From Gaiellales bacterium (GTDB lineage: Bacteria > Actinomycetota > Thermoleophilia > Gaiellales > JAICJC01): a stretch of DNA of 64,000 nucleotides. The notes beneath the pieces were generated by a model. The model made no database searches, was not told the origin of the DNA, and was given only the letters and a program-made list of their open reading frames with translations. Positions 1-64,000 of this stretch are shown here, piece after piece. A program made the position numbers and the translations under genes. Within the stretch, counting starts at the first letter, position 1. Every line of letters starts with the position of its first letter. The stretch lies in NCBI GenBank assembly GCA_036273515.1, contig DASUHM010000049.1:963-64962 (forward strand), in the 5' to 3' direction.

Positions 1-721
1 CGCGTGCGTGTGGATCGGCGACGGGAGCGCCGTCCGCGTGCTTCCCGACGCCTGCGTCGACATCGTGTGGACGCGCGGTGAGCTCGTGGTCGCCGGGCCG
101 GCCACCGGCCCCGACCTCGCCCCCGAGACGCCCGGCCAGGGCCGCTGCGGGGTGCGCTTCCGCGTCGGCGCCGCCGGGGCGGCGCTCGGGCTGCCGGCGT
201 CGGAGCTGCTCGACGAGCTCGTGCCGCTGGCCGAGATCTGGGGCGCCGAAGGCCGGCTGCTGGAAGACCGGGTCGCGCTCGCCGAGCGCCCTCTCGAGGC
301 ATTGGTGGCGGGCGTCTACGACCGCATCGCGGGAGGCGGAGACGACCTCGTGCGCGAGGCGGTGTTCCGGCTGCGCCGGGGCGAGGACAGCGTCGAGCGG
401 CTCGCCCGCGCGACCGCGGTCAGCGAGCGCCAGCTCCGCCGCCGGTTCGACTGCGGCGTGGGGTACGGGCCGCGCACGCTGCGGCGGGTGCTGCGCTTCC
501 AGCGCTTCCTCGGCCTCGCCCGCGGCGGCGGCTCGCTGGCCCGCCTGGCCGCCGACGCCGGGTATGCCGACCAGGCCCACCTGGCCCGCGACTGCCGCCG
601 GCTGGCCGCTGCGACGCCCCTGGAGCTGCTCGCCGGCGGCGCCGGCCCCGCGGGCGAGCGGGCCAACATGGCCGAAACGTTCAAGCTCGGCCCCGGCGGC
701 GCTGTGACACTCGTCGGATGA
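1..721 (+). CDS. AraC-family transcriptional regulator, 5' end probably cut by window edge
   Basis: C-terminal AraC-type HTH (ERQLRRRFDCGVGYGPRTLRRVLRFQRFLGLA...YADQAHLARDCRRLAAATPLELL). The N-terminal VLPDACVDIVW block is typical of this regulator class. The frame is open back to base 2. Confidence 0.7.
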   Translation, partial: ACVWIGDGSAVRVLPDACVDIVWTRGELVVAGPATGPDLAPETPGQGRCGVRFRVGAAGAALGLPASELLDELVPLAEIWGAEGRLLEDRVALAERPLEALVAGVYDRIAGGGDDLVREAVFRLRRGEDSVERLARATAVSERQLRRRFDCGVGYGPRTLRRVLRFQRFLGLARGGGSLARLAADAGYADQAHLARDCRRLAAATPLELLAGGAGPAGERANMAETFKLGPGGAVTLVG

Positions 722-1593
722 CCGACACAGTCGCCGCGCGACGCTTCGTCACGCTCCATGCCCGCCTGATCGACCGCCGCCGCATGGACGGCGATCCGGC
801 CCTGATCCGCTCCGCCCTGGCCGCCTACCGCAACCCCGACGGCGGTTTTGGGTACCTCGAGCCCGACCTGCCCGACCCCGGCAGCCAGCCGATCACGGCG
901 CTGGCCGCCCTCGAGCTGCTGCACGAGATCGAGGCGGCGCCCGACGATCCGCTGATGGTCGGCCTGGCCGGCTGGCTCGAGATCGTCACCCGTCCCGACG
1001 GCGGCCTCGACTTCGTCCTCCCGTATGACGCCGACGCGATTCCGCACGCGCCGTGGATGCAGCCGCCCGCCGAGCGGACGTCGTCGCTGCACATGACCGC
1101 CGCGGTGACGGCCGCCGCCCACCGCGCCGGGATGGGCGCCGGCCCGGGCCGGACATGGCTCGACCGTGCCTCCGCGTTCGTCTGGAGGCGGCTCGACCAC
1201 CTCGACCCACGGCCCGGCTACGAGTGGAAGTACGTGATCGACTTCATCGACGCCGTCGCCGACCGCGAGCGGGCCGAGCCCGTGCTCGACACGGTCGGAA
1301 GGACGCTCGCCGGCCGCGACTCGATCCCGGTCACCGGCGGCACCGAGGGCGAGGTCATCACCGCACTCACGGCGGCGCCGCGGCCCGATCATGTCGGCCG
1401 GCGCCTGTTCGATCCCGCGGCGATCGAGCGCCAGCTGGACGAGCTCGAGCGCGGCCAGCAGGCTGACGGCGGCTGGACGTTCGACTGGCTCCACTGGGAT
1501 GACGCCGTCGCCTGGGCGTGGCGGGGCAAGCTCACGGTCGACGCCTTGTACACGCTGGCCGCGAACGGCCGGCTGGATCCAACGCCCGCCTGA
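718..1593 (+). CDS. Hypothetical protein with terpene-cyclase/prenyltransferase-like QW repeats
   Basis: Repeated DGGFGY / PDGGLDF / QQADGGWTF motifs resemble QW motifs of alpha/alpha-toroid proteins. ATGA overlap with the upstream regulator. Confidence 0.4.
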   Translation: MTDTVAARRFVTLHARLIDRRRMDGDPALIRSALAAYRNPDGGFGYLEPDLPDPGSQPITALAALELLHEIEAAPDDPLMVGLAGWLEIVTRPDGGLDFVLPYDADAIPHAPWMQPPAERTSSLHMTAAVTAAAHRAGMGAGPGRTWLDRASAFVWRRLDHLDPRPGYEWKYVIDFIDAVADRERAEPVLDTVGRTLAGRDSIPVTGGTEGEVITALTAAPRPDHVGRRLFDPAAIERQLDELERGQQADGGWTFDWLHWDDAVAWAWRGKLTVDALYTLAANGRLDPTPA

Positions 1594-1606
1594 TAGGTTC
1601 CTGTTC

Positions 1607-2134
1607 GTGGTCCCCGAGAGTGGGTACGAGAAGGCGGAGAACGGGATCCTCCCCAAGGGCGAGGGCTGGTTCGTCGTCAACGCCCGCGAGGCCGCCTGGC
1701 GCGACAGCGACTTCGGCGCCTACACGCGCTTCGAGGGCGACGTCCATTTCCCCCAGATCGGGATCAACGTCAGCGTCCTCGCCCCAGGCCAGCCGTCCTG
1801 CATGTATCACGGGGAGGACGAGCAGGAGGACTTCCTCATCCTGTCCGGCGAATGCCTGCTCCTGGTCGAGGGCCAGGAGCGGCTCCTTCGGGCGTGGGAC
1901 TTCGTCCACTGCCCGGCCTGGACGGAGCACGTGTTCGTCGGCGCCGGCGACGGCCCCTGCACGCTGCTCGCGATCGGCGGCCGCAGCGACGGCGACGTCA
2001 TCTACCCGGAGGCCGAGGTGGCCCGCCGCCACGGCGCCGGCGTCGAGAAGACGACGAAGGAGCCGAAGGAGGCCTACGCAGGCTTCGGGCACGACGTCCC
2101 CACCGGATTCCGCAAGGAGTGGCTGCCGGGCTAG
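1607..2134 (+). CDS. Cupin domain protein
   Basis: In-frame GTG at 1607 just after the upstream stop. Cupin-like core GEDEQEDFLILSGECLLLVEGQERLLRAWDFVHCPAWTEHVFVGAG. Confidence 0.65.
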   Translation: MVPESGYEKAENGILPKGEGWFVVNAREAAWRDSDFGAYTRFEGDVHFPQIGINVSVLAPGQPSCMYHGEDEQEDFLILSGECLLLVEGQERLLRAWDFVHCPAWTEHVFVGAGDGPCTLLAIGGRSDGDVIYPEAEVARRHGAGVEKTTKEPKEAYAGFGHDVPTGFRKEWLPG

Positions 2135-2167
2135 CCCGGCCGGGGCTCCCCGCTTCGCCGCGGTCAG

Positions 2168-2374
2168 CTAGCGCGGCTCGACCGGGAACGCGATCTTCAC
2201 GAGCGCGTTCCAGCGGGCGATCTGGCCGTCCTCGACGTCGCACGTGATCGAGACGATGTCGACGTGGGAGATGCCGCGGATCGAGCGGCCGGCCGAGCTC
2301 ACCGCCTCGCGCACCGCGGCGTCCGCGCCGTCGGCGGAGCTGCCGATGACCTCGATGACCTTCGTGACCGGCAT
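2168..2374 (-). CDS. Dodecin family flavin-binding protein
   Basis: 68 aa. MPVTKVIEVIGSSADGADAAVREAV...SIRGISHVDIVSI...ARWNALVKIAF matches the dodecin size and pattern. Confidence 0.75.
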   Translation of the reverse strand: MPVTKVIEVIGSSADGADAAVREAVSSAGRSIRGISHVDIVSITCDVEDGQIARWNALVKIAFPVEPR

Positions 2375-2379
2375 GCCGG

Positions 2380-2973
2380 TCAGGCCCGCGAGGAGGGATT
2401 CGGCTCCTCGTGGGGCTCGGTGGCGCGGAAGAGGTCGCGGACGCCGGACTGGCGCGGCCGCTCGACCGTGACCTGGAGCGGCTGGTCGAGGCGGGCGGCG
2501 ACGCCGGTGACCGACGAGTTCATGCGCGAGATCGAGCCCGAGACGTCGGCGACGTCCTGGCGCAGGGCCGCCATCCCGCTCGAGATCAGGTCGACGAGGA
2601 GCTCGAGATCCTCGATCCGGCCCAGCCGCTCGGCCAGGAGATCGCGGTTCACCTGCTCCATCTGGCCGGCCAGCGACCGAACGAGCTCGCGCAGCTCGGC
2701 CAGCCGCCGCGGCGTGGCCCGCTCGTCCATGGAGCGCTCGACGGCCCGCTCGACCGCCTCGGGCAGCGACTGCTCGAGGGCGGCGGCGGTCTGGCGCAGC
2801 TCGCCGACGTTGGCCTCGGCACGGGCCAGGATGGTGCGCAGATCCGGCATCGCGGCCGGCGTGTCGCCGGGGCCGCCCGAGGGCCGCTCGGCCCGCGCGC
2901 GGGCCCGCAGCTCCTGGATGCGCCGGTAGAGCTGAGCCTCGGCCTCGGCCATCGGGTTCTGCTCCTCTTCCAT
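2380..2973 (-). CDS. Hypothetical coiled-coil protein
   Basis: 197 aa rich in heptad-like A/E/L/R segments. No recognised domain. Good GC3 coding bias. Confidence 0.5.
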   Translation of the reverse strand: MEEEQNPMAEAEAQLYRRIQELRARARAERPSGGPGDTPAAMPDLRTILARAEANVGELRQTAAALEQSLPEAVERAVERSMDERATPRRLAELRELVRSLAGQMEQVNRDLLAERLGRIEDLELLVDLISSGMAALRQDVADVSGSISRMNSSVTGVAARLDQPLQVTVERPRQSGVRDLFRATEPHEEPNPSSRA

Positions 2974-3050
2974 CAGCCCGTCAGTCTATCGGCCGTCCGC
3001 CCTCACTGCTAGGCTCGAACGGCGTATTTCTCCGCCATCCAGGAGCCGAG

Positions 3051-3446
3051 ATGGACGACGATCAGCCCAGCTTCACGCGCATCATCGAGCCGGCGGCCGC
3101 CGGAACCGCGCCGCAGCCGGTCTCCGCGGGCGAGCATCCGACCCTGGTGTGGCGGCCGAAGCTCGGCGACGAGCAGGCCTTCCCGCTCGAGCACCGCACC
3201 GCGACGATCGGCCGAAACGCCGAGAACGACATCGTCCTCGCCGGCCCGACCGTGTCGGCGCGGCACGCGACGGTGCGGCGCGAGTCCGTCGGCGTCGTGC
3301 TCGAAGACGAGGGCAGCCTGAACGGCACGTTCGTGAACGGGCAGCTCGTGCAGCAGCACCTGCTGGAGGCGGGCGATCAGATCCAGGTCGGCCCGCACCT
3401 GCTGGTGTACGTCCCGCCGGCCGGTGGTTCCGCGGGCGCCGCGTAG
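3051..3446 (+). CDS. FHA domain-containing protein
   Basis: TIGRNAENDIVLAGPTVSARHATVRRE...GSLNGTFVNGQLV is a canonical FHA core. Confidence 0.85.
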   Translation: MDDDQPSFTRIIEPAAAGTAPQPVSAGEHPTLVWRPKLGDEQAFPLEHRTATIGRNAENDIVLAGPTVSARHATVRRESVGVVLEDEGSLNGTFVNGQLVQQHLLEAGDQIQVGPHLLVYVPPAGGSAGAA

Positions 3447-3483
3447 CTGCCGCCCGGGCCGCCGCGTGGCCCGGCGCTGCGGG

Positions 3484-3966
3484 TCAGCCGGTGAACTGCA
3501 GCGGCGCCCAGCTCGGCACCGGTGCCACGTCGACGACCGGGGTCTGGTCGGTCGGCATCCGGTACGCGAACCGGCCCTGCCCCTCGTCGAATGTGACGTC
3601 GAGCTGGCCGGTCTTGAGCCGGTGGTCGAGCCAGGCGCCCCGGAAGACGAGCTTGCGCAGCCAGTAGGCGAGCGAGTCGCCGTGCAGGCTGTCGAGCAGC
3701 CCGGCGTTGGCGGCCAGATGGCGGCCGAACCGGCTGCGGGGGTGGTCGACGCGGCCGACGCTGGCGAGCTCGACCAGGTCGGCGGTCTCGTTGTCGGAGA
3801 GGTCGCGGGCGGGGACGAGCTCGAGCCGGACGGCCGCAGCGGTCACGCGCTGCTCGAAATCGGTGTGGGAGAACCCGTAGCGGTAGTCGAGGAACTCGAC
3901 CACATAGTCGTCCCCGGACACGTACTCGAACTCGGAATGCTCTGTGGGCGGCTCGGTGTGCCCCAT
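3484..3966 (-). CDS. Hypothetical protein
   Basis: 160-aa ORF with non-shadow amino-acid composition. No recognised motif. Confidence 0.45.
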   Translation of the reverse strand: MGHTEPPTEHSEFEYVSGDDYVVEFLDYRYGFSHTDFEQRVTAAAVRLELVPARDLSDNETADLVELASVGRVDHPRSRFGRHLAANAGLLDSLHGDSLAYWLRKLVFRGAWLDHRLKTGQLDVTFDEGQGRFAYRMPTDQTPVVDVAPVPSWAPLQFTG

Positions 3967-3974
3967 ATGAGGAC

Positions 3975-4322
3975 ATGGTAGTGGCCCGGATCCGATTGGA
4001 ACGCGGGCCGGTGGTGTGCGAGCGCGGCGAGCTGGCCACGTCGCTCTGGAGCCGCACCAGGGGATTGCTGGGTCGATCGGGCCTGGCGGACGACGAGGGC
4101 CTGTGGATCCCGACCAGCTCGATCCACATGTTCGGGATGCGGTTCGCCATCGACGTGGTCTACGCCGACCGCGAGGGCCGAGTCCTCAAGCTGGTGCGCG
4201 CCATCAAACCGTGGCGGGCGTCCTACTGCATGGGCGCCAAGGTGGCGCTCGAGCTCCCCGTCGGCTCGATCGACCGCGCCGGTGTCGAGGTGGGCGACCA
4301 CCTCGTCATCGAGCACACGTAG
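3975..4322 (+). CDS. DUF192 domain protein
   Basis: GLLGRSGLADDEGLWIP..SIHMFGMRFAIDVVYADREGRVLKLV...ALELPVG fits the DUF192 pattern. Confidence 0.7.
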   Translation: MVVARIRLERGPVVCERGELATSLWSRTRGLLGRSGLADDEGLWIPTSSIHMFGMRFAIDVVYADREGRVLKLVRAIKPWRASYCMGAKVALELPVGSIDRAGVEVGDHLVIEHT

Positions 4323-4416
4323 GCCTTCCCCCGCGCGAATTCCGGCCTATCGGCAGGGGTGATGCCGAATTTACCCGATCAAGTGATTCGATTGTCTTGT
4401 CGACATAGTAATCTAG

Positions 4417-5484
4417 ATGTTCGGCAAGTACGCCCTAACGCTTGGCCTCGCCATCACCGCCGCAGCGGTCCTCGGCGGGTGGTTCGGCGGCGCCGCCTCC
4501 GCGGCGCCGGCTCCGCGCGTCGCCCACCCCGCCGTCTTCAACCGCACCTCGGCGAGCGAGGCGCCCCAGCTCGGGGCGGCGGTGAACGACGTGATGCTGG
4601 CCAACGCCGGCCCGCGCTACGTCCGTACGCTGCTCGCGCACTACCGCTCGATCACGCCCGAGTGGGAGATGGAGATGAGCCAGCTCGAGCCGTCCCGCGG
4701 CCGCTTCACGTTCGCGAGGGCCGACGGGATCGTCGCCTTCGCCAACCGCCACAACATGCCCGTCCGCGGCCACACGCTGGTCTGGGACGAGATGGTGCCG
4801 AGCTGGGTGCTGCACGGCGACTGGACGCGGGCGCAGCTCGAGAGCGTCCTCCACACCTACATCACCACGGTCGTCTCGCACTACCGCGGCAAGGTGGAGG
4901 AGTGGGACGTCGTGAACGAGCCGCTCACCACCGACGGCCACATGCGCCAGAGCATCTGGGAGCGCGTGATCGGCCCCGGCTACGTTGCGCTCGCGTTCAG
5001 GTGGGCGCACGCGGCCGACCCGAACGCGCGGCTCTTCCTGAACGAGTACGGCGCCGAGTGGAACGACCCCAAGGAGCACGCGCTCTTCCAGCTCGTGTCC
5101 GGCCTGAAGGCGGCGGGCGTCCCCATCGGCGGCGTCGGCTTCCAGGCCCACCTGCTCCTCGACGCGCATCCGCCCCAGGCCGAGCTGACCGGTGTCCTGC
5201 GCCAGTTCGCCGCGCTTCGGCTGCGGCTCGAGATCACCGAGCTCGACGTCCGCGCCGGCGGCTCGGCGCCGCTCGCCACGCGGATGGCCGAGGAGGCCGC
5301 GATCTACAGGACCGTCGCCGCCTCGTGCGCCGCCGTGCGCGCCTGCGCCCGGGTGACGACCTGGGGCATCACCGACGCCGCCACCTGGATCGGGACGGCC
5401 AACCGGCCGCTCCCGTTCGACGCGCACTACCAGCCGAAGCAGGCCTGGTACGCGCTGCGCGCCGGCCTCACTCCTCGCGGCTGA
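4417..5484 (+). CDS. Secreted glycoside hydrolase family 10 endo-1,4-beta-xylanase
   Basis: N-terminal signal peptide. GH10 acid/base motif WDVVNEP and nucleophile motif ITELDV. Confidence 0.85.
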   Translation: MFGKYALTLGLAITAAAVLGGWFGGAASAAPAPRVAHPAVFNRTSASEAPQLGAAVNDVMLANAGPRYVRTLLAHYRSITPEWEMEMSQLEPSRGRFTFARADGIVAFANRHNMPVRGHTLVWDEMVPSWVLHGDWTRAQLESVLHTYITTVVSHYRGKVEEWDVVNEPLTTDGHMRQSIWERVIGPGYVALAFRWAHAADPNARLFLNEYGAEWNDPKEHALFQLVSGLKAAGVPIGGVGFQAHLLLDAHPPQAELTGVLRQFAALRLRLEITELDVRAGGSAPLATRMAEEAAIYRTVAASCAAVRACARVTTWGITDAATWIGTANRPLPFDAHYQPKQAWYALRAGLTPRG

Positions 5485-6895
5485 CGACGTCGCGCACCAG
5501 CTCGTGGATGGCGTCCGTCTTCTCGGTGCGCTCCCACACCCGGCCGCCGTCGCGGAAGTACATCCACGTGCCGACGGCGATCGGCACCGACCACCACAGC
5601 CAGTACACCCACAGGAAGACCGGGTTCACGCGCAGCATGTAGTGCAGCCGGTCGCGGCGGTGCTCGAGGACGAGCGCCGTTCGCCGCCAGGTCGACGCGT
5701 AGGTGATCGACATGCTGATGCAGTAGAGGACGATCGTCGAGGCCGCGAGCAGGATCAGCCCGACCGGCAGCGGGCTCGTGCCCTCGTACCACACCCACAG
5801 CGCCCAGATGCCGATCGGCACGCCGAATGGGTTCACGGCCAGCGACAGGCAGGGCAGGAAGTTCGTCCACGCCCGGATGCGGTCGCGCCGGCGCATGCCC
5901 ATCAGCCGCAGGCACGAGCCGAGCGACTGGTAGAAGCCGCAGATCCAGCGCTTGCGCTGGGTGAGGCCGCGGTGCAGGGTGAGCGGCACCTCCTCGATCA
6001 GCGGGCTCGCGATCACGCCCAGGCGGCGGCCGTTCACCCACAGGCGCATGCCCACCTCGGGATCCTCGATCGTCACCCAGGGGTTGAAGCTGCCCATCGC
6101 GATCAGGTCGGGGGCGTGGTAGAAGAGCCCCTTGCCGAGCACCCAGTAGGGGTGGCGGCCGCGGGCGCTCAGGTGCGGGTAGCGCATCCCGTCCCAGCAC
6201 ATGTGGTCCATCGCGTGCCATGACGCGGGCCAGGTGTCGAGCAGGTTGCCGGCGACGTTCGTGCTCTGGATGACGTCGAAGTGCGGGGCGCCGGCCGCGC
6301 CGGCGAGCAGGTGGTCGTGCGGCGGCACGCTGTCGGCGTCGATGTAGTTCAGGAGCCAGTCGTCCTCGGTCTCTTCGGCGTCGAGCGTATAGAGCGCATA
6401 GACCAGCTGGCGGGTCTTCTTCGGCGGCAGGTCGCGGTCGCCGGCGGTGGCGCCGACGTGCCACCAGTACGCCTGCTGCGTCCGATCCCAGCTCTCCCAC
6501 ACCGGGTCCCACCCGGGGTCGGTGGTGGGGGGGACGACCAGGATCTCGAGCCACGCGAACTCGTCCTGCAGCTCCTCGAGCGCGGTGATCGTCGCGTGGT
6601 CGTCGTGGTTGGGGATGGCGACGATCCGGTAGCGGTCGCGCTCGTATTCGAGCTCGTCCAGGCCCACGAAGGTGGTGCGCATCGTCTCCGGCGGCTCGCG
6701 CAGCACCGGGTAGAGCAGCACGACCTTCGGGAGGGGGCCGGCCTCCCAGACGGCCTCCTCGTCGAGCTCCACCCAGTCGACCTTGCGGGACAGCATGTAG
6801 AGGTCGTGAACCAGCGTGATCAGGTAGAGAGCTTGAGTGACCACGAACACCACCGTCAGGACGACGGCGGTGATCGACACCGCCAGGATGGTCAC
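5468..6895 (-). CDS. Membrane-embedded family 2 glycosyltransferase (processive synthase type)
   Basis: N-terminal TM segment, GT2 core with DADS, QRKRW (QxxRW) motif, then several C-terminal TM helices. Confidence 0.8.
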   Translation of the reverse strand: MTILAVSITAVVLTVVFVVTQALYLITLVHDLYMLSRKVDWVELDEEAVWEAGPLPKVVLLYPVLREPPETMRTTFVGLDELEYERDRYRIVAIPNHDDHATITALEELQDEFAWLEILVVPPTTDPGWDPVWESWDRTQQAYWWHVGATAGDRDLPPKKTRQLVYALYTLDAEETEDDWLLNYIDADSVPPHDHLLAGAAGAPHFDVIQSTNVAGNLLDTWPASWHAMDHMCWDGMRYPHLSARGRHPYWVLGKGLFYHAPDLIAMGSFNPWVTIEDPEVGMRLWVNGRRLGVIASPLIEEVPLTLHRGLTQRKRWICGFYQSLGSCLRLMGMRRRDRIRAWTNFLPCLSLAVNPFGVPIGIWALWVWYEGTSPLPVGLILLAASTIVLYCISMSITYASTWRRTALVLEHRRDRLHYMLRVNPVFLWVYWLWWSVPIAVGTWMYFRDGGRVWERTEKTDAIHELVRDVVSREE

Positions 6896-6905
6896 GTAGG
6901 CAGCG

Positions 6906-8021
6906 TCACCGAGCGAGGCCGCGCTGCGCCAGCTCGGCGTGCGCGGCTTCGGACCGGTCGTCGGCCTCCTGCTTCCGTACCCATGCGACCAACTCTCTCA
7001 TGCCCTCGCCGAAGTCGACAGCTGCGTCGAACCCGAGCAGCTCCCGTGCCTTCGAGACGTCCGCCCAGCAGTGGCGGATGTCGCCGGAGCGCGAGGTCGC
7101 GCTGATCCGGGCCGGCAGCTCGACGCCGATGTGCTCGGCCAGCACCTCGGCCACCTCGAGCACCGACACCGGCCGGCCGGTGCCGATGTTGATCGCCTCG
7201 CCGACCGCCGCCTGCGAGGTGAGGGCGAGGACGGTGGCGCGGGCGACGTCGTGCACGTGAACGAAGTCGCGCAGCTGCAGGCCGTCCTCGAAAACGAGCG
7301 GCGGCTGGCTGTTGATGAGCCGCGAGCTGAAGATGGCGGCGACGCCGGTGTAGGGGTTCGAGAGCGCCTGCCGCGGCCCGTAGGTGTTGAAGTAGCGCAG
7401 CGCGACGACGCCGATGTCGTAGGCACGGCCGACGGCCAGGCACATGAGCTCCTGGTCGAGCTTGGAGATCGCGTAGATCGAGGCGGGCGCGATCGGGGTC
7501 GTCTCGCTCGTCGGCACCGGGATCGCGTGGGCGCCGCAGGTCGGGCAGCGCATCTCCCAGTCGCGCCGGCCGAGCTGGGCGTCGTCGCGCACGAGCGGAT
7601 GGACGATCCCGTGGTCCTCGCACCGGTAGGCGCCCTCGCCGTAGACCGACATCGACGAGGCGACGACGATCCGCCTGACTGTGTGGGGCTCGTTCGCGAG
7701 CAGCTCGAGCAGGACGCCCGTGCCGCTCGTGTTCCCGTCGACGTAGCGGGTGATCTGGTACATCGACTGGCCGACCCCGACCTCGGCGGCGTGGTGGACG
7801 ATCGCGTCGACGCCCTTCAGGGCCTTGCGGAGGGCCGCCGCGTCGCGCACGTCGGCGTGGATGAACTCGGCGTCCGTGGGGACGTGGCGGGGGCCATGGC
7901 CGTTGTGCACCTGCTCGACGAGGCGGTCGTACACGCGCACCTCGTGACCCTGATCGAGCAGGAGGTCGGCGACGTGCGACCCGATGAACCCGGCGCCGCC
8001 GGTGATGAGCACGCGTGCCAC
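6906..8021 (-). CDS. NAD-dependent nucleotide-sugar epimerase/dehydratase
   Basis: GTG at 8021 preceded by GGAG. N-terminal Rossmann motif LITGGAGFIGSH and a YxxxK-type core (YAISK). Carries a CPTCG zinc-ribbon-like insertion. The longer ORF-track version (to 8171) lacks an RBS. Confidence 0.8.
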   Translation of the reverse strand: MARVLITGGAGFIGSHVADLLLDQGHEVRVYDRLVEQVHNGHGPRHVPTDAEFIHADVRDAAALRKALKGVDAIVHHAAEVGVGQSMYQITRYVDGNTSGTGVLLELLANEPHTVRRIVVASSMSVYGEGAYRCEDHGIVHPLVRDDAQLGRRDWEMRCPTCGAHAIPVPTSETTPIAPASIYAISKLDQELMCLAVGRAYDIGVVALRYFNTYGPRQALSNPYTGVAAIFSSRLINSQPPLVFEDGLQLRDFVHVHDVARATVLALTSQAAVGEAINIGTGRPVSVLEVAEVLAEHIGVELPARISATSRSGDIRHCWADVSKARELLGFDAAVDFGEGMRELVAWVRKQEADDRSEAAHAELAQRGLAR

Positions 8022-8158
8022 AAATCTCCGTTCTGTCGAAGACCACGTGAAACCCGGCCCTGCGTCGTCACGCGACGGCCGATTGCCCTTTGCCGGAGTG
8101 ACCCACCGGACGACATCCCTGTCATGCCCATCCGGCACCGGAATGGTTACCTGCGCAA

Positions 8159-9094
8159 TTGGTTCTGTCAAGGAGAAGCGTTTCCCTCCTGGCCGCCTGC
8201 AAGAATCCGCCCGTGGAAACGGTCTCCGAGGCTGGCGCGGTCGAGGTGCTCCTGCGTCCCCGCGGGCCCTACTCGCTGGCCGACTCGGCCGGCCGCCCCG
8301 ATCCCACCCGCCGCTACCGCGGCGGCGTGCTCGACCTGGTGCTGGCCACGCCGGCCGGCCCGGCCCGGGCGCGGGTCTGGCAGCGGCCGGGCGGCGAGCT
8401 CGGCGCCCGGATCGCCGCGCCCGATACGGCCGCCGCCCACGACGCGCTCGCCTTCGTGCTCGCGCTCGACGTCGACCACTCGCCGTTCCTGCGCATGGCC
8501 GAGCGCGACCAACTGATCGGCGCCGTCGTGCGCCGCCGCCGCGGCGCCCGCCCGGCCCGGCTGGGCACGGTCGTCCACGCGCTCGTGCGGGCGGTGTGCG
8601 GCCAGCTGATCACCTCGCGCGAGGCGATGGAGATCGAGCGCCGCCTGATCTGGTCCACCTGCCCCCGCGAGGGCGACCTGCGCATCCCGCCGGGGCCGTC
8701 CGAAATCGGCCGCCTGAGCGCCGCATCGGCCGAGCGGGCCGGGCTCTCGCCGCGCCGGGCCGCGGCGCTCGTGCGGGTGGCCCGCACGCTCGACCTCGAG
8801 CGGCTGCGCGGCGTGCCCGCCCAGGCCGCGGTCGACCGCCTGTGTGCCGAGCCGGCGCTGGGGCCGTGGTCGGCCGGCGTGATCGCGCGAGACGGCCTCG
8901 GCTCCTACGCACACGGCCCGGTTGGCGACCTGGGCCTGATCAAGCTCTGCTCGGCGCTCCTCGGCCGTCGCGCGGACGTCGCCGACACGGCGGAGCTGCT
9001 CGGCCGCTACGGCGAGTGGGCCGGCCTGGCCGCCGCCCACCTGCTCCGCCACCCCCTGGCGCACGCCCGCTGGGCGGTCGCCCGGGCGGGCTGA
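8159..9094 (+). CDS. HhH-GPD DNA glycosylase (AlkA-like 3-methyladenine glycosylase II)
   Basis: Helix-hairpin-helix segment LGPWSAGVIARDGLG followed by the catalytic-Asp region PVGDLGL. The exact start is uncertain. Confidence 0.65.
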   Translation: MVLSRRSVSLLAACKNPPVETVSEAGAVEVLLRPRGPYSLADSAGRPDPTRRYRGGVLDLVLATPAGPARARVWQRPGGELGARIAAPDTAAAHDALAFVLALDVDHSPFLRMAERDQLIGAVVRRRRGARPARLGTVVHALVRAVCGQLITSREAMEIERRLIWSTCPREGDLRIPPGPSEIGRLSAASAERAGLSPRRAAALVRVARTLDLERLRGVPAQAAVDRLCAEPALGPWSAGVIARDGLGSYAHGPVGDLGLIKLCSALLGRRADVADTAELLGRYGEWAGLAAAHLLRHPLAHARWAVARAG

Positions 9095-9511
9095 TCAGTC
9101 CCAGACGGCGGGCTCTGCGCCGGCGGCGGCGAGCGCCTCGGCGCGGGTCAGGTAGTCCTGCATCTGCGTGATCATCCCGTCGCGCAGGGTGAAGACGATC
9201 GACGCCTGGCCGCGCATCGGCGAGTCGTCGTCGAGCGGCATGCCGACGGAGGGGGCGCGCACCGAGAGGACGACGTGGTCGCCTGCCGCGACCAGCTCGA
9301 TCGCGCCGACGTCGGGGAGCTCCTCCGAGCGGTTGCGGGCGTTCGCCAGCACCGACTCGCGGTCGGGGCAGATCATGTCGGGGCGCACGCCGCGGTGGCT
9401 GACCTCGGGCGCGAGCCGCGAGGCGAGGGCGTCCATGTCTCCCCGTCGCATCGCATCGAGCCAGTCGCTCCAGATGATCTCGATGTTCGAGGTGGGGCGG
9501 ATGGTCGCCAT
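9095..9511 (-). CDS. NTF2/SnoaL-like fold protein
   Basis: About 138 aa with the typical WSDWLDAMRRGDMDALASRLAPEV opening. Start taken at the internal ATG (MATIRP). Confidence 0.5.
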   Translation of the reverse strand: MATIRPTSNIEIIWSDWLDAMRRGDMDALASRLAPEVSHRGVRPDMICPDRESVLANARNRSEELPDVGAIELVAAGDHVVLSVRAPSVGMPLDDDSPMRGQASIVFTLRDGMITQMQDYLTRAEALAAAGAEPAVWD

Positions 9512-9608
9512 CCGGGTGCTCCTTTCGGCAGATCCTGCCACCGAAAGAGTAGGCGACGAGGGCGGCGGCGGGGAGGCGTGATCCCCACCGCCGCCGTCGC
9601 CGGGCCGG

Positions 9609-10010
9609 CTAGAAGCGGCCCTTCGCGACCGCCGCGCCCGCGGCGGTGTGGACGCTCACGCCGGTGCCAGCGGTGACCTTCGGCACCGCCTGGCCGCGCT
9701 GCGTCGAGCGGTCGAGGCGGGCGTTTCCGAGCTGTCCGACGACCATCGTGCCGATCTGCCTGCCGCCGACGAAGACCGTCAGCCGCTTGCCGTGCAGGGA
9801 CTTGGCGTGCTCGATCTCGACCTCGAGCTCACGCTGCCCGGACTCGCGCTTGAAGGTCGCCTTGCCGCTCACACCCGGGAAGGCCTTCGTCCCGGTCAGC
9901 TTCGCGGTGAGCTTGGTGCCGCCGCCCTGGGCCTCGGCCGCGGGCGTCAGGGCCGCCGCCAGCGCGGCGACCAGGGTAAGCGCGACGAGCGCGCGGGAGA
10001 GCCGTGTCAT
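9609..10010 (-). CDS. Secreted hypothetical protein
   Basis: Clear signal peptide (MTRLSRALVALTLVAALAAALTPAAEA), then a beta-rich body. Its start overlaps the upstream stop by 1 nt (TGATG). Confidence 0.6.
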   Translation of the reverse strand: MTRLSRALVALTLVAALAAALTPAAEAQGGGTKLTAKLTGTKAFPGVSGKATFKRESGQRELEVEIEHAKSLHGKRLTVFVGGRQIGTMVVGQLGNARLDRSTQRGQAVPKVTAGTGVSVHTAAGAAVAKGRF

Positions 10011-10411
10011 CAGTCGTCACCTCCATCGTGACCCGAGCCGTCGTGGCCGGAGTCGTCATTGCCGGGGCCGGAGTTGGAGCCGCCCCGATGGTCACCGCGG
10101 TCGTCGCCGCGGTCGTGCCGGCGCTGGTCGCCGCGATCCTCACGGCGGTTCTGGCCACGGTCGTCGCCGGGCTCGCGCTCCTGGCCGCGGACGTCCTCGC
10201 CGGGCTCGTTGGCCCGGCCGCGGCGGTCGCCGGGCTCGACGTGGCGGCCGTGGTGGTGCGCCCCGACGACCGCCGGCCTGACCGACTGGTGCACGGCCTC
10301 CGGGGCGGACGTCGCGGCGGTGGCCGCCGAGGCGATCAGCGCCGCCGCCGCGGCGGCGGCGGGCAGGCCGGCCGCGAGGGCGATCCGGCGTGTACGGGTG
10401 TTCCTGGCCAT
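10010..10411 (-). CDS. Signal-bearing His/Arg/Asp/Gly-rich low-complexity protein
   Basis: RR-containing signal-like N-terminus, HHHGRH block, DRGD repeats, C-terminal SGHDGSGHDGGDD. Confidence 0.5.
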   Translation of the reverse strand: MARNTRTRRIALAAGLPAAAAAAALIASAATAATSAPEAVHQSVRPAVVGAHHHGRHVEPGDRRGRANEPGEDVRGQEREPGDDRGQNRREDRGDQRRHDRGDDRGDHRGGSNSGPGNDDSGHDGSGHDGGDD

Positions 10412-10525
10412 GTGGCGTCTCCTTCGAATGTCGGTTGCCAGTGGACTGGACTCACCGTAGGAGAGGCCGGGTTAGGCCCGGGCTATGGCACGGAACGGGA
10501 TGGTTAAGCGGTTGGTAACGGCGAA

Positions 10526-10909
10526 CTAACTGTCGCCGCCGCCGTCGTCACTGCCGTGGCCGCCTCCGCCGGAGGTGCTTCCGGAGCCGCCGCTCGAGCC
10601 GCTGCCGGAGCTGCCCGATCCGCCCGGAGATCGCCCGCTGGTGGAGCCGCCGCGGTCGTCCGTCCCGAAGGTCGTCACCACGCCCGTGGAGCCACCGGAA
10701 TCGCGGTGCCTCCGGTGGTGGTGCTCGGTCTCGCTCGTCGTCGGCGGCACGGTGGTGATCGGCTGGACGTTCGGCCCGAACTGCGGGGTGACGCCGCCGG
10801 GCGTGTCGCCGATCGCCTGGTCGGAGGCGTAGAAGACGGCCACGGCCATGCCCGCCGGGAGAGCGATCGCGGCGAAGACGAGGAGGACGGTGGTGGCTCG
10901 CGCGCGCAT
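10526..10909 (-). CDS. Membrane-anchored His/Gly/Ser-rich low-complexity protein
   Basis: Start taken at the internal ATG (MRARATTVLLVFAAIALPAG, a TM/signal segment). HHHRRH block, GS-rich tail ending HGSDDGGGDS. Lies directly downstream of the histidine kinase. Confidence 0.5.
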   Translation of the reverse strand: MRARATTVLLVFAAIALPAGMAVAVFYASDQAIGDTPGGVTPQFGPNVQPITTVPPTTSETEHHHRRHRDSGGSTGVVTTFGTDDRGGSTSGRSPGGSGSSGSGSSGGSGSTSGGGGHGSDDGGGDS

Positions 10910-10955
10910 GACCCCAGGATAGGTAGGGGCCCGGAAGCGGCGGGTTCGGGGGAGG

Positions 10956-12344
10956 TTAGGGCTTGGCAACGTCGCCCTCCTGCGCGGGCGGGAAGCGCAC
11001 CGCGATGCAGGTGCCGGAGCCCCCCGGCTCGAGCTCCGCGGCGCCGCCCCAGCGGGCCGCCAGGTCGCGCACGATGGCCAGGCCCAGCCCGGTGCCGGGC
11101 GTCTCCCTGCCCGCGCTGCCCCGGTAGAAGCGGTCGAACACGCGCGCCGCCTCGGCCGGGCCGATGCCCGGGCCGTCGTCCCGCACGCGCACGACGCCTT
11201 CGGCGGCCACCGAGACGGCGACGGCGCCGCCGTCTGGGCCGTAGGCGATCGCGTTCTCGATCAGGTTGTCGAGCACGCCGGCGACGTCGCCCGCGTCGGC
11301 GGCGATCGCGACCGGGCCGGCCGGCTCCTCCAGGGTGACCGTGCCGGCGTGCTCTGCGGCGACGGGCCGCCAGCGGTCGGCGGCCGCCCGCGCCTCCTGG
11401 CGCAGGTCGCAGGCCGCCGCGGCCGGGGGCGGAACGCCGGCGCGGGCGAGCACGAGCAGATCGGAGACGAGCTCGGACAGGCGGTCGACCTCGCGCAGCC
11501 CGGCCTGGGCGTCGGCGCTCTCCGGCCCGGTCGAGAGCGATTCCAGCCGCAGTCGCAGGCCGGTCAGCGGCGTTCGCAGCTGGTGCGAGGCGTTGGCGAC
11601 GAACTCGCGCTGCGACTCGATCAGCCCCACCAGCTCGTCCGCCATCCTGTTGAGCGCACGGGCCACGTCGGCGACGTCGGTCGGGCCGGTCTCCGGCGCC
11701 CGCGCGTCCAGGTCGCCGCGGCCGAGCCGCCCGGCCGTCGCCTCGACCGCCTGGATGGGGCGGGCCAGCGAGCTCGCGAGCACCCACGCGACGGCCATCC
11801 CGACCACGCCGACGACCGCCGCGACGACGGCGATCGCGATCCAGCTCCGGTGCACGCGCGCGGCGACCGCCGCGATCGGCTGCGAGAGCCGCACCGCGCC
11901 GACGATCCGGCCCTGGTCGAGGACGGGGTAGGCGACGACGAGCAGGTCGCCGCCGAGGTCCGAGCTGTGCCGGATGATGCGGATGCCGCGGCCGGAGAGG
12001 GCCGTTGAGATCTCGGGACGGCCCGCCGTCGCGAAGCCGACCCGGGCCGGGTTCGGGCGCGTCGAGTCGGCCAGCAGCAGGCCGCGGCCGTTCGTGACGA
12101 CGACGCGGGCGTCGGTCTCGCGGCCGTACCGGGCGACCGCCCGGCGCACGCCGGTCAGCGTGCCGCCGGGGGCGGGGGAGCCGCCGAGCGAGGCGGCGAT
12201 CACCTGCGTCTGCGAGTCGATCCCGGCGTAGAAGGCGTCCTTCGCCCGCCGGTCGACGTTCACGGCCAGCGGCACCGCCAGCGCGACCACCGTGAGCACG
12301 AGCAGGTATGCGAACGCCGCCAGCAGGCGGCCGCGCAGCGTCAC
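10956..12344 (-). CDS. Sensor histidine kinase (two TM helices, HAMP, HisKA, HATPase_c)
   Basis: Two TM helices flank a roughly 140-aa extracytoplasmic loop. H-box ASHQLRTPL. N and G boxes (NLIENAIAY, GTGLGLAIV). Confidence 0.9.
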   Translation of the reverse strand: MTLRGRLLAAFAYLLVLTVVALAVPLAVNVDRRAKDAFYAGIDSQTQVIAASLGGSPAPGGTLTGVRRAVARYGRETDARVVVTNGRGLLLADSTRPNPARVGFATAGRPEISTALSGRGIRIIRHSSDLGGDLLVVAYPVLDQGRIVGAVRLSQPIAAVAARVHRSWIAIAVVAAVVGVVGMAVAWVLASSLARPIQAVEATAGRLGRGDLDARAPETGPTDVADVARALNRMADELVGLIESQREFVANASHQLRTPLTGLRLRLESLSTGPESADAQAGLREVDRLSELVSDLLVLARAGVPPPAAAACDLRQEARAAADRWRPVAAEHAGTVTLEEPAGPVAIAADAGDVAGVLDNLIENAIAYGPDGGAVAVSVAAEGVVRVRDDGPGIGPAEAARVFDRFYRGSAGRETPGTGLGLAIVRDLAARWGGAAELEPGGSGTCIAVRFPPAQEGDVAKP

Positions 12345-13084
12345 CCGGCGAGCTCCGCGGGGGAGGCGAACCGGAAGCCGACGCCGCGCACGGTGTGGAT
12401 GTAGCGGGGCTCGTGGGCGTCATCGCCGAGCCGGCGGCGCAGGCCGGCAATGTGCACGTCGAGCGTCTTCGTCGACCCGAACCAGTCGACGCCCCACACG
12501 TCGTCCATCAGCTTGTTGCGCGCGAGCACGGTGCCGGCGTGGGCCATCAGCATGTGCAGCAGGTCGAACTCGCGCCGGGGCAGGTCGAGGGTCGAGCCGG
12601 CGTGGGTGGCGACATGGGTGGCCGGGTCGATCGAGACGTCGCCGATCTCGATTGCGGTGGGGGTGGCGGCGGCGGCCGGCGCGGCGCGCTCTCCGGTGCG
12701 GCGCAGCACGGCGCGGATGCGGGCGATCAGCTCGGCCATGCTGAACGGCTTGACGAGGTAGTCGTCGGCGCCGAGCTCGAGGCCGACGACGCGGTCGGTC
12801 TCGAGGCCGCGGGCTGTGAGCATGATGATCGGCACGTCCGAGGTCTGGCGGATCGCCCGGCATACGTCGCGGCCGTCGAGATCGGGCAGGTTCAGGTCGA
12901 GCAGGACGATGTCGGGCTCGCCCCGCCGCACCGACTCGAGCCCGCCGTTCCCGGTCGGCTCGACCGAGACGGCGTAGCCCTCGCGCTCGAGCGCCGAGCG
13001 GAGCGGATCCGAGATGGACGCCTCGTCCTCGATGACCGTCACATGGCCGCGAGTCGCCGCCGGTCGCTGCCCGCCTGCCTCCAT
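12341..13084 (-). CDS. OmpR/PhoB-family response regulator
   Basis: Receiver domain (IVLLDLNLPDLDG, ADDYLVKPF) plus winged-helix output (TVRGVGFRF). 4-nt overlap with the kinase. Start at ATG 13084. Confidence 0.9.
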   Translation of the reverse strand: MEAGGQRPAATRGHVTVIEDEASISDPLRSALEREGYAVSVEPTGNGGLESVRRGEPDIVLLDLNLPDLDGRDVCRAIRQTSDVPIIMLTARGLETDRVVGLELGADDYLVKPFSMAELIARIRAVLRRTGERAAPAAAATPTAIEIGDVSIDPATHVATHAGSTLDLPRREFDLLHMLMAHAGTVLARNKLMDDVWGVDWFGSTKTLDVHIAGLRRRLGDDAHEPRYIHTVRGVGFRFASPAELAG

Positions 13085-13133
13085 GCGGGCGAAGTCTAGG
13101 TGGGGCGTTCCGGAAGCGCTGTGGCCGCGGAAA

Positions 13134-13200
13134 CCGGGGTCTGACCCCGAACGGAACTGCAACGGAAGCGTCACGGCCGCCGTTCGGGGTCTGACCCCGG
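13134..13200. repeat. Inverted repeat: two 21-nt arms built on GGGGTCTGACCCCGAACGG, 25-nt spacer
   Basis: Arm 13134-13154 is CCGGGGTCTGACCCCGAACGG. Arm 13180-13200 is CCGTTCGGGGTCTGACCCCGG. They are complementary except at the central base. The same core recurs at 46282 and 58204. Confidence 0.8.
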
Positions 13201-13523
13201 TATGCAGTCAGCGGCGCCGAATACCGCGCTGGCATAACGATCCATGACCAAGAACTTCCGAGAGCAGCGTGACCGGTATCTGTCGACACTGCGAAGCCAT
13301 GTCGCTGCGCTGGATGGCGAGCTCGAGGTCGTCGCGGGTGTTCGGCGACGACGAGATTCGGATCCGCCTGGGCGAGCTCGAACCCGAACCCGAGCCCGCC
13401 TGACACCCAAACGCGGGAGATACCCGGGCCGATCAGGGCGATGCCGGTAGCGAGCGATCGCCGGTCCGGGGGAGTTCGTACCGCCGACGGAATTACCGCA
13501 ACCTGACGATTCGACTCACGGAA

Positions 13524-13576
13524 ATGCAACAGTTGCCGTTGCATATCTTCACGTTGGCGATCTCGTCGTATACGTT
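13524..13576 (+). promoter_or_regulatory. Candidate operator (ATGCAAC-N7-GTTGCAT) plus candidate promoter TTCACG-17-TACGTT upstream of the Tad-linked TCS
   Basis: Perfect 7-bp inverted repeat at 13524-13544. -35-like hexamer at 13548-13553 and -10-like TANNNT at 13571-13576, in an AT-richer stretch about 110 nt before the regulator's start codon. Confidence 0.3.
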
Positions 13577-13686
13577 GAGAGCGCATCTCCGAGGCGGCCC
13601 GGAGAGCACGACATCGCAATCGGTGCCACGCCGCCCGTACGTCCCCATCCGGCGTGGCCCACGACCCCGAAAGAGGCCCGCTTCAG

Positions 13687-14394
13687 ATGGCAGGATCCAC
13701 CGTGCTCGTCGTCGACGATGAACCCCGCATCGTCGAGTTCCTCACCGAGAACCTCCGCGACGACGACTTCACCGTTCTCACCGCCGCGACCGGCGCAGAG
13801 GCGATCGAGCTTCTCGGTCGCGCCCGTCCCGACCTCGTGCTTCTCGACGTCGTGCTCCCCGACATGAGCGGCTACGAGATCTGCCGCACCGTGCGTGCCG
13901 GCGACGGGATCAACGACCCCTGGGATCCCGATCTCCCGATCATCATGCTGAGCGCGAAGGCCGAGCATGTCGACCGCGTCCGCGGCCTGGTGCGCGGGGC
14001 GGATGACTACGTCACGAAGCCTTTCCACTATCCGGAGCTGCTCGCTCGGATCGGCGCGATTCTCGCGCGGGTGTCCCGCTCGCGCGACCGTGAGGTCATC
14101 CGCCACGGCGACCTGTCCGTGAACACGCTCTCGCGCGAGGTCACGGTCGGCGGCATCAAGGTCGACCTCTCGGCCAAGGAGTACCAGCTCCTGACGACGC
14201 TCGCCTCCGAGCCCGGCCGGGTCTTCACGAAGGCCGAGCTGCTCGAGTCGGTGTGGGGGTTCCGGTCGCAGGGACGCACGCGCACGCTCGACTCGCACGC
14301 GAGCCGGCTGCGCCAGAAGCTCCGCGTCCACTCGGGCTCCGGCTGGCTCGCCAACGAGTGGGGCGTCGGCTACCGCCTGTGCAGGCCGGAGTGA
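13687..14394 (+). CDS. OmpR/PhoB-family response regulator (first gene of the Tad operon)
   Basis: Receiver domain (VLVVDDEPRI, LVLLDVVLPDMSG, ADDYVTKPF) and winged helix (LSAKEYQLL...GVGYRL). Confidence 0.9.
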   Translation: MAGSTVLVVDDEPRIVEFLTENLRDDDFTVLTAATGAEAIELLGRARPDLVLLDVVLPDMSGYEICRTVRAGDGINDPWDPDLPIIMLSAKAEHVDRVRGLVRGADDYVTKPFHYPELLARIGAILARVSRSRDREVIRHGDLSVNTLSREVTVGGIKVDLSAKEYQLLTTLASEPGRVFTKAELLESVWGFRSQGRTRTLDSHASRLRQKLRVHSGSGWLANEWGVGYRLCRPE

Positions 14395-15161
14395 TCCGCG
14401 TCCCGCTGCGCCGGCGCCGGACAGGCGTCGACGGCCGTCTCCACGCCTCGGTCGAGGAGCTCGCGACCCTGCTCGCCCGCGAGGAGCGGGCCCGTGCCGA
14501 GTTCATCGGCAAGGTCTCGCACGAGCTGCGCACGCCGCTCACGGTGATCAAGGGCTACGTCTATACGCTCCACCGATCGGAGCACGACCCGGGCAAGGCC
14601 GCCAAGCTCGACGTCATCGACGGCGAGTGCGAGCGGCTCGGCTATCTGATCGAAGACCTGCTCGAGCTCTCGCGCGCACGCGCGGGCGAGCTGCGCGTGA
14701 ACGACGAGGTCTTCCCGCTCGAGCCGTGCGTGAGCGAGGTCGCCGAGCGGCTCCAGACCGTCGCCGAGCAGGGTGGCGTGCGCGTGCGGCTGGACTGGAC
14801 GTGCAACGGCGGGCTCGTGCGCGGCGACCAGAACCGCGTCCGCCAGATCTTCGCCAACCTGATCACGAACGGCATCAAATACGCCCCGCCGGGCACGGAC
14901 GTAACCGTTCGGGGCCGCCGCGTCGAAGACGGGCTCGAGGTGGCGGTGGAGGACGCGGGCCGCGGCATCGCCGAGGCCGATCTGCCGTTCATCTTCGACG
15001 AGTTCTTCCAGGCGCGGCGGCCGGAGCCCGGTGCCGGGCTCGGCCTCGCCGTCGCCCGGGAGCTCACCGAGGCCCACGGCGGCTCGATCGCCGTGACCAG
15101 CGCCGTCGGGAGCGGCTCGCGCTTCGTCGTGACCCTTCCCTGTCTGGGCGATCACGCATGA
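14391..15161 (+). CDS. Cytoplasmic histidine kinase with no sensor or TM region (HisKA + HATPase_c only)
   Basis: GTG at 14391 overlaps the regulator's TGA. H-box VSHELRTPL begins about 45 aa from the start. N box NLITNGIKY, G box GAGLGLAVA. Confidence 0.85.
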   Translation: MIRVPLRRRRTGVDGRLHASVEELATLLAREERARAEFIGKVSHELRTPLTVIKGYVYTLHRSEHDPGKAAKLDVIDGECERLGYLIEDLLELSRARAGELRVNDEVFPLEPCVSEVAERLQTVAEQGGVRVRLDWTCNGGLVRGDQNRVRQIFANLITNGIKYAPPGTDVTVRGRRVEDGLEVAVEDAGRGIAEADLPFIFDEFFQARRPEPGAGLGLAVARELTEAHGGSIAVTSAVGSGSRFVVTLPCLGDHA

Positions 15162-15871
15162 CCGCGGATCCCGCCGGGATCCTGCGGCTGCTCGAGCCCC
15201 CCGCAGGGCCCGAGCCGGCGGCCGCCCGGCCGCTCCGGCTCATCTCGGCCCTCTCGGCCCATGGACGGGTCGCGAGGGCCGAGGGGCTCGCCGGCGCCGG
15301 CGCCGGCCACGAGCTACGCCTGCCCGGGATCGGCGGTCGCTACCTGGCCGGTCTCGCGACGCATGCGCACGAGCAGGGGTGGCACACGTCCGAGGTGGCG
15401 GCCCTGCTCGATGCCGTCGAGGACCGATCCTCGATGTGGATCGTGAGCCCGTCCGCCGCCTCGCTGTGCCGCGCCGGCCTGGCCGAGACGGGCGGAAGCC
15501 GGAAGGCGTGCGCGCGCTGGTCGGCCGGTCGCTGGATGCAGGTGCCGGTGGATCCGGATTCCCTCACGCGCGTGGCGGCCGCCGGGCGGGCCCGTGCGGT
15601 CTGCATCGCCGCGGTGTCGGGCACCGGCGCTCCGCGCAAGCTGGTCGCCGCCGTGGGTGCCGAGGGCGTCGAGCTGGGATGGCTCGACGGCGGCCTCGCG
15701 ACATCGCTCCGTGTGGCGTGGACGGTGGAGCTGCTCGTCGCGCCCGCCGTCCCGGCCGGGTCGCTGATGGCGCTCCGCGAGCGGATCGCCGCGGCGCCGC
15801 GCTGCAGCTGGTGCGGCGTCCCGACGCTGGGCACGGACTGCCCCCGCTGCTTGCCGGGAGCGCGGGCGTGA
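15158..15871 (+). CDS. Hypothetical protein with C-terminal CxxC...CxxC zinc ribbon
   Basis: ATGA overlap with the kinase. 237 aa ending CSWCGVPTLGTDCPRC. No other recognised domain. Confidence 0.6.
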   Translation: MTADPAGILRLLEPPAGPEPAAARPLRLISALSAHGRVARAEGLAGAGAGHELRLPGIGGRYLAGLATHAHEQGWHTSEVAALLDAVEDRSSMWIVSPSAASLCRAGLAETGGSRKACARWSAGRWMQVPVDPDSLTRVAAAGRARAVCIAAVSGTGAPRKLVAAVGAEGVELGWLDGGLATSLRVAWTVELLVAPAVPAGSLMALRERIAAAPRCSWCGVPTLGTDCPRCLPGARA

Positions 15872-16464
15872 GCCGTCACCGCCGTCGCAGTCTCGTCCTC
15901 GCGCTTGTGGGCGTCGTGCTTGCGGTGCTCGGGCTCTCCCGGCTCGGCGCCGGCGCAGACGGACGCGGGCCGACGGGCCGGCGCGTCATTCGCGTCGTCG
16001 CCCTCCGGCCGGTTGCACAGGGCGCCCGGATCGCGGCGGCGGATCTCGGCACCGTGCGGCTTCCGGCGGCGTGGGCGTCGCCGCACCAGCTGGCCGATCC
16101 AGCCGACGCGGTCGGCCGGCGCGCCGCCGTCGCGCTCGTCGCCGGCGCGCCGGTGATGGACGCGGAGGTGTCGGCATCGACGGCGCCCGAAGACGCGCGC
16201 GAGCTGGCACTCCGGCTCGACGAGGCCGCCGGAGTCCCGGCGGGAGATCTCGCGGACGTTCGCGGCGACGTCTACCTCACGACTCCCGGGCGGCGAGGCC
16301 GCACGCGGCTCGTGCTCGCGAACGTGCTCGTGGTGTCGGCGCGGCGCGACGACTCCGGCTCGGTCGCCACGCTCCTCTTGCCGCCAGCGGCCGTGCCGCA
16401 TGCGATCGCGGCGGAGGGCGAGGGCTCCCTGCGGCTGGTGGTGCGCGGAGACGGGGCCGAATGA
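15868..16464 (+). CDS. cpaB: Flp pilus assembly protein CpaB/RcpC
   Basis: GTGA overlap. N-terminal TM anchor, then SAF-like and RcpC-like regions. Position immediately before tadZ. Confidence 0.65.
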   Translation: MSRHRRRSLVLALVGVVLAVLGLSRLGAGADGRGPTGRRVIRVVALRPVAQGARIAAADLGTVRLPAAWASPHQLADPADAVGRRAAVALVAGAPVMDAEVSASTAPEDARELALRLDEAAGVPAGDLADVRGDVYLTTPGRRGRTRLVLANVLVVSARRDDSGSVATLLLPPAAVPHAIAAEGEGSLRLVVRGDGAE

Positions 16465-17540
16465 TCGCGCCGGTCGTCCGCTGCCTCGTCGTCGCCTCCG
16501 ACCCGCTTCTCGGAGCCGAGATGACGGCGCTCGCGGACGACCTGCCCGGCGTCCAGCTCGTCGGCGTGATCGCGCCGCTTCGCGCCGTCGCCGGTCGGCT
16601 GCCACCGTGCGACGTTGCCCTCCTCGCCGACCCGGGCGAGCGCGGTGCGCCTGCCCTGCGCCAGCTCGTCGCCGGGTGCGGCCGGCCCGCCGTCGTGCTG
16701 GCCCGGTCGGCCGGCGTCGACACCTACCGGCGCGCGCTCGCCGCCGGCGCCCGCGCCGTGCTGCCGCTCCCCGCCGTACCTGGGGCCCTCGGCGACGCGC
16801 TCGTCGAAGCGGCGGTCACGCCCGGTCGACCGCCGTCTCCGCCGAGCGGGCGCGTCACGGCGATCCTCGGCGCCAAGGGCGGCACGGGCGCAACCTCGAT
16901 CGCGCTCGCGCTCGCCCGTCTCTCCGGCGCGGCGCTCGTGGACATGTCCGGATCCTGGTCCGGCCTCGGCTCGCTGCTGGGCTGCCAGACCGAGCGCTCG
17001 CTGGCCGATCTCGCCCACGTCGGCGACGGGCTTGCCGCCGCGGTGGCAAGCGCCGCCGTCCAGCACCCGTGCGGGCTGCGGCTGGTGCCCGGCCCGGCCG
17101 GTCCCGAGATCGCCGCGGCGCTTCCCGGCGGGTTCGCCGCCGCGCTCGTGCGCGACCTGCGCGCCGGCGGCCCGGCGGTCGTCGACGCGGGCTGCGGCGC
17201 GTTCACGGCCTCCCGCGAAGCCGCCGTCGCCGCCGATCGCGCGCTCGTCGTCGTGACGCCGGACGCGCCGGCCGCGGTGGGCGGGCGCGAGCTCGTGACG
17301 ACGCTCGCCCGGGCCGGCGCCGCGGACGGCATCCGGGTGGTCGTGAACCGCTGGAGCCGCCGCTCCGAGCTCTCGCTGCGCGGCATCGCCCGGACGGTCG
17401 GCGTCCCCGTCGGCGCGGTCGTCCGCGCCGATGCCGAGTCGCTGGACGCCCTCGCGGACGGCCGCGCCCGGCTCGAGCGGTGGCCCGGCCGCAGGCACGC
17501 CGTGGCGCTGCGCGAGCTGGCCGCGGAGGTGTCGGCGTGA
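16461..17540 (+). CDS. tadZ: TadZ/CpaE ParA/MinD-like pilus localisation ATPase
   Basis: ATGA overlap. N-terminal receiver-like domain, then a deviant Walker A GAKGGTGATSIALALA. Confidence 0.75.
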   Translation: MIAPVVRCLVVASDPLLGAEMTALADDLPGVQLVGVIAPLRAVAGRLPPCDVALLADPGERGAPALRQLVAGCGRPAVVLARSAGVDTYRRALAAGARAVLPLPAVPGALGDALVEAAVTPGRPPSPPSGRVTAILGAKGGTGATSIALALARLSGAALVDMSGSWSGLGSLLGCQTERSLADLAHVGDGLAAAVASAAVQHPCGLRLVPGPAGPEIAAALPGGFAAALVRDLRAGGPAVVDAGCGAFTASREAAVAADRALVVVTPDAPAAVGGRELVTTLARAGAADGIRVVVNRWSRRSELSLRGIARTVGVPVGAVVRADAESLDALADGRARLERWPGRRHAVALRELAAEVSA

Positions 17541-18694
17541 CCGATGCGATCGCCGGCCTCGCGGAGGGCTACCGGGAGCGGCTCCGGCGCGAGCTGCTCG
17601 ACCGGCCGCCGGGCGGCGACCTGCGCGTCGCCGCCGAGCGGGTGGCGTGGGAGCTGCTCCACGGCGATCGCGTCGCGCTCGACCCGGCGGACGCCCGCCG
17701 GCTCGTGGCCGGGATCGTCGACGACACGGTCGGCCTCGGGCCGCTCGACCCGCTGCTGCGCGACCGCGGCGTGACCGAGGTGATCGCGAACGGCCCGGGC
17801 CGGGTCTATGCCGAGCGGTCGGGCCGGCTCGTGCGTGAGTCGGTCGCGTTTCGCGACGAGGAGCACCTGCGCCAGGTGATCGATCGCGTCGTCAGCTCCG
17901 TCGGCCGGCGCGTCGACGAGTCCAGTCCGATGGTCGATGCCCGCCTTCCGGACGGGAGCCGGGTGAACGCGGTGCTTCCCCCGATCGCCCTCGACGGCCC
18001 GCTGCTCACGATTCGGAAGTTCGCGCGGGCGCCGTTCCGGGTCGACGACCTGGTCGCGGCGGGCAGCCTCACCCCCGGGCAGGCGGATCTGCTCGAGCGC
18101 TGCGTCCGCGGGCGGCTGAACGTCGTCGTCTCGGGCGGCACCGGGACCGGGAAGACGACGCTCCTGAACGCGCTCGCTGGCTTCATCGACCCGGCCGAGC
18201 GGATCGTCACCGTCGAGGACGCCGCCGAGCTGCGGCTGCCGCAGCCCCACGTCGCCCGGCTCGAGAGCCGGCCGCCGAACGTCGAGGGCCGCGGCGAGGT
18301 GACGCTCCGCGCCCTCGTGCGCAACGCGCTTCGGATGCGCCCGGATCGGATCGTCGTCGGCGAGGTGCGCGGCGGCGAGGCGCTCGACATGCTCCAGGCG
18401 ATGAACACCGGGCACGACGGCTCGCTCACCACCGTCCATGCGAGCTCGCCGGGCGACGCCGTGCGCCGGATCGAGACGATGGCGCTCATGGCCGGGCTCG
18501 ACCTCCCGCACGTCGCCGTGCGCGAGCAGGTTGTCTCGGCGGTGGACGTGATCGTCCACCTGGTCCGCGACGGCGACGGCTCGCGGCGGGTGCGGTTCGT
18601 CGACGCCCGCGGCCGCGACGGCCAGCTGCACATGCTGGACCCGCGGCTCCTGAGCGAGCTCGAGGAGCGCCGATGCGCCTACGGCGGTCCCTGA
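17537..18694 (+). CDS. tadA: TadA/CpaF secretion ATPase
   Basis: GTGA overlap. Walker A GGTGTGKTT, Asp box, Walker B RIVVGEVRGGEA, His box TGHDGSLTTVHA. Confidence 0.9.
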   Translation: MTDAIAGLAEGYRERLRRELLDRPPGGDLRVAAERVAWELLHGDRVALDPADARRLVAGIVDDTVGLGPLDPLLRDRGVTEVIANGPGRVYAERSGRLVRESVAFRDEEHLRQVIDRVVSSVGRRVDESSPMVDARLPDGSRVNAVLPPIALDGPLLTIRKFARAPFRVDDLVAAGSLTPGQADLLERCVRGRLNVVVSGGTGTGKTTLLNALAGFIDPAERIVTVEDAAELRLPQPHVARLESRPPNVEGRGEVTLRALVRNALRMRPDRIVVGEVRGGEALDMLQAMNTGHDGSLTTVHASSPGDAVRRIETMALMAGLDLPHVAVREQVVSAVDVIVHLVRDGDGSRRVRFVDARGRDGQLHMLDPRLLSELEERRCAYGGP

Positions 18695-19227
18695 GCGCGC
18701 AGGCGCAGGCGGCTCAGCTGGCGCTGGTCGTCGAGATCCTCGCGGCCCACGTTCGCGCCGGCCGGTCGCTCTCGCAGGCGCTCGTGGATGCGGTCGAGGA
18801 TGCGCCCGAGCCGATCGACGCGCGTGTCGGGGCCGCCGCAGCGGCCGCGGCGTTGGGAACGCCGGTCGCCGATGCACTCGGAATGCTCGGCGACAGCCCC
18901 GACGTGGCATACCTCGCCGCCGCGGTGCGCCTGCAGATACGCGCGGGCGGCGATCTCGCGCTCCTGCTCGAACGCACCGCCGAGCTCCTGCACGAGCGCC
19001 GCGCCCAGCGCCGGGCGGCCGAGGTGGCGACTGCACAGGCCCGGGCGACCGGCCGGATCGTCAGCGGGATGCCGGGCCTCGGGGTGGCGGCGCTCTACCT
19101 GGCCGATCGGCCCGGGTTCGACCTGCTCGTGCGCGCGCCGCTCGGATGGGTGGCCCTGGCGATGTCGGCCGGCCTGGCAGCGCTCGGCCACGTGTTGATC
19201 CGGCGGCTGTCCGAGGTCGACCCGTGA
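18673..19227 (+). CDS. tadB: TadB-like type II secretion system F-domain protein
   Basis: T2SSF-type region with a C-terminal TM pair. Follows tadA with a 22-nt overlap. Confidence 0.65.
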   Translation: MRLRRSLSAQAQAAQLALVVEILAAHVRAGRSLSQALVDAVEDAPEPIDARVGAAAAAAALGTPVADALGMLGDSPDVAYLAAAVRLQIRAGGDLALLLERTAELLHERRAQRRAAEVATAQARATGRIVSGMPGLGVAALYLADRPGFDLLVRAPLGWVALAMSAGLAALGHVLIRRLSEVDP

Positions 19228-20021
19228 TCGCCTGGCTACTGCTCCTCGCGGCGGCCTTCACGCTGTCCGAAGCTCGTCGCGCCGCCGTCCGCGACCGCCG
19301 CCTGAACCCGCCTGAACGGGCTCGCGGCGGAAGCCCGTCGGTGCGTCTGCTCGAGGCGGCCGGGCGCGCGCCGGCGGCGCTGCTCGCGACGCGTGGGGTG
19401 GATGTGCCGCCGTTCCGGGCCGGCGCGGTGGCGGTCGCGGGCGGACTCGCCGTCCTCGCGCTCACGGCCATCGGCGGAGTGACCGGGATCCTGGCGGCGC
19501 TCGCGGTGGCCGGCTTCGGCGCCGCCTATCCGGCGTTGTGGATGCGCGCCGCTGCGGCCCGCCGCGCGGAGCGGATCGAGCGGCGGGTTCCGGAGCTCGT
19601 CGAGCTGGTCGCGAGCGCCGTCGCCGCGGGCGTCGGCCTGGACGCGTCCCTGCGCGGGGCGGGGGAGGCGGTCGGCGGTGAGCTGGGCGCCGAGCTCGAC
19701 CTCGCGTACGCCAACATCGGCCTCGGCCGGCCGCGCGCGGACGAGCTGCGCGACCTGGCCGCCCGGACGGGGTCGCCGTCGCTGGCGCGGCTGGCGCTCA
19801 CGCTGCGGCTGAGCGACCGCCTCGGCGTCCCGTTGGCGGAGTCTCTGCGCCGCCAGGCCGATCGCGCGAGGACGCAGCGCGCCCGCGCGGTCCAGGAGCG
19901 GGCGGCGAAGGCCGGGCCGCGGGTGCTCGTCGTCGTGGTGTTCGTGCTCGTGCCGGCGGCGCTCCTCCCGCTCGTGGCCGCCGTGCTCCTGACTGTCGCG
20001 GGCTCGTTGTCGGGTTTCTGA
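19224..20021 (+). CDS. tadC: TadC-like type II secretion system F-domain protein
   Basis: GTGA overlap. N-terminal TM helices, T2SSF-type central region, C-terminal TM pair. Confidence 0.65.
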   Translation: MIAWLLLLAAAFTLSEARRAAVRDRRLNPPERARGGSPSVRLLEAAGRAPAALLATRGVDVPPFRAGAVAVAGGLAVLALTAIGGVTGILAALAVAGFGAAYPALWMRAAAARRAERIERRVPELVELVASAVAAGVGLDASLRGAGEAVGGELGAELDLAYANIGLGRPRADELRDLAARTGSPSLARLALTLRLSDRLGVPLAESLRRQADRARTQRARAVQERAAKAGPRVLVVVVFVLVPAALLPLVAAVLLTVAGSLSGF

Positions 20022-20077
20022 CGAAAGCCGCACACGTCGTCACCCACACGTGACGCTTGCATCTCTAGCCTCGAACC

Positions 20078-20332
20078 ATGCATCGCGGTCAGGCCACCAT
20101 CGAGTACGTCCTCCTGCTGACGGCGCTCATGGTGGGCCTGTGCGTGCTCGTGCGCTACGAGACCCCGGTGCGCTGGTTGGCGCGCGCGATCACCCACGCG
20201 CTCCCGCATCGGCAGGGTGGCGGAGGTGGCGGCGGCCACGGCCACGGGCCCGAGCACCGCCGGCCGTATCCGTGTGTGTGTCCGCAACCCGAGGAGGTGG
20301 GCCGGTTGACGTCGCCGTCACCAGGGGATTAA
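20078..20332 (+). CDS. flp: Flp-family type IVb pilin precursor
   Basis: Class III leader and Flp motif MHRG|QATIEYVLLLTALMVGL (G-x4-EY). Unusual Gly/His-rich C-terminal tail. Confidence 0.65.
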   Translation: MHRGQATIEYVLLLTALMVGLCVLVRYETPVRWLARAITHALPHRQGGGGGGGHGHGPEHRRPYPCVCPQPEEVGRLTSPSPGD

Positions 20333-20387
20333 TCTGTGTCCGCATCGGCCAGGTCGTGGGGAGGTCGGGCATCGTGAGGCGGTTCGC

Positions 20388-21749
20388 GTGAGCGGCCATG
20401 GGCGAGTGAAGGACGGGAGCACACCGTCGCCAACGCCGCTGGTCCCGCTCGAGCCGGACGTCGTGGGGGCGCCGCCGTCCGGACCCGGATACCGCATTCC
20501 GAGCAAGCGCCGGCGCCGCCGCTGGCTGATGGCCTTCCTGGTGGTCTGGACGCTCATCACCGTCGGAGTGGGCCTCGCCTGGTACCAGTACGGGCGCCTC
20601 TCGCACGAGCTGCGGGTCTCGAACGGCCGCGTCGGCGGGCCGCTCAAGCACGCGCTCACGCCGGCGCCGGCCGGGGCGCCGCGGCAGACGACGCTCGTCG
20701 CCGGGATGGGCTCGAACGGCCATCTCGCCGGTGCGGTGATCCTGACGCGGATCGACTCGACGAGGCACGCCGTCGAGATCCTCACCGTGCCCTCCACCGT
20801 TCTGCTCGACGGTTCGCAACAGGTGGGCGACGTGGTGCGCGCGGAAGGCGTCCCTGGCGTCATCGGGCTGCTCGAGCACAACCTGGGCCTGCCGGTCAAC
20901 CATGTCCTCCTGATGCAGCTCGCCCAGGCGGGGTCGATCGTGCGCTCGCTGGGCGGGATCGAGATCACGAACCCGGCCCCGGTGCCCTACGATGTGAGCG
21001 GCGGCCGCGGCGTGTTCCCGGCCGGTCGCGTTGCGCTCACCGGCCGCACGGTGCAGTGGTACCTCGATCCGACCGAGCGTCCGGTCACGACCGCCCCGGA
21101 CGTCCGCCAGGCGGCGGTGGCCCGGGGCGTGACGGACAAGCTGGTGCACCTGACCACGCCGTCGGCGATCACGGCGGTGGGGCACACGATCTCGCGCAAC
21201 TTCACGACCGACCTCTCCACCGACCCGGTGCTCGGGCTGGTCGCCGGCCGGCTGCGTGCGCACCGGCTCGTCGAGTGCCGCCTCGGCGCGGGCGCCGACC
21301 TCACGCAAGGCTCGCGGCTGCCGGCGATCGCCGGCTTCGAGACGGCGGCTCCCGGGGCATCGTGCTCGTCGGTCCCTCTGCAGACGAAGCTTCCGGCGGC
21401 AGGTGTGGCCGCCACCATCATCGCGACACTCGTCACCCACGGCGGGTCACGCGCGCTCTACTGGCTCGTCGTCGCCACGATCGCGATCTGGGGCATCGCG
21501 GCGTGCGCCTGGATCCTGATGCTTCCGGCCGTCCGCGGCGTGCGCCGGCTGCCGCGCCGGTCGCTGCCGCCGCGAGGGAGCAGGCGCCCGCACCTCGCGC
21601 TGCCCCACGTCAGGCTGCCGGAGCGTCCGCCCCGGGCCTACGGGCGCCTCCGCCGCAGCCGCCGGCACATCGCCGTGACGGGGCTTCGCGTGCTCTCGGT
21701 GCCCGTCTCGATCGGCCTCGGCATGCTGATCGCCTATCTGCTCTACTGA
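20388..21749 (+). CDS. LytR-CpsA-Psr (LCP) family protein with extra C-terminal TM helices
   Basis: Cytoplasmic N-terminus, TM anchor, then an LCP-like core (TTLVAGMG...AVILTRIDSTRHAVEILTVPSTVLL...NHVLLMQL). Confidence 0.55.
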   Translation: MSGHGRVKDGSTPSPTPLVPLEPDVVGAPPSGPGYRIPSKRRRRRWLMAFLVVWTLITVGVGLAWYQYGRLSHELRVSNGRVGGPLKHALTPAPAGAPRQTTLVAGMGSNGHLAGAVILTRIDSTRHAVEILTVPSTVLLDGSQQVGDVVRAEGVPGVIGLLEHNLGLPVNHVLLMQLAQAGSIVRSLGGIEITNPAPVPYDVSGGRGVFPAGRVALTGRTVQWYLDPTERPVTTAPDVRQAAVARGVTDKLVHLTTPSAITAVGHTISRNFTTDLSTDPVLGLVAGRLRAHRLVECRLGAGADLTQGSRLPAIAGFETAAPGASCSSVPLQTKLPAAGVAATIIATLVTHGGSRALYWLVVATIAIWGIAACAWILMLPAVRGVRRLPRRSLPPRGSRRPHLALPHVRLPERPPRAYGRLRRSRRHIAVTGLRVLSVPVSIGLGMLIAYLLY

Positions 21750-21818
21750 TCGGCGGGTGGCGATCGGCGCGGTGGCGCTCTTCAGGTTCTCTTAGCCCGC
21801 CCAACTAGTCTTTGATAC

Positions 21819-22703
21819 ATGGCGGACCAAAAGACGCGCCAGCATCGCCGTGCCGCCGAGCGCGAGCGCGGCGAGCGGCTCACATCGAAACCGACGCAGG
21901 CGAAGGGGCGGAACCCGATGCTGCTCGCGATCGGCGGGATCGTCGGCCTGCTCGTCGTGATCGCGGCCCTCGTCGGCGCGAAGCTGCTCCAGAGCTCGCC
22001 CGCGCCGGCCAAGCGCACCGGCCTCGCGCCCGCCTCGGTCGTCCACGACGTCTCGACGGTGCCCGCCTCGACGTTCAACACGATCGGCGCGGTCAAGGGC
22101 ATCGGCGGGATGAGCAAGATCGGCGGGACGCCGCTCGAGCAGGACGGAAAGCCGGTCGTGCTCTACATCGGCGCCGAGTATTGCCCGTTCTGCGCGGCCG
22201 AGCGCTGGCCGCTCGTGGCGGCGCTCGCGCGCTTCGGCACCTTCACGAATCTGGGCGCGACCCACTCGGCGACGAACGACGTCTACCCGAACACGCCCAC
22301 CTTCTCGTTCAAGAACGCGAAGTATGCGAGCAAGTACCTGGCGCTACAGACCGTCGAGCTCTACGGCAATCGCCCGGTGAACGGCAAATACCCCCCGCTC
22401 CAGCGGCCGACCGCGCAGCAGAACGCGCTCATCCAGAAGCACGACTCCCATGGCACGATCCCGTTCATCTACATGGGCAACTACCTGCAGCTGGACGCGA
22501 GCTACAACCCGCAGATCCTGGCCGGGATGTCGATGCAGCAGGTGGCGCACGCGATGCGTGACACGAACACCGACCAGAGCATCGCCATCCTCGGCACCGC
22601 GAACCAGATCACGGCCGCCCTGTGCGCGCAGACCGGCGGGCAGCCCGGGAACGTGTGCTCGACGCCCGGCGTGACCGCGGCGGCGGCGCACCTGCCGAAG
22701 TGA
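21819..22703 (+). CDS. DUF929 thioredoxin-like membrane-anchored protein
   Basis: TM anchor plus the signature YIGAEYCPFCAAERWPLVAAL. Confidence 0.75.
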   Translation: MADQKTRQHRRAAERERGERLTSKPTQAKGRNPMLLAIGGIVGLLVVIAALVGAKLLQSSPAPAKRTGLAPASVVHDVSTVPASTFNTIGAVKGIGGMSKIGGTPLEQDGKPVVLYIGAEYCPFCAAERWPLVAALARFGTFTNLGATHSATNDVYPNTPTFSFKNAKYASKYLALQTVELYGNRPVNGKYPPLQRPTAQQNALIQKHDSHGTIPFIYMGNYLQLDASYNPQILAGMSMQQVAHAMRDTNTDQSIAILGTANQITAALCAQTGGQPGNVCSTPGVTAAAAHLPK

Positions 22704-23203
22704 TCGCGGCGTCGGCGAGCGACGCAGGCCGCTCGGCCGGCCGGCCGGTGCCTGGATGGGTGATCGCCGCCTCGGCGATCCTCGTGCTGATCGGCCTGGC
22801 CGACGCCGTCTACCTGACGATCACGCACTTCACGACCACCGTGCACCTGGCCTGCTCGGGCAGCGGCACGATCAATTGCGAGAAGGTGACGACGAGCCCG
22901 CAGTCCTACATCCTCGGCATCCCGGTGGCGGTGCTCGGCCTCGTCTTCTTCGTCGTCTACGCCGGCCTGTGTGCGCCGGCCGCCTGGCGCACGCCGGAGC
23001 CGCTCCTGCGCTACGCCCGCCTGGCGTGGGCCATCGGCGGTGTGGTCACGGTCGTCTACCTGATCTACGCCGAGCTCTTCGAGATCGACGCCATCTGCCT
23101 GTGGTGCTCGCTCGTGCACGTCGTGACGATCGCGCTCTTCACCGTGGTGGTCGTGGGGGAGGCGCTGATCGAAGGCGCCCCGTCCAGCGCCCCGGCCGGG
23201 TAA
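22700..23203 (+). CDS. Vitamin K epoxide reductase (VKOR) family protein
   Basis: GTGA overlap with DUF929. Loop cysteine pair CSGSGTINC and active-site CLWC in a TM helix. Confidence 0.8.
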   Translation: MIAASASDAGRSAGRPVPGWVIAASAILVLIGLADAVYLTITHFTTTVHLACSGSGTINCEKVTTSPQSYILGIPVAVLGLVFFVVYAGLCAPAAWRTPEPLLRYARLAWAIGGVVTVVYLIYAELFEIDAICLWCSLVHVVTIALFTVVVVGEALIEGAPSSAPAG

Positions 23204-23214
23204 CATCCGCGCCC

Positions 23215-23313
23215 ATGACGAGCCCTCCGACTTCGACGTCGCGCTGGTGGGTGCTGGTGATGACGCTGGCGCTCGTGGGGGTGCTGGTGCTGATCGTCTA
23301 CGTGAGCAAGTAG
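23215..23313 (+). CDS. Possible 32-aa single-pass membrane peptide
   Basis: ATG at 23215. MTSPPTSTSRWWVLVMTLALVGVLVLIVYVSK. Short, so speculative. Confidence 0.3.
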   Translation: MTSPPTSTSRWWVLVMTLALVGVLVLIVYVSK

Positions 23314-23318
23314 CCGCC

Positions 23319-24722
23319 GTGGCCGCGGCCGCACCCTCCGCAGACATCGTCAGCGAGAACCCCGCCGACCCGGCCGACCGCATCGGGACGTTCGTGCCCG
23401 GCGGCGGCATCGACGTCGACCGGGCTGTCTCCGCCGCGGCCGCCGCCGCGCCCGGCTACGCGGCCCAGCCGGCGCAGGCCCGCGCCGACGCCCTGAACCG
23501 GGCCGCGGCCCGCGTCGAGGCGCGGGCGGCGGAGCTGGCAGAGCTGATCCGCCGCGAGGTGGGGAAGCCCGTGCTCGAGGCCCGCGGCGAGGTTGCCCGC
23601 ACCGCCGCCATCCTGCGCTACCACGCCCAGGCCGCCCTCGACCCCGACGGCGACACGTTCCCGTCCGGCGACGGCCGCTCGCTGCTCATGGCCCGGCGCC
23701 GCCCCCGCGGCGTCGTCGGCCTGATCACGCCCTGGAACTTCCCCATCGCCATCCCGGCCTGGAAGCTCGCGCCCGCGCTCGCCTACGGCAACGCGTGCGT
23801 GTGGAAGCCCTCGCCGTTCTCGCCCGCCTGCGCCGCGGCGCTGCTCGAGTGCCTCGCGCCCGAGCTGCCGGCGGAGGTCGTCCACATGGTGCAGGGCCGC
23901 GCCGACGCCGGCGCCGCCCTCGTCGGCCATCCCGGCGTGCACGCGATCTCGTTCACCGGCTCGGTCGCGACCGGGAACACCGTCGCCCGGATGGCGGTCG
24001 AGCGCGGCGCGGCCGCCCAGTGCGAGATGGGCGGGCAGAACGCCTCGATCGTGCTCGCCGACGCCGACCTCGAGGCGGCCGCCGCCACGATCGCGACCGC
24101 TGCGATGGGCTACGCCGGCCAGAAGTGCACCGCCACCAGCCGCGTCATCTGCGACGGCGCGATCGCCGCAGGGATGCGTGAGGCCCTGGTGGCCGCGGTC
24201 GAGGGCCTCGCCATCGAGGATCCGGCCGACGAGGCCTGCCGGGTCGGGCCGCTGATCTCGGCCGACGCCCGCGACGCCGCCGCCGCGGCGGTGAAGCGCG
24301 GGGTGGAGGCGGGCGGGAAGCTGCTCGCCGGCGGCGCGGCGCTCGACGCTCCCGGCAACTACCTGGCGCCGGCCCTGGTCGAGGTCGACGACCGGTCCGC
24401 CGAGCTGGCCCAGGAGGAGATCTTCGCGCCGGTCTGCGCCCTCATGCGCGTCGACGGGGCGGACGCGGCCGTCGAGCTCGCAAACGGCGTCCGCCACGGC
24501 CTCGTCACCGCCGTCTTCACGCGCGACCTCGACCGCGCGCTCGACCTGGCCAACCGGCTCGACACCGGCCTCGTGCGCATCAACCAGCCCACGTCTGGCG
24601 TCGACCTGCACACGCCGTTCGGCGGCGAGAAGGCATCCGGCCTCGGCCCGCGCGAGCAGGGCAAGGCCGCGCGCGAGTTCTACACCAGCCTGCGCACGGT
24701 GTTGATCTCACCCTCGTGCTAG
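23319..24722 (+). CDS. NAD(P)-dependent aldehyde dehydrogenase
   Basis: Start at in-frame GTG 23319. Catalytic Glu (CEMGGQNA) and Cys (GQKCTATSR) motifs, plus FTGS. Confidence 0.85.
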   Translation: MAAAAPSADIVSENPADPADRIGTFVPGGGIDVDRAVSAAAAAAPGYAAQPAQARADALNRAAARVEARAAELAELIRREVGKPVLEARGEVARTAAILRYHAQAALDPDGDTFPSGDGRSLLMARRRPRGVVGLITPWNFPIAIPAWKLAPALAYGNACVWKPSPFSPACAAALLECLAPELPAEVVHMVQGRADAGAALVGHPGVHAISFTGSVATGNTVARMAVERGAAAQCEMGGQNASIVLADADLEAAAATIATAAMGYAGQKCTATSRVICDGAIAAGMREALVAAVEGLAIEDPADEACRVGPLISADARDAAAAAVKRGVEAGGKLLAGGAALDAPGNYLAPALVEVDDRSAELAQEEIFAPVCALMRVDGADAAVELANGVRHGLVTAVFTRDLDRALDLANRLDTGLVRINQPTSGVDLHTPFGGEKASGLGPREQGKAAREFYTSLRTVLISPSC

Positions 24723-24742
24723 GGTAGTCACGAGGTCTATAA

Positions 24743-25441
24743 GTGGCCGAGGCCCAACATCCGCGCGTCGCCGCAGATGTCGCCGTGTTCGCCTTCCTGG
24801 ACGGCGCCATGAACGTCCTTCTCGTCCGCCGTCGCTACGAGCCGTACGAGAGCTACTGGGCGCTGCCCGGCGGCCTGCTCGAGCCGGACGAGACGCTCGA
24901 GGAGGCGGCCGAGCGCGAGCTGCGCGAGGAGACTGGCGTCACCGACACCTACATGGAGCAGCTCGCCACCTTCTCGCAGGTCGACCGCGACCCGCGCGGG
25001 CGGGTGATCTCGTGCTGCTACCTGGCCCTCGTCGACGGCGGCCGGGTACGGCTGCGGCCGGGGTCGGACGCCCGCGAGGCGGCCTGGCGGCCGCTCGAGG
25101 CGCTGCTGCGCGAGACCGACGAGGGCACCGTGCTCGCCTTCGACCACGACCGCATCCTGGCGTACGCCCGCCAGCGGCTGGCCTACAAGCTCGAATACCA
25201 GAACGTGGCCTGGAGCCTCCTGCCCGAGACGTTCACGCTCTCGGAGCTGCGGCGCGTCTACGAGGCCGGCATCGGCCGGGCGTTCGAGCCGAACAACTTC
25301 CGCCGCATCGCCCTCGGCTGGGGCGTCCTGGCCGAGTCGGGCGAGCGGCCCACCGGCGGCCGCCCGGCCGCGACCTACCGCTTCGCCGACACGCGGCCGC
25401 TGATCCTGGCCCAGAGCGCCCGCTACCGGAGGTCGGGATGA
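24743..25441 (+). CDS. nrtR: NrtR-type Nudix-related transcriptional regulator
   Basis: Nudix box GGLLEPDETLEEAAERELREETGV, then a C-terminal winged-helix segment LLPETFTLSELRRVYEAGIGRAFEPNNFRR. Sits before NAD salvage genes. Confidence 0.75.
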   Translation: MAEAQHPRVAADVAVFAFLDGAMNVLLVRRRYEPYESYWALPGGLLEPDETLEEAAERELREETGVTDTYMEQLATFSQVDRDPRGRVISCCYLALVDGGRVRLRPGSDAREAAWRPLEALLRETDEGTVLAFDHDRILAYARQRLAYKLEYQNVAWSLLPETFTLSELRRVYEAGIGRAFEPNNFRRIALGWGVLAESGERPTGGRPAATYRFADTRPLILAQSARYRRSG

Positions 25442-26742
25442 TCGCCTGGCCGCCCGTCGAGCTCATGACCGACGAGTACCAGCTGGCGATGGCCGACTCG
25501 TACCTGGCCCAGGGCAAGGCCGAGGGCGAGGTCGCGTTCGAGCTCTTCGTGCGGGCCATGCCGCCCGACCGCGGCTTCCTGGTGGCGGCCGGCCTCGAGC
25601 GCGTGTGCGAGTACCTGACGACCTTCCGCTTTGGAACGGAGGCGGTGGACTACCTGCGCCGCTCGCGGACGGTCAGCGACCCGCTGCTGCGCCATCTGGC
25701 GTCCCTGCGGTTCGAGGGCGGCGTCGACGCCGTCCCCGAGGGCACGGTCGTCCACGCCGGCGAGCCGCTCGTGCGGGTCGAGGGCGGCCGCCTCGTCTGC
25801 CAGCTGGCCGAGACGTTCCTGCTGAACCAGGTGAACTTCCAGACCATGATCGCGACGAAGGCGGCCCGCATCGTCGGCGCCGCCGGCTGGCGGCCGGTGA
25901 TCGACTTCGGCTTCCGCCGCGCCCACGGCGCCGACGCGGGGCTGCTGGCGGCCCGCTCGGCCTACATCGGCGGCTGCTCGGCCACCGCCACCGTCGCGGC
26001 CGGCTACCTGTGGGGCATCCCGACGTCGGGGACGATGGCGCACAGCTACGTGCTCTCGTTCCCGACCGACGTCGAGGCGTTCTGCGCGTTCATGCGCGAC
26101 CACCCCCACCGCTCGACGCTCCTGATCGACACCCACGACGCCCTCACCGGCGCCCGCGCCGCCTGCCAGGCGGCCCAAATCACCGGGATCGTGCCCCAGG
26201 CGGTGCGGCTCGACTCCGGCGACCTGGTCGAGATGACGACCGCGGTGCGCGGGATCCTGGACCGGGGCGGCTGCACGGAGACGAAGATCGTGTGCTCCGG
26301 CGACCTCGACGAGTACCGCATCGCCAAGCTGCTCGCCGCCGGTGCGCCGATTGACGGGTTCGGCGTCGGCACGGCGCTCACGACGTCGAACGACGCGGCC
26401 GCGCTCGGCGGCGTCTACAAGCTCGTCGAGAGCGACGGCCGGCCGGTGATGAAGGCGGCCGGGACGAAGTCGAACCTGCCCGGCCGCCATCAGGTATTCC
26501 GCACGGTGGCGGGCGACACCATCGGCCTGGTGGGCGAGGAGGTCGTCGGCCAGCCGCTGCTCCAGCCCGTCATCCGCGACGGCGCGCTGATCGAGCCGCT
26601 GCCATCGCTGGGCGAGATCCGCGACCGCGCCGCCGCCCAGGTCGCCGCGCTGCCCGAACGGGTACGGGCACTGCGCGACCCCGACACCCAGCCGCCGGTG
26701 CACTCGCCCCGGCTTGCAGCCCTCGAGGAGGAACTCTCATGA
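25438..26742 (+). CDS. pncB: Nicotinate phosphoribosyltransferase
   Basis: ATGA overlap. N-terminus LMTDEYQLAMADSYL. Length and motifs fit the NAPRTase family. Confidence 0.85.
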   Translation: MIAWPPVELMTDEYQLAMADSYLAQGKAEGEVAFELFVRAMPPDRGFLVAAGLERVCEYLTTFRFGTEAVDYLRRSRTVSDPLLRHLASLRFEGGVDAVPEGTVVHAGEPLVRVEGGRLVCQLAETFLLNQVNFQTMIATKAARIVGAAGWRPVIDFGFRRAHGADAGLLAARSAYIGGCSATATVAAGYLWGIPTSGTMAHSYVLSFPTDVEAFCAFMRDHPHRSTLLIDTHDALTGARAACQAAQITGIVPQAVRLDSGDLVEMTTAVRGILDRGGCTETKIVCSGDLDEYRIAKLLAAGAPIDGFGVGTALTTSNDAAALGGVYKLVESDGRPVMKAAGTKSNLPGRHQVFRTVAGDTIGLVGEEVVGQPLLQPVIRDGALIEPLPSLGEIRDRAAAQVAALPERVRALRDPDTQPPVHSPRLAALEEELS

Positions 26743-28079
26743 CCGGCTCCGACGCGACCACCGCGCTGATCGTGGTCGACATGCAGAACGACTTCTGCCC
26801 CGGCGGCGCCCTGGGAGTGGCCGGGGGCGACCTGCTCGCGCCCGCGCTCGCGCGCGCCGCCGAGGGCGCCGGCACGGTCGTCGCGACCCGCGACCGTCAC
26901 CCGGCCGACCACATCTCGTTCACCGACCGGGGCGGCCCGTGGCCGCCGCACTGCGTCGTCGGGACGCCCGGCGCCGAGTTCCACGCGTCGGTCGCCGGCA
27001 TGCACTTCGACCGCGTCCAGGACAAGAGCAGCGACCCCGACCAGGAGACGTACTCGGGCTTCGACGGCACCGGCCTCGGCGACTACCTGCGCGAGCGCGG
27101 GGTGACGCGGGTCGTGATCGGCGGCCTCGCCACCGACTACTGCGTGCGGGCGACGGCCCTGGCTGCCATCGAGGAGGGGTTCGAGACGACGGTGCTGACC
27201 GACGCGATCGCGGCCGTCGAGGTCGCGCCCGGCGACGGCCGCCGCGCCCTGGCCGAGATCGCGGCGGCGGGCGGCACGCTCGACCGGCTCGACCTCCTCC
27301 GCGACGAGGCGACGCTCGAGCCGATCCTCGAGCGCAAGGCCGAGCGCCTGCGCGAGGTGCTGGACGCGGCAGGGCGGGGGAAGCTCGTGATCGGCCTCTC
27401 CGGCGGCATCGACTCGGCGGTGGCGATGGCCTTCGCGGCCCGCACGATCGGCCCCGAGCACGTCGTCGCCGTGCGGCTGCCGTCGCGGCACACCGAGCAG
27501 GTGCACGTCGACGACGCCGCCGCCTCGGCGGTCGCGGCCGGCCTGCCCGGGGAGAACCTGCTGACCGTCTCGATCGACCCGATGGTCGAGGCGCTGGCCT
27601 CGGCCCGCCCGACGCTGCACGAGTCCGACATCCGCGAGGGCAATGCCAGCGCCCGGGCGCGCATGATCGTGATCTACGACCTCGCCCAGGAGCTGCACGC
27701 GCTCGTCATCGGCACCGAGAACCGCACCGAGAACCTGCTCGGCTACTTCACCCGCTTCGGCGACGCGGCCTCGGACATCGAGCCGATCACCGACCTCTAC
27801 AAGACCGAGGTGCGGGCGGCGGCGCGCGTGCTGGGGCAGCCGCAGGCGGTGCTCGACAAGCACCCGACGGCCGGCCTCTGGGGTGGGCAGACCGACGAGG
27901 ACGAGCTCGGCTTCACCTACGCCGAGGCCGATCGCGCGCTCGTCGCCATGTACGACCTGGGCCTGTCGCCCGAGGCCGCGGCGCGGCGCGCGGGCGTCGA
28001 CCTGGACGTCGTGCGGCGGGTGAAGGCGCGGGCCGAGTCTGTCGCGTGGAAGCACGCCGTGCCCTACCCGCTGGCATGA
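26739..28079 (+). CDS. Bifunctional nicotinamidase (PncA) / NH3-dependent NAD+ synthetase (NadE) fusion
   Basis: The N-terminal 190 aa are isochorismatase-like (VVDMQNDF, ATDYCV). The C-terminal half is NadE with PP-loop GLSGGIDSAV. Confidence 0.8.
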   Translation: MTGSDATTALIVVDMQNDFCPGGALGVAGGDLLAPALARAAEGAGTVVATRDRHPADHISFTDRGGPWPPHCVVGTPGAEFHASVAGMHFDRVQDKSSDPDQETYSGFDGTGLGDYLRERGVTRVVIGGLATDYCVRATALAAIEEGFETTVLTDAIAAVEVAPGDGRRALAEIAAAGGTLDRLDLLRDEATLEPILERKAERLREVLDAAGRGKLVIGLSGGIDSAVAMAFAARTIGPEHVVAVRLPSRHTEQVHVDDAAASAVAAGLPGENLLTVSIDPMVEALASARPTLHESDIREGNASARARMIVIYDLAQELHALVIGTENRTENLLGYFTRFGDAASDIEPITDLYKTEVRAAARVLGQPQAVLDKHPTAGLWGGQTDEDELGFTYAEADRALVAMYDLGLSPEAAARRAGVDLDVVRRVKARAESVAWKHAVPYPLA

Positions 28080-28083
28080 AAAA

Positions 28084-28119
28084 GGGGCCTGGCCCCGCCT
28101 CGCGGCAGGGCCAGGCCCA
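28084..28119. terminator. Bidirectional stem-loop between convergent nadE-fusion and sigma genes
   Basis: GGGCCTGGCCC (28085-28095) pairs perfectly with GGGCCAGGCCC (28108-28118) across a 12-nt loop. An A-run lies upstream. Confidence 0.6.
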
Positions 28120-28133
28120 GGTCGTTCCGGCCG

Positions 28134-29177
28134 CTAGGCCGCGCGCAGCGGCTGCATGTCGGCCGATGCGGCCAGCTCCCGCAGCGCCTCGGCCTCCAGC
28201 TGGCGGACGCGCTCGCGCGTCAGCCCGACGATGCGGCCGATCTCCTCGAGGTTGCGCGGGTCCTGGCCGTCGAGCCCGAAGCGCAGCTCGAGGATCAGGC
28301 GCTTGCGCTCGCCGAGGCGGGCGAGGCCCTCGCGCAGCCGCTCGTGCCGCAGGTGCGTCTCGGCCAGCTCCTCCGGGTTGCCGGCGTCGGGGTCGGCGAT
28401 CATGTCGCCGAGCTCCGAGTCGCCGTCCTCGCCGACCGGCTCGTGCAGCGACACCGTCTTTCGGGCCAGGCCGAGCGTCTCGGACACGGCGTCCGACGTC
28501 AGCTCGGCGGCACGCGCGATCTCGTCCTCGGACGGCTCGCGGCCCAGGCTGGCCTCCAGCGAGCGCCGCGCCCGCTCGATCGCCCGCAGGCGGTCGGAGA
28601 CGTGCACGGGCAGCCGGATCGTCCGGCCGCTGTTCGCGATCGAGCGCTGGACGGCCTGGCGGATCCACCAGGTCGCGTATGTCGAGAACTTGAGGTCGCG
28701 GCGCCAGTCGAACTTCTCGACGGCGCGGTTCAGCCCCAGCACGCCCTCCTGGATCAGATCGAGGAAGGGCACGCCCTGGCCGCGGTACTGCTTCGCGATC
28801 GAGACCACCAGGCGCAGGTTCGACTCGATCATGCGCCGCTTCGCGACGGGGTCGCCGGCCTCGATGCGCTTCGCCAGCATGACCTCCTCGTCCTTCGTCA
28901 GCAGCGGATAGCGGCCCGCCTGGCGCAGGAAGAGGTCAAGGCTGTTCGTCGTCGCGATCTCGACCTCGACGACCTCGATGCGCTCCTCAGGCGCGGGCGG
29001 GTCGACGATGTCCACGCCGAGCTGCGCCAGCTCGTCACGCAGTGCCTGCACGTCGTCGGCCTCGAGATCGAGCTCGAGTGCGAGACCCTGGAGCTCGTCC
29101 TCGTATACGAGACCCCGCTCCTGTCCAAGCTCCACCAAGAGCCGCGCTTCGGGCTCAATGACGAGCTGGTCAGTCAT
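28134..29177 (-). CDS. RpoD/SigA-family (principal-type) RNA polymerase sigma factor
   Basis: Regions 1.2 through 4.2 are recognisable ([46 protein letters not shown]). Acidic N-terminus. Confidence 0.9.
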
Positions 29178-29459
29178 TCCTCATCAACTCCTCAGACTCC
29201 CTGAAGGTTCCCTGGATCCGTCGTCTGCATAACGTTCGTCGCAGACAGGCTATTCCCCGCCTGACGCTTTCTCTACGCCACGCTCGTTGATTGCGGATTG
29301 GCACCGCACTGATCTCTCCCCGGTCGGTGACCCCAACCGCCGGCGACCTTCACGCCGCCATCTCCACATACCTCGAACCCGAGGGCACACATCGTGTGAC
29401 GATGACCGCAGGCCCACTATACCCGTGTCCCCGGGCGCTGGATACCCCAACCGTCGCGG

Positions 29460-30596
29460 TCAGCCGGTGACCCGGACCGCGCCCTGGTACTCGGCCGAGT
29501 ACCACGCGTCGGACAGGCTCGAGATCTGGACGACCGTGCCGGTGTGCGGGGCGTGGATGAACTCGTTGTTGCCGATGTAGATGCCGACGTGGCCGATGCC
29601 CGGCTCGAAGAAGACGAGGTCGCCGGGCGCGAGGTCGCTCTCCGCCACGTGCGGGCCGGCGTTGAACTGCGACACGGTGTAGTGGTCGAGGTGGATGCCG
29701 AGCTGGGCGTAGACCCACATCGTCAGCCCGGAGCAGTCGAAGCCGGACGGGCTGGCGCCGCCCCAGACGTAGGGCACGCCGAGCTCGCCCATCGCGATCT
29801 GCACGGCCTGCTCGCCGAGCGAGTTGGCCGGCGGGGCGGGCGCACCCGACGTGGGGGAGACCGGCGCGGCCGTGGTCGTGGTCGGCGCGGGGGTCTGGGC
29901 GGCGGCGGCCGCGCGGGCTGCGGCGCGACGGGCGGCGGCCTCGCGGGCCAGCCGGGCCTTGCGCTCGCCGATGAGCTGGTTGATCTGCGCGTGCAGCTGG
30001 GAGATCTTCGCCTGCTCGCTGGAGATCAGGGCGGCCGCCTGTTTCTTGGCGGCATCGGCCCTCTTGACGAGCTTGCGCGCCTGGCCCTGCTGCTTCTTCA
30101 GCAGCGCCTGGCGGGCGGCGACCTCACGCTCGGCCACAGTGACGCGGTGCAGGATCGCCGACTCGTCGTGCGACGTCCGGTTCAGGACGTCGACGCGGTC
30201 GACGAGGTCGGTGAACGACTGCGCGGCGAGCACGTACATGGCCGCGTCGGGATCCCCGCCCTTGTAGGCGGAGACGACGAGCTGGGCGAGCTGCGCGCGG
30301 GCCGCCGCGAGGTTCTTCTTCGCGAGCGCGAGCTGGTTCGTGTTCACGAGGATGGCGTGGTTGACGGCGTCGAGCTTCGAGTGGGCCCTGTCGTACGCCT
30401 CGACGGCCTTGTCCTCGCGCGCGTAGAGCTCGTTCAGCTGCTTCTCGGCGAATGCGGCCTCGTCCTGCTTCTGCTTGATCTGATCCGCGCCGGCGGTTCC
30501 GGCCGCGGAGAGGGTGGCGAGCGCTGCCACGAGGACGACGGCGGCGACGACCGGCGCGAGCCGGCGCCGGTGCCGCTGCGGAGGCGGGCTCGACAT
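29460..30596 (-). CDS. RipA-like secreted NlpC/P60 peptidoglycan endopeptidase with coiled-coil N-domain
   Basis: Start at the internal ATG (MSSPPPQRHRRRLAPVVAAVVLVA signal). Long coiled coil. C-terminal NlpC/P60 domain (FDCSGL...GHVGIYIG...HAP). Confidence 0.85.
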   Translation of the reverse strand: MSSPPPQRHRRRLAPVVAAVVLVAALATLSAAGTAGADQIKQKQDEAAFAEKQLNELYAREDKAVEAYDRAHSKLDAVNHAILVNTNQLALAKKNLAAARAQLAQLVVSAYKGGDPDAAMYVLAAQSFTDLVDRVDVLNRTSHDESAILHRVTVAEREVAARQALLKKQQGQARKLVKRADAAKKQAAALISSEQAKISQLHAQINQLIGERKARLAREAAARRAAARAAAAAQTPAPTTTTAAPVSPTSGAPAPPANSLGEQAVQIAMGELGVPYVWGGASPSGFDCSGLTMWVYAQLGIHLDHYTVSQFNAGPHVAESDLAPGDLVFFEPGIGHVGIYIGNNEFIHAPHTGTVVQISSLSDAWYSAEYQGAVRVTG

Positions 30597-30733
30597 GGCC
30601 GCGGACTTTACCACTCGGAAAGCCCCGCAAACGCAGGTGTTTTTGTAAGGATTTTCCGCCAGCAACGGTCGGGCACCCGGGGCCGGCGCAATCGCGATCC
30701 GAGCGTTTCGGCCCTCGTGGTGGACCGGATGCG

Positions 30734-30770
30734 TTGCGAAGTGGTGCAAAGTGGGGTATTGTGGGGCGGA
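30734..30770 (+). promoter_or_regulatory. Candidate Pmra promoter (TTGCGA-17-TATTGT) overlapped by three 10-bp-phased GTGGKG MraZ-type boxes
   Basis: -35 at 30734-30739 and -10 at 30757-30762. Boxes GTGGTG 30741, GTGGGG 30751 and GTGGGG 30761. GGGAGG RBS at 30773, then TTG at 30787. Confidence 0.55.
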
Positions 30771-30786
30771 ATGGGAGGCCGCACCG

Positions 30787-31215
30787 TTGCTGCTCGGCGA
30801 ATCTGTCCAAAAGCTCGATGCCAAGAACCGCGTGACGCTTCCGGCGAAGCTGCGCCAGCACTTCGCCGACGGCGTGATCGTCGCGAAGGGCGTCGACAGG
30901 TGCCTGTCGGTCTACACGCCGGTCGGGTTCGAGGCGTTCGTCGACCGGCAGCTGGGGTCGCTCTCGCCGTTCAGCCGTCAGGCGCGGGCCATGAGCCGGC
31001 ACCTGTACGCGGGCGCGTCGGAGACCGAGCTCGACCGGCAGGGGCGCATCATGCTGCCGCCGGCCCAGCTGGCGCACGCGGGGCTCGAGCGGGACATCGT
31101 GGTGGCGGGGCTGCGGGACATGCTGGAGATCTGGGATCTCGCCACCTGGCGCAGGACGCAGGCCGAATCCGAGGGGAGCATTGAGGATGTTGCCGAATCT
31201 CTCTCACAGCAGTAG
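30787..31215 (+). CDS. mraZ: Transcriptional regulator MraZ
   Basis: A TTG start gives MLLGESVQKLDAKNRVTLPAKLRQHF, matching the canonical MraZ N-terminus. Second SpoVT/AbrB-like repeat ELDRQGRIMLP. Confidence 0.85.
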   Translation: MLLGESVQKLDAKNRVTLPAKLRQHFADGVIVAKGVDRCLSVYTPVGFEAFVDRQLGSLSPFSRQARAMSRHLYAGASETELDRQGRIMLPPAQLAHAGLERDIVVAGLRDMLEIWDLATWRRTQAESEGSIEDVAESLSQQ

Positions 31216-32158
31216 CCCGGGCGTGGAGCACGTCCCCGTCATGGCGCCGGAAGTGGCCGAGCTGCTCGAGCCCCGGCCCGGCGACACCGTCGTCGACTGC
31301 ACGTTCGGCGCGGGCGGCCACGCGGCCGTCCTCGAGCCGCACCTGCGGGGCAGCGGCACGTACATCGGCATCGACCGCGACCACGAGGCGGAGCCGTTCT
31401 TCGCCCGGTTCGCGGCCGACGCGACCAGCCAGACCCGGTTCCTCCACGGCGACTTCGCGCTCGTGCTGCGGAACATGGTCGCGAGCGGCACGCGCGTCCA
31501 GGCGATCCTGATGGACCTGGGCGTCTCGTCGATGCAGATCGACCGCCCGCACCGCGGCTTCAGCTACGCGAACGACGCGCCGCTCGACATGCGTATGGAC
31601 GCGACCGCCGACCTGACGGCAGCCGAGATCGTGAACACATGGGACGAGCGCGACCTGGCCGGCGTGCTGCGCACATACGGCGAGGAGCGCTACTCGTTCC
31701 AGATCGCCCGCGCGATCGTGCGCCGCCGAAAGCTCGAGCCGTTCGAGCGCAGCGGCGACCTGGTCGAGGTGATCAAGTCGGCCATCCCGACGCCGGCCCG
31801 GTTCGGCCAGGGCCATCCGGCCAGGCGCGTCTTCCAGGCGCTTCGCATCGCCACCAACGGCGAGCTCGATTCGCTGCGCGAGGGCCTCGAGCTGGCCGTC
31901 GACCTGCTCGCTCCGGGCGGGCGGCTGGCCGTCATCAGCTTCCACTCGCTCGAGGACCGGATCGCCAAGCAGTTCATCCGCGACCAGGCCCGCGGCTGCT
32001 CCTGCCCGCCGGACTTCCCGGTGTGCGTCTGCGGGCACGAGCCGCGGCTGCGCAGCCTCACCCGGCGCGCGGTGGTGGCGAGCGTCGACGAGCGCTGCAC
32101 CAACCCGCGCTCGTCGTCGGCCCGGCTGCGGGCCGCCGAGAGGACGCCCGCGCCGTGA
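31181..32158 (+). CDS. rsmH: 16S rRNA (cytosine1402-N4)-methyltransferase
   Basis: HVPVMAPEV, DCTFGAGGH, DLGVSSMQID, SFHSLEDR motifs. The exact start is ambiguous (31181 or 31187). Confidence 0.9.
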   Translation: MRMLPNLSHSSSPGVEHVPVMAPEVAELLEPRPGDTVVDCTFGAGGHAAVLEPHLRGSGTYIGIDRDHEAEPFFARFAADATSQTRFLHGDFALVLRNMVASGTRVQAILMDLGVSSMQIDRPHRGFSYANDAPLDMRMDATADLTAAEIVNTWDERDLAGVLRTYGEERYSFQIARAIVRRRKLEPFERSGDLVEVIKSAIPTPARFGQGHPARRVFQALRIATNGELDSLREGLELAVDLLAPGGRLAVISFHSLEDRIAKQFIRDQARGCSCPPDFPVCVCGHEPRLRSLTRRAVVASVDERCTNPRSSSARLRAAERTPAP

Positions 32159-32547
32159 GCGTCGCCGTCTCGGCTCGGGCGCCCGCCCGCTCGCGCACCG
32201 CGCCCGAGCCCGCCGCCCCGCGGGCGGTTCCGCGCCGGCGCGTCCGCCCCCGGCGGATGACCGCGGGCGGCGCCGTGTGGGTCGTGATCCTGGCGACGCT
32301 GCTCGGCGGCATCGTGGCGCTGAACGTCGCCGCGCTCCGCGACAGCATCGAGGTGAACAAGCTCCAGGCGCGCGCCCAGCAGCTGCAGGACGAGAACCGC
32401 CTGCTGCGAAACGACGCCACCAACCTGTCGTCGCCGAGCGCCATCGGCATGGCCGCCGCCAAGCTCGGCATGGTGCCGGCAGACCCCAACACGACGCACT
32501 ACGTCCGCCTCCACCGGCCCCGCCCGAAGGTGCAGACCCGGCCGTGA
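32155..32547 (+). CDS. ftsL: FtsL-like cell division protein
   Basis: GTGA overlap. Basic N-terminus, single TM helix, short coiled coil. Conserved position between rsmH and ftsI. Confidence 0.6.
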   Translation: MSVAVSARAPARSRTAPEPAAPRAVPRRRVRPRRMTAGGAVWVVILATLLGGIVALNVAALRDSIEVNKLQARAQQLQDENRLLRNDATNLSSPSAIGMAAAKLGMVPADPNTTHYVRLHRPRPKVQTRP

Positions 32548-34346
32548 GGCGCATGTCCGACCACCGCCTCCGGCTGATGCTGGCCGTGTCGATGGGGGCG
32601 TTCGTGATCGTGATCGGGCGGGCGGTGCAGATCCAGGGCGTCGACGCGGCCAGCCTCTCCAAGAAGGCCGTGTCGCAGCAGCGCGGCGAGACGACCCTGC
32701 CCGGGCTGCGCGGCACGATCATGAGCGCCGACGGCCAGGTGCTGGCACAGACGCAGCCGTCCAAGACGATCGTCTCCGACCCCAAGCGGGTCAAGAGCGT
32801 GTCGCTGACGGCGACGGTCATCGCCCGGGCAATGGGCTTCCACCCGTTCAAGCACGTCGGCCACCACCATGCGCAGCAGGCGCAGACGCAGCAGGCGAAG
32901 ACGGCGAAGACGTCGGGTCAGGGCCACGCGGCCAAGAAGCCGAAGCTGCGTCCGAACCCGGCCTGGGCGGCAGAGCTGACGGCGCTCGAGGCGGCGATCC
33001 GCAACGGCGGCTACGTCGTCCGCCAGCTCCCGATCGACGTCGCCGCGAAGATCATGCGTCATCACCTGCCGGGGATCTCGACCTTCCCCGAGATGCAGCG
33101 CTGGTACCCGGACGGCGCCGTCGCGTCGCAGCTGCTCGGCTTCACCGGCATCGAGGGCAGCGCCGGCGCGGGCGAGGGGGCCGGGCTCGAGCACCAGTAC
33201 AACCACGTCCTCGCCGGCCGGCCGGGCAAGCAGGTCACGATCACCGACCCGGGCGGCATGGTGCTCGACACCGTCGACGTGCAGAAGCCCGAGAACGGCC
33301 GCAACATCACGCTCACGCTGAGCGCCGCGACGCAGGCCAAGGTGCAGGACGTGCTCGCGGCGACGGTGCGCACCACGCGGGCGAAGTGGGCGACGGGCAT
33401 CGTCATGGATCCGCGGACGGGCGCGATCATCGCCATGGCGACGGCCCCGGGCTACGACAACAACCAGGCCCACCTGGCCAAGAACCAGCAGCACTGGAGC
33501 AACCAGGCGCTGCAGACGGTGTACGAGCCGGGGTCGACGTTCAAGGTCGTCACCTTCTCGGCCGCGCTCACCGCCGGCCTCGTGTGGCCAGGCGAGGTGC
33601 TGCACAACGTCCCCGACCACCTCGCCTTCGGCAACAAGATCATCCGCGACGACATCCCGCACAAGCCGTGGGACATCTCGGTGCGCCACATCCTCAAGAT
33701 CTCGTCCAACATCGGCACCGACGAGATCGCGCAGATGGTTGGCAGGGACGACCTGATGCGGTGGATCCGCCGGTACGGCTTCGGCAAGAAGACCGCGCTC
33801 GACTTCCCCGGCGAGGCCAGCGGCATCGTCCTGCCCGGGCGCAGCTGGACGACGTCCTCGATCGGCACGATCCCGATCGGTCAGGGCATCGGCGTGACCG
33901 CCATGCAGATGGCCTCGATGTACCAGGCGATCGCGAACGGCGGCGTCATGCGCCAGCCGCATCTGGTGTCGCGCATCCAGGGCCAGAAGGTGCCGGCCCC
34001 GTGGGCGCGGCGGATCCTCTCGCCGGGCGTCGACAGCCAGATGGTCTCGATGCTCGAGGGCGTCGTCGACGGCGGCACCGGCGTCCAGGCGACCATCCCC
34101 GGCTACACGGTGGCCGGCAAGACGGGCACCGCCCAGAAGCCGAAGGACGGCGGCTACTCGAACCAGTACGACGCCTCGTTCGTCGGCTTCCTGCCGGCCG
34201 AGAATCCCCAGGTGGAGATCATGATCGTGGTCGACTCGCCGCAGACGAGCCACTTCGGCGGCGACGTCGCCGCGCCGGCCTTCGAGCAGATCGGCTCGTG
34301 GTACGCGAACCACGCGGGTATCCGGCCCGACCGTCCAGTTCAGTAG
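32544..34346 (+). CDS. ftsI: Class B penicillin-binding protein (FtsI-type transpeptidase)
   Basis: TM anchor. Motifs STFK, SSN and KTGT. GTG at 32544 overlaps the ftsL stop (alternative ATG at 32553). Confidence 0.9.
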   Translation: MRRMSDHRLRLMLAVSMGAFVIVIGRAVQIQGVDAASLSKKAVSQQRGETTLPGLRGTIMSADGQVLAQTQPSKTIVSDPKRVKSVSLTATVIARAMGFHPFKHVGHHHAQQAQTQQAKTAKTSGQGHAAKKPKLRPNPAWAAELTALEAAIRNGGYVVRQLPIDVAAKIMRHHLPGISTFPEMQRWYPDGAVASQLLGFTGIEGSAGAGEGAGLEHQYNHVLAGRPGKQVTITDPGGMVLDTVDVQKPENGRNITLTLSAATQAKVQDVLAATVRTTRAKWATGIVMDPRTGAIIAMATAPGYDNNQAHLAKNQQHWSNQALQTVYEPGSTFKVVTFSAALTAGLVWPGEVLHNVPDHLAFGNKIIRDDIPHKPWDISVRHILKISSNIGTDEIAQMVGRDDLMRWIRRYGFGKKTALDFPGEASGIVLPGRSWTTSSIGTIPIGQGIGVTAMQMASMYQAIANGGVMRQPHLVSRIQGQKVPAPWARRILSPGVDSQMVSMLEGVVDGGTGVQATIPGYTVAGKTGTAQKPKDGGYSNQYDASFVGFLPAENPQVEIMIVVDSPQTSHFGGDVAAPAFEQIGSWYANHAGIRPDRPVQ

Positions 34347-34359
34347 CCTTCGCGCGAGC

Positions 34360-35799
34360 ATGGAGCTCTCGACGCTGATCGAGGCAGTCGGGCCACGCTC
34401 GGTGCGCGGCCGGGCCGACACCGACATCACCGCCGTCACCTACCGCGCGGAGGCCGTCGTCCCCGGCGCGCTGCACGTGTGCGTGCCCGGATTCACCGCC
34501 GACGGCCACGACTTCGCCGGCGCCGCCGTGGCGAACGGCGCCGCCGCGCTCGTCGTCGAGCGCGAGCTCGGCTTCGACGTGCCCCAGCTGGTCGTCGCTT
34601 CCTCGCGCGCGGCCATGGCGGCCGCCGCGGCCGCGTTCTACGGCCATCCCAGCCGCGACCTCGACGTGGTCGGCATCACCGGCACGAACGGCAAGACGAC
34701 GACGGCCTTCCTGATGCACGCGGTGCTCGAGGCGGCGGTCGGGCAGGCCGGGCTGCTGGGGACGATCGAGTCGCGCATCGGCGGCGTCGTCGAGCAGGTG
34801 GCGCGGACGACTCCGGAGAGCGTCGACCTGCAGGCGATCCTGCGGCGGATGGCCGACGCCGGCGACCGGGCGTGCGCGATGGAGGTCTCGTCCCACGCCC
34901 TCGAGCTCGAGCGGGTGGCGGGCGTGCGCTTCGCCGCGGCCGGGTTCACGAACCTGACCCAGGACCATCTCGACTTCCACCCCGACATGGAGGCGTACTT
35001 CGCCGCCAAGGCGCGGCTCTTCCGCGAGGCGCCGGGGGCGATCAACGTGGGGGACGAGTACGGCCGCCGGCTGGCCGGGATGGCGGGCGGGCCCGTGCTC
35101 ACCTACGCGGCCCGGCCGGACGCCGACGCCGACGTGCGCCCGCACGCGGTGGAGGTGGGGGCGGGCGGCGCGATCGCCCTGATCGTCTCGACGCCGCGGG
35201 GACCGATCCCGCTCGACGTACGGCTGCGCGGCGGCTTCAACGTCGAGAACGTGCTCTGCGCCGTGACGCTCTCGGAGCTGCTCGACCTGCCGCACGCCGC
35301 CGTGCGCGCCGGGATCTCCGCCGTGCCGGGGGTGCCCGGCCGCTTCGAAGCGGTCGAGGCCGGCCAGCCGTTCACGGTGCTCGTCGACTACGCGCACACG
35401 CCCGACGGTCTCGAGAACGTGCTCCGCTCGGCGCGCGAGATCACGGTGGGGCGGCTGATCTGCGTGTTCGGGTGCGGCGGCGACCGCGACCGGGGTAAGC
35501 GGCCGCTGATGGGCCGGGTGGCGCGGCGGCTGGCCGACGTCGCCCTGGTCACCTCCGACAACCCCCGCAGCGAGGATCCCGAGGCGATCATCGCCGAGAT
35601 CATGGACGGCATCCCGATGGAATCCGACGCCGACCGCCGGGCCGCGATCGAGCGCGCCGTCGGCCTGGCCCGGCCCGGCGACGTCGTCGTGATCGCGGGC
35701 AAGGGCCACGAGCAGGGCCAGCAGTTCGCCGACCGCACGCTCCCCTTCGACGACCGCACGGTGGCGCGCGAGGCGCTGGCCGGGCTGCCGGCCGCATGA
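34360..35799 (+). CDS. murE: UDP-MurNAc-L-Ala-D-Glu:meso-diaminopimelate ligase
   Basis: GITGTNGKTTT P-loop. The DNPR motif indicates DAP specificity. Confidence 0.9.
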   Translation: MELSTLIEAVGPRSVRGRADTDITAVTYRAEAVVPGALHVCVPGFTADGHDFAGAAVANGAAALVVERELGFDVPQLVVASSRAAMAAAAAAFYGHPSRDLDVVGITGTNGKTTTAFLMHAVLEAAVGQAGLLGTIESRIGGVVEQVARTTPESVDLQAILRRMADAGDRACAMEVSSHALELERVAGVRFAAAGFTNLTQDHLDFHPDMEAYFAAKARLFREAPGAINVGDEYGRRLAGMAGGPVLTYAARPDADADVRPHAVEVGAGGAIALIVSTPRGPIPLDVRLRGGFNVENVLCAVTLSELLDLPHAAVRAGISAVPGVPGRFEAVEAGQPFTVLVDYAHTPDGLENVLRSAREITVGRLICVFGCGGDRDRGKRPLMGRVARRLADVALVTSDNPRSEDPEAIIAEIMDGIPMESDADRRAAIERAVGLARPGDVVVIAGKGHEQGQQFADRTLPFDDRTVAREALAGLPAA

Positions 35800-37118
35800 T
35801 CGCGCTCTCGGCGGGCGAGATCGCGCAGGCCTGCGGGGGGCGCACGGAGTCGGGGGCGACCATCACCGGGGTCACGACCGACTCGCGGGCGGTGGCGCAG
35901 GGCGACCTCTTCGTCGCCCTGCCCGGCGAGCGCACCGACGGCGCCCGCTACGCCGCCGCCGCCCTCGACGCCGGCGCGGCCGCGGTGATGGTCGCCGCGA
36001 CGCCGGGCCAGCCGCCGCCGGACGACCGCACCATCGCCGTCCCCGACCCGCTGATCGGCCTCGGCCGGCTGGCCGCCGAGGTGCGCCGCCGCTCAGGCGC
36101 CCGCGTCGTCGGCATCACCGGCTCGACCGGGAAGACGTCGACCAAGGACCTGCTCGCCGCGCTGCTGCGCCGGCGCCTGCGCACGGTCGCGAGCCACGCC
36201 AACTTCAACACCGAAATCGGCCTGCCGCTCACGCTCTGCCGGATCGAGGACGACACCGAGGCCGTCGTCTGCGAGCTGGCGATGCGGGGGATGGGCCAGG
36301 TCAGCTACCTGGCCGAGATCGCCCGGCCCGACGTCGCGGTCATCACGTCGGTCGGCCCCGTCCACCTCGAGCAGGTGGGGAGCATCGAGGGCGTCGCCGA
36401 GGCCAAGGCCGAGATCCTCGAGCCGCTCGGGCCGCGCGAGACGGCCGTCGTCCCGTACGCCGAGCCGCTGCTCGCCCCCTATCTGGATATCTCCCGCGCG
36501 CGCGTGAGCACCTTCGGGGAGGCGGAGGGGGCCGACGTGCGCCTGGCCGGCTTCACGGCGGGCAGGGCGGAGATCACGGTCGATGGTCGAACCATCACGG
36601 TGCCGGTGAACTTCGATCAGCACCACAACGGCCTCAACCTGACGGCCGCCGTCGCGGCCTGCGCCGCGCTCGGCCTCGACCCGGCCGATCCGGAGCTCCT
36701 GGCCGGTGCCGCCGAGGTCGAGTTCTCGCGCTGGCGGGGCGAGCGGATCGCGCTTCCCGGCGACGGCTTCGTGATCGCCGACTGCTACAACGCGAACCCG
36801 GTCTCGATGCGGGCGGCGCTGCGCCACCTGGCCTCCGCCGCCGGCAGCCGCCGCACCGTGGCGGTGATGGGCGAGATGGCCGAGCTCGGGCCGGCCGGGC
36901 CGGCGCTGCACGAGGAGATCGGCCGGGCTGCCGCGGAGATCGGCGTCGACCTGGTCGTCGCCGTCGGCCCGCTCAGCCGCGCGTACGGCGGGGAGTGGTT
37001 CGCCGACGCGGCCGCCGCGGCGGCCGCCGTGCCGGGCCTCCTCGAGCCGGGCGACGCGGTGCTCGTCAAGGGCAGCCGGTCGGCGGGCCTCGAGGCGGTC
37101 GTCGAGGCGCTCACGTGA
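35796..37118 (+). CDS. murF: UDP-MurNAc-tripeptide:D-Ala-D-Ala ligase
   Basis: ATGA overlap. GITGSTGKTSTK P-loop. Position after murE. Confidence 0.9.
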   Translation: MIALSAGEIAQACGGRTESGATITGVTTDSRAVAQGDLFVALPGERTDGARYAAAALDAGAAAVMVAATPGQPPPDDRTIAVPDPLIGLGRLAAEVRRRSGARVVGITGSTGKTSTKDLLAALLRRRLRTVASHANFNTEIGLPLTLCRIEDDTEAVVCELAMRGMGQVSYLAEIARPDVAVITSVGPVHLEQVGSIEGVAEAKAEILEPLGPRETAVVPYAEPLLAPYLDISRARVSTFGEAEGADVRLAGFTAGRAEITVDGRTITVPVNFDQHHNGLNLTAAVAACAALGLDPADPELLAGAAEVEFSRWRGERIALPGDGFVIADCYNANPVSMRAALRHLASAAGSRRTVAVMGEMAELGPAGPALHEEIGRAAAEIGVDLVVAVGPLSRAYGGEWFADAAAAAAAVPGLLEPGDAVLVKGSRSAGLEAVVEALT

Positions 37119-38149
37119 AGCTCGTCCTCGCCTCGGGCGTCGTCGCCATGCTGCTCGGGATCGTGTCGGGGCCGGCGTTGATCGCCTTCCTGCGCCGGCA
37201 CGAGTTCGGGCAGCACATCCGCGAGGACGGCCCGGCCGGCCACGCCTCCAAGCAGGGCACGCCCACCATGGGCGGCCTGGGCATGCTCGGGTGCGCGCTG
37301 CTGGCCTTCCTGATCTTCACCGAGCACACCGGGCCCGGCCTGGCCGTCGCCGGGACGGCGCTCGCGTGCGCCGGGATCGGGTTCCTCGACGACTACCTGA
37401 AGCTGACGCGGAAGCGGTCGCTGGGCCTGTCGGGGCGATGGAAGCTCTTGCTGCTGGCGGCGGTCGTCGCCGGGGTGGGCGTCGTGGCGCACCGCGAGCA
37501 CCTCTCGACCGACCTCTACCTGCCGCTCTTGAACACCTACATCGCGCTCGGGCCGTTCTACTACGTGTTCATCTTCCTGGTCGTCGCCGGGGCGGCGAAC
37601 GCGGTCAACCTGACCGACGGGCTCGACGGTCTGGCGGCCGGCACCGTGACGATCGCCGCGCTCACGTATGCGGCGATGATGGTGGTCGCGTTCCTGGCCC
37701 ACAACGGCGTCTACCCGGGCCACACCATCGACGGCGTCTACGTGGGGAACCCCCGCGCCCTCGACCTCGCGATCATCGCGGCGGCGCTCGTCGGCGGCTG
37801 CGTGGGCTTCCTCTGGTACAACGCCTACCCGGCCGACGTGTTCATGGGCGACACGGGGTCGTTCGGGCTGGGCGGCGGCCTGGCGGCGCTCGCGATCTTC
37901 ACGAAGACGGAGGCGCTGCTCGTGGTCGTCGGCGGCGTGTTCGTGATCGAGGCGCTCTCGGTCGCGATCCAGGTCGTGTCGTTCCGGGTCTTCGGGAAGC
38001 GGGTGTTCCTGATGGCGCCGCTGCACCATCACTTCGAGATGATGGAGTGGACCGAGAACAAGATCATCGTCCGCTTCTGGATCACGGCGGCGATCTTCGG
38101 CGCGAGTGGCTTCGTCCTCTACTACCTCTTCTTCTCGAGCTACCGGTGA
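37115..38149 (+). CDS. mraY: Phospho-MurNAc-pentapeptide translocase
   Basis: GTGA overlap. Polytopic membrane protein. Motifs KQGTPTMGG, NAVNLTDGLDGLA, HHHFE. Confidence 0.9.
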   Translation: MKLVLASGVVAMLLGIVSGPALIAFLRRHEFGQHIREDGPAGHASKQGTPTMGGLGMLGCALLAFLIFTEHTGPGLAVAGTALACAGIGFLDDYLKLTRKRSLGLSGRWKLLLLAAVVAGVGVVAHREHLSTDLYLPLLNTYIALGPFYYVFIFLVVAGAANAVNLTDGLDGLAAGTVTIAALTYAAMMVVAFLAHNGVYPGHTIDGVYVGNPRALDLAIIAAALVGGCVGFLWYNAYPADVFMGDTGSFGLGGGLAALAIFTKTEALLVVVGGVFVIEALSVAIQVVSFRVFGKRVFLMAPLHHHFEMMEWTENKIIVRFWITAAIFGASGFVLYYLFFSSYR

Positions 38150-39426
38150 GCGGGCGCTACCTGGTCGTCGGGCTGCGCCGTTCGGGGATCGCGGCGTGCG
38201 AGGCGATCGCGCGGGTCTGGCCCGGTTCCGAGATCCTGGCGGCCGACCGCGGCACCGACCTCGACGTGTCGCGGCTCTCCGCGCTCGGGATCGAGCCGCG
38301 GCTGGGCGGCGAGCTCGCGCCCGTCGACGGCCTCACCGCGCTCGTGAAGAGCCCGGGCGTGCCCGGCGAGGCCCCCCAGGTGGCGGCGGCGCGGGCGGCC
38401 GGCGTGCCGGTGTGGAGCGAGGTCGAGCTGGCGGCGCGGATGATGCCGGAGAACCCGATCGCCGGGGTCACCGGGACGAACGGCAAGACGACGACCACGC
38501 ACCTGCTCGGCGCGATGCTGCGCGCCGGCGGGATCGAGGCGGAGGTGGCGGGCAACGTCGGCCGCGCGCTGACCGAGCTGCCCGGCCGCGTGGCGGCGGG
38601 GACGTGGATCGCCTGCGAGCTCTCGAGCTTCCAGCTCGAGGACATCCACCGCTTCCGCTGCCGGGTGGCGGTGATCCTGAACGTGACGCCCGACCACCTC
38701 GACCGCCACGGCAGCATGGAGGAGTACGTGCGCTGCAAGCTGCGCATCCTCGAGAACCAGGTCGCCGGCGACACCGCCGTCCTGAACGGCGACGACCCCG
38801 TGCTGCGGGCGGCCGACCTGCCGGGTGCCGGGACGCGCGAGTGGTTCGCGGCGAGCGAGCCGGGGCCGCTCGACTGGGAGCACGCCCGCCTGCGCGGGCA
38901 GCACAACCTCGAGAACGCGGTCGCCGCCGCGGCCGCCGCGCGCGCGGTTGGGGCGAGCGACGCGGCCGTGAACGCGGCACTGCGCGACTTCGATCCGCCG
39001 CCGCACCGGCTCCGGCCGGTCGCCGCGGCCCGGGGCGTCGAGTGGGTAGATGACTCGAAGGCCACGAACCCCGACGCGACGGTGAAGGCGCTGACGGCCT
39101 TCGACCACGGCGTCCACCTGATCCTGGGCGGCTCGCGCAAGGGCGGATCGTTCGCCGGGATGGCCGTGGCGATCGCGGCCGGGCCGGTGGCGCGCTCGTA
39201 CCTGATCGGCGCGTCCGCCGACGCGATCGCCGCAGCCCTGGACGCTACCGGCGCCGGCTACGTGCACTGCGGGACGCTCGAGCGGGCCGTGGCCGACGCC
39301 TCCGCCGCGGCCGCCGCCGGCGACACGGTCCTGCTCTCGCCGGCCTGCGCCAGCTTCGACCAGTTCCGCGACTACGAGCAGCGCGGCGAGCGCTTCGCCG
39401 AGCTCGCCCGCGCCGCCGCTGGATAA
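38146..39426 (+). CDS. murD: UDP-MurNAc-L-Ala:D-Glu ligase
   Basis: GTGA overlap. GVTGTNGKTTTT P-loop. Position after mraY. Confidence 0.9.
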   Translation: MSGRYLVVGLRRSGIAACEAIARVWPGSEILAADRGTDLDVSRLSALGIEPRLGGELAPVDGLTALVKSPGVPGEAPQVAAARAAGVPVWSEVELAARMMPENPIAGVTGTNGKTTTTHLLGAMLRAGGIEAEVAGNVGRALTELPGRVAAGTWIACELSSFQLEDIHRFRCRVAVILNVTPDHLDRHGSMEEYVRCKLRILENQVAGDTAVLNGDDPVLRAADLPGAGTREWFAASEPGPLDWEHARLRGQHNLENAVAAAAAARAVGASDAAVNAALRDFDPPPHRLRPVAAARGVEWVDDSKATNPDATVKALTAFDHGVHLILGGSRKGGSFAGMAVAIAAGPVARSYLIGASADAIAAALDATGAGYVHCGTLERAVADASAAAAAGDTVLLSPACASFDQFRDYEQRGERFAELARAAAG

Positions 39427-39478
39427 CCGGTGCCAGGCACCGCGATTTCATGCAGGTGACCGCGGCCGCGCGGCGAAC

Positions 39479-40825
39479 ATGTCCATGGGTTCCTTGGGGG
39501 TGCCTGTGGCGAGGTTGCACGCGATCAACGACAGCGGGGGGAGCGGAGAGGCCGCGGAACGGCGGGCGCAGGCCCGACGGCGCAGCTCGAGCTCCCACCA
39601 GATCGAGTACCACCTGCTGCTCCTGCTCACCCTCGGGCTGGTCGCCTTCGGCCTGATCATGGTCTACAGCGCGTCGAGCGGCATCGCCGTCGTGAACGGC
39701 GCCAACCCGCTCTCGCCGCTGATGCGCCAGGGGATCTACGCCGTGCTCGGCGTCGGCTGCATGGTCGGCGCCGCCCGGTTCCGCTACAAGCGCCTGCGGA
39801 TGCTGGCGCCCCTGCTCATGCTGATGGCGCTGATCGGGCTCGTGATGGTGAAGGTGCCGGGGATCGGCGTGCGCATCAACGGCGCCGAGCGCTGGATCGT
39901 CGCCGGGCCGCTGACGCTGCAGCCCTCGGAGTTCGCGAAGCTCGCGATGGTCGTCTTCTGCGCCGCCGTCCTCACCGCGCGGAAGCGCCCGCCCCGCACC
40001 ATCAAGGAGCTCGTGAACCCGGTCGGGCTGGCCGCCCTGATCGTGTGCGGCCTGGTCGCGCTCGAGCCCGATCTGGGCACGACGATCGCGATCGCCGTCA
40101 TGGTCACGGGCGTCCTGATCGTCGCCGGCACGCCGTTCCGGCTGCTCGTCGGCACGGCCGGGATCGTCTCGGCCGGCGCCGCGCTCGTCATCTCCCAGAA
40201 CGCCTACATGCACGCCCGCCTGCTCGCGTTCATGCACCCCTGGCAGGATGCCGGTGGCAGCGGCTACCAGAACGTGCAGGCCCTGCTCTCGCTCGGATCG
40301 GGCGGCATCTGGGGCAAGGGCCTCGGCCAGGGCACCGTCAAGAACGGGTACCTGCCGGAGGCGCCGAGCGACATGATCGCCGCCGTCATCGGCGAGGAGC
40401 TGGGCCTCATCGGGATCCTCGTCACCGTGCTCGCATTCGCCGCCTTCGCGGTGCTCGGCTTTCGGATCGCGATGCGCACGAAGGACCCGTTCGGCAAGTT
40501 TCTCGCCACCGGGATCACCTGCCTCGTCACCGGCCAGGCCGTCGTGAACCTGGGCGCCGTGCTCGGCTTCCTGCCTCTCACGGGCGTCCCGTTGCCGCTG
40601 ATAAGCTCAGGCGGATCCAGCCTGATCGTGTTCCTCACCCTGATCGGGACGCTCCTGAACGTCGCCGACAGCGAGCGGGCAGTCGCCCGCAAGGCAGTGC
40701 CCGCCGATGACACCGCCGCCAGCCGCAAGCGACCCCGGCCGCAGCCCGCGGGTGCTGATCGCCGCCGGAGGAACCGCAGGCCACGTCGTGCCGTCGCTGG
40801 CGGTGGCCGCCGAGCTCACGGCTAG
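39479..40825 (+). CDS. ftsW: FtsW/SEDS family peptidoglycan polymerase
   Basis: Polytopic SEDS pattern (GLGQG..K..YLPEAPSDMI, PLPLISSGGSS). The Arg-rich C-terminal tail overlaps murG. Confidence 0.85.
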   Translation: MSMGSLGVPVARLHAINDSGGSGEAAERRAQARRRSSSSHQIEYHLLLLLTLGLVAFGLIMVYSASSGIAVVNGANPLSPLMRQGIYAVLGVGCMVGAARFRYKRLRMLAPLLMLMALIGLVMVKVPGIGVRINGAERWIVAGPLTLQPSEFAKLAMVVFCAAVLTARKRPPRTIKELVNPVGLAALIVCGLVALEPDLGTTIAIAVMVTGVLIVAGTPFRLLVGTAGIVSAGAALVISQNAYMHARLLAFMHPWQDAGGSGYQNVQALLSLGSGGIWGKGLGQGTVKNGYLPEAPSDMIAAVIGEELGLIGILVTVLAFAAFAVLGFRIAMRTKDPFGKFLATGITCLVTGQAVVNLGAVLGFLPLTGVPLPLISSGGSSLIVFLTLIGTLLNVADSERAVARKAVPADDTAASRKRPRPQPAGADRRRRNRRPRRAVAGGGRRAHG

Positions 40826-41804
40826 GGGCGCCGATGTCGTGTTCGCCGGCACCCCCGAGCGGATCGAGTCCCGGCTCGTCCCCGCCGCCGGCTACCCGCT
40901 GCACACCTACCACGTCACCGGCTTCCCCCGGAAGCCGTCGCTCGGCCTCATCCGGGGGCTCGGCCTGGCGGCCGTCGCGCCGGCGGCGTGCACGCGCATC
41001 CTCCGCCGCGTGCGGCCGGACGTCGTCTTCGGCGGCGGGGGATACGTGGCGGGGCCGATGCTCGCCGCTGCCGCCGGCATGCGCATCCCTGCGGCGCTGA
41101 TGGAGGTGGACGCCCACCTCGGCCTCGCCAACCGGATGGCCGCCCCGTTCGCGCGGCGCGTGTTCCTCTCGTTCCCCATCGGCGACCTGGGCCCGCCCCG
41201 CTACCAGCTCACCGGCCGGCCCGTGCCGCGGGCGGTGCTCGACGCGACGGCCGAGCAGGGCCGGCGCGAGTTCGACCTGCCGGCCGACCGCCGGGTCGTG
41301 CTCGTCTTCGGCGGCAGCCTCGGCTCGACCACGCTGAACCGGGCCGCCACCGCCGCCTGGGCAGCCGACGACCCCGGCTTCACCGTCGTCCACATCACCG
41401 GCGAGCGCGAGTTCGCGCTCTCGTCCGGGCGGGCGGCGGCGCACTACCGCGTGCTGCCGTACACGGCGAGCCTGGGGCCGCTGCTGGCCGCCGCCGACCT
41501 GGTCGTCTCGCGGGCCGGTGGGTCGGTGTTCGAGATCGCCGCCGCCGGCCGGCCCGCGATCCTCGTGCCCTCGCCGAACGTGACCGCCGACCACCAGTCG
41601 CGGAACGCCGAATTCATCGCCGACGGCGGGGCCGCCATCGTCATCGGCGACAACGAGCTGACCGCCGTGCGGCTCGCCACCGAGGTCGACAAGCTGCTCG
41701 CAGACCCCGACCGGCTGACCGGAATGTCGGAGGCCGCCCGCCGGCTGGCGCGGCCTGACGCCGGCGAGCGGATCGCGACCGAGCTCCTGGCGCTGGCCCG
41801 ATGA
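40707..41804 (+). CDS. murG: Lipid I N-acetylglucosaminyltransferase
   Basis: AAGGTAGHVVPSLAVA N-terminal motif and GGS...SRAGGS..E C-terminal motif. Alternative GTG start at 40752. Confidence 0.9.
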   Translation: MTPPPAASDPGRSPRVLIAAGGTAGHVVPSLAVAAELTARGADVVFAGTPERIESRLVPAAGYPLHTYHVTGFPRKPSLGLIRGLGLAAVAPAACTRILRRVRPDVVFGGGGYVAGPMLAAAAGMRIPAALMEVDAHLGLANRMAAPFARRVFLSFPIGDLGPPRYQLTGRPVPRAVLDATAEQGRREFDLPADRRVVLVFGGSLGSTTLNRAATAAWAADDPGFTVVHITGEREFALSSGRAAAHYRVLPYTASLGPLLAAADLVVSRAGGSVFEIAAAGRPAILVPSPNVTADHQSRNAEFIADGGAAIVIGDNELTAVRLATEVDKLLADPDRLTGMSEAARRLARPDAGERIATELLALAR

Positions 41805-43147
41805 CGCTGGCCGACCGGAGGCTGCACATGATCGGGATCGGCGGCGCCGGCATGTCGGCGTTGGCCGTCGTCGCATACGCCTGGGGCGCCGACGTGTCGG
41901 GGTGCGACCGCACGCCGTCGGAGTACTCGCTGCGCCTGCGCCGGTTCGGCATCGACGTCTCGGAGGGGCACGATCGCGGCCACCTCGAGCCCGGCATGGA
42001 GGTGGTCGTCTCCTCGGCCGTGCCCGACGAGCTCGACGAGCTGGCCGCGGCGTCCGAGCTCGGGCTGCGCGTGCTGCACCGGGGCGAGCTGCTGGCCCAG
42101 CTGGTGGCCGAGCGGCGCTCGATCTGCGTCGCGGGCGCGCACGGGAAGACGACGACGACGGCGATGCTCGCCTTCGCGGCCGACCGGATCGGGCTCGATC
42201 CGACCTGGCTCGTCGGCGGCGAGGTGCCGCAGCTCGGCGGCAATGCCGGACCGGGCGGGGGAGACCTGCTGATCGCGGAGGGGGACGAGTCCGACGGCAG
42301 CTGCGCGCTCCTGCGCCCGCGCGTCGCCGTGATCACGAACGTCGACCTCGATCACCACGCTCGCTACGCGTCGGTGCACGACGTCGAGCGCCTGTTCGCC
42401 GAGTGGGTCGCGCACGTGCCCGCGGACGGGGCGGTGGTGCTCGGCGACGGCGTCGCCCTGCCGGCCGGGGCGGCGCCCGTTGTGCGGTTCGGCTTCGACG
42501 AGGGCGCCAATTGGCATATCAGCGGCTTCCACAGCGGCCCGGAGGGGTCGCGGTTCTGGCTCTCGGTGCCCGACGAGCTCCCGGTCGACGTCACCCTGCG
42601 GGTGCCCGGCGCCCACAACGCTCGCAATGCCGCCGGCGCGATCGCCGCCCTGGCCGCGGCCGGGGCGAGCGCGGCCGATGCGGCCGCGGCGCTCGCCGAG
42701 TTCACCGGCGTCGGCCGCCGTTTCGAGGTGCGCGGGCGGGTCGCCGGGGCGACCGTCGTCGACGACTACGCGCACAACCCGGCCAAGGTCGCCGCCGCCA
42801 TCGACGCCGCCCGCACGCACGCGCCGGCACGCGTGGTGGTCTGCTTCCAGCCCCACCTCTACTCACGCACGGCCGCGTCGGCGCACGAGTTCGGCGGCGC
42901 GCTGGCCGGCGCCGACGAGGTGGTCGTCACCGAGATCTACGCCGCCCGCGAGCGGCCCCAGCCGGGGGTGACCGCGAAGCTCGTCGTCGACGCCCTGGCG
43001 GAGCGGCGGCCGGGGATGCCGCTCGCCTACATGCCGGGACTGGGCGACGCCGCCGCCTACCTGCGCGGGCGCGTGCGCGAGGGCGACCTCGTCCTCACCG
43101 TCGGCGCGGGCGATGTCCGCAGCGTGGGCGACGAGCTGCTGCGATGA
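41801..43147 (+). CDS. murC: UDP-MurNAc:L-Ala ligase
   Basis: ATGA overlap. GIGGAGMSALA and AGAHGKTTTT motifs. Confidence 0.9.
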   Translation: MTLADRRLHMIGIGGAGMSALAVVAYAWGADVSGCDRTPSEYSLRLRRFGIDVSEGHDRGHLEPGMEVVVSSAVPDELDELAAASELGLRVLHRGELLAQLVAERRSICVAGAHGKTTTTAMLAFAADRIGLDPTWLVGGEVPQLGGNAGPGGGDLLIAEGDESDGSCALLRPRVAVITNVDLDHHARYASVHDVERLFAEWVAHVPADGAVVLGDGVALPAGAAPVVRFGFDEGANWHISGFHSGPEGSRFWLSVPDELPVDVTLRVPGAHNARNAAGAIAALAAAGASAADAAAALAEFTGVGRRFEVRGRVAGATVVDDYAHNPAKVAAAIDAARTHAPARVVVCFQPHLYSRTAASAHEFGGALAGADEVVVTEIYAARERPQPGVTAKLVVDALAERRPGMPLAYMPGLGDAAAYLRGRVREGDLVLTVGAGDVRSVGDELLR

Positions 43148-44037
43148 GCGCCGTTCCCGCCTGCGTCGAGCCGGACTACCCGGTGTCGCGGCTGACCACG
43201 GTCGGCACGGGCGGCCGGGCGCGCTTTCTTGCCCGGCCCGGCACCGGCGCCGAGCTGGCCGGGGTGCTGAGCTGGGCCGATGCGGGCGCGCTCGACGTGG
43301 CCGTGGTCGGGCTCGGCTCGAACCTGCTGGTCGCCGACGAGGGCTACGACGGCGTCGTCCTGCGCCTGGCCGGCGGCCTCGCCCGGATCGAGCGCGACGG
43401 CGAGCGGGTCGTGTGCGGCGGCGGCGCCTCGCTGGCCGCCGTCGTGAAGCGGGCGACCGGCTGGGGCCTCTCCGGCATCGAGTTCGGATGCGCCATCCCG
43501 GGCACGGCCGGCGGCGCGGTGCGGATGAACGCGGGCGCGTACGGCGGCGAGCTGCGTGACGTGCTCGACAGGGCGGTGGTGGTCGGCGCCGGCGGCGAGC
43601 GGGCCGGCGGGCCGGACGAGCTCGGCATGCGCTACCGGCACTCGAACGTCGGGCCGCGCGAGGTCGTCGCCGAGGCGGTGCTGCGGCTGCGGCCCGACGA
43701 CACGGAGCGGATCCGGGCGACCGTGGCCGACATGCAGCGGCGCCGGCGCGAGGCCCAGCCGGCCAAGGTGCGCACGTTCGGGTCGGTGTGGAAGAACCCG
43801 GGCGGCGACCTGTCCGCCGGGCGCATCCTCGAGGAGTGCGGGCTCAAGGGCTTCACGGCCGGCGGCGCCCGCATCTCGCCGGTGCACGCGAACTTCATCG
43901 AGAACACGGGCGATGCTCGCTCCGCCGACGTGATCGCGCTGATGCAGGAGGCGCGGCGGCGGGCCCGCGAGCGCTTCGGCGTGGAGCTCGAGCACGAGGT
44001 GCAGATGCTCGGGCCGATCGGGCTTTCAGATGGTTGA
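43144..44037 (+). CDS. murB: UDP-N-acetylenolpyruvoylglucosamine reductase
   Basis: ATGA overlap. FAD-binding GLGSNLLV. C-terminal MurB domain (GSVWKNP, ISPVHANF). The last codons and stop lie inside the repeat at 44028. Confidence 0.9.
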   Translation: MSAVPACVEPDYPVSRLTTVGTGGRARFLARPGTGAELAGVLSWADAGALDVAVVGLGSNLLVADEGYDGVVLRLAGGLARIERDGERVVCGGGASLAAVVKRATGWGLSGIEFGCAIPGTAGGAVRMNAGAYGGELRDVLDRAVVVGAGGERAGGPDELGMRYRHSNVGPREVVAEAVLRLRPDDTERIRATVADMQRRRREAQPAKVRTFGSVWKNPGGDLSAGRILEECGLKGFTAGGARISPVHANFIENTGDARSADVIALMQEARRRARERFGVELEHEVQMLGPIGLSDG

Positions 44038-44132
44038 TCGGCAGCTCCCGTGACAGCCGCAGCCCACGAGCGCCCCGAACGCCCGCCAACAGCCTGACGT
44101 CCGGGCGCGCGCGAGCTGCCGATCAACCATCT
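44028..44132 (-). mobile_element. 105-bp MITE-like element (truncated family member) between murB and ftsQ
   Basis: Perfect 20-bp terminal inverted repeats, AGATGGTTGATCGGCAGCTC (44028-44047) and its complement (44113-44132). The interior matches elements at 56915 and 51550 in reverse orientation, including an exact 17-mer at 44086-44102 = revcomp of 56944-56960. Confidence 0.6.
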
Positions 44133-44180
44133 TGGCGCCTGCCTGATCCGGCAGGATCCATCCGCCGTCCGGCGAACTGG

Positions 44181-44975
44181 ATGGACATGGCAGCTGCCCA
44201 CGTCGACCCTGCGCTGGTGCTGCGCCGGCGGGCGCTCCGCCGATCGGAAGGCCGCCGCCGGCTGGCGGTGCTGGTCGGGGTGATCGCGATCGTGCTGCTC
44301 CCGCTCGGCTGGTGGGTCCTCGAGAACTCGTCGATCTTCGCCGCCTCGCAGGTGGCCGTCACCGGGGCGACGCCCGAAGTGGACGCGCTCGTTCGCGCCG
44401 CGGTCGTCCACGACGTCGCCGGCAAGAGCCTCCTCAAGGTCGACGCCTCGTCGCTCGCGGCCCAGATCGAGGCCATCCCCGACGTGAAGAGCGCGAGCGT
44501 CGACCGCGCGTTCCCGCACACCGTCGCCGTGTCGATCGTCATGGAGCGGCCGGCCGCGCTCGTGCGCGCCGGCAAGGCGAGCTACGTCGTCTCCGTCGAC
44601 GGCCGCGTCCTGCGCGCCGCGAAGAAGGCCTCCGCCACCATGCCGCGGCTCGTGCTGCCGCCGAGCTCGCAGCCGGCCGCCGGGCGTACCGTCGACTCGG
44701 CCCAGATGCGGTCGGCCCTGCGTGTCCTCGCCGTCGCGCCGCACCGGTTCCCCGCGAGCATCGCGAGGCTCAAGAAGATCGTGGCGTCGCCGGGCGGCGT
44801 CGTGGCGGTGTTCGGCCACGGGCTGCAGGTGCGCCTGGGCACCGCGGGGTCGCTCGACCTGAAGCTCCACGTCGCCGCCCGCGTGCTCGTCCGGATGGGC
44901 GATTCGATCCGCCGCTCGGTGGCCTACGTCGACGTGTCGGCGCCGGCCCGGCCGGCCATCGGCTACAAGAAATGA
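44181..44975 (+). CDS. ftsQ: Cell division protein FtsQ/DivIB
   Basis: Basic N-terminus, TM helix, POTRA-like VAVTGA...V, FtsQ-type C-domain. Position before ftsZ. Confidence 0.75.
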   Translation: MDMAAAHVDPALVLRRRALRRSEGRRRLAVLVGVIAIVLLPLGWWVLENSSIFAASQVAVTGATPEVDALVRAAVVHDVAGKSLLKVDASSLAAQIEAIPDVKSASVDRAFPHTVAVSIVMERPAALVRAGKASYVVSVDGRVLRAAKKASATMPRLVLPPSSQPAAGRTVDSAQMRSALRVLAVAPHRFPASIARLKKIVASPGGVVAVFGHGLQVRLGTAGSLDLKLHVAARVLVRMGDSIRRSVAYVDVSAPARPAIGYKK

Positions 44976-45017
44976 CCCTCGAGTTGAGGTGGAGGGTTAG
45001 CCCTCCTAACCATCTGC

Positions 45018-45046
45018 TTGACACCGAGAGTCGAGGCGAGTACCCT
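45018..45046 (+). promoter_or_regulatory. Candidate ftsZ-proximal promoter TTGACA-17-TACCCT
   Basis: Consensus -35 at 45018-45023, 17-nt spacer, TANNNT-type -10 at 45041-45046. Preceded by a GGAGGG-TTAG-CCCTCC hairpin (44991-45006). Confidence 0.4.
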
Positions 45047-45152
45047 CCCCGAAGCGCCCGACCGGCAGCCTGGCTACGCTGTGCCCGCGGGGAGGGCAGT
45101 TCGCGCAGTCAGACTCGAACCCTCCAGTAGAGGTTCAGGTTAGGGGAGGCAG

Positions 45153-46256
45153 ATGAGAGATCCGAGTGGCAACTATCTGGCGGTCATCAAAGTCGTCGGC
45201 GTGGGCGGTGGCGGCACCAACGCCGTGAACCGCATGGTGGACGCCGGGCTGCGCGGCGTGGAGTTCATCGCCGTCAACACCGACGCCCAGGCGCTGCTCA
45301 TGTGCGACGCCGACGTGAAGATCCACATCGGCTCGAAGATCACGCGCGGCCTCGGTGCCGGCGCGGATCCGACGATCGGTCTCGAGGCTGCGACCGAGAG
45401 CCGCGACGAGCTGAAGGAGGCGCTGAAGGGCGCCGACATGGTCTTCGTCACGGCCGGTAAGGGCGGCGGCACCGGCACCGGTGCGGCGCCCGTGATCGCC
45501 GAGATCGCCCGCGAGCTGGGAGCGCTCACGGTCGGCGTCGTCACCCGCCCGTTCGGGTTCGAGGGACGCAAGCGCGCCGACCAGGCCGAGGGCGGCATCC
45601 GCCAGCTGCGCGACAAGGTCGACACGCTCATCATCATCCCCAACGATCGCCTCCTCCAGGTGGTCGAGAAGCGCACCTCGATCGTCGACGCGTTCCGGAT
45701 CGCCGACGACGTCCTGCGCCAGGGCGTCCAGGGCATCACCGACCTGATCACGGTCCCCGGCCTGATCAACCTCGACTTCGCCGACGTGCGCACGATCATG
45801 CGCCAGGCCGGGTCGGCGCTGATGGGCATCGGCGTGGCCGGCGGCGAGAACCGCGCCGCCGAGGCCGCCAAGGCGGCGATCTCCTCGCCGCTGCTCGAGG
45901 CCTCCGTCGAGGGCGCCACCGGCATCCTCCTGAACATCACCGGCGGGTCCGACATGGGCCTCTTCGAGGTGAACGAGGCGGCCGAGATCATCGGCAGCGC
46001 CGCCGACAGCGACGCGAACATCATCTTCGGCGCGGTCATCGACGAGCAGCTGGGCGACCAGGTGCGGGTGACGGTCATCGCCACGGGCTTCGACCGGAAC
46101 AGCCCCGACCGGCCCGCGGCGGCGTTCGCCGCCGGCGGCCGCCGCGAGCAGCAGCAGCCGCGCCGGCCCGAGCCTCCGGCCGACACGCGCGACACCGGGC
46201 AGTTCCAGATGCCGCCCGACGCGCTCGAGATCCCGTCGTTCCTGCGGGACGAGTAG
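45153..46256 (+). CDS. ftsZ: Cell division GTPase FtsZ
   Basis: Tubulin signature [29 protein letters not shown]-terminal LEIPSFLR peptide. Confidence 0.95.
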
Positions 46257-46271
46257 CGAGAACGCCGCACG

Positions 46272-46304
46272 CGCACCAAAAGGGGTCTGACCCCGGTTGG
46301 TGCG
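46272..46304. terminator. Bidirectional hairpin after ftsZ built around GGGGTCTGACCCC
   Basis: CGCACCAAAAGGGG-TCTGA-CCCCGGTTGGTGCG. The 14-position arms form 12 Watson-Crick pairs. Lies between convergent genes. Confidence 0.6.
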
Positions 46305-46305
46305 G

Positions 46306-46437
46306 CTAGCCGCGCGGCGGCTCGGACGTCGTCCGGCCGACGACGTGCGCGAAGAGCATCGCGGCGCCCAGCACGCCGCCGATCAGGAGCAGCAGGACGA
46401 GCACGATCGTCCACCCGATGCTGCGTCCGCCGTCCAC
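46306..46437 (-). CDS. Possible 43-aa single-pass membrane peptide
   Basis: A GTG start gives MDGGRSIGWTIVLVLLLLIGGVLGAAMLFAHVV.... Lies immediately downstream of the 46455-46880 gene. Confidence 0.3.
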   Translation of the reverse strand: MDGGRSIGWTIVLVLLLLIGGVLGAAMLFAHVVGRTTSEPPRG

Positions 46438-46454
46438 GCGGCGATGCAAGCGAA

Positions 46455-46880
46455 TCAGGCGGGGACGGTCTGCGCCGTGACGCTGCGCGTCGTCAGCGGC
46501 CGGCCCGGGGCGTCGACCGACGGGTGCGGCAGGAGCGACCGGCCCAGGTCGCGGATCACCGGGAGGCGGATGCTGCCCTCCGCGTAGGCCTCGCGCAGGA
46601 TGCGCCCGGCCCTCGGCGTGCCCGGCGGCGTGTAGAGGCTCGCGTCGATCAGCTCGATCCACGTCGCGACCCACTCGCGCTCGGCGATCACGGACGGCAG
46701 CCCGCGAACCTGCTGGCGCGCGCGCTTGATCCGGTTCGTGTCCTGGCGCCGTCGCGTGTACTTGTTTCCGGAGATGATGACGTGGCGCGCGTCCGCTGCC
46801 ACATCGTCGCGCTCATCGTGCCCGTCACCGTCGTCAGGGAAGATCTCGCTGAACGACGGAGAATCCGTGTATGCGCTCAT
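46455..46880 (-). CDS. Hypothetical protein
   Basis: 141 aa with protein-like composition (acidic N-terminus, basic KYTRRRQDTNRIKRARQQ patch). No recognised domain. Confidence 0.5.
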   Translation of the reverse strand: MSAYTDSPSFSEIFPDDGDGHDERDDVAADARHVIISGNKYTRRRQDTNRIKRARQQVRGLPSVIAEREWVATWIELIDASLYTPPGTPRAGRILREAYAEGSIRLPVIRDLGRSLLPHPSVDAPGRPLTTRSVTAQTVPA

Positions 46881-47313
46881 GGTGTGCCGATCCTTCGTGT
46901 CGAATCACGCCCGCAGCTGCCCGTGGCCCCACCGCACCGGTGCGTTTGCACCGGCGGACTCCCGGCGGGACTTGACGTTCTCCAAAGTATTGCACGCATC
47001 CTGCAGACCCCCTCGAATTTCCCCTGCTTCTTCACCAGATCCGAACAGTTGGCACACGATGCAAGGTGGTCAGAGCGGGTCGCCGGCGGGTTCCGCACGG
47101 GACGGGTGGGGTAGGGTGAACCCATGGCCCTGGAACGGGACGAGGTACGCCGCGAACGCCTGCTGAAGAGCGGGTGCTCGACACACATGACAGGTTCTGG
47201 GTGGTCGAAAAGGAGGATCTCGGCGCCGGCATCTGAGCCGGGGACGGCCGCCCGCGGCGGCGTGCACCATGCACCGTTTCGCGGCCGCGTAACCCGATAG
47301 ACTGCGCGCCCGG

Positions 47314-48381
47314 ATGCACGCGTCCGAGGGTCTCCGGCACACGCCGCTCCGCGACCGCCATGTGGCAGCGGGGGCGCGGATGGTTCCCTTCGCCGGGTGG
47401 GAGATGCCCGTCCAGTACCGGGGCGTCATCCCGGAGCACCAGGCCGTCCGCACCCATGCCGGCGTCTTCGACGTCTCGCACATGGGCCAGCTCGAGGTGC
47501 GCGGAGCGGGCGCGATCCCGTTCGTGCAGCGGATGCTCTCGAACGACATCGACCGGATCGAGGCCGGCAAGGCGCAGTACACGCTGCTCCTCGACGACCA
47601 CGGCTGCCCGATCGACGACCTGATCGCCTACCGCTTCGCCGACGACCACGTCCTGCTCGTCGTGAACGCCTCGCGGGTGGACGCCGATCGCGACTGGCTG
47701 GCCGCGCGCGTGCCGGACGACGCCGAGCTCGAGGACCTCTCGGAGGGGATCGCGATGCTCGCCCTGCAGGGGCCGGCCGCTCTCGGCCTGGTCGAGCTGC
47801 CGGAGCTGCCGCCGTTCGGGTTCGTCGACGCCGAGGTCTGCGGCGTTCGCGCGATCGTGGCCCGTACCGGCTACACCGGCGAGCCGGGCGTCGAGCTGAT
47901 GGCCGCCGCCGAGAAGGTCGGGCCGCTGTGGGACGCGATCGTCGCCGCCGGCGCCACGCCGGCCGGCCTGGGCGCGCGCGACACCCTCCGACTCGAGGTC
48001 TGCTATCCGCTCTACGGCAACGACCTGGACGACACCCATACCGCCCTGGAGGCGGGCCTCGGCTGGGTGTGCGCCCTCGATCGCAAGGACTTCGTCGGTG
48101 CCGACGCCCTGCGCGGGCAGAAGGAGGCCGGCGGCTACGACCGGCTCGTGGCGCTGCGGGTCGAGGGGCGCGGCATCCCCCGCCAGGGCATGCCCCTGCG
48201 GCCCGCCGGCAAGGTCACGAGCGGCACCATGTCGCCGTCGCTCGGGATCGGCATCGGCATGGGCTACGTCCCGGCCGAGCTGGCCGCGGAGGGCACGGAG
48301 ATCGAGATCGACGCCCGCGGCCGGCCTGTCGCCGCCCGCGTGGCCCCAAAGCCCCTGTACGTCAAGGAGACGCGCGAATGA
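47314..48381 (+). CDS. gcvT: Glycine cleavage system aminomethyltransferase (T protein)
   Basis: GWEMPVQY, HAGVFDVSHMG, RTGYTGEPG motifs. Confidence 0.9.
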   Translation: MHASEGLRHTPLRDRHVAAGARMVPFAGWEMPVQYRGVIPEHQAVRTHAGVFDVSHMGQLEVRGAGAIPFVQRMLSNDIDRIEAGKAQYTLLLDDHGCPIDDLIAYRFADDHVLLVVNASRVDADRDWLAARVPDDAELEDLSEGIAMLALQGPAALGLVELPELPPFGFVDAEVCGVRAIVARTGYTGEPGVELMAAAEKVGPLWDAIVAAGATPAGLGARDTLRLEVCYPLYGNDLDDTHTALEAGLGWVCALDRKDFVGADALRGQKEAGGYDRLVALRVEGRGIPRQGMPLRPAGKVTSGTMSPSLGIGIGMGYVPAELAAEGTEIEIDARGRPVAARVAPKPLYVKETRE

Positions 48382-48770
48382 GCGACGAGAGCTACCCCGA
48401 GGAGCTGCACTACCACGAGGCCCACGACTGGGTGAGGGTCGACGGTGACACCGCCACGTTCGGCATCACCTGGTACGCCCAGGACACCCTCGGCGAGGTC
48501 GTGTTCTACAGCCCGCCCGACGTGGGCGCGACCGTGTCGAAGGACGGCGACTACGGCGAGCTCGAGTCGACCAAGGCCGTGTCGGCGCTGGTGGCGCCGC
48601 TGTCCGGCGAGGTGGTCGAGGTGAACGGCACGCTGGAGGGGAACGAGAGCACCGTGAACGACGACCCCTACGGCGAGGGCTGGCTGGTGAAGGTGCGCAT
48701 GAGCGATCCCGGCGAGCTCGACGGGCTGATGAGCGCCGGCGCGTACCGCGAGCTGCTCGAGTCGCTGTGA
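48378..48770 (+). CDS. gcvH: Glycine cleavage system H protein
   Basis: ATGA overlap. HDWVRVDGDTATFGIT and lipoyl-lysine context ELESTKAVS. Confidence 0.9.
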   Translation: MSDESYPEELHYHEAHDWVRVDGDTATFGITWYAQDTLGEVVFYSPPDVGATVSKDGDYGELESTKAVSALVAPLSGEVVEVNGTLEGNESTVNDDPYGEGWLVKVRMSDPGELDGLMSAGAYRELLESL

Positions 48771-50104
48771 GCTTCACCTCGCTGACCGACGAGGACCGCG
48801 CGGCGATGCTGGCCGCGATCGGCGTCGAGTCGGTCGCAGACCTCTTCGCCGAGATCCCGGCCGCCGTCCGCCTCGACCGGCCGCTGCGGGTCGACCGGGC
48901 GCTGACCGAGGGCGAGCTGTGGGCGCATCTGTGCGAGCTGGCCGGACGCAACTCGGGCACGGGCAGCGAGCTCTCGTTCCTCGGCGCCGGGGTGTACGAC
49001 CACTACGTGCCGGCCGTCGTCGACGCGGTCATGCAGCGCGGCGAGCTGCTCACGGCCTACACGCCGTACCAGCCGGAGATGAGCCAGGGCACGCTGCAGG
49101 CGATCTTCGAGTATCAGACCGCGATCTGCGAGCTGACCGGGATGGACGTGTCGAACGCCTCCGGCTACGACGGGACGACCGTCGCCGCCGACGCCTGCTA
49201 CGTCGCCAAGCAGACGACCGGCCGGACGAAGGTCGTCGTCGCCCAGACGCTCAACCCGCAGGTGCGCCAGGTGGTGCGCACGTTCGCGCCCGGCTTCGGG
49301 ATGGAGGTCGTCGAGGTGCCGCACACCGGCGGGACCACCGATCCCGACCGCTTCGGCGCCGCCTGCGCCGACGCCGCCTGCGCGATCTTCCCGCAGCCGA
49401 ACTTCTTCGGCTGCCTCGAGCCGGCGCCGGAGCTGGCCGCCGCCGCGTCTGCCGCGGGCGCGCTCGCGATCGCGCACGTCGACCTGATGACGCTCGGCGT
49501 GCTCGAGGCGCCCGGCGCATACGGCTGTGCGCTCGCCATCGGCGAGGGCCAGTCGGCCGGGAACCACATGTCCTACGGCGGCCCGCACTTCGGCTTCCTC
49601 GCGGCCCGGTCGGACTACATCCGCAAGCTGCCGGGCAGGATCGTCGGCGAGACGCATGACCACGACGGCCGCCGCGGGTTCGTGCTCACGCTGCAGACGC
49701 GCGAGCAGCACATCCGCCGCGAGAAGGCGACGTCGAACATCACCACCAACCAGACGCTGCTGGCGGTGGCGGGCCTGATCTACCTGAGCTGGCTCGGCCC
49801 TCAGGGGCTGGGCGACGTCGGCCGGGCCTGCCTGTCGCTGACCGAGCATGCGAAGCGGCGGCTGGGGCTGCCGCTCGCGTTCGACCGGCCAACGTTCCAG
49901 GAGTTCGCCGTGCGCCTGAGCCGGCCGGCGCGCGACGTGATCCGCGACGCGCGCAAGCTGGGCGTCCACCCCGGCTACGCGCTCGGCCGCGAGTACGAGG
50001 GGATGGACGACGTCCTGCTCGTGTGCCTGACCGAGAAGCGCACGGCGGCCGACATCGACCGGCTTGCCGAGGTCTTACGCCAGGTGCAGGCGGTGGCGGC
50101 ATGA
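48767..50104 (+). CDS. gcvPA: Glycine dehydrogenase (decarboxylating) subunit 1
   Basis: GTGA overlap. [12 protein letters not shown] and [11 protein letters not shown] motifs of the split P protein. Confidence 0.9.
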
Positions 50105-51558
50105 AGCTCATCTACGAGAAGTCGCGCGCGGGCCGGCGGGCGGGCCGCATCCCCGATCCGGGCGTCCAGGTCGCCGAGGTGCCGGCGGAGCTGGCGCGCA
50201 CCACCCCGCCGCGGTTGCCGGAGCTGGCCGAGCCTGAGCTCGTGCGCCACTACACCGAGCTCTCGACGCGGACGTTCGGGATCGACACGGGCTTCTACCC
50301 GCTCGGCTCCTGCACGATGAAGTACAACCCGCGCATCAACGAGCGTGCGGTCGGCCTGCCCGGCTTCGCCGACCTGCACCCCCACCAGGAGGACGAGGGC
50401 GCCCAGGGCGCGCTCGAGCTGATGTGGCGGCTGCAGGAGATGCTGGCCGAGGTGGTCGGCCTCGATGCGGTCACGCTCCAGCCGGCAGCCGGGTCGCAGG
50501 GCGAGCTGACCGGCCTCACGCTCATGCGGGCCCACTTCGCGGACCGCGGCGAGGACCGCACGGAGGTGATCATCCCCGACACCGCCCACGGCACCAACCC
50601 GGCCAGCGTCGCGATGGCGGGCTACACGCTCGTGCGCGTGAAGACCGACGTGCGCGGCAACGTCGACGTCGACGACCTGCGCGGCAAGGTGGGGGAGCAC
50701 ACGGCGGGGCTCATGCTGACCAACCCGTCGACGCTCGGCCTGTTCGAGGAGCGGATCTCCGAGATCGCCGACATCTTCCACTCGGCCGGCGCGCTCCTCT
50801 ACTACGACGGCGCCAACCTGAACGCCGTGTGCGGCATCTCCCGGCCGGGCGACATGGGCTTCGACATCGTCCACTACAACCTGCACAAGACGTTCTCGCA
50901 GCCGCACGGCGGCGGCGGGCCGGGCGGCGGGCCGGTGGCAGTGCGGCGCGACCTCGAGCAGTTCCTGCCGGTGCCGGTGGTCGTCCGCGACGGCGACACT
51001 TTCCGGCTCGAGAGCGACCGGCCGAAGACGATCGGCAAGGTGCGCGGGTTCGGCGGGCCGTTCGGCGTCTTCGTGCGCGCCTACGCGTTCATGCGCATGT
51101 GGGGGCCGGGCCTGCGCGACATGTCCGAGGTGGCCGTCCTGAACGCGAACTACGTGCTGGCGCGGCTGAAGGGCGCATACGACCTGCCCGTCGACCGCCA
51201 CTGCATGCACGAGTTCGTCGTCTCGGCCCGCACCCTCAAACGCGAGCACGGGATCACGGCGCTCGACGTCGCCAAGCGGCTGATGGACCACGGGTTCCAC
51301 CCGCCCACGATCTACTTCCCCCTGATCGTGTCCGAGGCGCTCATGATCGAGCCGACCGAGACGGAGACGCGCGAGACGCTCGACGCGTTCTGCGAGGCGA
51401 TGCTCGCGATCGCGCAGGAGGCCGGCGACGATCCGCAGATGCTGAAGGACGCGCCGCACACGCGGCCGGTGACCCGGCTCGACGAGGCCGAGGCGGCCAA
51501 GCGCCTGCTCGTACGCTACGGGTTCGACGAGCACCCGACGTCCGGGCTAGATGAATGA
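50101..51558 (+). CDS. gcvPB: Glycine dehydrogenase (decarboxylating) subunit 2
   Basis: ATGA overlap. [11 protein letters not shown], and the PLP-lysine context [16 protein letters not shown]. The last codons and stop lie inside the repeat at 51550. Confidence 0.9.
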
Positions 51559-51748
51559 TCCCACACCTCTGCGCACCTGGGCGCCCGGCTGTGAGGGGTG
51601 TTCGGCGTGCTGGTGGGGCTGCGGCTGCGAACCGTCGCATCGCTGTGTCCTCGGTCGCGCCCATACAACCAGGTATGAGCGCTCCCTGCGTCCTCGCGCT
51701 GCCCGGTTCGCAGCCGCCCAGGACACACCGGGCGTGGAATCAGTCATC
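51550..51748 (+). mobile_element. 199-bp MITE-like element filling the gcvPB-HAD intergenic gap
   Basis: Terminal inverted repeats GATGAATGATCCCAC (51550-51564) and GTGGAATCAGTCATC (51734-51748), 13 of 15 complementary. Flanked by TA on both sides. Collinear similarity to 56915-57112. Confidence 0.6.
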
Positions 51749-51751
51749 TAG

Positions 51752-52477
51752 GTGCTGCGCGCCGCCGCGTTCGACTACCGCGACACGCTCGCGGAATTCC
51801 GCTGGGACGAACGCCTGTGGCGCCGCGGCGTCGAGGCGCTGGTCGTTGCGGCCGGCGGCGATGCGCGTGCGGCCGGCCGCGTCGGGGAGGGGCTGCGGCG
51901 CCGCTTCGCCCGCACGGACGGCGACCCGGTCGAGCTCGACTATCCCGCCGCGGTGGCGGCGGCGCTGCGCGACTTCGGGATCGACGCGGCGCCCGCCGCC
52001 GTGCGCCGCGGGATCGAGGCGGAGTACCGCATCTGGGCGCCGGCCCGGCACGTGCATCCGGACACGCCGGCCCTGCTCGACGGCGTGCGCGCGCTCGGCC
52101 TGCGATCGGCCGTCGCGGCGAACGCCTTCGACCCGCCCGGGCTCTTCCGCGCCGACCTCGCAGCGCAGGGGATCGGGGGCCGCGTCGACGCCGTCGTGCT
52201 CTCCTGCGAGGTGGGCGTGCGCAAGCCGGATCCGCGCTTCTTCGCGGCTGTCTCGAACGCGCTTGGCGTCGACCCGGGCGAGGCCGTGTTCGTGGGCGAC
52301 AGCGTGCGCGACGACGTGCTCGGGGCCGCCGCCGTGGGCATGCGGACCTGCCTCGCGACCTGGTACCGGCAGGATCCGGAAGCCGCGGGAAGGGGTGTGA
52401 CGACGGGCACAGAACCCCTGCAAGTGGTGGAGATTCTCGAGGGGATTGTCGAATCCGGACGGGCCGGTAAGATCTGA
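51752..52477 (+). CDS. HAD-superfamily hydrolase
   Basis: FDYRDTL (motif I region), S/T motif II, C-terminal K...GDS..DD motif (VFVGDSVRDDVLGA). Confidence 0.7.
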   Translation: MLRAAAFDYRDTLAEFRWDERLWRRGVEALVVAAGGDARAAGRVGEGLRRRFARTDGDPVELDYPAAVAAALRDFGIDAAPAAVRRGIEAEYRIWAPARHVHPDTPALLDGVRALGLRSAVAANAFDPPGLFRADLAAQGIGGRVDAVVLSCEVGVRKPDPRFFAAVSNALGVDPGEAVFVGDSVRDDVLGAAAVGMRTCLATWYRQDPEAAGRGVTTGTEPLQVVEILEGIVESGRAGKI

Positions 52478-52479
52478 CG

Positions 52480-52875
52480 ATGGGCCGTATCCGTCAGTCG
52501 CTGCCCGTCGCTCCGCCCGCGTCAGATGTGGAGTGCCGGCGCTGCGGGGTCGTGTGCCAGAAGGTCGTGCACCCGTCCCGCTGCCTCGAACAGCAGTGCC
52601 CCTTCCTCTACGCCTACGACGCCTTCGGGCGCACGTACGTCGGCTGCACGCAGGAGATCTTCGCCGCCGACATCGACCTCGAGGTGCTCGAGCGGGCGCG
52701 CCGCCGCCGCAACGGCTTCGGGTCGGTGCGGGCGGTGCGCGAGCCGCTGCCGATCTGCCCGGCCGACGTCGAGCGGGCCTACGAGAACCGCGAGGACCCG
52801 ATGGGCTGCATCAACCCCGAGTTCCACGAGCTGCCCGACCGGCCCAGCTTCCGCGTCATCCGCGGCGACGACTGA
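52480..52875 (+). CDS. Cysteine-rich hypothetical protein
   Basis: 131 aa. N-terminal cysteine cluster CRRCGVVCQKVVHPSRCLEQQCPF. No recognised family. Confidence 0.5.
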   Translation: MGRIRQSLPVAPPASDVECRRCGVVCQKVVHPSRCLEQQCPFLYAYDAFGRTYVGCTQEIFAADIDLEVLERARRRRNGFGSVRAVREPLPICPADVERAYENREDPMGCINPEFHELPDRPSFRVIRGDD

Positions 52876-52907
52876 CGGCGGCGTGAATATCCGGTGCCTG
52901 CCACCGG

Positions 52908-53630
52908 CTATTCATGGAACGCGAGGGTGCCGACGTCCACCGCGGTCATGCCGCCGTCCACGGTGAGCACGGCGCCCGAGACGTAGGACGCCTCGTCCGA
53001 GGCCAGGAAGAGCGCGGCGGCCGCGACCTCGTCCGGCTGCGCCGGCCGGCCCAGCGGGACGTGCCGGGTGACCTCGCGGTAGGCGGCCTCGGTGTCCGCG
53101 CCGAGCGCCGACATCTCCAGGTCCGCCATCGGCGTGCGCACCCAGCCGGGGCAGATCGCGTTGGCGCGCACGCCGCGTGGCCCGAGCGTCACCGCGAGCG
53201 ACTTCGTCAGCATCACCAGCGCCGCCTTCGAGACGGCGTACTGGGGCGCTCCGGGTCCCGCCACGAGCGCGGCCACCGAGGAGACGTTCACGATCGCGCC
53301 CCGGCGCGCGGCCAGCCCGTCGGCCGCCGCATCCGCCAGGCGATGGGCCGCGGTCAGGTTGACGGCGATGGTCGCGTCCCAGTCCGCGTCGCCCAGGCCG
53401 GCGTTGTTCACGAGCACGTCGAGCGGCCCGGTCTGCTCCAGCGCGCGGCGGCGGTCGTCCGCGTCGGCGATGTCGCCCGCGATCGGCTGCCCGCCGCTCG
53501 CCTCGAGCGCCTCCCGCCGGCGGCCCATCGCCCACACGGTCGCGCCCTCCGCGGCGAAGCGGCGCACGATGGCGGCGCCGATCCCGGTGCCGCCCCCGGT
53601 CACGAGCGCGGTGCGGCCCTCAAGCCGCAC
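52908..53630 (-). CDS. Short-chain dehydrogenase/reductase (SDR)
   Basis: TGGGTGIG cofactor motif, NNAG, catalytic YAVSK. Confidence 0.85.
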   Translation of the reverse strand: MRLEGRTALVTGGGTGIGAAIVRRFAAEGATVWAMGRRREALEASGGQPIAGDIADADDRRRALEQTGPLDVLVNNAGLGDADWDATIAVNLTAAHRLADAAADGLAARRGAIVNVSSVAALVAGPGAPQYAVSKAALVMLTKSLAVTLGPRGVRANAICPGWVRTPMADLEMSALGADTEAAYREVTRHVPLGRPAQPDEVAAAALFLASDEASYVSGAVLTVDGGMTAVDVGTLAFHE

Positions 53631-54072
53631 GGGTGGCCTCCGCGCGGTCGTCGGCGTCTGCGGGCGGGCGGCGCATCCGCTTGCGGGCGGCGTCGCGACG
53701 CTTGCGCTCGAGCCGCTCCTCCGTCGAGGCCCTCGTCGGCTTGCTGGGCCGGCGCGGCGGCGGCGGTGGGGCGAGCGCGTCGCGCATGAGCGCGCAGAAG
53801 CGCTCGGTGGCGAGGCGGCGGTTGCGATGCTGGCTGCGCTCGTCCTGGGCGACGACGCGCAGCCGGCCTTCGGCGTCGAGCCGCGAGCGCAGCCGCCGCC
53901 GGGCCAGCCCGCGCTCCGCCTCGGTCAGCGTGGGGCTCCCGGCGAGGTCGAACACGAGCTCGACCCGCGTCGACGACGTGTTCACGTGCTGGCCGCCGGG
54001 CCCGCCGCTGCGGGTGGCCCGGAATTCGAGCTCGGAGGTCGGGAGCGGCCGGGAGGCGCCGATGTCAAGCAC
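53620..54072 (-). CDS. arfB: Alternative ribosome-rescue factor ArfB (GGQ peptidyl-tRNA hydrolase)
   Basis: SGGPGGQHVNT GGQ motif, about 150 aa, basic C-terminal tail. Confidence 0.8.
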   Translation of the reverse strand: MLDIGASRPLPTSELEFRATRSGGPGGQHVNTSSTRVELVFDLAGSPTLTEAERGLARRRLRSRLDAEGRLRVVAQDERSQHRNRRLATERFCALMRDALAPPPPPRRPSKPTRASTEERLERKRRDAARKRMRRPPADADDRAEATRAA

Positions 54073-54946
54073 CGGTCCGCTCGGCTGCGCGCTTCACCCC
54101 GGCGCGGTGGAAGCGGCGCAGCGCCCGGATGCTGCGCGCGTACGGCTGCTCCTCGTCGTCGCCCGGAGTCTCCATGATCGCCGGGATCTCCTGCAGCGCC
54201 GGATGGCCGAGGATCACCGCCAGCTCGCGGCCGATCACGCCCTTGCCGACCTCGGCGTGACGGTCGCGCTGGGAGCCGAGGTCGACGGCGGCGTCGTTCA
54301 CGTGCAGGCAGGTGAGCCGGTCGAGGCCGAACCGCTCGTCCACCTCGGCCATGAGCGCGTCGACCCGGCCCGGGTCGGTGACGTCGACGCCGGACGCCCA
54401 CAGGTGGCAGGTGTCCAGGCACACCGCGACGCGCTCGGGGCGGCCGATGGCGTCCATGACCTGCTCGATCTCGTCCAGGCCGACGCCCATCGTCCCGCCC
54501 GCGCCGGCAGAGTTCTCGATGACGAGCCGGGTCGGCGAGTCAGGGTCGGCGTCAGCCAGCACCTCGGTGAGCGCCTCGGCCACCTGCGGCATGACGGCGT
54601 CGAGGCCGCGGCCGAGATGGCTGCCGAGGTGGAAGACGACCCCGTTGGCCCCGATCGCCTGCGCCGCCCGCATCGTGTTGTGGAGCGCTCCGACCGACTT
54701 CTCGTAGAGCTCGGGGTCGGACGCTCCCAGGTTGATCAGGTAGGTGGCATGGCAGACCACCGTCTGCACCTTCGCCGTCTTGCGCGCGGCCCGGAACCGC
54801 TCGGCCGCGTCGGGCTCGACGACGGGATGCCGCCACATGCGCGGGCTCTGCGTGAAGATCTGCAGCGACGTCGCGCCGATCGTGCGGGCGCGGTCGAGCG
54901 CCTTGTACGCGCCGCCGGCGACGCCGAGGTGAGCCCCGTACTGCAT
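54065..54946 (-). CDS. nfo: Deoxyribonuclease IV (endonuclease IV)
   Basis: TIM-barrel AP endonuclease motifs (HATYLINL, VFHLGSH, CLDTCH, HVND). Confidence 0.85.
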   Translation of the reverse strand: MQYGAHLGVAGGAYKALDRARTIGATSLQIFTQSPRMWRHPVVEPDAAERFRAARKTAKVQTVVCHATYLINLGASDPELYEKSVGALHNTMRAAQAIGANGVVFHLGSHLGRGLDAVMPQVAEALTEVLADADPDSPTRLVIENSAGAGGTMGVGLDEIEQVMDAIGRPERVAVCLDTCHLWASGVDVTDPGRVDALMAEVDERFGLDRLTCLHVNDAAVDLGSQRDRHAEVGKGVIGRELAVILGHPALQEIPAIMETPGDDEEQPYARSIRALRRFHRAGVKRAAERTGA

Positions 54947-54999
54947 GGAGCGATCGTAGTCGGCGGGCCTTCCCGGCGCGGCTGTGAGACACCCGTTAC

Positions 55000-55477
55000 G
55001 TGGACGTGACCTGGACGTCGCGGAACGGTCTGCACTGTGACCTGGAGAGCGTGTCCAGGACAGGCGCCGAGGCCAACCTGTACAGCTACGCCGCGGCTAT
55101 CAGCGCCGACGGCCGCTACGTGGTGTTCAACTCCGGCGCCACCAACCTGGTGCCCCACGACACCAACCCGCGCACCGACGCGTTCGTGCGCGACCGCCGC
55201 GCCGGGTGACGACTCGCATCAGCGTCTCCACGACCGGGGCCCAGGCGCAGGCGCGGTCGCCAGGCCAACGCGGAATGCAGCGCACCTCCGGCTGACCCGC
55301 CACGGCCGCGACGTCGTCTTCTCCTCGCCCGCCTCGACGCTGGTCTCCGGCGATACCAACGGCCAGACACCAGTCTTCTCCTCGTGGGCCGGCAACCTGG
55401 TGTCGAACGACCGCAGCCCGGGCCCGGAGGTGTTCGTGCGCGATCGGACCTGCCCTGAGGGATTCACTCTAGACTGA
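55000..55477 (+). pseudogene. Decayed PD40/TolB-like beta-propeller repeat gene remnant
   Basis: Repeat units ISADGRYVVFNSGATNLVPHDTNPRTDAFVRDR, TTRISVSTTGAQAQA, and GRDVVFSSPASTLVSGDTNGQ...VFVRDR occur in three different frames with stops between them. No signal peptide or credible start. Confidence 0.55.
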
Positions 55478-55483
55478 CCGGCC

Positions 55484-56923
55484 GTGTCGTCCCGTCCCGT
55501 CTGCGTCCGCATGCCGCCCAGCCCGACCGGGCTCTTCCACGTCGGCACGGTGCGCACGATGCTCTTCAACTGGCTCTTCGCCCGCGGCCGCGGCGGCAGG
55601 GTCGTGCTGCGGTTCGAGGACACGGACGTCGCCCGCTCCACCGAGGCCGCCGTCGAGCACGCCGAGGCGGTGCTGCGCTGGCTCGGGATCGACTGGGACG
55701 ACGGGCCCTACCGGCAGACGCAGCGCTACGACCTCTACCGGGCCGCCGCCGAGGACCTGATCGCGCACGGCAAGGCCTACCGCTGCTACTGCACCGAGGC
55801 CGAGCTGGCCGAGGAGCGAGCCCGCCGCCAGGCCGACGGCCGGCCGCTGATCTACAGCGGCCGCTGCCGGCACGCAGCGGCGGCCGAGCTCGAGGCGCTC
55901 GCCGCGGAGGGCCGGCCCGCGGTCGTGCGCCTGGCCCTGCCGGCGTCCGGCACCACCGTCATCGAGGACGTCGTCCACGGCACGGTCGAGTGGGACAACG
56001 CCCTCCAGGGCGACCACGTGATCCTGCGGTCGGACGGGTCGCCGACCTATCAGTTCGCGAACCCGTTCGACGACATCGCCATGGGCGTGACCTACGTGAT
56101 CCGCGGCGAGGACCTGATGCCGTCGACGCCGCGCCAGCTGGCGCTCTACCGCGCGCTCGACGCCCCGGAGCCGGTCTTCGCCCACCTGCCCATGGTGCTC
56201 GGGCCGGACAAGCGCAAGCTCTCGAAGCGGCACGGCGCGATCTCGGTCGAGGAATTCCGCGACGCGGGCGTGATCGCGGATGCGCTCGTGAACTACCTGG
56301 CGCTCGTCGGCTGGAGCTTCGACGACCACACGAACTTCATGACGCGGCCCGAGCTGATCGAGCGGTTCACGCTCGAGCGGGTGACCAAGAGCCCGGGCGT
56401 GTTCGACCCGGAGAAGCTCGAGTGGCTGAACGGCGAGCACCTGCGCGCGCTTGCGCCCGAGACGTTCGTGAAGGAGCTCCAGGACTACCTCGTCTCCGCG
56501 GCCTCGCCGCTGGCCGACCAGCCGGAGCAGGTTGCCGAGGCGGCGCCGCTCGTGCAGGAGAAGATGCGCGTGCTGGGCCAGTTCCCGCGCCTCGCCGGGT
56601 TCCTGTTCGGCCCGCCGGAGCGCGATCCGGCCGCCTGGGAGCGGGTGGGCAAGGACGAGCGCGCGCCGGCGTCCCTGCGGGCCGCCCGCGAGGCGCTCGC
56701 CGAGGTCGATCCGTGGACGGCCGAGGCGATCGAAGCGGCCCTGCACGCCGCCTGCGAGCGGCAGGGCGTGAAGCCGCGCGCGCTCTTCATGCCGGTGCGG
56801 GTCGCGCTCACCGGGAGCACCGTCTCGCCGGGGCTGTACGAGAGCCTGGAGCTGGTGGGCCGGGACGAATCGCTCGCCCGGCTCGACGCTGCGCTCGCCG
56901 ATCTCCCCGCCGTCGATGATTGA
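55484..56923 (+). CDS. gltX: Glutamate--tRNA ligase
   Basis: Class I motifs: a HIGH-type PSPTGLFHVG and a KMSKS-type KLSKRHG. The last codons and stop lie in the repeat at 56915. Confidence 0.9.
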   Translation: MSSRPVCVRMPPSPTGLFHVGTVRTMLFNWLFARGRGGRVVLRFEDTDVARSTEAAVEHAEAVLRWLGIDWDDGPYRQTQRYDLYRAAAEDLIAHGKAYRCYCTEAELAEERARRQADGRPLIYSGRCRHAAAAELEALAAEGRPAVVRLALPASGTTVIEDVVHGTVEWDNALQGDHVILRSDGSPTYQFANPFDDIAMGVTYVIRGEDLMPSTPRQLALYRALDAPEPVFAHLPMVLGPDKRKLSKRHGAISVEEFRDAGVIADALVNYLALVGWSFDDHTNFMTRPELIERFTLERVTKSPGVFDPEKLEWLNGEHLRALAPETFVKELQDYLVSAASPLADQPEQVAEAAPLVQEKMRVLGQFPRLAGFLFGPPERDPAAWERVGKDERAPASLRAAREALAEVDPWTAEAIEAALHAACERQGVKPRALFMPVRVALTGSTVSPGLYESLELVGRDESLARLDAALADLPAVDD

Positions 56924-57112
56924 TTCCACCTCCCCGCGAGCCTGGACGTCAGGCTGTTGGTGCGGGTTCGGACTGTTGGTTGGGGCTGCGCCTCAGCGTC
57001 TGCGTCATCGCAGACGCCTCGGACCGCGGTCAAGCGCATCCACGCTCCCTGCGTCCTTGCGCTGCTCGGTTCGCAACCGCCGAGACCGCACAGGGTCGTG
57101 GAATCGATCATC
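56915..57112 (+). mobile_element. 198-bp MITE-like element downstream of gltX
   Basis: Terminal inverted repeats GATGATTGATTCCAC (56915-56929) and GTGGAATCGATCATC (57098-57112). Internal 9-bp-stem hairpin at 56996-57017. Collinear with 51550-51748. Confidence 0.6.
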
Positions 57113-57164
57113 CAGTGAGTTTGCAGGAATCCGGCCGGGCCCGGCCGAAGGGGGAAGTCCGCCC

Positions 57165-57485
57165 GTGTACGGATCCCTGCATGTCTCCGAGTCGATCACG
57201 CGCCTCTCGGTCGCGGGCGTCGTCCTGTGGGTGAGCCTCACGGCCCTCGTCGCGACGGTCGTCGGCGTCGCCGCGTGGTCGGCCGGGAACGCCACCGCGA
57301 CGCGCTACACGCCTGCCGTCGTGCGCCAGATCCAGGGCCAGGCCTACGTCCGCGGGCTGGCCGCCGGGAGCGAGCGGACGAGCCATGCCGGGAACGGCCG
57401 CAAGCGGATCGACACGCTGCGCAGGAAGAGCTACGAGCGAGGATATTCGGCCGGCTACCGGGCCGGACAGGCGGCCGCACCCTGA
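57165..57485 (+). CDS. Hypothetical membrane-anchored protein
   Basis: GTG at 57165 preceded by GAAGGGGGAAG. One TM helix (LSVAGVVLWVSLTALVATVVGVAAW). Confidence 0.45.
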   Translation: MYGSLHVSESITRLSVAGVVLWVSLTALVATVVGVAAWSAGNATATRYTPAVVRQIQGQAYVRGLAAGSERTSHAGNGRKRIDTLRRKSYERGYSAGYRAGQAAAP

Positions 57486-57578
57486 CGCACTACCCGTTCG
57501 GGTGGGTTCGGGCCCGAAGCGAGGGGTGTTTCCCCCGACCCCGGGACTGGGGGCGCACGCGGAGGTAGAGTTGCGGAC

Positions 57579-57917
57579 GTGGGGGTCTACCTGCTGCAGC
57601 ATCTGGCCCAGTGGGCCGCAGCCACGGCGTTCCTCGCGACGCTGGGGTGTGTCATCGCCGCCGCGCTCGGCATCCAGATGTCTGCGTCGGCCCTGATGCC
57701 CGGCGACGCCGCCTTCGCGCTCGCGCGCACGATGGCGATCCTGGGCGGCTCCGCGGTGATCGTGGCGGGCTTCTCGAGCACCCTCTACTTCTGGCTGATC
57801 GGGGTCGCATCCGACCGCGCGGCGCTCACGGTCGGCGCCGGCACGCTGGCGGTCGGCCTCGTGTTCGTCGGCATGATCGGCATGCTGAACGAGCGCGGCC
57901 ACGCCGCCCACCGCTGA
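57579..57917 (+). CDS. Hypothetical polytopic membrane protein
   Basis: 112 aa with 3-4 hydrophobic helices. Confidence 0.45.
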   Translation: MGVYLLQHLAQWAAATAFLATLGCVIAAALGIQMSASALMPGDAAFALARTMAILGGSAVIVAGFSSTLYFWLIGVASDRAALTVGAGTLAVGLVFVGMIGMLNERGHAAHR

Positions 57918-57948
57918 TCCGGCAACCCCTCCCGGTACGCTTCCCGTC

Positions 57949-58194
57949 ATGCGCGAACGGCTGCGCAGCCGGGCGGTCCTGATCGCCGCGATCGCCGCGG
58001 TGGCGCTGGCCGTGCTCGGCACCTACACCTGGAACCAGACCGCGCCGACGCGCTGCCCGAAGGTGGGCGTGTGCCTGGAGGGCCAGACCCACAAGGTGCA
58101 CCCGCTGCGCGCCCGGATCGAGTGGGCGGCGGCCGTCGTGATGGTGGTGGGCGCCGCCAGCCTGGCGGTCACGGGCCGGCGCCGGCGGGAATAA
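57949..58194 (+). CDS. Hypothetical two-TM small protein
   Basis: 81 aa. TM helices at both ends around a C-x5-C loop (CPKVGVC). Confidence 0.4.
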   Translation: MRERLRSRAVLIAAIAAVALAVLGTYTWNQTAPTRCPKVGVCLEGQTHKVHPLRARIEWAAAVVMVVGAASLAVTGRRRRE

Positions 58195-58203
58195 CCGACA
58201 ATC

Positions 58204-58216
58204 GGGGTCAGACCCC
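58204..58216. repeat. GGGGTCAGACCCC palindromic motif copy (extends to CGGGGTCAGACCCCGAACGGG, 58203-58223)
   Basis: Same 19-20 nt as the arms at 13134 and 13180. Lies in a convergent intergenic gap. Followed by GTTGC-N5-GTTGC. Confidence 0.7.
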
Positions 58217-58256
58217 GAACGGGGGCTGTTGCACTCCTGTTGCGAAGTTGTGACGC

Positions 58257-61200
58257 CTACGCGGCCAGGCGCATGTCGGCGGCCGCCCAGGCCGCGAGCG
58301 CGGCGGCGTCGGCCGCGAGCACCGGCCGTCCGGCCGCCCGGGCGAGCCGCTCGTGGCCCGCGCAGCCGTCGTGCAGGGGCACGTAACCGTCGACGCCGGC
58401 GTGCAGACGCGGGCCGTCGGCGCCGGCCAGCGAGTGGGTGAGGATGACGATGTCGGCGCACTCGTCCAGGCTGACCCCGGCGTCGGCGGCCGCGTCGAGG
58501 ACGCGCTGGGTGCAGGCTTCCTCGCGGGGCGCGCTGCGCGGATCGGCGAGCAGGAAGAGGCACGCCCCCGTGCCGGGGCGCACCCCGCCGACCCAGGCGG
58601 CGAGCAGCTCGCCGAGGCGGTCGTCCCCGCGCCAGGCGGGCGTCGCCAGCAGGCGGATGCGGGCCGGGTCGAGCTCGAGCGGCGCCGGCTCCGGAAGGGC
58701 ATGCAGCGGCGGGCGGGCGGCCAGCGCGGCGATCCGCTCGCGGTAACTCTCGGCCACGACGGCCCATGAAAGCTTCTCCGCCGCCTCGCGGCCGGCGAGA
58801 CCGCGCGTCCCCCGACCGTCCGCGTCGGCGACGGCCGCGAGCAGCAGCTCGCGCAGGTGCCCGGGATCGGGCTCGAGCATCCACGGCCGGCCGGCGGTGA
58901 CCCACTTGCCGGCCCGGTCCTCGTCGTACTCGCGCCGCTCGGCCCGGATCCGCCAGCAGGCCTCGTCGGGGCAGAACTCGTCGGTGGGGCCGCCCGCGGT
59001 CACCACGACCGGCAGGCCGCACGCCATCGCCTCGAGCACGGGCATCCCGAAGCCCTCGCCGCGGTAGGGGTGCACGAGGACGTCGCAGGCGCGGTAGAGC
59101 GACGCCACCTCCTCGGTCGTCATGTCGCGGTGCAGGTAGACGATGCGCGGGCTCTGGCCGGACTCGGCGTAGTCGCGCAGGCGGCTGCGGTCGGACATCG
59201 GGTAGATGCCGTCCGCGCCGAAGTCCTTGACGATCAGGGTGACGTCGTCGCGGCCGGCGAAGACCTCGAGGAAGGCGGAGATGAGCAGGTCGGGGCCCTT
59301 GCGGTCGATCAGGCCGCCCACGAAGAGGATCCGCAACCCCGGCGCGTCGAGCTCCATGCGCGGGCCTTCGGGCGCGAACATCTCCAGGTCGACGCCGTTC
59401 GGGACGACGGCGACGCGGCCGGCCTCCACGCCGGAGGCGACGTACACGTCGCGGACGTGGGCGCTCGGCACCCACAGCTCGTCGACGTTCGCGTTGATGC
59501 CCTCGACCCACTCGACCGGGGCCGCGCCGAACTCCCACGGCTGGATCACCGCGAGCCGCCCCGACGCCGCCGGTCGCAGGTCGGGCGGGAACTGGTGCCG
59601 CACCTCGACCTGGGCCGGCAGCGGCAGCGCCGGGCCGCCGCCCTGGCCGGTGCGGGAGACGCGCTCGAGCGCAATCCCGTCGGCGGCCCCGAGCAGCTCG
59701 CACACGCTGCGGTTGACGCCGGCGAGGCTCTGGGTCGAGCCGTGGTCGCCCTGCCAGCGGACGCTGACCGGCGCGACGCCCGTGTGGTCGCGGCGCGGCC
59801 GCTCGCCGCGGTAGTAGGCCTCGAGCTCGTCGACGTGGGCGGCGAACGACCGCGGCGCGGCGATGTTCGCCTGGAGCCGCTCGAGCAGGCCCGGCTCGCT
59901 CGCCAGGCGGTCGAGCTGGCGGGCCAGGTCGGCGCCGTCGCGGCCGTCGAAGAGCAGGCCGTTCTCGCCGTCGGCGACGAAGTCGGGGATGCCGCCCATG
60001 CGGGCGGCCAGCACCGGCACGCGGCCGGCCAGGCACTCCGAGACCATCAGCGGCGCGCAGTCCCACCAGACCGACGGGATGACGGCGACATCGACAGAGG
60101 CGAGCAGCTCGGGCAGGTCGCCATGGCCGAACGTGCCGCAGATCTCGACCACGCCGCGGGCGTCGCGGGCCCGCAGGTCGGCGGCGAACCGCTCGGGCAC
60201 CTCGCCGTGGATGCGCACCCGAATGTTCGCCTCGGTGCGCTGGGCGGCGTCGATCAGGAGGCTCGGCCCCTTCTGCGGCAGCGCCGAGCCGAAGAAGCCG
60301 ACGACGAGCTCCTCGCCGATCCGGCCGGGAACGCGGTCACGGCCGAGCGCCGCCCAGATCGCCTCGTCCTCCGGCATCGCCTGCGGCACGACGTCGATCG
60401 CGTCGGCCGGGAACCCGGCGCCGGCGAGCGTGGCCCGCATCGCCTCGGACACCGCCAGGCACACGTCGATGCCGCGGCTGAAGCGGCCGCGGATCTCGCT
60501 CAGGCGGCGGCGGTAGGCGTCGGCGTCGAGGCTGCCGACGCAGGCGGCGCAGTCGCCGCCGCGGTCGCCGGGGCCGTGGCAGAGGTCGAGCGTGTCGGTG
60601 AACAGGTAGCCGCGCGGACAGGCCAGCCAGTAGTTGTGGGTCGTGAACAGCGACCGGATGCCGCGCACGGCGGCCTCGTCGATCAGCGCGGCGCCGAGGT
60701 TGTGCAAGTTGTGGAAGTGCACGGCGTCGGGGCGGACGCGGTCGAGCAGGTCGGCGAACGCGCGCGTGATCGGCGGGTCGTCGACCTCGCGGTCGGGATG
60801 GCCGAGGTCCATGAGGCCGTGGGGGCGGTTGAAGACGCCCACGAGGCGGACGCCGTCCTGCCACCACTCGCGCACCTGGTAGGGCTCTGCGGGCTCGATC
60901 CGGCCGACGGCGGCGTGGAACACGGTGACGTCGTAGCCGCGCCGGGCGAGCTCCTGCGACACCTGCCGGGGGACGATCGTGCCGCCGCCGGAGTCGTCGT
61001 AGCCGAAGGAGGTCATGACGATCCGGGGCCGAGCGGCCAGGCCGCGCTCGCGCAGGCGGGCGGCGAGCTCGGGCAGGGGCAGCGCGCGCCGCTCGAGCGC
61101 GTCGGCCAGGAGCACGAGCGCGCCCTGCTCGGTGGCCGCCTCGGGCGCCAGCACGCGCCAGTCCTCGCGCTCGATCGCGGCCTCGAGCGCGCGGGAGACC

Positions 61201-61874
61201 TCGTCGATCTCGCGGGCGCGGGCGGACTCGTCCGAGAAGTTGCCGCCGTGGCGGCGGTAGCGGATGAGCGGGCCCGGCCCGGTGTGGCGGAAGCGGAACC
61301 GCGGCGCCGCCCGCAGCCACAGGTCGAAGTCGTTGCACATCGGGTAGTCGGCGCTGTAGCCGCCCACCTCGGCGTGGACCCGGCGGTGGATCATCGTGGT
61401 CGGGTCGACCAGGTAGTTGTGGCGGCGCACGAGCATCTGCACCATGCCCTCCCGGTCGAACTCAGGGCACCGCCACTCGCCGACGACCTTGCCGGTGCCG
61501 TCGATCGTGACCGCGTCGCCGTGCACGATGGCCGTGTCCGCGTGGGCGTCGAACACGGCGACCTGGCGGCTGAGCCGGTCGGGCAGGGCGATGTCGTCGT
61601 GGCCGATGCGGGCGATCAGCTCGCCGCGGGCGTGCTCGACGATCGCGTTGTAGGCGGCGGCGATGCCGCGGTTCTCGGGGTGCGTGACGACGCGGACGCG
61701 CGGGTCGTCCGCGTAGCGCGCGATCACGTCGGGTGTCGAGTCGGTCGAGGCGTCGTCGACGATCAGGAGCTCGAAGTCGGCGTAGTCCTGGGCCAGGCAG
61801 CTCTCGATGGCCTCGGCCAGGTAGCGCTCGCCGTTGTAGGCGGCGATGGCGAACGTGACGCGGGGCGTGCTCAC
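58257..61874 (-). CDS. 1205-aa multi-domain glycosyltransferase (GT2 + two GT4/GT-B modules + C-terminal domain)
   Basis: aa 5-230 are GT2 (AAYNGERYL, LIVDDASTD, GHDD). aa about 285-660 are a GT-B module with a CHGPGDRGGDCAAC insert. aa about 760-1010 are a GT4 module (EGFGMPVLEAMACGLPVV). GTGA overlap with the upstream gene. Confidence 0.8.
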   Translation of the reverse strand: MSTPRVTFAIAAYNGERYLAEAIESCLAQDYADFELLIVDDASTDSTPDVIARYADDPRVRVVTHPENRGIAAAYNAIVEHARGELIARIGHDDIALPDRLSRQVAVFDAHADTAIVHGDAVTIDGTGKVVGEWRCPEFDREGMVQMLVRRHNYLVDPTTMIHRRVHAEVGGYSADYPMCNDFDLWLRAAPRFRFRHTGPGPLIRYRRHGGNFSDESARAREIDEVSRALEAAIEREDWRVLAPEAATEQGALVLLADALERRALPLPELAARLRERGLAARPRIVMTSFGYDDSGGGTIVPRQVSQELARRGYDVTVFHAAVGRIEPAEPYQVREWWQDGVRLVGVFNRPHGLMDLGHPDREVDDPPITRAFADLLDRVRPDAVHFHNLHNLGAALIDEAAVRGIRSLFTTHNYWLACPRGYLFTDTLDLCHGPGDRGGDCAACVGSLDADAYRRRLSEIRGRFSRGIDVCLAVSEAMRATLAGAGFPADAIDVVPQAMPEDEAIWAALGRDRVPGRIGEELVVGFFGSALPQKGPSLLIDAAQRTEANIRVRIHGEVPERFAADLRARDARGVVEICGTFGHGDLPELLASVDVAVIPSVWWDCAPLMVSECLAGRVPVLAARMGGIPDFVADGENGLLFDGRDGADLARQLDRLASEPGLLERLQANIAAPRSFAAHVDELEAYYRGERPRRDHTGVAPVSVRWQGDHGSTQSLAGVNRSVCELLGAADGIALERVSRTGQGGGPALPLPAQVEVRHQFPPDLRPAASGRLAVIQPWEFGAAPVEWVEGINANVDELWVPSAHVRDVYVASGVEAGRVAVVPNGVDLEMFAPEGPRMELDAPGLRILFVGGLIDRKGPDLLISAFLEVFAGRDDVTLIVKDFGADGIYPMSDRSRLRDYAESGQSPRIVYLHRDMTTEEVASLYRACDVLVHPYRGEGFGMPVLEAMACGLPVVVTAGGPTDEFCPDEACWRIRAERREYDEDRAGKWVTAGRPWMLEPDPGHLRELLLAAVADADGRGTRGLAGREAAEKLSWAVVAESYRERIAALAARPPLHALPEPAPLELDPARIRLLATPAWRGDDRLGELLAAWVGGVRPGTGACLFLLADPRSAPREEACTQRVLDAAADAGVSLDECADIVILTHSLAGADGPRLHAGVDGYVPLHDGCAGHERLARAAGRPVLAADAAALAAWAAADMRLAA

Positions 61875-64000
61875 GCGGCCCGCCGCGCGAGCAGGCCGCC
61901 GAGGATGCGTTCGAGGGCCGCCTCGCAGGCGCCCAGGCCGAGTGTCTCGGAGACGAGCTCGCGGCCGCCGGCCGAGAGCTTCGCCCAGAGGCCGTCGTCG
62001 GCCTCGAGCCGCATCATGGCGTCCGCGAACTCCGCGGCGGTGTCGGCTATCAGCATCCCGCGCTCGGGCCGGGCGAAGCCCTCGGCGGCGATGGTCGTGC
62101 CGACGACCGGGACGCCCGCGGCCAGCGACTCGCCCACCTTGCCCTTGAGGCCCGCGCCGAAGCGAAGCGGCGCGATCGAGATGCGCCGGGCGGCCAGCTC
62201 GGCGTCCATCGACGGCAGGAAGCCGCGCGGCTGGGCGCCGGCCGCGCTTGCGAGCGCGGCGAGGTCGTCGGGCATGTTCGCGCCGGCGACGACGACAGGG
62301 TTCTCATGGCCGGCGGCGTGGAGCAGGGGCATGACGTCCGCGCAGAGCCAGCGGACGGCGTCGGCGTTGGGCGCGTGGCCGTAGCTGCCGACGAACAGCG
62401 ACCCGCGCCGGCCGGCCAGCGGCGCCACCGTCTCGGCGACGCGGTGGACGTTCCCGAGCACCTGCACGTCGGCGCCGGGCAGGAGGCCGGCCAGCAGGGC
62501 CCGCTCGTCCTCCGTCACGGCGAGGACGACGTCGGCGGCGGCGTAGACGGCCAGCTCCTGGGCCCGGCCGTGGTCGGCGCGGACGACGGCGACCTGGTCG
62601 CCGGCGAGCTCGGCGGCCCGGCGCATGCGCACGAAGTGGACGTCGACCGAGTCGACGGCGATCCGGGTGCGCGGCGTGACGGCGCGCAGTACGGGGACGG
62701 CCCGTGCGGCAAGGGTGTGGAACGAGACGATGGCGGCGTCGAAGCCCCGCCGCAGCAGCGCGTCGAGGTCGTCGCCGCGGTCGGTCGCGGCCACCTCGAT
62801 CCCGCTGCCCGCGAACCGCTCGGCGGCGGCCTCGTAGCCGGTGGATGTTTCGCAGGCGAGGGTCGTGCGGTAGCCCAGGCGGCGAAGCGCGAAGGCGATC
62901 TCGGACGCCCGGGTATGGCCCGCGCTTCTGCTCGGCTCGGGCATGTCGGGGTAGAAGAACAGGACCGACTCGCGCTCGCCGGGCGGGCCGGAGCGGCGGG
63001 GGACGCGGCGCGCGGGCGGCGTCACCCGGCCGCGGGCGAGGTCAGAGCCCGGCGCCTCACGGGCGGCGCGCATCCCCAGGTCGACGGCCTGGCGGATCCG
63101 CGCCTCGAGCGGGATGTCGGCGGCCGAGATGGCGGCCAGCTGGTCGGCGGTCTCGCCGGCCAATTGGCATTCGTCGCGTGTGTCAATTGCGATGTCGGCC
63201 GGCGTTTGCTCGTAGCGCACCGTCTCGACGCCGTTTCGGAACGCGCGCAGCGCCATGTAGCCCTCGTCGACCTTGTCCGCCTCGATGCGGTGGCCGACGC
63301 CTGCGGCGGTCACATAGCGGCCGTCGCCCAGGCCGAGCCGGTGCACGTGGGTCGCGGCCATGAACTCCTCGCCGCCGAGGCTGCCGCCCTCGCCGGCGCC
63401 GAACTGGACGTCGAACCCGCCGACGGCGTCGAGGATCGCTCGGCGGACGCCCCAGTTGCCGCCGTACACCTCGGCGCGGCCGGGGAACTCGAAATCGGCG
63501 TCGCCCAGCGAGAGCCCGCCGAAGAAGGACTCGAGGCCGGCGGCAGGCCAGCCGGCGGGGCGCTCGGCCGGCCAGAGCGGGTAGATCGGGCCGCCGGCGA
63601 TCACGACCCGCGGGTCGCAGAACGCGTCGCGCAGGCTCTCGATCCAGCCCGGCGCCGGGCGGGCGTCGTCGTCGAGGTAGACGAGCAGGTCGTTCGCGGC
63701 CACACGAGCGCCGGCGTTCCGGGCCCGCGAGAGCCCGGCGATCGGCTCGCGCACCACGCGCACGTGCGGGCCCAGCTCGATCTCGAGCGGGGTCACGCCG
63801 TTGTCGACGACGACGATCTCGCCGCCGTCGGCGAGGACGCCGTGGGCGGTGCAGGCTGCGACGCACTCGGAGACCTCGTCCGGGCGGTCGCGGGTGCACA
63901 GGATCACGCTCGCGGCCGGCCCGCAGGAAGCCCGGCCGACCCGCGACTCGGCGACGACGGCCAGGCCCCCGCCGGCAGCAGCCGCGGTCAGAAGCTCATG
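61871..64000 (-). CDS. Multi-domain glycosyltransferase (GT2 + GT4-like), 5' end beyond the window
   Basis: GT2 core (VILCTRDRPDE, YLDDD) and C-terminal GT-B motif (GAGLKGKVGESLAAGVPVVGT). The frame stays open from 63907 to base 64000, so the ORF-track start is probably internal. Confidence 0.75.
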   Translation of the reverse strand, partial: HELLTAAAAGGGLAVVAESRVGRASCGPAASVILCTRDRPDEVSECVAACTAHGVLADGGEIVVVDNGVTPLEIELGPHVRVVREPIAGLSRARNAGARVAANDLLVYLDDDARPAPGWIESLRDAFCDPRVVIAGGPIYPLWPAERPAGWPAAGLESFFGGLSLGDADFEFPGRAEVYGGNWGVRRAILDAVGGFDVQFGAGEGGSLGGEEFMAATHVHRLGLGDGRYVTAAGVGHRIEADKVDEGYMALRAFRNGVETVRYEQTPADIAIDTRDECQLAGETADQLAAISAADIPLEARIRQAVDLGMRAAREAPGSDLARGRVTPPARRVPRRSGPPGERESVLFFYPDMPEPSRSAGHTRASEIAFALRRLGYRTTLACETSTGYEAAAERFAGSGIEVAATDRGDDLDALLRRGFDAAIVSFHTLAARAVPVLRAVTPRTRIAVDSVDVHFVRMRRAAELAGDQVAVVRADHGRAQELAVYAAADVVLAVTEDERALLAGLLPGADVQVLGNVHRVAETVAPLAGRRGSLFVGSYGHAPNADAVRWLCADVMPLLHAAGHENPVVVAGANMPDDLAALASAAGAQPRGFLPSMDAELAARRISIAPLRFGAGLKGKVGESLAAGVPVVGTTIAAEGFARPERGMLIADTAAEFADAMMRLEADDGLWAKLSAGGRELVSETLGLGACEAALERILGGLLARRAA

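Follow-up and report, generated by a model that had tools for sequence, protein, structure and literature searches.

Correia and RUP are the classic bacterial MITEs of the IS630/Tc1-mariner type (PMC2817692), and the IS630-derived MITEs more broadly (Correia/NEMIS, RUP, and Nezha) carry terminal inverted repeats with TA on both sides, measure 100 to 200 bp, fold into hairpins, and occur in many copies per genome at sites that can be found filled or empty (PMC2817692; PMC3184786). ERIC units are TA-flanked palindromes with a conserved center that are cotranscribed and have orientation-dependent effects on mRNA (PMC3184786). Chunjie, a MITE of Geobacter uraniireducens, is about 200 bp long, has a very stable RNA fold, and lies in or overlaps gene clusters (PMC3184786). 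REP sequences and REPINs are abundant extragenic palindromes located just after genes, where they form hairpins. The BOX repeat of Streptococcus pneumoniae is modular and supplies the upstream stop codon in 36 of 58 overlapping CDSs (PMC3049150).

The 199-bp element that lies between gcvPB and a HAD-family gene in a 64,000-nucleotide stretch of a Gaiellales contig (DASUHM010000049.1; hereafter, the window) shares features with each of these systems. We consider it very probably a non-autonomous, MITE-class mobile element and an intact type I member of a large hairpin-repeat family of the Gaiellales/Thermoleophilia. ERIC is its nearest known relative in behavior. ERIC/IRU units are likewise imperfect palindromes of 100 to 200 bp that are intergenic and transcribed, have TA at both termini, and in some copies carry extra internal modules. 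However, the present element belongs to a different phylum and has a different sequence, places several arm sets on one core, is tied to TAG stop codons, carries stops and Shine-Dalgarno (SD) motifs in its arms, and exists in near-identical recent copies. We know of no cognate transposase for either ERIC or this family. Terminal inverted repeats, TA flanks, copy number, empty and filled sites, and the hairpin fold all recall the IS630-derived MITEs, but here conservation is highest internally, the arms covary, mismatches are asymmetric between strands, and no parent IS with matching ends was present in the sequences searched. Chunjie resembles the element in size, stable RNA fold, and gene-cluster location, whereas it is A+T rich with 9-bp direct repeats and the present family is 70% G+C (in a 73% G+C genome) with TA flanks. 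Chunjie reportedly sits inside an operon without disrupting it. Some subfamilies of the element begin with GTGG, like certain REP heads, but type I begins with GATG; the element falls outside the REP definition of a 20- to 40-nt unit with a GTAG or GTGG head, inverted in pairs around a short variable spacer, and REPINs combine conserved ends with a variable middle. Like BOX, it often gives the upstream gene its stop codon, but BOX is built of boxA, boxB, and boxC modules without the TA-G...C-TA architecture and comes from a different phylum. The element is a genuine mobile repeat and, in outline, an object of an ordinary kind; three of its features are unusual, namely one core under many arm sets, arms that act as stop/SD adaptors, and a strand-specific wobble signature.

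Anatomy of the element and its copies in the window

Gene identities at the junction rest on Pfam domains, by which the upstream open reading frame is glycine dehydrogenase subunit 2 (PF02347/PF21478); exact-protein look-ups with the SDR, gcvPB, and gltX proteins of the window matched no record. The intact copy (copy A) occupies positions 51550 to 51748 on the forward strand. A preliminary description made from the letters alone had marked its terminal inverted repeats at 51550 to 51564 (GATGAATGATCCCAC) and 51734 to 51748 (GTGGAATCAGTCATC) as 13 of 15 complementary, with TA on each side, and both readings are confirmed, the TA dinucleotides lying at 51548 to 51549 and 51749 to 51750. As it had also stated, gcvPB ends within the left repeat, and the HAD-family frame starts at a GTG 3 nt past the right repeat; the stop is a TGA (51556 to 51558) that the element provides, and the GTG is at 51752. 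We read the left TA as one half of a duplicated target, which with the first G of the element makes TAG, and the right TA as the second half, which with G51751 makes the original TAG abutting the GTG. Across the 64-kb window, the consensus terminal pattern matched exactly four ends, those of copies A and B, against a chance expectation of 0.68.

An extra C at 51547 shifts the gcvPB frame and moves its end three codons further on, adding Leu-Asp-Glu. The left repeat of copy A (cTAGaTGAaTGA) holds a stop codon in every one of the three frames, and gcvPB still terminates despite the extra base because the element end, TAGATGAWTGA, is closed in all of them.

The conserved core of copy A spans 51623 to 51715 on the forward strand. 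Helix P1 pairs 51623 to 51634 with 51704 to 51715, P2 pairs 51637 to 51643 with 51696 to 51702 and includes a U.C mismatch, and P3 is a hairpin across 51657 to 51682; the near-invariant loops are 51644 to 51656 and 51683 to 51695. All three copies in the window fold as long hairpins (z-scores relative to dinucleotide shuffles, -4.2, -6.7, and -6.9).

Copy B (56915 to 57112, forward strand) is a rearranged type I copy after gltX that is without the 5' core block, has decayed TA flanks, and holds the gltX stop (TGA, 56921 to 56923) inside its left repeat. Its proposed collinear alignment with copy A was borne out at 72% identity over 209 columns, and it resembles a long variant of the L096 type minus the 5' half of the core. 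The partial match noted at 44028 to 44132 (copy C) also holds for the outer parts of both arms, but only as the reverse complement. Copy C is an arms-only remnant on the reverse strand from which about 104 nt, including the core, has been deleted; all that lay between the outer arm segments (the remaining left arm, the core, and the inner right arm) is missing, and the copy retains a 20-bp perfect stem with the murB stop (TGA, 44035 to 44037) inside a terminal repeat. Because a related soil contig (L001, positions 1259 to 1470) carries a full-length 212-nt copy in reverse orientation at the same murB-ftsQ site, copy C is the internal-deletion remnant of an older, shared insertion. The description of a three-copy family is accurate only inside the window, but elsewhere the family has hundreds of members.

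Family size, spread, and recent activity

Scanning a genome collection with a 20-base core pattern returned at least 120 loci, and a metagenome scan with the other core half returned at least 120 further loci. Together, relatives of the element beyond the window exceed 240 loci, mostly in Gaiellales/Thermoleophilia MAGs and soil metagenomes. Among the genome matches listed, nearly all hosts are MAGs labeled Gaiellaceae, Gaiellales, Thermoleophilia, or "Actinomycetes," a single MAG often having several; the same core is also present in one MAG labeled Candidatus Rokubacteria. Plasmid, phage, and viral-contig collections held no similarity to the element.

A profile search yielded about 45 near-full-length type I matches and about 80 matches to the central core only, the latter being sister subfamilies with other arms. 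Full-length type I copies with enough flank to read both ends numbered 39, each at a different site. Copies measure 199 to 212 bp, and the family as a whole ranges from 125 to 330 nt. Many copies occur at unrelated sites in many genomes, with defined ends (TA-GATGATTGAT...ATCAATCATC-TA). For example, MAG MFD02416.bin.1.334 contains three type I copies (L093, L094, and L099) at different sites that are 98.5 to 99% identical, which points to recent spread, and one 8-kb stretch contains four copies of the element.

Empty sites and the history of the insertion

Two soil-metagenome contigs (L001 and L002), found by exact-protein look-up with the FtsZ of the window, match the window in gene order, with protein identities of 98% for gcvPB and 89% for the HAD-family protein; the junction flanks of the window and L001 are 94% identical in nucleotides. 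Three more distant relatives (L248, L249, and L250) were reached via HAD homologues. The junction is empty in all five. In L001 and L002, the gcvPB TAG directly adjoins the HAD GTG (...TCCGGGTAGGTGCTG...), and the empty junction of these two and L248 reads GGGTAGGTG; in L249 and L250, the TAG is followed by 8 to 10 nt and then the GTG. The filled site of the window reads TCCGGGc-TA-[199 bp]-TA-GGTGCTG, where the empty site reads GGG-TA-GGTG. The empty state of these five relatives is accordingly the ancestral one, and the gain took place in the window lineage, where copy A was inserted into the TA of the gcvPB TAG stop, which originally abutted the GTG of the next gene. The C at 51547 is absent from all five relatives and does not fit a clean TA duplication. 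The same filled allele is present in a Logan contig (L127, from SRR25158402) that breaks off inside the element.

Searches with joined flanks recovered empty orthologs of many further junctions in other genomes. Where filled and empty alleles could be resolved (L238/L017, L095:899/L246, L137/L165, and the TAATG junction in L007), the empty allele has one TA and the filled allele has TA on both sides. Three to four pairs besides gcvPB-HAD thus fit a target duplication, older copies in ribosomal-protein operons being too diverged or decayed to resolve. A single-strand mechanism could likewise leave TA on both sides by placing, beside a TA, an element that itself ends in TA.

Element ends, target sites, and gene context

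The type I ends from the 39 full-length copies have the consensus nTA-GATGATTGATTCC...GGAATCAATCATC-TAG, also written nTA-GATGATTGATTCCACGCCCCCGCGCGCCTGG...CCAGGACATCACGGGGGCGTGGAATCAATCATC-TAG, and all subfamilies share TA-G...C-TA. At type I copies, C precedes the left TA in 59% and G follows the right TA in 91%. The TA together with the first G of the element rebuilds a TAG stop, and the type I end TAGATGATTGA is closed by a stop codon in each frame. Long frames with high GC3 terminate in the first 12 nt of the element, on one or both sides. Stop codons at elements are TAG in 43 cases, TGA in 17, and TAA in 8, against a background of 34% TAG. A 73% G+C genome has little TA to offer as a target, which makes stop codons some of the few sites available.

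In the subfamilies other than type I, the 3' arm ends in ...GGAGAGACCAC followed by TA or TG and then directly ATG or GTG. The 3' arm of these sister subfamilies supplies GGAG 6 to 8 nt before the next start codon, and their 5' arm carries the complementary CUCC; type I is without a good SD. Of 75 elements with an adjacent downstream start, 48 have an SD motif in the 3' arm, 5 to 16 nt before that start. Many copies fall precisely at junctions of ribosomal-protein genes (L23-L2, S17-L14, S10-L3, and L22-S3), and the occupied junctions differ from genome to genome. Divergent gene pairs seldom flank an element. In tandem contexts, the forward strand of the core has the sense of the mRNA in 46 of 57 cases (46 versus 11) and, in a larger set, in 56 of 70 (56 versus 14). 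In one locus (L028), queA and tgt lie between two inverted copies.

A conserved core under covarying arms

An anatomy common to the subfamilies emerges from the aligned copies: a core of about 95 nt consists of helices P1 to P3 and two near-invariant loops, and the arms differ while staying complementary. Over 38 aligned type I copies, pairing of the outer stem is kept even as its subterminal 7 to 10 positions differ on both sides in 12 to 20 sequences, and one MAG carries eight type I copies whose arm sequences are all different, every arm pairing with its own partner. Helices P1 to P3 were defined by hand and tested separately, and the RNAalifold interior prediction for type I was not used. 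Across 92 aligned cores, P3 has both-sided changes at 9 of its 10 pairs, and the covariation score was 0.292, against 0.095 for shuffles (none of 500 reached the observed value) and at most 0.07 for slid controls. The U.C mismatch in P2 is conserved, with flipped or compensated variants in copies that lay outside the constraint of the search pattern. The internal-loop strands CGUCCUCGGUC and CUCCCUGCGUCCUU are almost invariant. At the metagenome loci, the core half that was unused for ascertainment is exact in 76 of 113 and within 2 mismatches in 103 of 113; both core halves are therefore conserved whatever the choice of loci.

Covariation in P3, P2, and the outer stem is real, so that the choice between a mobile repeat and a structured RNA set out in the preliminary description is a false dichotomy for this element, which is a mobile repeat whose structure is constrained. 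Cores are lost or decayed in static-looking copies, namely B and C of the window and the partly deleted copy at L081:3592, and active-looking lineages retain the core. This decay in immobile copies favors a cis-acting need for propagation over a host function at each locus, and the conserved core is probably such a requirement. Two other origins for the architecture were rejected. Insertion of the core as a separate unit into older hairpins is inconsistent with the presence of the core in 72 of 75 type I arm matches, the exceptions being deletion remnants or contig ends, and for copying of the arms from target flanks, the 5 matches seen do not exceed the range of the controls (mean, 2.1; maximum, 5).

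Strand asymmetry of arm mismatches

Mismatches in the arms are mostly A.C on the forward strand of the core and hence G.U/G.T on the reverse strand, 387 versus 83 over 143 elements, a raw count that is inflated by the shared ancestry of copies but consistent in direction. The asymmetry has the same direction in every host context. Mismatches between subfamily consensus arms number 25 versus 6, type III having five A.C and no others, and two C.A mismatches in P3 likewise become U.G on the other strand. The mismatches are wobble compatible only on the strand opposite in sense to most host genes. Their asymmetry is a property of the element and not of host transcription, and it hints at a folded single-strand intermediate. 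Some step of the life cycle may use the folded reverse strand, with host selection removing insertions that place the better-folding strand in mRNA. An alternative reading of the asymmetry is a deamination footprint on a reverse strand that is often single stranded.

Coding, RNA-family, and parent-element searches

Against Rfam 15, the window gave no match at gathering score and only chance miRNA matches at E values up to 5, and elements in seven other loci likewise matched no family. Scans of the elements for a promoter consensus or for a consensus intrinsic terminator (a G+C-rich hairpin with a U-tract) found neither. The preliminary description had called the element noncoding, which agrees with the lack of a conserved open reading frame across 38 type I copies. 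A coding reading fails, as only about 16 of the 38 read through, with inconsistent length, frame, and stop positions. On the reverse strand, a look-alike of an SD plus ATG (GAGGACGnnGCGATG) was also rejected, the ATG being lost wherever P2 covaries.

Neither a full-length IS with the same terminal repeats nor any autonomous element or transposase with matching ends turned up in the roughly 1.5 Mb of sampled loci or in the plasmid, phage, and viral-contig collections. Type I ends in the sampled loci are always paired 200 to 330 nt apart, and a search for generic TA-flanked inverted repeats 0.6 to 3.5 kb apart returned only a small palindrome pair in L162. No RAYT (Y1 transposase) gene occurs between the paired copies examined, nor does an HUH or RT gene lie near any copy seen. 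The literature searched held no published description of the family. Overall, the MITE-like reading first put forward for copy A is supported by further copies, empty sites, defined ends, and the absence of both a conserved open reading frame and an Rfam match.

How the element may move and persist

The element would be mobilized in trans. We regard a TA-duplicating DDE transposase, IS630/Tc1-mariner-like or of the IS5/IS427 group, as the most likely mobilizer, with somewhat less than an even chance of being correct; this route fits because the TA flanks, terminal repeats, and CTAG-like context resemble IS630/Tc1-mariner-type MITEs. IS630 elements prefer CTAG. Compensatory subterminal arms, a core conserved across differing ends, and a 5:1 strand asymmetry that does not depend on host transcription are unusual for a DDE-type MITE. 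A strand-specific single-strand route, HUH-type or RNA based, fits better with the covarying arms, conserved center, and strand asymmetry, and we hold it to be possible but on balance unlikely. One version of it is a REPIN-like element in which an HUH/Y1 enzyme (RAYT or IS200/IS605 TnpA) or an RNA-templated route recognizes the core of the folded strand, so that the arms need only pair and the TA is a cleavage or target dinucleotide instead of a duplication. This version, to which we give only tentative credence, would accommodate the heavy covariation of the arms around a fixed core, the eight type I copies of one MAG with eight different self-complementary arm pairs, the lack of a DDE partner in the sequences searched, and the mismatch asymmetry (387 versus 83, and 25 versus 6 at the consensus level), but common ancestry makes the raw counts of mismatches too high, neither an HUH nor an RT gene lies near any copy seen, and a 125- to 330-nt unit with a conserved center and variable ends is the reverse of REPIN anatomy. 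The best-folding strand is moreover antisense to most host genes, opposite to the IS200/IS605 bias. Elements of the IS200/IS605 family are biased toward the lagging-strand template. The GTGG at the ends of the non-type I subfamilies is like some REP heads (PMC2817692), but type I ends begin with GATG and not GTAG or GTGG. A further reading, equally speculative, is a distinct kind of bacterial mobile repeat selected as a folded single reverse strand (single-stranded DNA or RNA), in which a candidate enzyme would read the core of about 95 nt, the arms would need only to pair and would serve as operon-junction adaptors, and the host would keep the weaker-folding strand in mRNA. The core is purine rich on the reverse strand, and the arms end in G...C next to the TA; as adaptors, they would offer stop codons on entry and an SD on exit.

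Two remaining readings are less probable. A cis-acting RNA module for intercistronic processing, stability, translation coupling, or ribosome standby could be selected by the host and merely repeated, in which case its conservation would reflect what it does for the host at each locus. In its favor are the covariation of P3, P2, and the outer stem, the near-invariant loops, and core halves that are each conserved independently of ascertainment; the sense-orientation bias in tandem pairs (46 versus 11 and 56 versus 14) and the recurrence inside ribosomal-protein operons of elements whose arms bring their own stop codon and SD point the same way, and ERIC offers a precedent for RNA-level effects (PMC3184786). 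We nevertheless consider it improbable, as close relatives are empty at the orthologous junctions, copies B and C lost the core without apparent harm, the wobble pairs favor the strand that is usually outside the mRNA, and copies that are nearly identical despite lying at unrelated loci speak for transposition over selection at individual loci. A translated intercistronic mini-ORF of the MIRU type, with start and stop overlapping the flanking genes, might be suspected from the TAGATG within type I ends and from copies in ribosomal-protein operons that are open from TAATG to TGATG (for example, two in L020). However, length, frame, and stops are inconsistent over the 38 type I copies, indels break the frame between copy A and L020, the variation takes the form of compensatory base pairing and not synonymous substitution, and the reverse-strand ATG is lost with each covarying P2. 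This reading is largely refuted and, in our judgment, extremely unlikely.

For the MITE-class element itself, the fold suggests how insertion at an operon junction might be survived. The whole element is one long hairpin, and its base therefore sets the upstream stop beside the downstream start; in copy A, it juxtaposes the new gcvPB stop at 51556 to 51558 and the GTG at 51752. The hairpin and its stops, joined in the sister subfamilies by the SD of the 3' arm, would make operon-junction insertions tolerable. On termination in the 5' arm, a ribosome would open the stem and make the start codon accessible, and on this model the hairpin of copy A may preserve translational coupling between gcvPB and the HAD-family gene.

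Implications

These repeats have practical consequences for genomes of this lineage. They break short-read assemblies, as in the contig L127 that ends inside one, and they extend or alter the C termini of annotated genes, as for gcvPB, gltX, and murB in the window. If the Candidatus Rokubacteria label of one MAG is true, the core would have spread across phyla. The family amounts to a natural experiment on a selfish element living inside essential operons. The core, covarying arms, and wobble signature are not predicted by a transposase that reads terminal repeats, and they may point to an unrecognized mobilization mechanism or cis-acting RNA in a widespread and almost uncultured soil lineage.

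Size variants of the element

Compact elements of about 125 nt that carry the same conserved core are numerous in MAGs labelled "Candidatus Rokubacteria" (label as given). The sampled loci come from MAG MFD10007.bin.2.196 (L011, L022, L034, L044, L063, L064, L069, L074, L082, L101, L116, L118, and L123), with L037 listed apart from this MAG as a further locus in the set so labelled. These elements have short, GC-rich arms (GGGCGGGGCCGATGAGCG / CGCTCCTCGGCCCCGCCC), are in most cases directly preceded on the 5' side by a TAG stop codon, and are followed on the 3' side by a semi-conserved tail. At the other extreme, some copies of type I, the subfamily of the window copy at 51550-51748, reach 260 to 330 nt, their added length coming from additional hairpin modules that occupy fixed positions inside the element. 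Such long copies are found at L096 (5247-5570) as well as at L102, L056, L088, L052, and L106, and their modular build recalls that of BOX and ERIC variants.

Other repeats and features

The window also contains another repeat, CGGGGTC(T/A)GACCCCGAACGG, which encloses a small hairpin (GGGGTCnGACCCC) and bears no relation to the core-bearing family. Three copies were found against a chance expectation of 0.02: 13135-13154 (+) and 13180-13199 (-), an inverted doublet with a spacing of 45 nt that looks REPIN-like, and 58203-58222 (+). The direct-repeat families D2 and D7 (repeat finder; window 34665-42172) are not mobile repeats; they are nucleotide-binding motifs conserved among the paralogous Mur ligase genes of the dcw cluster.

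Among the sampled contigs, L162 contains two TA-flanked copies of a perfect 22-nt palindrome, TAGGGGCGAGGCnnGCCTCGCCCCTA, separated by 1.16 kb (7636-7661 and 8772-8797); their identification as IS ends was dropped. A TPP riboswitch (RF00059; 57.8 bits) lies at 3821-3936 of L075, a contig that also holds an element, and is not connected with the element finding.

Ribosomal-protein operon junctions

The ribosomal-protein operon of a Thermoleophilia MAG (L095) holds four core-bearing elements within a single 8-kb stretch (929-1035, 1847-1956, 4267-4376, and 4797-4903), and the corresponding junctions in other genomes are element-free. Short strings similar to the element termini are present at two "empty" ribosomal-protein junctions, TAAGT-CTGAG in L246 (about 4670-4680) and TAG-TCACCAC-ATG in L238 (about 2010-2020), and could be footprints of excision or deletion.

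Follow-up and report, generated by a model that had tools for sequence, protein, structure and literature searches.

A short repeat on the stop codon of gltX in a Gaiellales genome is very probably a MITE with IS982-family ends

The gltX locus and its 198-bp repeat

The DNA analyzed here, referred to as the window, was a 64-kb stretch from a Gaiellales bacterium with a GC content of 73%. On its forward strand, gltX (55511–56923) encodes a glutamate–tRNA ligase of 470 amino acids, whose translation carried the Pfam domains tRNA-synt_1c and Anticodon_2. A start at GTG 55484 was also considered for gltX and rejected: the exact protein is not on record, because the real start is ATG 55511. The next gene on the same strand (57165–57485) has a GTG start and encodes a protein of 106 amino acids with an N-terminal hydrophobic segment, for which no family assignment was obtained. 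A repeat of 198 bp (56915–57112, forward strand) lies at the junction of the two genes. Its left terminus, GATGATTGATTCCAC (56915–56929), was complementary at 14 of 15 positions to its right terminus, GTGGAATCGATCATC (57098–57112), which was read from the sequence. The left terminal inverted repeat (TIR) is the same end that was found on 42 insertion sequence (IS) copies and 31 MITE copies among the matches listed.

The earlier note had placed the repeat directly downstream of gltX. It does lie at the end of the gene, but the last two sense codons of gltX (Asp-Asp) and its TGA (56915–56923) are within the left TIR, and the preceding Val codon is derived from the junction. The GltX homologues were 467 amino acids long and ended in ...DLPA or ...DLAG; only P0001, a protein 99% identical to GltX of the window, shared the end ...DLPAVDD. 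The dinucleotides that flank the repeat are TC on the left (56913–56914) and CA on the right (57113–57114), where other copies carry a TA duplication. The left TC probably represents a degraded copy of a TA target duplication, because TA is present there in the 99%-identical relative (L227). Nevertheless, the junction had no clean TA duplication: the left side read GTC in the window and GTA in L227, the right side was CA, and the empty sites described below had no TA at this position. Within the repeat, the perfect 9-bp stem with a 4-nt loop, GCGTCTGCG-tcat-CGCAGACGC, was located by direct reading exactly where it had been reported, at 56996–57017 on the forward strand.

Two further copies were present in the window. 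One of 199 bp (51550–51748, forward strand) occupies the TAG stop codon of gcvPB, at a site where this codon is immediately followed by the GTG with which a HAD hydrolase gene begins. GcvPB of the window, which was 97% identical to a protein from a Gaiellales MAG, is lengthened by Leu-Asp-Glu through this insertion (...HPTSGLDE in the window; ...HPTSG in homologues). The other (44029–44131, reverse strand) is a short form, 103 bp long, whose 20-bp TIR, AGATGGTTGATCGGCAGCTC, is perfect. Its inner TIR is different, and its left-hand core is common to the gcvPB and gltX copies. It was inserted approximately five codons ahead of the murB stop, at the end of murB and before ftsQ as judged by synteny with a relative (L230), and murB now stops on a TGA within the TIR (44035–44037).

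The gltX repeat had previously been described as a second full-length copy of the repeat at 51550–51748, in the same orientation and with the same block order, and a pairwise alignment against shuffled controls had been set beforehand as the test. Blastn aligned the gltX and gcvPB copies with 70.9% identity over 203 columns (E = 1.8e-18), and a MAFFT alignment was also made. The global alignment score was 82, compared with −7.5 ± 6.0 for 1000 dinucleotide shuffles (z = 15), and z was 11.4 when the interiors alone were compared after removal of the TIRs. The similarity was thus well above the controls, and the repeat claim survived, including the description of the gltX copy as a full-length member of a dispersed repeat, bounded by TIRs and oriented like the copy at 51550. 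The same block order was found for the TIRs, the left module and the 3′ part of the right module, but a central region of approximately 50 nt was not homologous. The earlier reading of this segment was that of a dispersed repeat; its probable identity as a MITE and the IS partner are added here.

Occupied and empty sites in relatives

Homologues of GltX and GcvPB were used to obtain the corresponding loci of relatives. The gltX site was filled in the window and in L227, and empty in L226, L228, and L230; the GltX identities to the window were 99, 97, and 92% for L227, L226, and L228, respectively. In L226 and L228 the empty site read ...GCC TGA CGAGTTTGCAGG. The copy in L227 differed from that of the window by four substitutions. 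Faster decay of the repeat than of gltX was not seen between these two genomes (98.0 and 99.2% identity to L227, respectively, with the four differences falling in the repeat). By these alleles the insertion at gltX is recent, being common only to the 99%-identical relative among the homologues examined.

The gcvPB site was empty in L229 (99%) and in L230, and the murB site was empty in L230. The last of these relatives is represented by a 927-kb contig, from which 21 kb of syntenic sequence, from murC to beyond gltX, was fetched; all three sites were empty in it. Because the sites are empty in relatives, the elements in the window are insertions. The gcvPB site allowed the target duplication to be read, since the empty site in L229 was TCCGGG-TAG-GTGCTG and the filled site in the window was TCCGGG-C-TA(199 bp)TA-GGTGCTG; hence TA was duplicated. 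Flanking TA was found on nearly all copies of the family, mostly within CTAG. One extra base lies ahead of the left TA in both the gcvPB and the gltX copy. When the joined flanks of 62 copies were searched against all fetched loci, only self-artefacts were returned. A copy in L021 was considered as an orthologue of the gcvPB copy because of a 62-nt upstream similarity, and was rejected when tblastn with GcvPB and the HAD hydrolase found nothing in L021.

The empty sites also bear on the downstream gene. The start at GTG 57165, which the earlier note had favored, was confirmed: the same GTG was chosen in the independent gene calls of the empty-site relatives L226 (1608–1928) and L230 (16193–16513), where the gene begins 48 nt after gltX. 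This GTG is preceded by an AAGGAGG-like Shine-Dalgarno sequence, and the protein was 91.5% identical to its empty-site orthologues over all 106 residues. The ORFs reported across the repeat (56916–57485 and 56920–57234) do exist. In the empty-site contigs, however, the upstream frame of the 106-aa gene is closed by the gltX TGA, and in L226 there is no start codon in that frame between this TGA and the GTG. The ORFs are missing where the element is missing, and the element family showed no length bias modulo 3 and the most stop codons in the frame of the TIR ATG, in agreement with the earlier view that the ORFs are non-coding. On comparison of these sequences, the 83-codon extension of the downstream gene through the repeat is spurious.

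The element family and its IS982-family partner

One genome per species was searched with a degenerate pattern built on the shared core, and 102 loci matched. Thirteen of these were true relatives, all from five MAGs of uncultured Actinomycetes/Actinomycetota; the remaining loci were rejected as chance matches to the degenerate pattern. The copies in the MAGs were bounded by TA, usually as cTA-GATGATTGATTCCACGCC...GGCGTGGAATCAATCATC-TAg. A scan of metagenome contigs with TAGATGATTGATTCCACGCC gave at least 120 loci, and left and right ends were paired within the listed metagenome loci. Two size classes were found among the matches listed: a short class of approximately 30 elements of 110–290 bp, most often near 200 bp in length, and a long class of 42 elements of 980–998 bp with the same ends. 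The gltX element matched no DNA in the plasmid collection. Viral contigs gave three single TIR-like 18-mers, on contigs of 44–52% GC and with no partner end, which is approximately the chance expectation. A literature search on this repeat family, on IS982 with CTAG and on Gaiella repeats found nothing specific.

All 31 short elements analyzed, with lengths of 103–292 bp, formed a single similarity cluster, and their terminal 18 nt were complementary at 15–18 positions. Alignment with the longer relatives showed that the interior of the MITE is modular and consists of module A, an optional module B with two hairpins, and module C. The gcvPB copy is an A+C form. The gltX copy belongs to the long A+B+C subfamily (approximately 262 bp) but has two deletions, of 21 and approximately 46 nt. 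Of the two hairpins of module B it retains only hairpin 1, the 9-bp hairpin described above. The same hairpin was found within MITE copies at eight other unrelated loci (L016, L041, L076, L094, L107, L130, L145, and L227) and was missing from most members of the family.

The long elements, of approximately 988 bp, contained a single ORF of 288–298 amino acids (approximately 290) between TIRs of 15–19 nt in the 42 listed copies, and the full-length copies had a mean pairwise identity of 77%. The ORF product scored as an IS982-family transposase (149.8 bits with NCBIfam NF033520, for which the cutoff is 130). It also matched Pfam DDE_Tnp_1 (4e-17) and DDE_Tnp_1_3, with only weak matches to IS5 and IS4. 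Metagenomes contain a very large number of proteins of this transposase family, most of them on contigs of approximately 1 kb. Both ends of the MITE resemble the right end of the IS (positions 968–988) over 18–21 nt; the shared sequence is confined to the terminal 16–21 nt, and the interiors are unrelated. A 535-bp derivative of the IS with an internal deletion was also found. There was no full-length IS within the 64-kb window, and on two long contigs that bear the IS (L231 and L232) there was no MITE within 10 kb of it. These two contigs and the syntenic L230 share one ENA accession series.

The nearest annotated transposases, 46–50% identical in amino acid sequence, are named IS982 family transposase and are encoded on plasmids of Streptomyces and Kitasatospora. 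The element on the Streptomyces antimycoticus plasmid NZ_CP108859 (L233) had the ends cgccTA-GATGATCAATTCCAAGGGG...CCCCTTGGAATAGATCATC-TAggcg. Like the partner IS, it is approximately 1 kb long with a single DDE ORF, and it lies as TA-GATGATCAATTCCA...TGGAATAGATCATC-TA inside CTAG with GATGAT...ATTCCA ends; it is autonomous, whereas the window element lacks a transposase. Elements of the IS982 family are listed in ISfinder with longer target duplications and AC ends, whereas the partner IS has GA... ends and duplicates only the 2-bp TA. A duplication of this length would thus be atypical for the name IS982. The TA/CTAG pattern looks like a trait of the clade, because the Streptomyces relative shows it too.

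The closest precedent for a MITE of this parentage is the IS982-family-derived element of approximately 240 bp related to ISCca4 in Cardinium (PMC9769881). Both are short (approximately 200 bp), non-coding, multicopy elements with IS982 inverted repeats that are presumably mobilized in trans. The Cardinium MITE is described as derived from its parent IS, whereas here the interior is unrelated and only the 16–21 nt ends are shared. The present family also differs in its host, an uncultured Gaiellales-like member of the Actinomycetota (73% GC), in its TA/CTAG targeting, and in its variants of 103–292 bp. Correia elements (of Neisseria), ERIC, and RUP/BOX elements are bacterial MITEs found at gene ends. 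They are likewise small, TIR-bounded, intergenic, co-transcribed repeats with long hairpins that may modify termination or mRNA stability, but their sequences and partner transposases are unrelated; effects on RNA are documented for those elements. The MIRUs of Mycobacterium tuberculosis resemble the present repeats in being intercistronic, with ends that overlap the stop and start codons of their neighbors. MIRUs are tandem units of 40–100 bp with conserved small ORFs and no TIRs, whereas TIRs, a TA duplication and an IS partner, but no conserved ORF, were found here.

Taken together, the 198-bp segment is very probably a MITE, non-autonomous and with no coding capacity of its own, that has IS982-family ends and landed on the stop codon of gltX. 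Elements of this kind are already known; the host lineage is new, and no new kind of system is revealed. We infer that the DDE transposase of the approximately 988-bp IS recognizes the 16–21 nt ends of the MITE and acts in trans; it would cut out or copy the MITE and insert it at TA, preferably in the palindrome CTAG, with duplication of the TA as was shown for the gcvPB copy. At gltX, the insertion added Val-Asp-Asp to the protein and moved the next gene approximately 200 nt further off, so that a stretch of transcript with a strong fold now precedes it. The 9-bp hairpin arrived with the element; if it influences the transcription of gltX or the stability of the mRNA, this would be a side effect.

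Transcript structure, reading frames and stop codons

The hairpin had been proposed as a possible terminator of gltX transcription, a claim that the present analysis did not bear out. In its broader form this explanation holds that the element or its hairpin is a functional terminator or an mRNA-stabilizing 3′ structure for gltX, recruited or selected in place. The fold of the gltX copy was strong (−112 kcal/mol; z = −7.1 against shuffles) and lies exactly at the gene end, and the other two copies in the window also folded far better than shuffles (z = −3.2 and −8.4). Bacterial MITEs of other species can act as terminators or mRNA stabilizers, and some actinobacterial terminators have been reported without U-tracts. 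However, the sequence that follows the hairpin is CTCGGACC, with no T-run there or after the outer stem, and a scan of 55000–58500 for terminators and promoters returned no sites; the role of terminator is unsupported because the hairpin has no U-tract. Furthermore, in the relatives whose GltX is 97 or 92% identical, the next gene follows at a distance of only 48 nt with no such structure in between, and therefore read-through into the 106-aa gene looks like the ancestral state. The hairpin is an inherited MITE module, present at eight unrelated loci and absent from most family members, and the orientation of the copies relative to the incoming gene was inconsistent, with 13 genes abutting the A-side and 19 the C-side. 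A function of the element as the terminator or stabilizer of gltX is therefore unlikely.

The same fold could be read as that of a structured non-coding RNA gene or a cis-regulatory RNA kept for its structure. Twelve of the 63 consensus pairs showed compensatory changes, so some selection on structure may exist; the covariation term of RNAalifold for the consensus of 18 copies was nevertheless +0.53, which gives no net support, and much of the pairing is between the TIRs, which must match for transposition. A search against Rfam 15 gave no match anywhere in the window at the gathering threshold, nor any in 56800–57250 when hits with E ≤ 1 were admitted. An RNA kept for its fold also agrees poorly with presence and absence differing between near-identical genomes, with insertion in both orientations, and with internal deletions and insertions large enough to give lengths of 103–292 bp. 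We consider this explanation very unlikely.

Assignment of the element to the MITEs of IS630/Tc1-mariner type is still less credible. A TA duplication at CTAG is the classic signature of IS630, and the TA flanks within CTAG on most copies, together with the duplication at gcvPB, would fit elements and MITEs of that group. The partner protein, however, belongs to the IS982 family (149.8 bits) and has no IS630-type domain; no IS630 transposase with GATGATTGATTCCAC ends was seen among the 42 full-length elements listed, and the annotated Streptomyces relatives are called IS982 family.

For the 31 MITE copies, the 240 nt flanking either end (62 sides) were examined for reading frames in a six-frame GC3 test. 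A gene ran into the element on 37 sides; 24 of these 37 genes stop on a TAG made of the duplicated TA and the first G of the element, and five stop within the TIR. The IS copies showed the same tendency, with nine TAG cases. In its usual context, cTAGaTGAtTGAt, the left end offers a stop codon in each frame, with TAG-ATG and a TGA, and the right end does likewise on the other strand. The lengths of the 31 copies modulo 3 were distributed as 14/10/7. The frame of the TIR ATG had 52 interior stops, compared with 33 and 30 in the other two frames, and was open in 24 of 62 strand-orientations, compared with 38 and 42. These figures make it just as hard to credit a MIRU-like small translated ORF bridging the upstream and downstream genes, despite the TAG-ATG at the left end and the TAG at the right, the 66-codon frame of the gcvPB copy from the TIR ATG to the TAG abutting the HAD start codon, and the TIR ATG at 56916 of the gltX copy in frame with the downstream gene: a bridging ORF or translational coupling was rejected at the level of the family, and the 83-residue N-terminal extension was absent from all empty-site orthologues.

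We return to the MITE with IS982-family ends and to its position on stop codons. CTAG is approximately ten times rarer than expected in the window (15 seen, 153 expected). Two of the 15 were made by the gcvPB copy, and several others are gene stops, including the shared stops of convergent pairs and the stop–start junctions of coupled genes. Because CTAG is rare and several of its occurrences are TAG stops, the element tends toward gene ends, and a preference for CTAG would be the cause of the stop-codon bias. The duplicated TA and the G of the element rebuild TAG, and TGA is supplied in the other two frames, so that a gene hit by an insertion stays complete or is lengthened by no more than three residues. 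In the window, the three genes stop at a TGA inside the TIR: gltX ends in GTC GAT GAT TGA, gcvPB in CTA GAT GAA TGA, and murB in TCA GAT GGT TGA. The hosts of the gcvPB and gltX copies use this TGA because an extra base precedes the left TA. It is a plausible but tentative interpretation that an IS982-clade transposon and its MITEs are adapted to insertion at stop codons, and that the extra-base junction represents a second, undescribed outcome of insertion or repair. Read in this way, the extra base shifts the stop to the TGA inside the TIR, with a three-residue tail in all three copies of the window.

The insertions have practical consequences for the study of these genomes. Gene callers yield false ORFs across elements of the gltX type and mis-set the 3′ ends of upstream genes and the starts of downstream genes, and GltX, GcvPB, and MurB each end within a transposon end here. 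The elements also break metagenome assemblies, and many of the scanned contigs end in a TIR. Filled and empty alleles of near-identical genomes are usable as strain markers. For the biology of this uncultured soil actinobacterial lineage, the target (CTAG/TA) together with the end sequence lets a transposon sit on the stop codons of essential genes, namely gltX, gcvPB, and murB, and leave these genes intact. If the interpretation as stop-codon insertion is true, the formation of TAG from TA and the G of the element, with TGA in other frames and on both strands, would make such insertions nearly harmless.

MITE copies at gene ends in the window

MITE copy c1, with its junctions at 51547–51751, was located precisely between the stop codon of gcvPB and the GTG start codon of the HAD hydrolase gene. 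In the counterpart region of the empty-site relative L229 (3940–3955), the gcvPB stop and the GTG adjoined as TAGGTG, and in that of the syntenic relative L230 (11440–11460) there were 8 nt between them. The TA was duplicated at the c1 site, yet there was one additional C ahead of the left TA, and this C shifted the gcvPB stop into the TIR, with Leu-Asp-Glu appended. Copy c2, at gltX (56915–57112), showed an analogous additional G.

A short form of the MITE, c3 (103 bp; 44029–44131, minus strand), was the third family member in the window. Its TIR, AGATGGTTGATCGGCAGCTC, was perfect over 20 bp, and the inner part of this TIR differed from that of the other window copies. The insertion point of c3 was approximately five codons ahead of the murB stop; therefore, murB now terminates at the TGA at 44035–44037, within the TIR. 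The c3 site was unoccupied in the syntenic contig L230.

A series of small genes encoding 106, 112, and 80 amino acids was conserved after gltX in both the window (57165–58194) and L230 (16193–17217), and no Pfam family was found for any of the three. The 106-aa gene, the first after gltX, encoded a hydrophobic segment at the N-terminus and gave a weak, sub-threshold match to Pilin_N (E 0.006).

CTAG sites and stop codons

Across the whole window, CTAG was approximately 10 times rarer than expected (15 observed vs 153 expected), and TA dinucleotides were at 45% of expectation. Several window CTAGs were gene stops, for example those at 9609, 24719, 28134, and 40822. At some MITE copies in metagenome and MAG loci (L016, L099, L130, L139, L162, L175, and L195), genes ran in from both sides, each stopping on a TA-derived TAG. 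These copies are insertions in a CTAG palindrome formerly shared as a stop by two convergent genes.

Forms and relatives of the insertion sequence

The part of the IS coding sequence that specifies LLIDSTP, the motif with the first catalytic Asp, is GCTGATCGACTCCAC (IS consensus position approximately 411); it was similar to the TIR GATGATTGATTCCAC, with a roughly estimated chance likelihood of p ~0.02. Because of this resemblance, spurious TIR matches arose at L149 4970 and L186 984.

Close to a full-length IS copy in L231 (ENA ERZ25039533 contig_41664, 9400–19800), an SBP_bac_5 gene was split, and several short fragments of genes with an EamA domain (99, 92, and 117 aa) were present. The surroundings of this IS copy may thus be disrupted or rich in repeats; neither a MITE nor a second IS end was found in this interval.

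In L178 (2607–3141), an internal deletion had shortened the IS to 535 bp, with IS positions 1–261 fused to 727–988 and the ends intact. This derivative is a second non-autonomous element type in the lineage. The annotated IS982-family element of Streptomyces antimycoticus plasmid NZ_CP108859 (L233, 56882–58378) had the ends TA|GATGATCAATTCCAAGGGG...CCCCTTGGAATAGATCATC|TA, set within the 10-bp palindrome CGCCTAGGCG. The CTAG/TA pattern therefore seems to be characteristic of this actinobacterial IS982 clade.

Follow-up and report, generated by a model that had tools for sequence, protein, structure and literature searches.

The window, by which we mean the whole stretch of 64,000 nucleotides that was analysed, carries three copies of a repeat of up to about 200 bp, and each of them overlaps the last codons of a gene. 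The product names of the three upstream genes are taken from close homologues. The features, by coordinates and strand, are:

41902..44037, + strand: murB ORF (UDP-N-acetylmuramate dehydrogenase), ending at the TGA inside GATGGTTGA (44029-44037)
44026..44037, + strand: end of murB, derived from the junction and the element, TCA GAT GGT TGA (S D G stop)
44029..44131, - strand: MITE copy 1, in the murB/ftsQ spacer, an internally deleted derivative of about 105 bp
44132..44146, + strand: displaced native 3' end of murB, TTG GCG CCT GCC TGA, right of the element
50023..51558, + strand: gcvPB ORF (glycine dehydrogenase subunit 2), ending at the TGA inside GATGAATGA (51550-51558)
51547..51558, + strand: left junction of copy 2, with an extra C (51547), the duplicated TA (51548-51549) and GAT GAA TGA
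51550..51748, + strand: MITE copy 2, 199 bp from GATG to CATC, where gcvPB meets the HAD-hydrolase gene
51749..51754, + strand: right junction of copy 2, the duplicated TA and G (the original TAG), then a GTG start
55484..56923, + strand: gltX ORF (glutamyl-tRNA synthetase), ending at the TGA inside GATGATTGA (56915-56923)
56912..56923, + strand: left junction of copy 3, GTC GAT GAT TGA (V D D stop)
56915..57112, + strand: MITE copy 3, 198 bp, on the 3' side of gltX, with 76% identity to the consensus of the family
57113..57118, + strand: right junction of copy 3, CA (a decayed TA), G and TGA, the present site of the pre-insertion stop region

All three copies lie between co-directional genes, and the list of open reading frames and the sequence both bear out the original prediction that murB, gcvPB and gltX end at the in-frame TGA of a motif GATGnnTGA. 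Searching the window for the exact motif GATGRWTGAT returns solely the three repeat copies; a search that tolerates one mismatch returns 11 sites where 3.7 are expected, six of them being the ends of the repeats. As a profile search of the window yields three copies and no more, the three are not a selected subset.

Element-free orthologous DNA was read at all three sites. GcvPB ends in ...HPTSG/E* in 119 of 120 homologues, and in ...HPTSG-LDE* in the window; a 97%-identical orthologue of GltX ends in ...DLPA*, and the protein of the window in ...DLPA-VDD*; MurB ends in ...GLEARA/ETPA* in element-free orthologues and in ...GL-SDG* here. The comparison of C-termini that had been proposed with the prediction therefore has a clear outcome: as read from these alleles, the final two to three codons and the stop of each gene are derived from the junction or the element. 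The suggestion that the outermost bases of the repeat are really gene sequence is refuted, since every copy has the same bases, inverted, at its other end, and empty sites lack them. The argument that three stops in register out of three is improbable, only one frame in three being suitable, is invalid, since the canonical element end, CTAGATGATTGA, contains the stops TAG, TGA and TGA, one per frame, on both strands. Any incoming frame consequently ends within four codons.

The repeats represent a small mobile element of soil Thermoleophilia that had not been described before. Very probably it is a non-autonomous DNA transposon of about 200 bp (a MITE) that integrates at the TA of CTAG, duplicates this TA, and comes to lie at stop codons through target availability and tolerance. 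A canonical copy reads C-TA-[GATGATTGATTCCACG...CGTGGAATCAATCATC]-TA-G, with terminal inverted repeats of about 19-25 bp, GATGATTGATTCCACG and CGTGGAATCAATCATC, that are conserved in 122 copies among the matches listed. The survey covers full-length copies that fit a strict two-ended pattern, with genes called by a GC3/ORF heuristic. Copies measure 187-215 bp, and deleted forms about 105 bp; they have a hairpin interior and no coding capacity for a transposase. Their lengths show no bias towards multiples of three, and both orientations are present among the matches listed. The ends and a common interior are seen across copies, and in 39 of 123 copies among the matches listed the inverted repeats alone are shared, the interiors being unrelated. 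A scan of reference genomes finds at least 120 loci, several per assembly, and the hosts among the matches listed are nearly all Gaiellales, Solirubrobacterales and other Thermoleophilia assemblies; the complete genome OY969568.1 is one that carries copies. Empty alleles exist for all three sites of the window, and filled and empty alleles differ between relatives that are 97-99% identical. A literature search gave no match for the inverted-repeat string GATGATTGATTCCACG, and miniature inverted repeats are nowhere mentioned in the Thermoleophilia literature that was searched. A tRNA-like gene was considered and rejected: the interior has a GGTTCG motif, but ARAGORN reports none.

The target can be read from the flanks. 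Among the matches listed, the 5' side has C at -3 in 75% of copies, T at -2 in 76% and A at -1 in 95%, and the 3' side has T at +1 in 93%, A at +2 in 83% and G at +3 in 83%; the outer C and G are the mark of a preference for CTAG, which within the IS630/Tc1-mariner superfamily is the habit of a subset (IS630, IS870). In the canonical filled/empty pair, L048/L026, cgcagcTAGcgc becomes cgcagcTA[...]TAGatc, a clean duplication of TA inside CTAG, and the pairs L104/L101 and L011/L088 are consistent with this pattern; in L104/L101, which is not palindromic, TA alone is common to both junctions. Integration at TA with a 2-bp duplication is thus found in the flank consensus, in these pairs and at the right junction of gcvPB. 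In most copies, however, duplications of 0, 2 and 4 bp are not strictly separable, because the target is palindromic and the element itself runs from a terminal G to a terminal C. Conservation is higher at the inner flank positions (A at -1 and T at +1, about 94%) than further out (about 76-83%), a pattern that a plain 2-bp duplication does not predict, and a clean TA duplication is seen in none of the three window copies.

Passages of PMC2170065, with the Tenzen references cited therein, describe the IS630 family as inserting into TA, with a 2-bp duplication and CTAG as preferred target. Judged by target and duplication only, the searches having turned up neither an element nor a transposase whose ends match, our element behaves like IS630/Tc1-mariner. 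It resembles IS630 and ISY100 in its terminal inverted repeats, in the integration at TA and duplication of TA, and in the preference for TA within CTAG; it differs from them in having no transposase gene that was found, in its Thermoleophilia host range, and in the three-frame stops at its end. Alternatively, the same MITE could owe its origin and its mobility to a transposase of the IS5 family (IS5, IS427 or ISL2-type, with CTAG or YTAR targets and 2-4-bp duplications). The IS5 subgroup targets YTAR, and a palindromic CTAG with G...C termini makes duplications of 2 and 4 bp indistinguishable in most copies; moreover, the searches yielded no IS630 transposase bounded by such ends. We nevertheless consider IS5 an unlikely source: the L104/L101 junctions have only TA in common, the GTAG target at gcvPB yielded TA...TA instead of GTAG...GTAG, and TA within CTAG is documented for IS630. 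As for an autonomous partner, the 968 kb of fetched loci contain no pair of repeats more than 260 bp apart, viral contigs gave 46 single matches, about the estimated chance number and none with a partner repeat, and a plasmid search gave no match. No candidate gene for an IS630-type DDE/D transposase was found in the window or in the fetched loci.

A survey of copies relative to stop codons, also proposed with the original prediction, finds a gene stop at one end or both in 80 of 104 copies (77%), and at both in 19, among the matches listed. Over the 226 evaluable ends among these matches, the stop of a coding ORF is the junction TAG in 86 cases, the TGA at +6 in 15 and the TGA at +2 in 9; in other words, the junction TAG serves 86 of 110 stop-associated ends, and an inverted-repeat TGA, which comes into use only where the frame of the gene is offset, the other 24. 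The stops themselves are present in 76% (TAG), 70% (TGA at +2) and 91% (TGA at +6) of the ends among the matches listed, with all three in 50%. Seven of eight sampled incoming ORFs have Pfam domains, and in five the match reaches the last few residues before the TAG.

How would a transposon that recognises TA in CTAG arrive at stop codons? In these genomes of about 72% GC, CTAG is strongly depleted, and nearly half of the sites left are TAG stops. The counts agree with this: CTAG occurs 429 times against 2490 expected, a depletion of about six-fold, and 108 of 232 unoccupied CTAG sites (47%) are gene stops. Since CTAG is rare and nearly half of the remainder are TAG stops, target availability alone steers the element to stops. 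Such CTAG stops include the overlapping stops of convergent genes, where CTAG is read on both strands; most stop-associated copies lie between convergent genes. Stops are further enriched among occupied relative to unoccupied CTAG sites (odds ratio 3.8, p = 1.5e-7), and the junction TAG is preceded by C in 72 of 86 occupied stops among the matches listed, against 45% at unoccupied TAG stops. The additional enrichment could reflect purifying selection, intragenic insertions being presumably purged and insertions at stop codons harmless. With G as the first base of the element, each junction again reads C-TA-G. Avoidance of TAG in the genome of the window was considered and rejected, since TAG makes up about 19 of the window's 70 predicted gene stops.

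Two of the explanations first offered can now be sorted. A preference for targets near stop codons is correct as to the association, which is real, but not as to the target, which is the TA of CTAG, hence a TAG stop, and not TGA. The idea that insertions which rebuild a stop are tolerated is right in spirit, except that the stop canonically rebuilt is TAG (86 of 110 ends, among the matches listed). That the element targets TGA stops, or the sequence beside a native TGA, and replaces the native codon by its own is hardly credible: its TGA does end all three genes of the window, element-free gltX orthologues do use TGA, and there is a TGA just right of copy 3, but the native stop of gcvPB is TAG in four relatives, the murB insertion lies four codons upstream of the native TGA, the family is flanked by C-TA...TA-G with a CTAG target in the canonical filled/empty pair, and among the matches listed the inverted-repeat TGA accounts for 24 stop-associated ends against 86 for TAG.

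One may also ask whether the position at gene ends is selected for function, the repeat being an RNA or DNA element useful to the host: a terminator independent of a U-tract, a stabiliser of mRNA 3' ends, or a hairpin that modulates termination. E. coli REP elements close to stop codons modulate termination of the upstream gene, and an effect of REP on translation was reportedly described by Liang, Rudd and Deutscher in 2015. The hairpins of our element are very stable (z = -6.3 and -7.0), with the stop codon within the basal stem; 77% of copies adjoin a gene end, most of those between convergent genes (among the matches listed); there is the odds ratio of 3.8 over unoccupied CTAG sites; and the murB/ftsQ copy is kept in several species. 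We hold a host function to be improbable all the same. Presence and absence are polymorphic among 97-99%-identical relatives, the murB site has decayed (by internal deletion, a replaced interior and a 35-nt remnant), the 39 of 123 copies with unrelated interiors (among the matches listed) share nothing but inverted repeats, and the orientation relative to the terminated gene, 33 against 22, is not significantly biased (p = 0.18). No covariance model of Rfam 15 matches anywhere in the window at gathering thresholds, or in copy 2 at E <= 1, and no promoter- or terminator-like consensus was found in or near copies 2 and 3. Finally, the loss of intragenic insertions explains the enrichment equally well.

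The three copies of the window all lie between co-directional genes, and this recalls the translationally coupled mini-ORFs of mycobacterial MIRUs, in which an ORF would run from the inverted-repeat ATG (by a TAG-ATG or ATGA overlap) through the repeat and keep the ribosomes in coupling with the downstream gene. The inverted-repeat ATG overlaps stops (GATGA, TAGATG), long ORFs in the list start in the repeat, and in copy 2 a manual reading gives an open frame of 66 codons from the ATG to the right-hand TAG that adjoins the next GTG. Against this, most stop-associated copies lie between convergent genes, lengths are not biased towards multiples of three, both orientations occur, the gcvPB frame does not enter the open frame of copy 2, and open frames that long are common at 72% GC; a coupled mini-ORF class is thus very hard to sustain. 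MIRUs resemble our element as actinobacterial intergenic repeats with ends that overlap the stop and start codons of operon genes, but they are tandem direct repeats of fixed orientation with a small ORF and with neither inverted repeats nor duplication, whereas here single inverted-repeat units occur in either orientation.

The transposon reading has closer parallels. Correia elements of Neisseria and other TA-duplicating MITEs are about 100-200 bp long, with inverted repeats, TA duplication, internally deleted variants, hairpin transcripts and a location near genes. Our element shares with the Correia elements size, inverted repeats, TA duplication, short deleted variants, hairpins and gene proximity; its sequence is unrelated. 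Correia elements have promoters, IHF sites and RNase III processing, and live in AT-rich hosts with no funnelling onto stop codons. REP and BIME sequences are likewise hairpin-forming repeats that overlap stop codons or lie just 3' of them, but REPs are palindromes of 20-40 nt linked to RAYT (HUH) proteins and make no target duplication, unlike a unit of about 200 bp with inverted repeats and a duplicated TA. A passage of PMC13630536, citing Fournier et al. 1993, describes IS870 of Agrobacterium vitis and ISMt1 of Mycobacterium tuberculosis as using the TAG of the CTAG target as a stop; in the terms of that passage the TAG ends the transposase ORF itself, whereas here the rebuilt TAG or the inverted-repeat TGA ends a host gene. 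The element opens no new mechanism: base composition turns a simple TA-in-CTAG rule into what looks like homing to stop codons, and stops in all frames at the transposon end make insertions tolerable even in murB, gcvPB and gltX. Abundant and polymorphic between near-identical soil Thermoleophilia, the family is a possible strain marker, and could point the way to an active transposase of IS630 type in an uncultured lineage.

It remains to account for the use of TGA in the window, where the TGA at +6 serves three copies of three, against about 12-14% in the family (among the matches listed). This choice of frame is unusual. In each of the three genes the junction TAG is out of register, and the inverted-repeat TGA is used for that reason. 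One extra base is present at gcvPB and at gltX, and at murB, where the insertion is old, the junction has decayed; the TGA in frame 2 of the inverted repeat has become the stop, with two to three residues added or replaced.

At gcvPB this is easily followed. Copy 2 is 87% identical to the family consensus, and its site is empty in four relatives, reading gggTAGGTG in L124 and gggTAGTG in L176-L178, with TAG as native stop. The left junction now reads CTA GAT GAA TGA, which gives the tail L-D-E; the extra C puts the junction TAG (51548-51550) out of frame. On the right, the GTG of the downstream HAD-family gene directly follows the TAG, an exact match to the empty allele; in L124 the HAD gene call also begins right after the TAG. 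A duplication of 3 or 4 bp was considered, and neither takes away the extra base.

The gltX site is empty in L001 and L002, and filled in L003. The left junction of copy 3, whose hairpin folds at -113.5 kcal/mol (z = -6.25), consists of an extra G, a decayed TA that is still GTA in the sister allele L003, and the inverted repeat. The empty alleles stop at a TGA and lack any TA there, and the flank is not simply derivable from them; a metagenome scan for other gltX junction alleles, with the pattern GATCTYCCCGCCN{0,5}GATGATTGATTCC, gave 0 matches.

Perhaps, though this is rather doubtful, integration at imperfect (GTAG) targets itself generates the one-base offsets. The base before the intact CTA is G in seven of seven offset ends (among the matches listed), and gcvPB changes from gggTAG to gggCTAG; these two observations favour offsets made at integration. 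Occasional junction anomalies of one base are known for IS630-type elements as well: when ISY100 was transposed in vitro, 3 of 39 products were flanked by TA at one end and by a lone A at the other (PMC2170065). Ordinary insertion a few codons inside genes was rejected for most offset ends, murB excepted: the reconstructed empty sites of most have no nearby in-frame stop and no downstream coding signal. A templated correction of a quasi-palindrome, as origin of the extra base, fits gcvPB and fails for gltX and L012.

The murB site has a longer history. Copy 1 is inverted relative to copies 2 and 3 and matches positions 2-81 of the family consensus on the minus strand; its terminal inverted repeats, GATGGTTGATCGGCAGCTC and GAGCTGCCGATCAACCATC, are perfect, and its RNA folds at -61.9 kcal/mol (z = -6.95). 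Relatives L125 and L129 have a full-length element of about 200 bp at this site, and L126 is empty. The element went in four codons before the native TGA, and the displaced end of murB matches GAG GCC CGG GCC TGA of the empty allele. The window junction has flanks of GA/TT type: TCA is the decayed junction, where TA is expected, and GAT GGT TGA is inverted repeat. Elsewhere the junction reads cttGA, ctgGA, ctgGG or has no spacer, and the tails are EMVDRQFP*, EMVGR*, GMVDRQLP* and DD*. Across lineages the site is full-length, internally deleted or a 35-nt remnant, with the interior replaced and differing tails, a series that suggests neutral decay at one old site.

It is tempting to go further and see in the element end an evolved bidirectional cassette of stops in three frames (CTAG-ATGA-TTGA), which would enable the colonisation of essential and operon-internal gene stops and neutralise indels at the junctions; we regard this as rather doubtful. 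If it were true, errors or indels of one base at the junctions would be harmless, and host C-terminal tails would be free to drift, such as SDG, DD, EMVDRQFP and others at murB. For annotation, the element accounts for odd tails of two to eight residues on conserved proteins, including MurB entries in public sets, and for long spurious ORFs that start at the inverted-repeat ATG.

Three genes of the window, identified from close homologues as murB (ORF 41902..44037), gcvPB (50023..51558) and gltX (55484..56923), each terminate at a TGA, which lies within GATGGTTGA, GATGAATGA and GATGATTGA respectively. The ORF ends and the repeat coordinates thus bear out the original prediction that all three upstream genes end in a TGA of the repeat. 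In the window, the exact motif GATGRWTGAT is confined to three copies of the repeat, and a profile derived from the whole family finds exactly 3; allowing one mismatch yields 11 matches against 3.7 expected, 6 of the 11 being both ends of these copies:

Copy 1 (murB): 44029-44131, reverse orientation relative to copies 2 and 3, perfect 20-nt inverted ends
Copy 2 (gcvPB): 51550-51748, about 200 bp
Copy 3 (gltX): 56915-57112, about 200 bp

Copies 2 and 3 have the inverted ends GATGAWTGATYCCAC and GTGGAATCNNTCATC and a common interior, and copy 1 aligns, in reverse, with only their first ~80 nucleotides. The copies are predicted to fold as very stable hairpins (z = -6.3 and -7.0); an Rfam search of the window gave no match, and we found no tRNA-like gene in the repeat, nor a promoter or terminator consensus. 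Two long ORFs on the + strand, 56916..57485 (189 aa) and 51555..52400 (281 aa), open at an ATG in the left inverted repeat, traverse the element and enter the next gene out of its frame; in annotation they are likely to be mistaken for genes.

The argument that three stops in register out of three are unlikely by chance, only one frame in three being suitable, does not apply here. The canonical end, CTAGATGATTGA, holds a stop in every frame and, by symmetry, on both strands: the junction TAG, made of a duplicated TA and the first G of the element, TGA(+2), which belongs to GATGA, and TGA(+6), which belongs to GATGnnTGA. In 244 ends, these are present in 76%, 70% and 91% of cases respectively, all three together in 50%, and at least two in 89%. 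Any incoming frame is therefore closed within four codons.

A scan of reference genomes with a two-ended pattern fixing only the inverted repeats returned at least 120 loci. Nearly all the matches listed are in assemblies of Gaiellales, Solirubrobacterales and other Thermoleophilia, often several per assembly, and 84 of the listed copies have in common a well-conserved consensus of 206 nucleotides. Among 123 strict matches, 39 (e.g. L004, L007, L013, L021, L025, L026, L036) resemble the window copies in the inverted repeats only: they have unrelated interiors and lengths of 187-215 bp that cluster around 187, 193, 208 and 214 bp. Several MITE subfamilies appear to use a single set of ends, the usual picture when one transposase serves them all. 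Both ends carry the same variable triplet at positions 5-7 of the terminal inverted repeat (ATT, GTT, AGT, ATC) in 80 of 122 copies, where the marginal frequencies predict 37.5, so that end variants are symmetric within copies. A few of the matched assemblies bear labels other than Thermoleophilia: L018 (Streptosporangiaceae), L022 (Bifidobacteriaceae) and L087. The last two have atypical flanks, ccgGATGG...CATCggg, with another GATGGnTGA directly after; such matches could reflect binning contamination, horizontal transfer or a related family.

The flanks of the listed copies are strikingly uniform, cTA-GATGATTGATTCCACG...CGTGGAATCAATCATC-TAg. On the left, C is found at -3 in 75%, T at -2 in 76% and A at -1 in 95%; on the right, T at +1 in 93%, A at +2 in 83% and G at +3 in 83%; outside ±3, conservation is absent. 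Searches joining the flanks recovered orthologous loci with and without the element: the filled L048, cgcagcTA[element]TAGatc, and the empty L026, cgcagcTAGcgc, display a clean TA duplication inside CTAG, and the pairs L104/L101 and L011/L088 are consistent with it. The repeat resembles in both respects the elements of the IS630 family, for which TA duplication is documented, with CTAG preferred by IS630 (PMC2170065 and references therein). Judged by target and duplication, it would be in mechanism an IS630/Tc1-mariner-type MITE, and it has the size, inverted repeats, copy number, polymorphism and duplication of a MITE; searches of 968 kb of loci, viral contigs and plasmids found no transposase-bearing element with these ends. 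In concept, the repeat comes closest to IS870 and ISMt1, for which the TAG of the CTAG target serves as a stop (PMC13630536), but there it ends the element's own ORF. REP/BIME and MIRU occupy similar stop-proximal positions, but the repeat lacks their defining features. Our literature search found the TIR sequence in no paper, and no mention of miniature inverted repeats in the Thermoleophilia papers listed. The element is of a known kind, but this member has not been described before.

How often does the family touch a stop codon? We considered incoming ORFs that look coding, with at least 100 codons, a GC3 of 0.8 or more and GC3 > GC1 > GC2. Among 226 evaluable ends, the junction TAG closes such an ORF at 86, GATGnnTGA at 15 and GATGA at 9; at 37 the ORF stops elsewhere, and 79 have no incoming ORF. 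Of 8 incoming ORFs sampled, 7 contain Pfam domains, matching to the last few residues before TAG in 5: these are real, intact genes. With both flanks evaluable, 80 of 104 copies touch a gene stop, 19 of them at both ends, where convergent genes had stops overlapping in one CTAG. The predicted stop association thus holds across the family, even though the one-frame-in-three argument for it fails. CTAG is depleted in the 968 kb of loci (429 observed, 2490 expected), and 108 of 232 unoccupied sites (47%) are gene stops, so that target availability alone explains most of the association. Occupied sites are still enriched in stops relative to unoccupied ones (odds ratio 3.8, p = 1.5e-7), which we infer to reflect loss of intragenic insertions. 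The base before the junction TAG is C at 72 of the 86 ends, against 45% at unoccupied TAG stops. A known target rule and an extreme base composition together account for the stop-codon habit.

Canonical insertion at a TAG stop restores a TAG in frame. TAG stops are not avoided in the window genome. Its murB, gcvPB and gltX are each shifted by one base against the junction TAG and use TGA(+6), as do only ~12-14% of stop-associated ends family-wide. The gcvPB site displays such an offset. GcvPB ends in ...HPTSG/E* in 119 of 120 homologues, and in ...HPTSG-LDE* in the window. Four relatives have an empty site, tccgggTAGGTG or tccgggTAGTG, whose TAG stop abuts or overlaps the GTG that starts the next gene; the window has tccgggC-TA-[element]-TA-GGTG, with an exact right junction and one extra C on the left. 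In L124 the HAD-hydrolase gene downstream starts directly after the gcvPB stop (TAGGTG, 2947-2952); in L176-L178 the start and the stop share one base (TAGTG, ~1747-1751), a natural one-base polymorphism exactly where copy 2 inserted.

Offset ends that keep CTA have G as the preceding base in 7 of 7 cases, as would be expected had a GTAG stop acquired a C, which the gcvPB stop demonstrably did; canonical in-frame insertions at GTAG number 6. Imprecise integration at imperfect targets is one candidate explanation, and one-base junction anomalies are reported in 3 of 39 ISY100 products in vitro (PMC2170065); later indels, neutral owing to the backup stops, are another. We rejected ordinary insertions just inside genes for most offset ends, murB being the exception: the reconstructed empty sites have neither a nearby in-frame stop nor a downstream coding signal. 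A co-directional gene comes next somewhat more often at offset ends (7/13) than at TAG ends (18/77), in an informal count that includes the window copies.

At gltX, an orthologue with 97% identity ends in ...DLPA* (DNA gccTGAcgagtttgc), while in the window, as in a sister allele at 99%, the sequence is gccG-T(C/A)-[element]-CA-GTGAgtttgc, adding VDD. This junction is one base beyond a plain TA duplication, and its flank is not simply derivable from empty alleles; a metagenome scan found no alternative gltX junction alleles. Upstream of gltX, a 74-nt direct repeat (55123-55196 and 55373-55446, 73% identical, 250 nt apart), apparently inside a coding region, probably encodes a repeated module of a protein.

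At murB, the insertion is old and common to several lineages. The empty allele ends in ggg ctc gag gcc cgg gcc TGA; in the window, the element follows gggctt, four codons before the native end, and the old 3' end, ttg gcg cct gcc TGA, persists to the right of copy 1 at 44132-44146. The element is full-length in L125 and L129, variant in L128, internally deleted in the window, and reduced to a 35-nt remnant in L127. Its left junction varies by lineage, GA, GG, TCA or none, which yields the MurB tails EMVDRQFP*, GMVDRQLP*, EMVGR*, SDG* and DD*. At murB, gcvPB and gltX alike, the final codons and the stop come from the junction or the element, and the comparison with empty alleles excludes, at all three sites, the option that the outermost bases are gene sequence. 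Public MurB entries (P0241, P0247, P0248, P0256, P0261-P0264, P0269, P0274), together with L125 and L127-L129, bear the tails EMVDRQFP, GMVDRQLP, EMVGR, DG and DD, which are the MITE inverted repeat translated in different frames.

The window also contains a second short intergenic repeat, unrelated to the MITE, with the palindromic core GGGGTCTGACCCCGAACGG:

13136-13155 and 13186-13200: two copies, 50 nt apart
58203-58222: inverted, just after a TAA stop

Follow-up and report, generated by a model that had tools for sequence, protein, structure and literature searches.

What does a polypeptide that joins three glycosyltransferase (GT) modules in one frame build, and on what acceptor? A gene of this kind occupies 58257..61874 on the minus strand (stop codon included, start GTG) of the 64,000-nucleotide stretch of DNA analysed here, which we call the window. 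A sequence-only reading had suggested that its 1205-aa product could be a polymerase of ABC-transporter-dependent glycans; we caution that a multi-GT fusion alone is no evidence for such a polymerase. The genomic context of relatives points to decoration of a protein, probably flagellin, and not to an exported cell-wall polysaccharide. With moderate confidence, we place the product in a flagellar-regulon island for protein O-glycosylation, where it would act as a soluble transferase with three activities.

Gene integrity and domain architecture

The gene codes for an intact protein. The 1205-aa open reading frame was accepted as the coding frame because its GC content by codon position is 0.78/0.50/0.98 (GC3 0.98); an overlapping 1175-aa frame on the opposite strand (58857..62384), with a low-complexity Arg/Ala/Gly translation, was set aside as a high-GC shadow. 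Searches returned 568 homologs below E 1e-10, those with full-length coverage being mostly 1197-1255 aa long, and the hundreds of full-length homologs come from Thermoleophilia only. At least 365 species-level genomes carry a member of the family, none of them characterised. The TGA of the upstream gene and the GTG start codon overlap (GTGA), a 4-nt start/stop overlap also conserved in the orthologous locus L001, and neither this overlap nor the lengths and coverage of homologs gave any sign of a frameshift or gene merger in 58257..61874. An AlphaFold2 model built on aa 6-1205 reached a pLDDT of 90.6 and a pTM of 0.83; the model contains no long coiled coil, the protein has no transmembrane segment, and it is soluble. 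High-GC DNA does yield long shadow frames, the 1175-aa one among them, but the idea that the gene is an artefact (a chance open reading frame or, as the sequence-only reading had also weighed against itself, frameshift-merged genes or one functional GT with degenerate flanks) has a negligible chance of being right and is already refuted by the GC3, by the homologs (more than 100, with lengths of 1197-1255 aa, align over 97-100% of the query), by catalytic motifs that are invariant in all three GT modules and by the confident folding of all four domains.

Pfam, the AlphaFold2 model and the invariant motifs agree with the sequence-only reading that one frame carries three GT domains and an unclassified C-terminal domain. 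The GT2 module (GT-A fold; aa 4-230, 61185..61865, minus strand), previously placed at aa 5-230, matches Glycos_transf_2 (PF00535, aa 9-134, 2.4e-32) and Glyco_tranf_2_2 (PF10111, aa 12-228) and resembles K4CP (2z86) and SpsA (1qg8) in both sequence and fold. It has the profile, nucleotide-binding Asp, DXD motif and catalytic-base Asp of CAZy-type GT2 enzymes, with motifs DDAS (40-43), HDD (92-94, the DXD) and NDFD (181-184), and D93, D94 and D182 are invariant among homologs. A helical linker (aa ~236-280, 61035..61169, minus strand) joins it to the first GT-B module; its helices span ~aa 239-279 (234-237, 244-257 and 263-274 in model numbering, where protein position equals model position plus 5), and it showed neither a Pfam match nor a long coiled coil.

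The first GT4 module (GT-B fold; aa ~283-690, 59805..61028, minus strand) was likewise correctly anticipated, as a GT-B module at aa ~285-660 with a Cys-rich insert. Glyco_transf_4 profiles (PF13439 and PF13579) match at 296-498 and Glycos_transf_1 (PF00534) at 519-670; the module has the two Rossmann lobes, Gly-rich loop, Lys/Arg and E-x7-E of CAZy-type GT4 enzymes in the form of SGGGT (295-299), K535 and D605-x7-E613, all invariant, the last being a conservative variant of E-x7-E. The insert, in the N-lobe (60540..60620, minus strand), includes the string CHGPGDRGGDCAAC at aa 432-445, and none of its four cysteines (C419, C432, C442 and C445) varies, whether 31 or 45 homologs are compared; we interpret it as a putative structural zinc site. 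The second GT4 module (GT-B fold; 58725..59777, minus strand) stands as a module, supported by Glyco_trans_1_4 (PF13692, aa 848-965) and the model, but its earlier limits of 760-1010 do not: it spans aa ~700-1050, because the AlphaFold2 model has a full N-lobe from ~aa 700 (strands and helices at 698-818), visible in the model only. With that N-lobe, it too has the features of a CAZy-type GT4. Its motifs are RKG (858-860) and a canonical E940-x7-E948, with R858, K859, E940 and E948 invariant, and conservation along the protein peaks within it (0.84 for aa 921-960).

Judged by their motifs, all three GT modules look catalytically competent, and we propose that the protein is a cytoplasmic enzyme in which an inverting GT2 is combined with two GT4 modules of the retaining type, all predicted to be active. 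Foldseek found fold relatives for single modules at E 1e-13 to 1e-16 and 16-26% identity; those of the GT4 modules are MshA (3c4q), ManT (7qsg) and GlgM (6tvp), the first module matching all three, and the capsule multienzyme 8qoy was a further match. MshA, ManT, GlgM, K4CP and SpsA share fold and nucleotide-binding motifs with the protein as single domains only, and all lack the four-Cys insert, the fusion and the C-terminal domain. A defence role, suggested by a Pfam 'GT4-conflict' match, was rejected: a PADLOC scan gave no defence-system match, and the Pfam match is cross-reactivity of GT4 models.

The C-terminal domain (aa ~1068-1205, 58260..58673, minus strand) is modelled as a small Rossmann-like alpha/beta domain. 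The region of ~130 aa that had been noted as lacking a known function measures ~140 aa, has no Pfam family over aa ~1050-1205 and, modelled alone (aa 1051-1205), reached a pLDDT of 92.1. Its conserved polar residues are D1085, D1111, D1141, H1158, H1168 and R1176. Sequence search against the PDB gave no match and Foldseek against the PDB none below E 5e-3, with GT-B enzymes frequent among its weak matches; the suggestion that the domain is a terminator or chain-length module found no support here, as it resembled no known terminator. A wider search returned only 143 matches among 1.84 billion representatives, and similar domains also terminate other large GT/methyltransferase/TPR proteins. Comparison by hhalign with the protein's own GT lobes was not significant (best E 0.017, to the first beta-alpha-beta of the second GT4 C-lobe), so descent from a GT lobe is only a suggestion. 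We propose that the domain is non-catalytic or ligand-binding; it may dock an acceptor or partner, or bind a nucleotide. This new accessory domain and the Cys4 insert are targets for structural study.

Island content, flagellin neighbours and promoters

The translationally coupled upstream gene (61871..64000, minus strand) is cut at the window end, with its last ~700 residues inside; its full-length ortholog encodes 885 aa with the architecture GT2-GT2-GT-B (75% identity to L001 7347-10004). In the window's clade the 1205-aa gene adjoins gltX and, as read from close relatives, is the last of an operon that runs CDP-glucose-4,6-dehydratase-like, GT2-TPR, GT2-GT2-GT-B, 1205-aa gene. A divergent operon encodes a glucose-1-phosphate cytidylyltransferase (TIGR02623, 339 bits, above cutoff), a split transketolase-like ThDP enzyme and a DegT-type aminotransferase, a gene content from which the synthesis of a CDP-activated modified hexose is predicted. 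The island is self-contained and has seven GT modules in total. The GT2 gene of the operon carries a genuine TPR at its end, and protein O-glycosyltransferases, for example GmaR, FlmG and OGT, have this architecture. No lipid-carrier, export or ligation genes were found in the island (L001, L084 and L085, within 10 kb), so that a soluble transferase and nucleotide-sugar genes occur here free of lipid-carrier machinery, as in flagellin glycosylation islands. The site of the island is fixed (on the gltX side) while its sugar and GT content varies among relatives and the 1205-aa gene stays constant; a fixed site with variable content is typical behaviour of flagellin glycosylation islands. The gene has neighbours that encode three small membrane proteins specific to the clade, and a consensus scan for promoters and terminators 3' of it found nothing. 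The window also contains a Tad pilus locus.

The flagellar association comes from the sister clade (Solirubrobacterales, Conexibacter and Baekduia; 55 loci). A flagellin gene was present in 42/55 of these loci, always sharing the strand of the homolog (42/42) and lying at a median distance of ~1 kb; among the 37 loci whose upstream flank measures at least 8 kb, 34 had it within 10 kb. A homolog (L056) is also carried by the cultured Conexibacter sp. DBS9H8. Flagellin and homolog sit at the end of fliPQR-flhBA-flhF clusters. In L058, the homologs of the gene and of its upstream neighbour are separated by two genes of flagellin size, of which one matched flagellin; with the L058 flagellin as query, the 120 matches listed were all at least 82% identical and on short contigs. 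Flagellin, the homolog and cytidylyltransferase homologs occur together in L075 and L054, joined in L075 by transketolase-like and GT2-TPR homologs, and L087 carries NeuB, DegT and WbqC. Full-length identity between the window protein and the flagellin-linked orthologs is 55-58%, with all four domains conserved. Conversely, the 64-kb window contains neither flagellin nor any other flagellar gene, and in the window's clade none lies within 10 kb at any of 13 orthologous loci.

The operon starts ~2.9 kb past the window end, so the evidence on its promoter is drawn from relatives whose proteins are 81-92% identical. A matrix trained only on 39 sister-clade flagellin promoters gave the consensus CTCAAGT-N13-GnCGATnA, the classical sigma-28 form, and was scanned over loci of the window's clade, where sigma-28-type sites precede both the operon and the divergent CDP-glucose synthase operon. 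These two divergent candidate promoters of the island were the top two sites in seven of the nine closest relatives and ranked first and third in L005 and L006, with scores of 10-25.7, the 99.99th percentile being 9.2; for scores of 16 or more, 33 sites were observed vs 1-6 simulated. The prediction is that the sigma-28 regulon reaches a locus far from flagellar genes. Sigma-28 orthologs such as WhiG govern non-flagellar genes in some Actinobacteria.

In the flagellar-regulon reading, the acceptor protein would still be in the cytoplasm, awaiting export, when the island builds an O-linked oligosaccharide directly on it. The most likely acceptor would be flagellin, a link made through guilt by association, and the 1205-aa protein would contribute roughly three sugars in succession, possibly the conserved core; acceptor, number and order of sugars are as we infer them.

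Alternative acceptors and activities

We consider it unlikely that the flagellin link is confined to the sister order and that the island of the window's clade glycosylates a different target, be it a glycolipid, a cytoplasmic oligosaccharide or some other surface-exposed or secreted protein (for example a pilin or a protein of the cell envelope). In favour of such a target are the 0/13 count in the window's clade, the non-motility described for cultured Gaiella, the Tad pilus locus and the neighbouring small membrane proteins; the GT2-TPR gene suits any protein acceptor, and ManT, among the best fold matches, is a cytoplasmic polysaccharide enzyme. Against this, the operon promoters fit the matrix of the sister clade's flagellin promoters, the four domains are conserved in orthologs that do lie beside flagellin, and the island has no conserved candidate acceptor gene. 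The literature on Gaiellales and Gaiella motility gave nothing decisive, its one hint of flagella being the 36 COG-N genes reported for Gaiella occulta (PMC6741124), and none was found on flagellin glycosylation in Thermoleophilia (Conexibacter).

It is also doubtful that the polypeptide is a complete protein-glycosylation machine, one that starts the glycan on flagellin Ser/Thr, adds the next two sugars and uses the C-terminal domain, which would then be a previously undescribed half-GT-B-like Rossmann module, to dock the substrate or a partner enzyme. Some flagellar-clade loci have apparently just a CHAP-domain gene between flagellin and the homolog, an arrangement compatible with such a machine. 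If true, this would define a new flagellin glycosyltransferase class restricted to Thermoleophilia.

The earlier proposal, a template-independent polymerase that acts on a lipid carrier, with an ABC transporter elsewhere exporting the product and the C-terminal domain as terminator or chain-length module, appears improbable. GT2/GT4 fusions are typical of such enzymes (WbdA, WbbB and WsaE), K4CP (a chondroitin polymerase) and 8qoy are among the fold matches, the other proteins that end in similar C-terminal domains are possibly O-antigen-type enzymes, and an LCP-like protein is encoded in the window, ~37 kb away. Three flagellar-clade loci (L003, L034 and L040) have ABC_tran and ABC2_membrane genes directly downstream, but these are the only 3 of 80 loci with an adjacent ABC-2 pair and are closely related to each other. 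An ABC-2 (wzm/wzt) pair, Wzx/Wzy and a terminator kinase or methyltransferase were all absent from the 58 kb of the window downstream, where the only PNPT-type gene is MraY, inside the dcw cluster. Of the genes that the sequence-only reading had proposed to look for past position 64000, those for sugar nucleotides are present in orthologous loci (cytidylyltransferase, dehydratase-like, aminotransferase and ThDP enzyme), whereas L001, L084 and L085 showed no wzm/wzt, priming, polymerase, terminator or ligase genes within 10 kb on either side. The protein itself has no terminator domain (Pfam and model), no coiled coil that could serve as a ruler and no membrane-association element, and a polymerase would leave both the flagellin adjacency and the sigma-28 promoters unexplained.

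Relation to known glycosylation systems

The locus was compared with the flagellin glycosylation systems of P. syringae (Fgt1/Fgt2 beside fliC), Listeria (GmaR), Caulobacter (FlmG) and C. difficile (type B GTs). It resembles such islands in its soluble transferases, internal nucleotide-sugar genes, variable content, TPR-bearing GT, lack of export genes and, in the sister clade only, GT genes beside flagellin; unlike them, it has no adjacent flagellin in the window's clade. The likeness to Maf, FlmG and GmaR comes without a detected sequence relation. To our knowledge, three GT modules and a new C-terminal domain in one polypeptide have no counterpart among flagellin glycosylation systems. In P. 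syringae, fgt1/fgt2, fliC and a trisaccharide have been linked (PMC3402453, PMC3927599), and FlmG has been described in Caulobacter (PMC7591256).

Protein O-glycosylation, including that of flagellin, is an unexplored field in deep-branching soil Actinomycetota. If the flagellar-regulon reading is right, the gene would be a conserved marker for the Thermoleophilia glycosylation island and its product a compact three-activity enzyme usable in glyco-engineering. E. coli O9a WbdA, Klebsiella/Raoultella WbbB and Geobacillus WsaE likewise fuse several GT modules into a single polypeptide, soluble or peripheral, and combine GT4 with GT2 chemistry, but the 1205-aa protein lacks their linked wzm/wzt, WecA-type primer, coiled-coil ruler, carbohydrate-binding Wzt partner and terminator (WbdD kinase/methyltransferase or GT99 Kdo transferase). 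A functional parallel is Chlorovirus PBCV-1 A111/114R, whose three GT domains act on a protein-linked glycan (PMC7826918). That protein is a eukaryotic-virus enzyme of other GT families that acts on an N-linked glycan, so the analogy is functional only, but like it the 1205-aa protein is proposed here to unite three transferase activities in one polypeptide and, with no lipid carrier involved, to lengthen an oligosaccharide bound to protein.

The glycosyltransferase protein and its modules

The ORF at 58257-61874 (-) encodes a 1205-aa protein, and its GC content by codon position (0.78/0.50/0.98), in a window of 70-78% GC, shows that it is coding. A 1175-aa ORF at 58857-62384 (+), antisense to this gene and its upstream neighbour, was rejected as a gene on account of its Arg/Ala/Gly-rich, low-complexity translation; shadow ORFs of this sort are typical of high-GC DNA. 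Searching 5.8 billion proteins gave 568 matches at E < 1e-10, the best 120 of which share 53-95% identity with the query and are mostly 1197-1255 aa long at 97-100% query coverage. Full-length homologs are therefore common, which rules out that the fused frame described in the sequence-only reading arose by frameshift or gene merger. Length variants of ~1570-1700 aa carry an additional N-terminal GT2, which in other loci is a separate gene with a 4-nt overlap, and others of ~930 aa are without the N-terminal GT2. The genomes nearest to the window were assembled from soil metagenomes and carry the labels Gaiellales, Thermoleophilia or 'Actinomycetes'. As a multidomain glycosyltransferase, the protein is genuine and of an ordinary kind. 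Its family, uncharacterised and confined to Thermoleophilia, has a new C-terminal domain and conserves the Cys4 insert.

Pfam confirmed the three glycosyltransferase modules first recognized from the sequence alone, namely a GT2 (aa 4-230), a first GT4 (Glyco_transf_4, 296-498; Glycos_transf_1, 519-670) and a second group-1 C-lobe (848-965), with no match beyond about aa 1050, but the second GT-B spans about aa 700-1050 instead of the extent originally assigned. NCBIfam matches were all sub-threshold and spread over diverse GT2 and GT4 equivalogs, so no specific function is transferable. Conservation runs over the full length of the protein, C-terminus included. Invariant motif residues occur in the GT2 (D93, D94, D182), the first GT4 (G296-T299, K535, D605, E613, the last two forming a D-x7-E variant of E-x7-E) and the second GT4 (R858, K859, E940, E948), and thus all three modules look active. 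The Cys-rich string noted earlier in the first GT-B, CHGPGDRGGDCAAC, was located at aa 432-445; with invariant C419, C432, C442 and C445, the insert is a conserved feature and plausibly a structural metal site. AlphaFold2 (aa 6-1205; pLDDT 90.6, pTM 0.83) predicted a GT-A, a short helical linker, two complete GT-Bs and a C-terminal alpha/beta domain, and no hydrophobic segment of transmembrane character was found in the protein. Foldseek, alongside which sequence-level matches were also examined, returned single-domain relatives only (MshA, ManT and GlgM for the GT4 modules; K4CP and SpsA for the GT2).

Modelled alone (aa 1051-1205; pLDDT 92.1), the C-terminal domain has a predicted beta-alpha-beta, Rossmann-like topology. 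Foldseek against the PDB gave nothing at E < 5e-3; many of the weak matches were to GT-B enzymes (WaaC, OGT, SenB, trehalose-6-P synthase), with TM-scores up to 0.54, the remainder including ThiF and histidinol dehydrogenase, and set against the GT lobes of the same protein the domain showed no significant similarity. A profile of the domain matched no PDB sequence and only 143 of 1.84 billion representative proteins. Fragments of the family aside, its weak matches are glycan-modifying enzymes (GT2, GT4, a sulfotransferase and giant GT/methyltransferase/TPR proteins) in which a similar domain usually lies C-terminally or close to the C-terminus; one methyltransferase carries it at the N-terminus. 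Conserved polar residues (D1085, D1111, D1141, H1158, H1168, R1176) suggest a putative binding site, not a mere spacer. The terminator or chain-length role once proposed for the domain is without support, since it is neither kinase, methyltransferase nor coiled coil.

Gene neighbourhood and proposed glycosylation island

The GTG start of the glycosyltransferase gene and the TGA stop of its upstream neighbour overlap as GTGA; that neighbour continues past the window end, and its ortholog is an 885-aa GT2-GT2-GT-B protein. Sequence beyond coordinate 64000 was read from orthologous loci of relatives, L001 (ortholog 83% identical, on a 4.28-Mb chromosome), L084 and L085. In these relatives, the operon runs from a CDP-glucose-4,6-dehydratase-like gene (named from its best NCBIfam match, which is below cutoff) through a GT2 gene with a genuine C-terminal TPR and the 885-aa GT to the gene studied here. 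A divergent operon encodes glucose-1-phosphate cytidylyltransferase (TIGR02623, 339 bits versus a cutoff of 300), a split transketolase-like ThDP enzyme, a DegT-type aminotransferase and, in L085, a formyltransferase as well, for an island total of seven GT modules plus a CDP-sugar pathway.

Sugar and GT content varies among relatives at the same chromosomal site while the 1205-aa protein is constant, and it is thus probably the builder of a conserved part of the glycan. The L084 island, for example, holds a GT2 protein with a SEC-C motif (L084 7090-8421) and FdtA-type and DAO-type sugar-modifying genes, a further sign of variable content. On the 3' side, three convergent small membrane-protein genes precede gltX, at 57949-58194 (+; 81 aa), 57579-57917 (+; 112 aa) and about 57170-57485 (+; about 105 aa); all three are predicted and match no Pfam family, and outside the window's clade neither their order nor their sequence is conserved. 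Farther downstream are housekeeping genes, glycine cleavage genes and the dcw cell-division cluster (30751-46256, +; mraZ, rsmH, ftsI, murE, murF, mraY, ftsW, murG, murC, ftsQ, ftsZ), which the glycine cleavage genes follow and which is called complete, though with a gap at the expected murD position between mraY and ftsW. Because this dcw/glycine-cleavage region is syntenic with L001 and L084, the island's place on the chromosome is fixed.

The sequence-only reading had proposed an ABC-transporter-dependent polymerase, a mechanism that genomic context does not support: the islands of L001, L084 and L085 contain no primer, flippase, ABC exporter, polymerase or ligase, the ABC transporter and priming genes looked for beyond 64000 are absent within 10 kb in these loci, and Pfam annotation of 40 further genes found no ABC-2 transporter anywhere in the window. 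An ABC-2 pair directly follows a homolog in just three loci, all closely related. We consider it unlikely that the protein polymerises a lipid-linked glycan for an ABC transporter encoded at a distant site; a protein-glycosylation role in the flagellar regulon fits the context better.

Flagellin linkage and sigma-28-type promoter-like elements

One genome per species was scanned, giving 365 loci, 80 of which were fetched for neighbourhood analysis. A neighbour-joining protein tree separated the window's Gaiellales-type clade, adjoining gltX, a large clade (Solirubrobacterales, Conexibacter, Baekduia, Thermoleophilaceae) and a small third clade. Flagellin is present in 42 of 55 large-clade loci (34 of 37 when only loci with 8 kb or more of upstream flank are counted), always on the same strand as the homolog (42/42) and about 1 kb from it (median), and the two lie at the end of fliPQR-flhBA-flhF-PilZ clusters. 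Cultured carriers of a homolog include Conexibacter sp. DBS9H8 (L056) and C. woesei. Pseudomonas syringae fgt1/fgt2, which adjoin fliC (PMC3402453, PMC3927599), provide a precedent for GT genes beside a flagellin gene. In L058, homologs of the 1205-aa protein and of the window's upstream gene are separated by two genes of flagellin size, one of them a flagellin match, and L075 combines flagellin and the homolog with cytidylyltransferase, transketolase-like and GT2-TPR homologs; L087 carries the nonulosonic-acid genes NeuB, DegT and WbqC. A CHAP-domain protein of ~210-260 aa (L002 8030-8806), of the peptidoglycan hydrolase type, has homologs in about 25 flagellar-clade loci, often near flagellin and the glycosyltransferase gene and frequently between both, and may be a flagellum-associated cell-wall lytic enzyme.

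The motif CTCAAGT-N13/14-GnCGATnA, which is the classical sigma-28 (FliA/SigD) form, is conserved upstream of flagellin in 39 large-clade loci. A matrix trained on these 39 flagellin promoters only was used to scan 21 loci belonging to the window's clade or the third clade. For seven of the nine closest relatives of the window, no site in the full 23 kb scored higher than the island's two divergent promoter-like elements, which occupy the ~90-170-nt gap separating the cytidylyltransferase gene from the first GT-operon gene; in L005 and L006, these sites ranked first and third. Island sites scored 10-25.7 versus a 99.99th percentile of 9.2, and in the more distant L016, L037, L055, L063, L071 and L077 a site lies immediately upstream of the homolog. 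Observed sites numbered 33 at scores of at least 16 (1-6 simulated) and 15 at scores of at least 20 (0-1 simulated), the simulation being first-order Markov and the scanned loci being related, so that counts are not independent. Even so, such a match across clades and genes is hard to explain other than by sigma-28-type promoters. The back-to-back promoter-like elements lie at L001 5045-5138 and in the same gap in L004, L005, L006, L009, L013, L018 and L068; each ends about 8-11 nt before a start codon (in L004, GCTCAAGTTCCCCCGCCGTACCGCCGATGG, about 8 nt before ATG), which suggests leaderless or near-leaderless island transcripts. The window itself contains no site matching the matrix, consistent with a promoter about 2.9 kb past its end.

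We therefore lean, with modest confidence, towards a soluble trifunctional transferase in a sigma-28-controlled island for cytoplasmic protein O-glycosylation, with flagellin as the likely acceptor. The island would O-glycosylate its protein acceptor, as proposed flagellin, in the cytoplasm, with the 1205-aa enzyme probably building a conserved part of the glycan. An acceptor other than flagellin in the window's clade is doubtful given these promoters. The main weakness of the flagellin reading lies in that clade, where none of 13 loci has flagellin within 10 kb and the 36 COG-N genes of the Gaiella occulta genome (PMC6741124) are only a hint of flagella.

Other envelope and glycan loci of the window

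A Tad/Flp-type pilus assembly locus at about 15300-20021 (+) encodes a CpaB-like protein, a CpaF/TadA-type ATPase (about 17560-18694) and two T2SSF (TadB/TadC) proteins; between 15.2 and 17.5 kb, at 78% GC and with strong AT skew, reading frames are difficult to assign. The genes at 20388-23203 (+) may form a cell-envelope and disulfide-related cluster; they encode a weakly matched LytR_cpsA_psr (LCP)-like protein (E 6e-5, slightly short of the Pfam cutoff), then a DUF929 protein and a VKOR-family protein. At 4417-8171, a GH10 xylanase-family gene (+) lies beside genes for a 475-aa synthase-like GT2 (Glyco_trans_2_3, -) and an NAD-dependent sugar epimerase/dehydratase (-); this is a second glycan locus of the window, unrelated to the 1205-aa glycosyltransferase.
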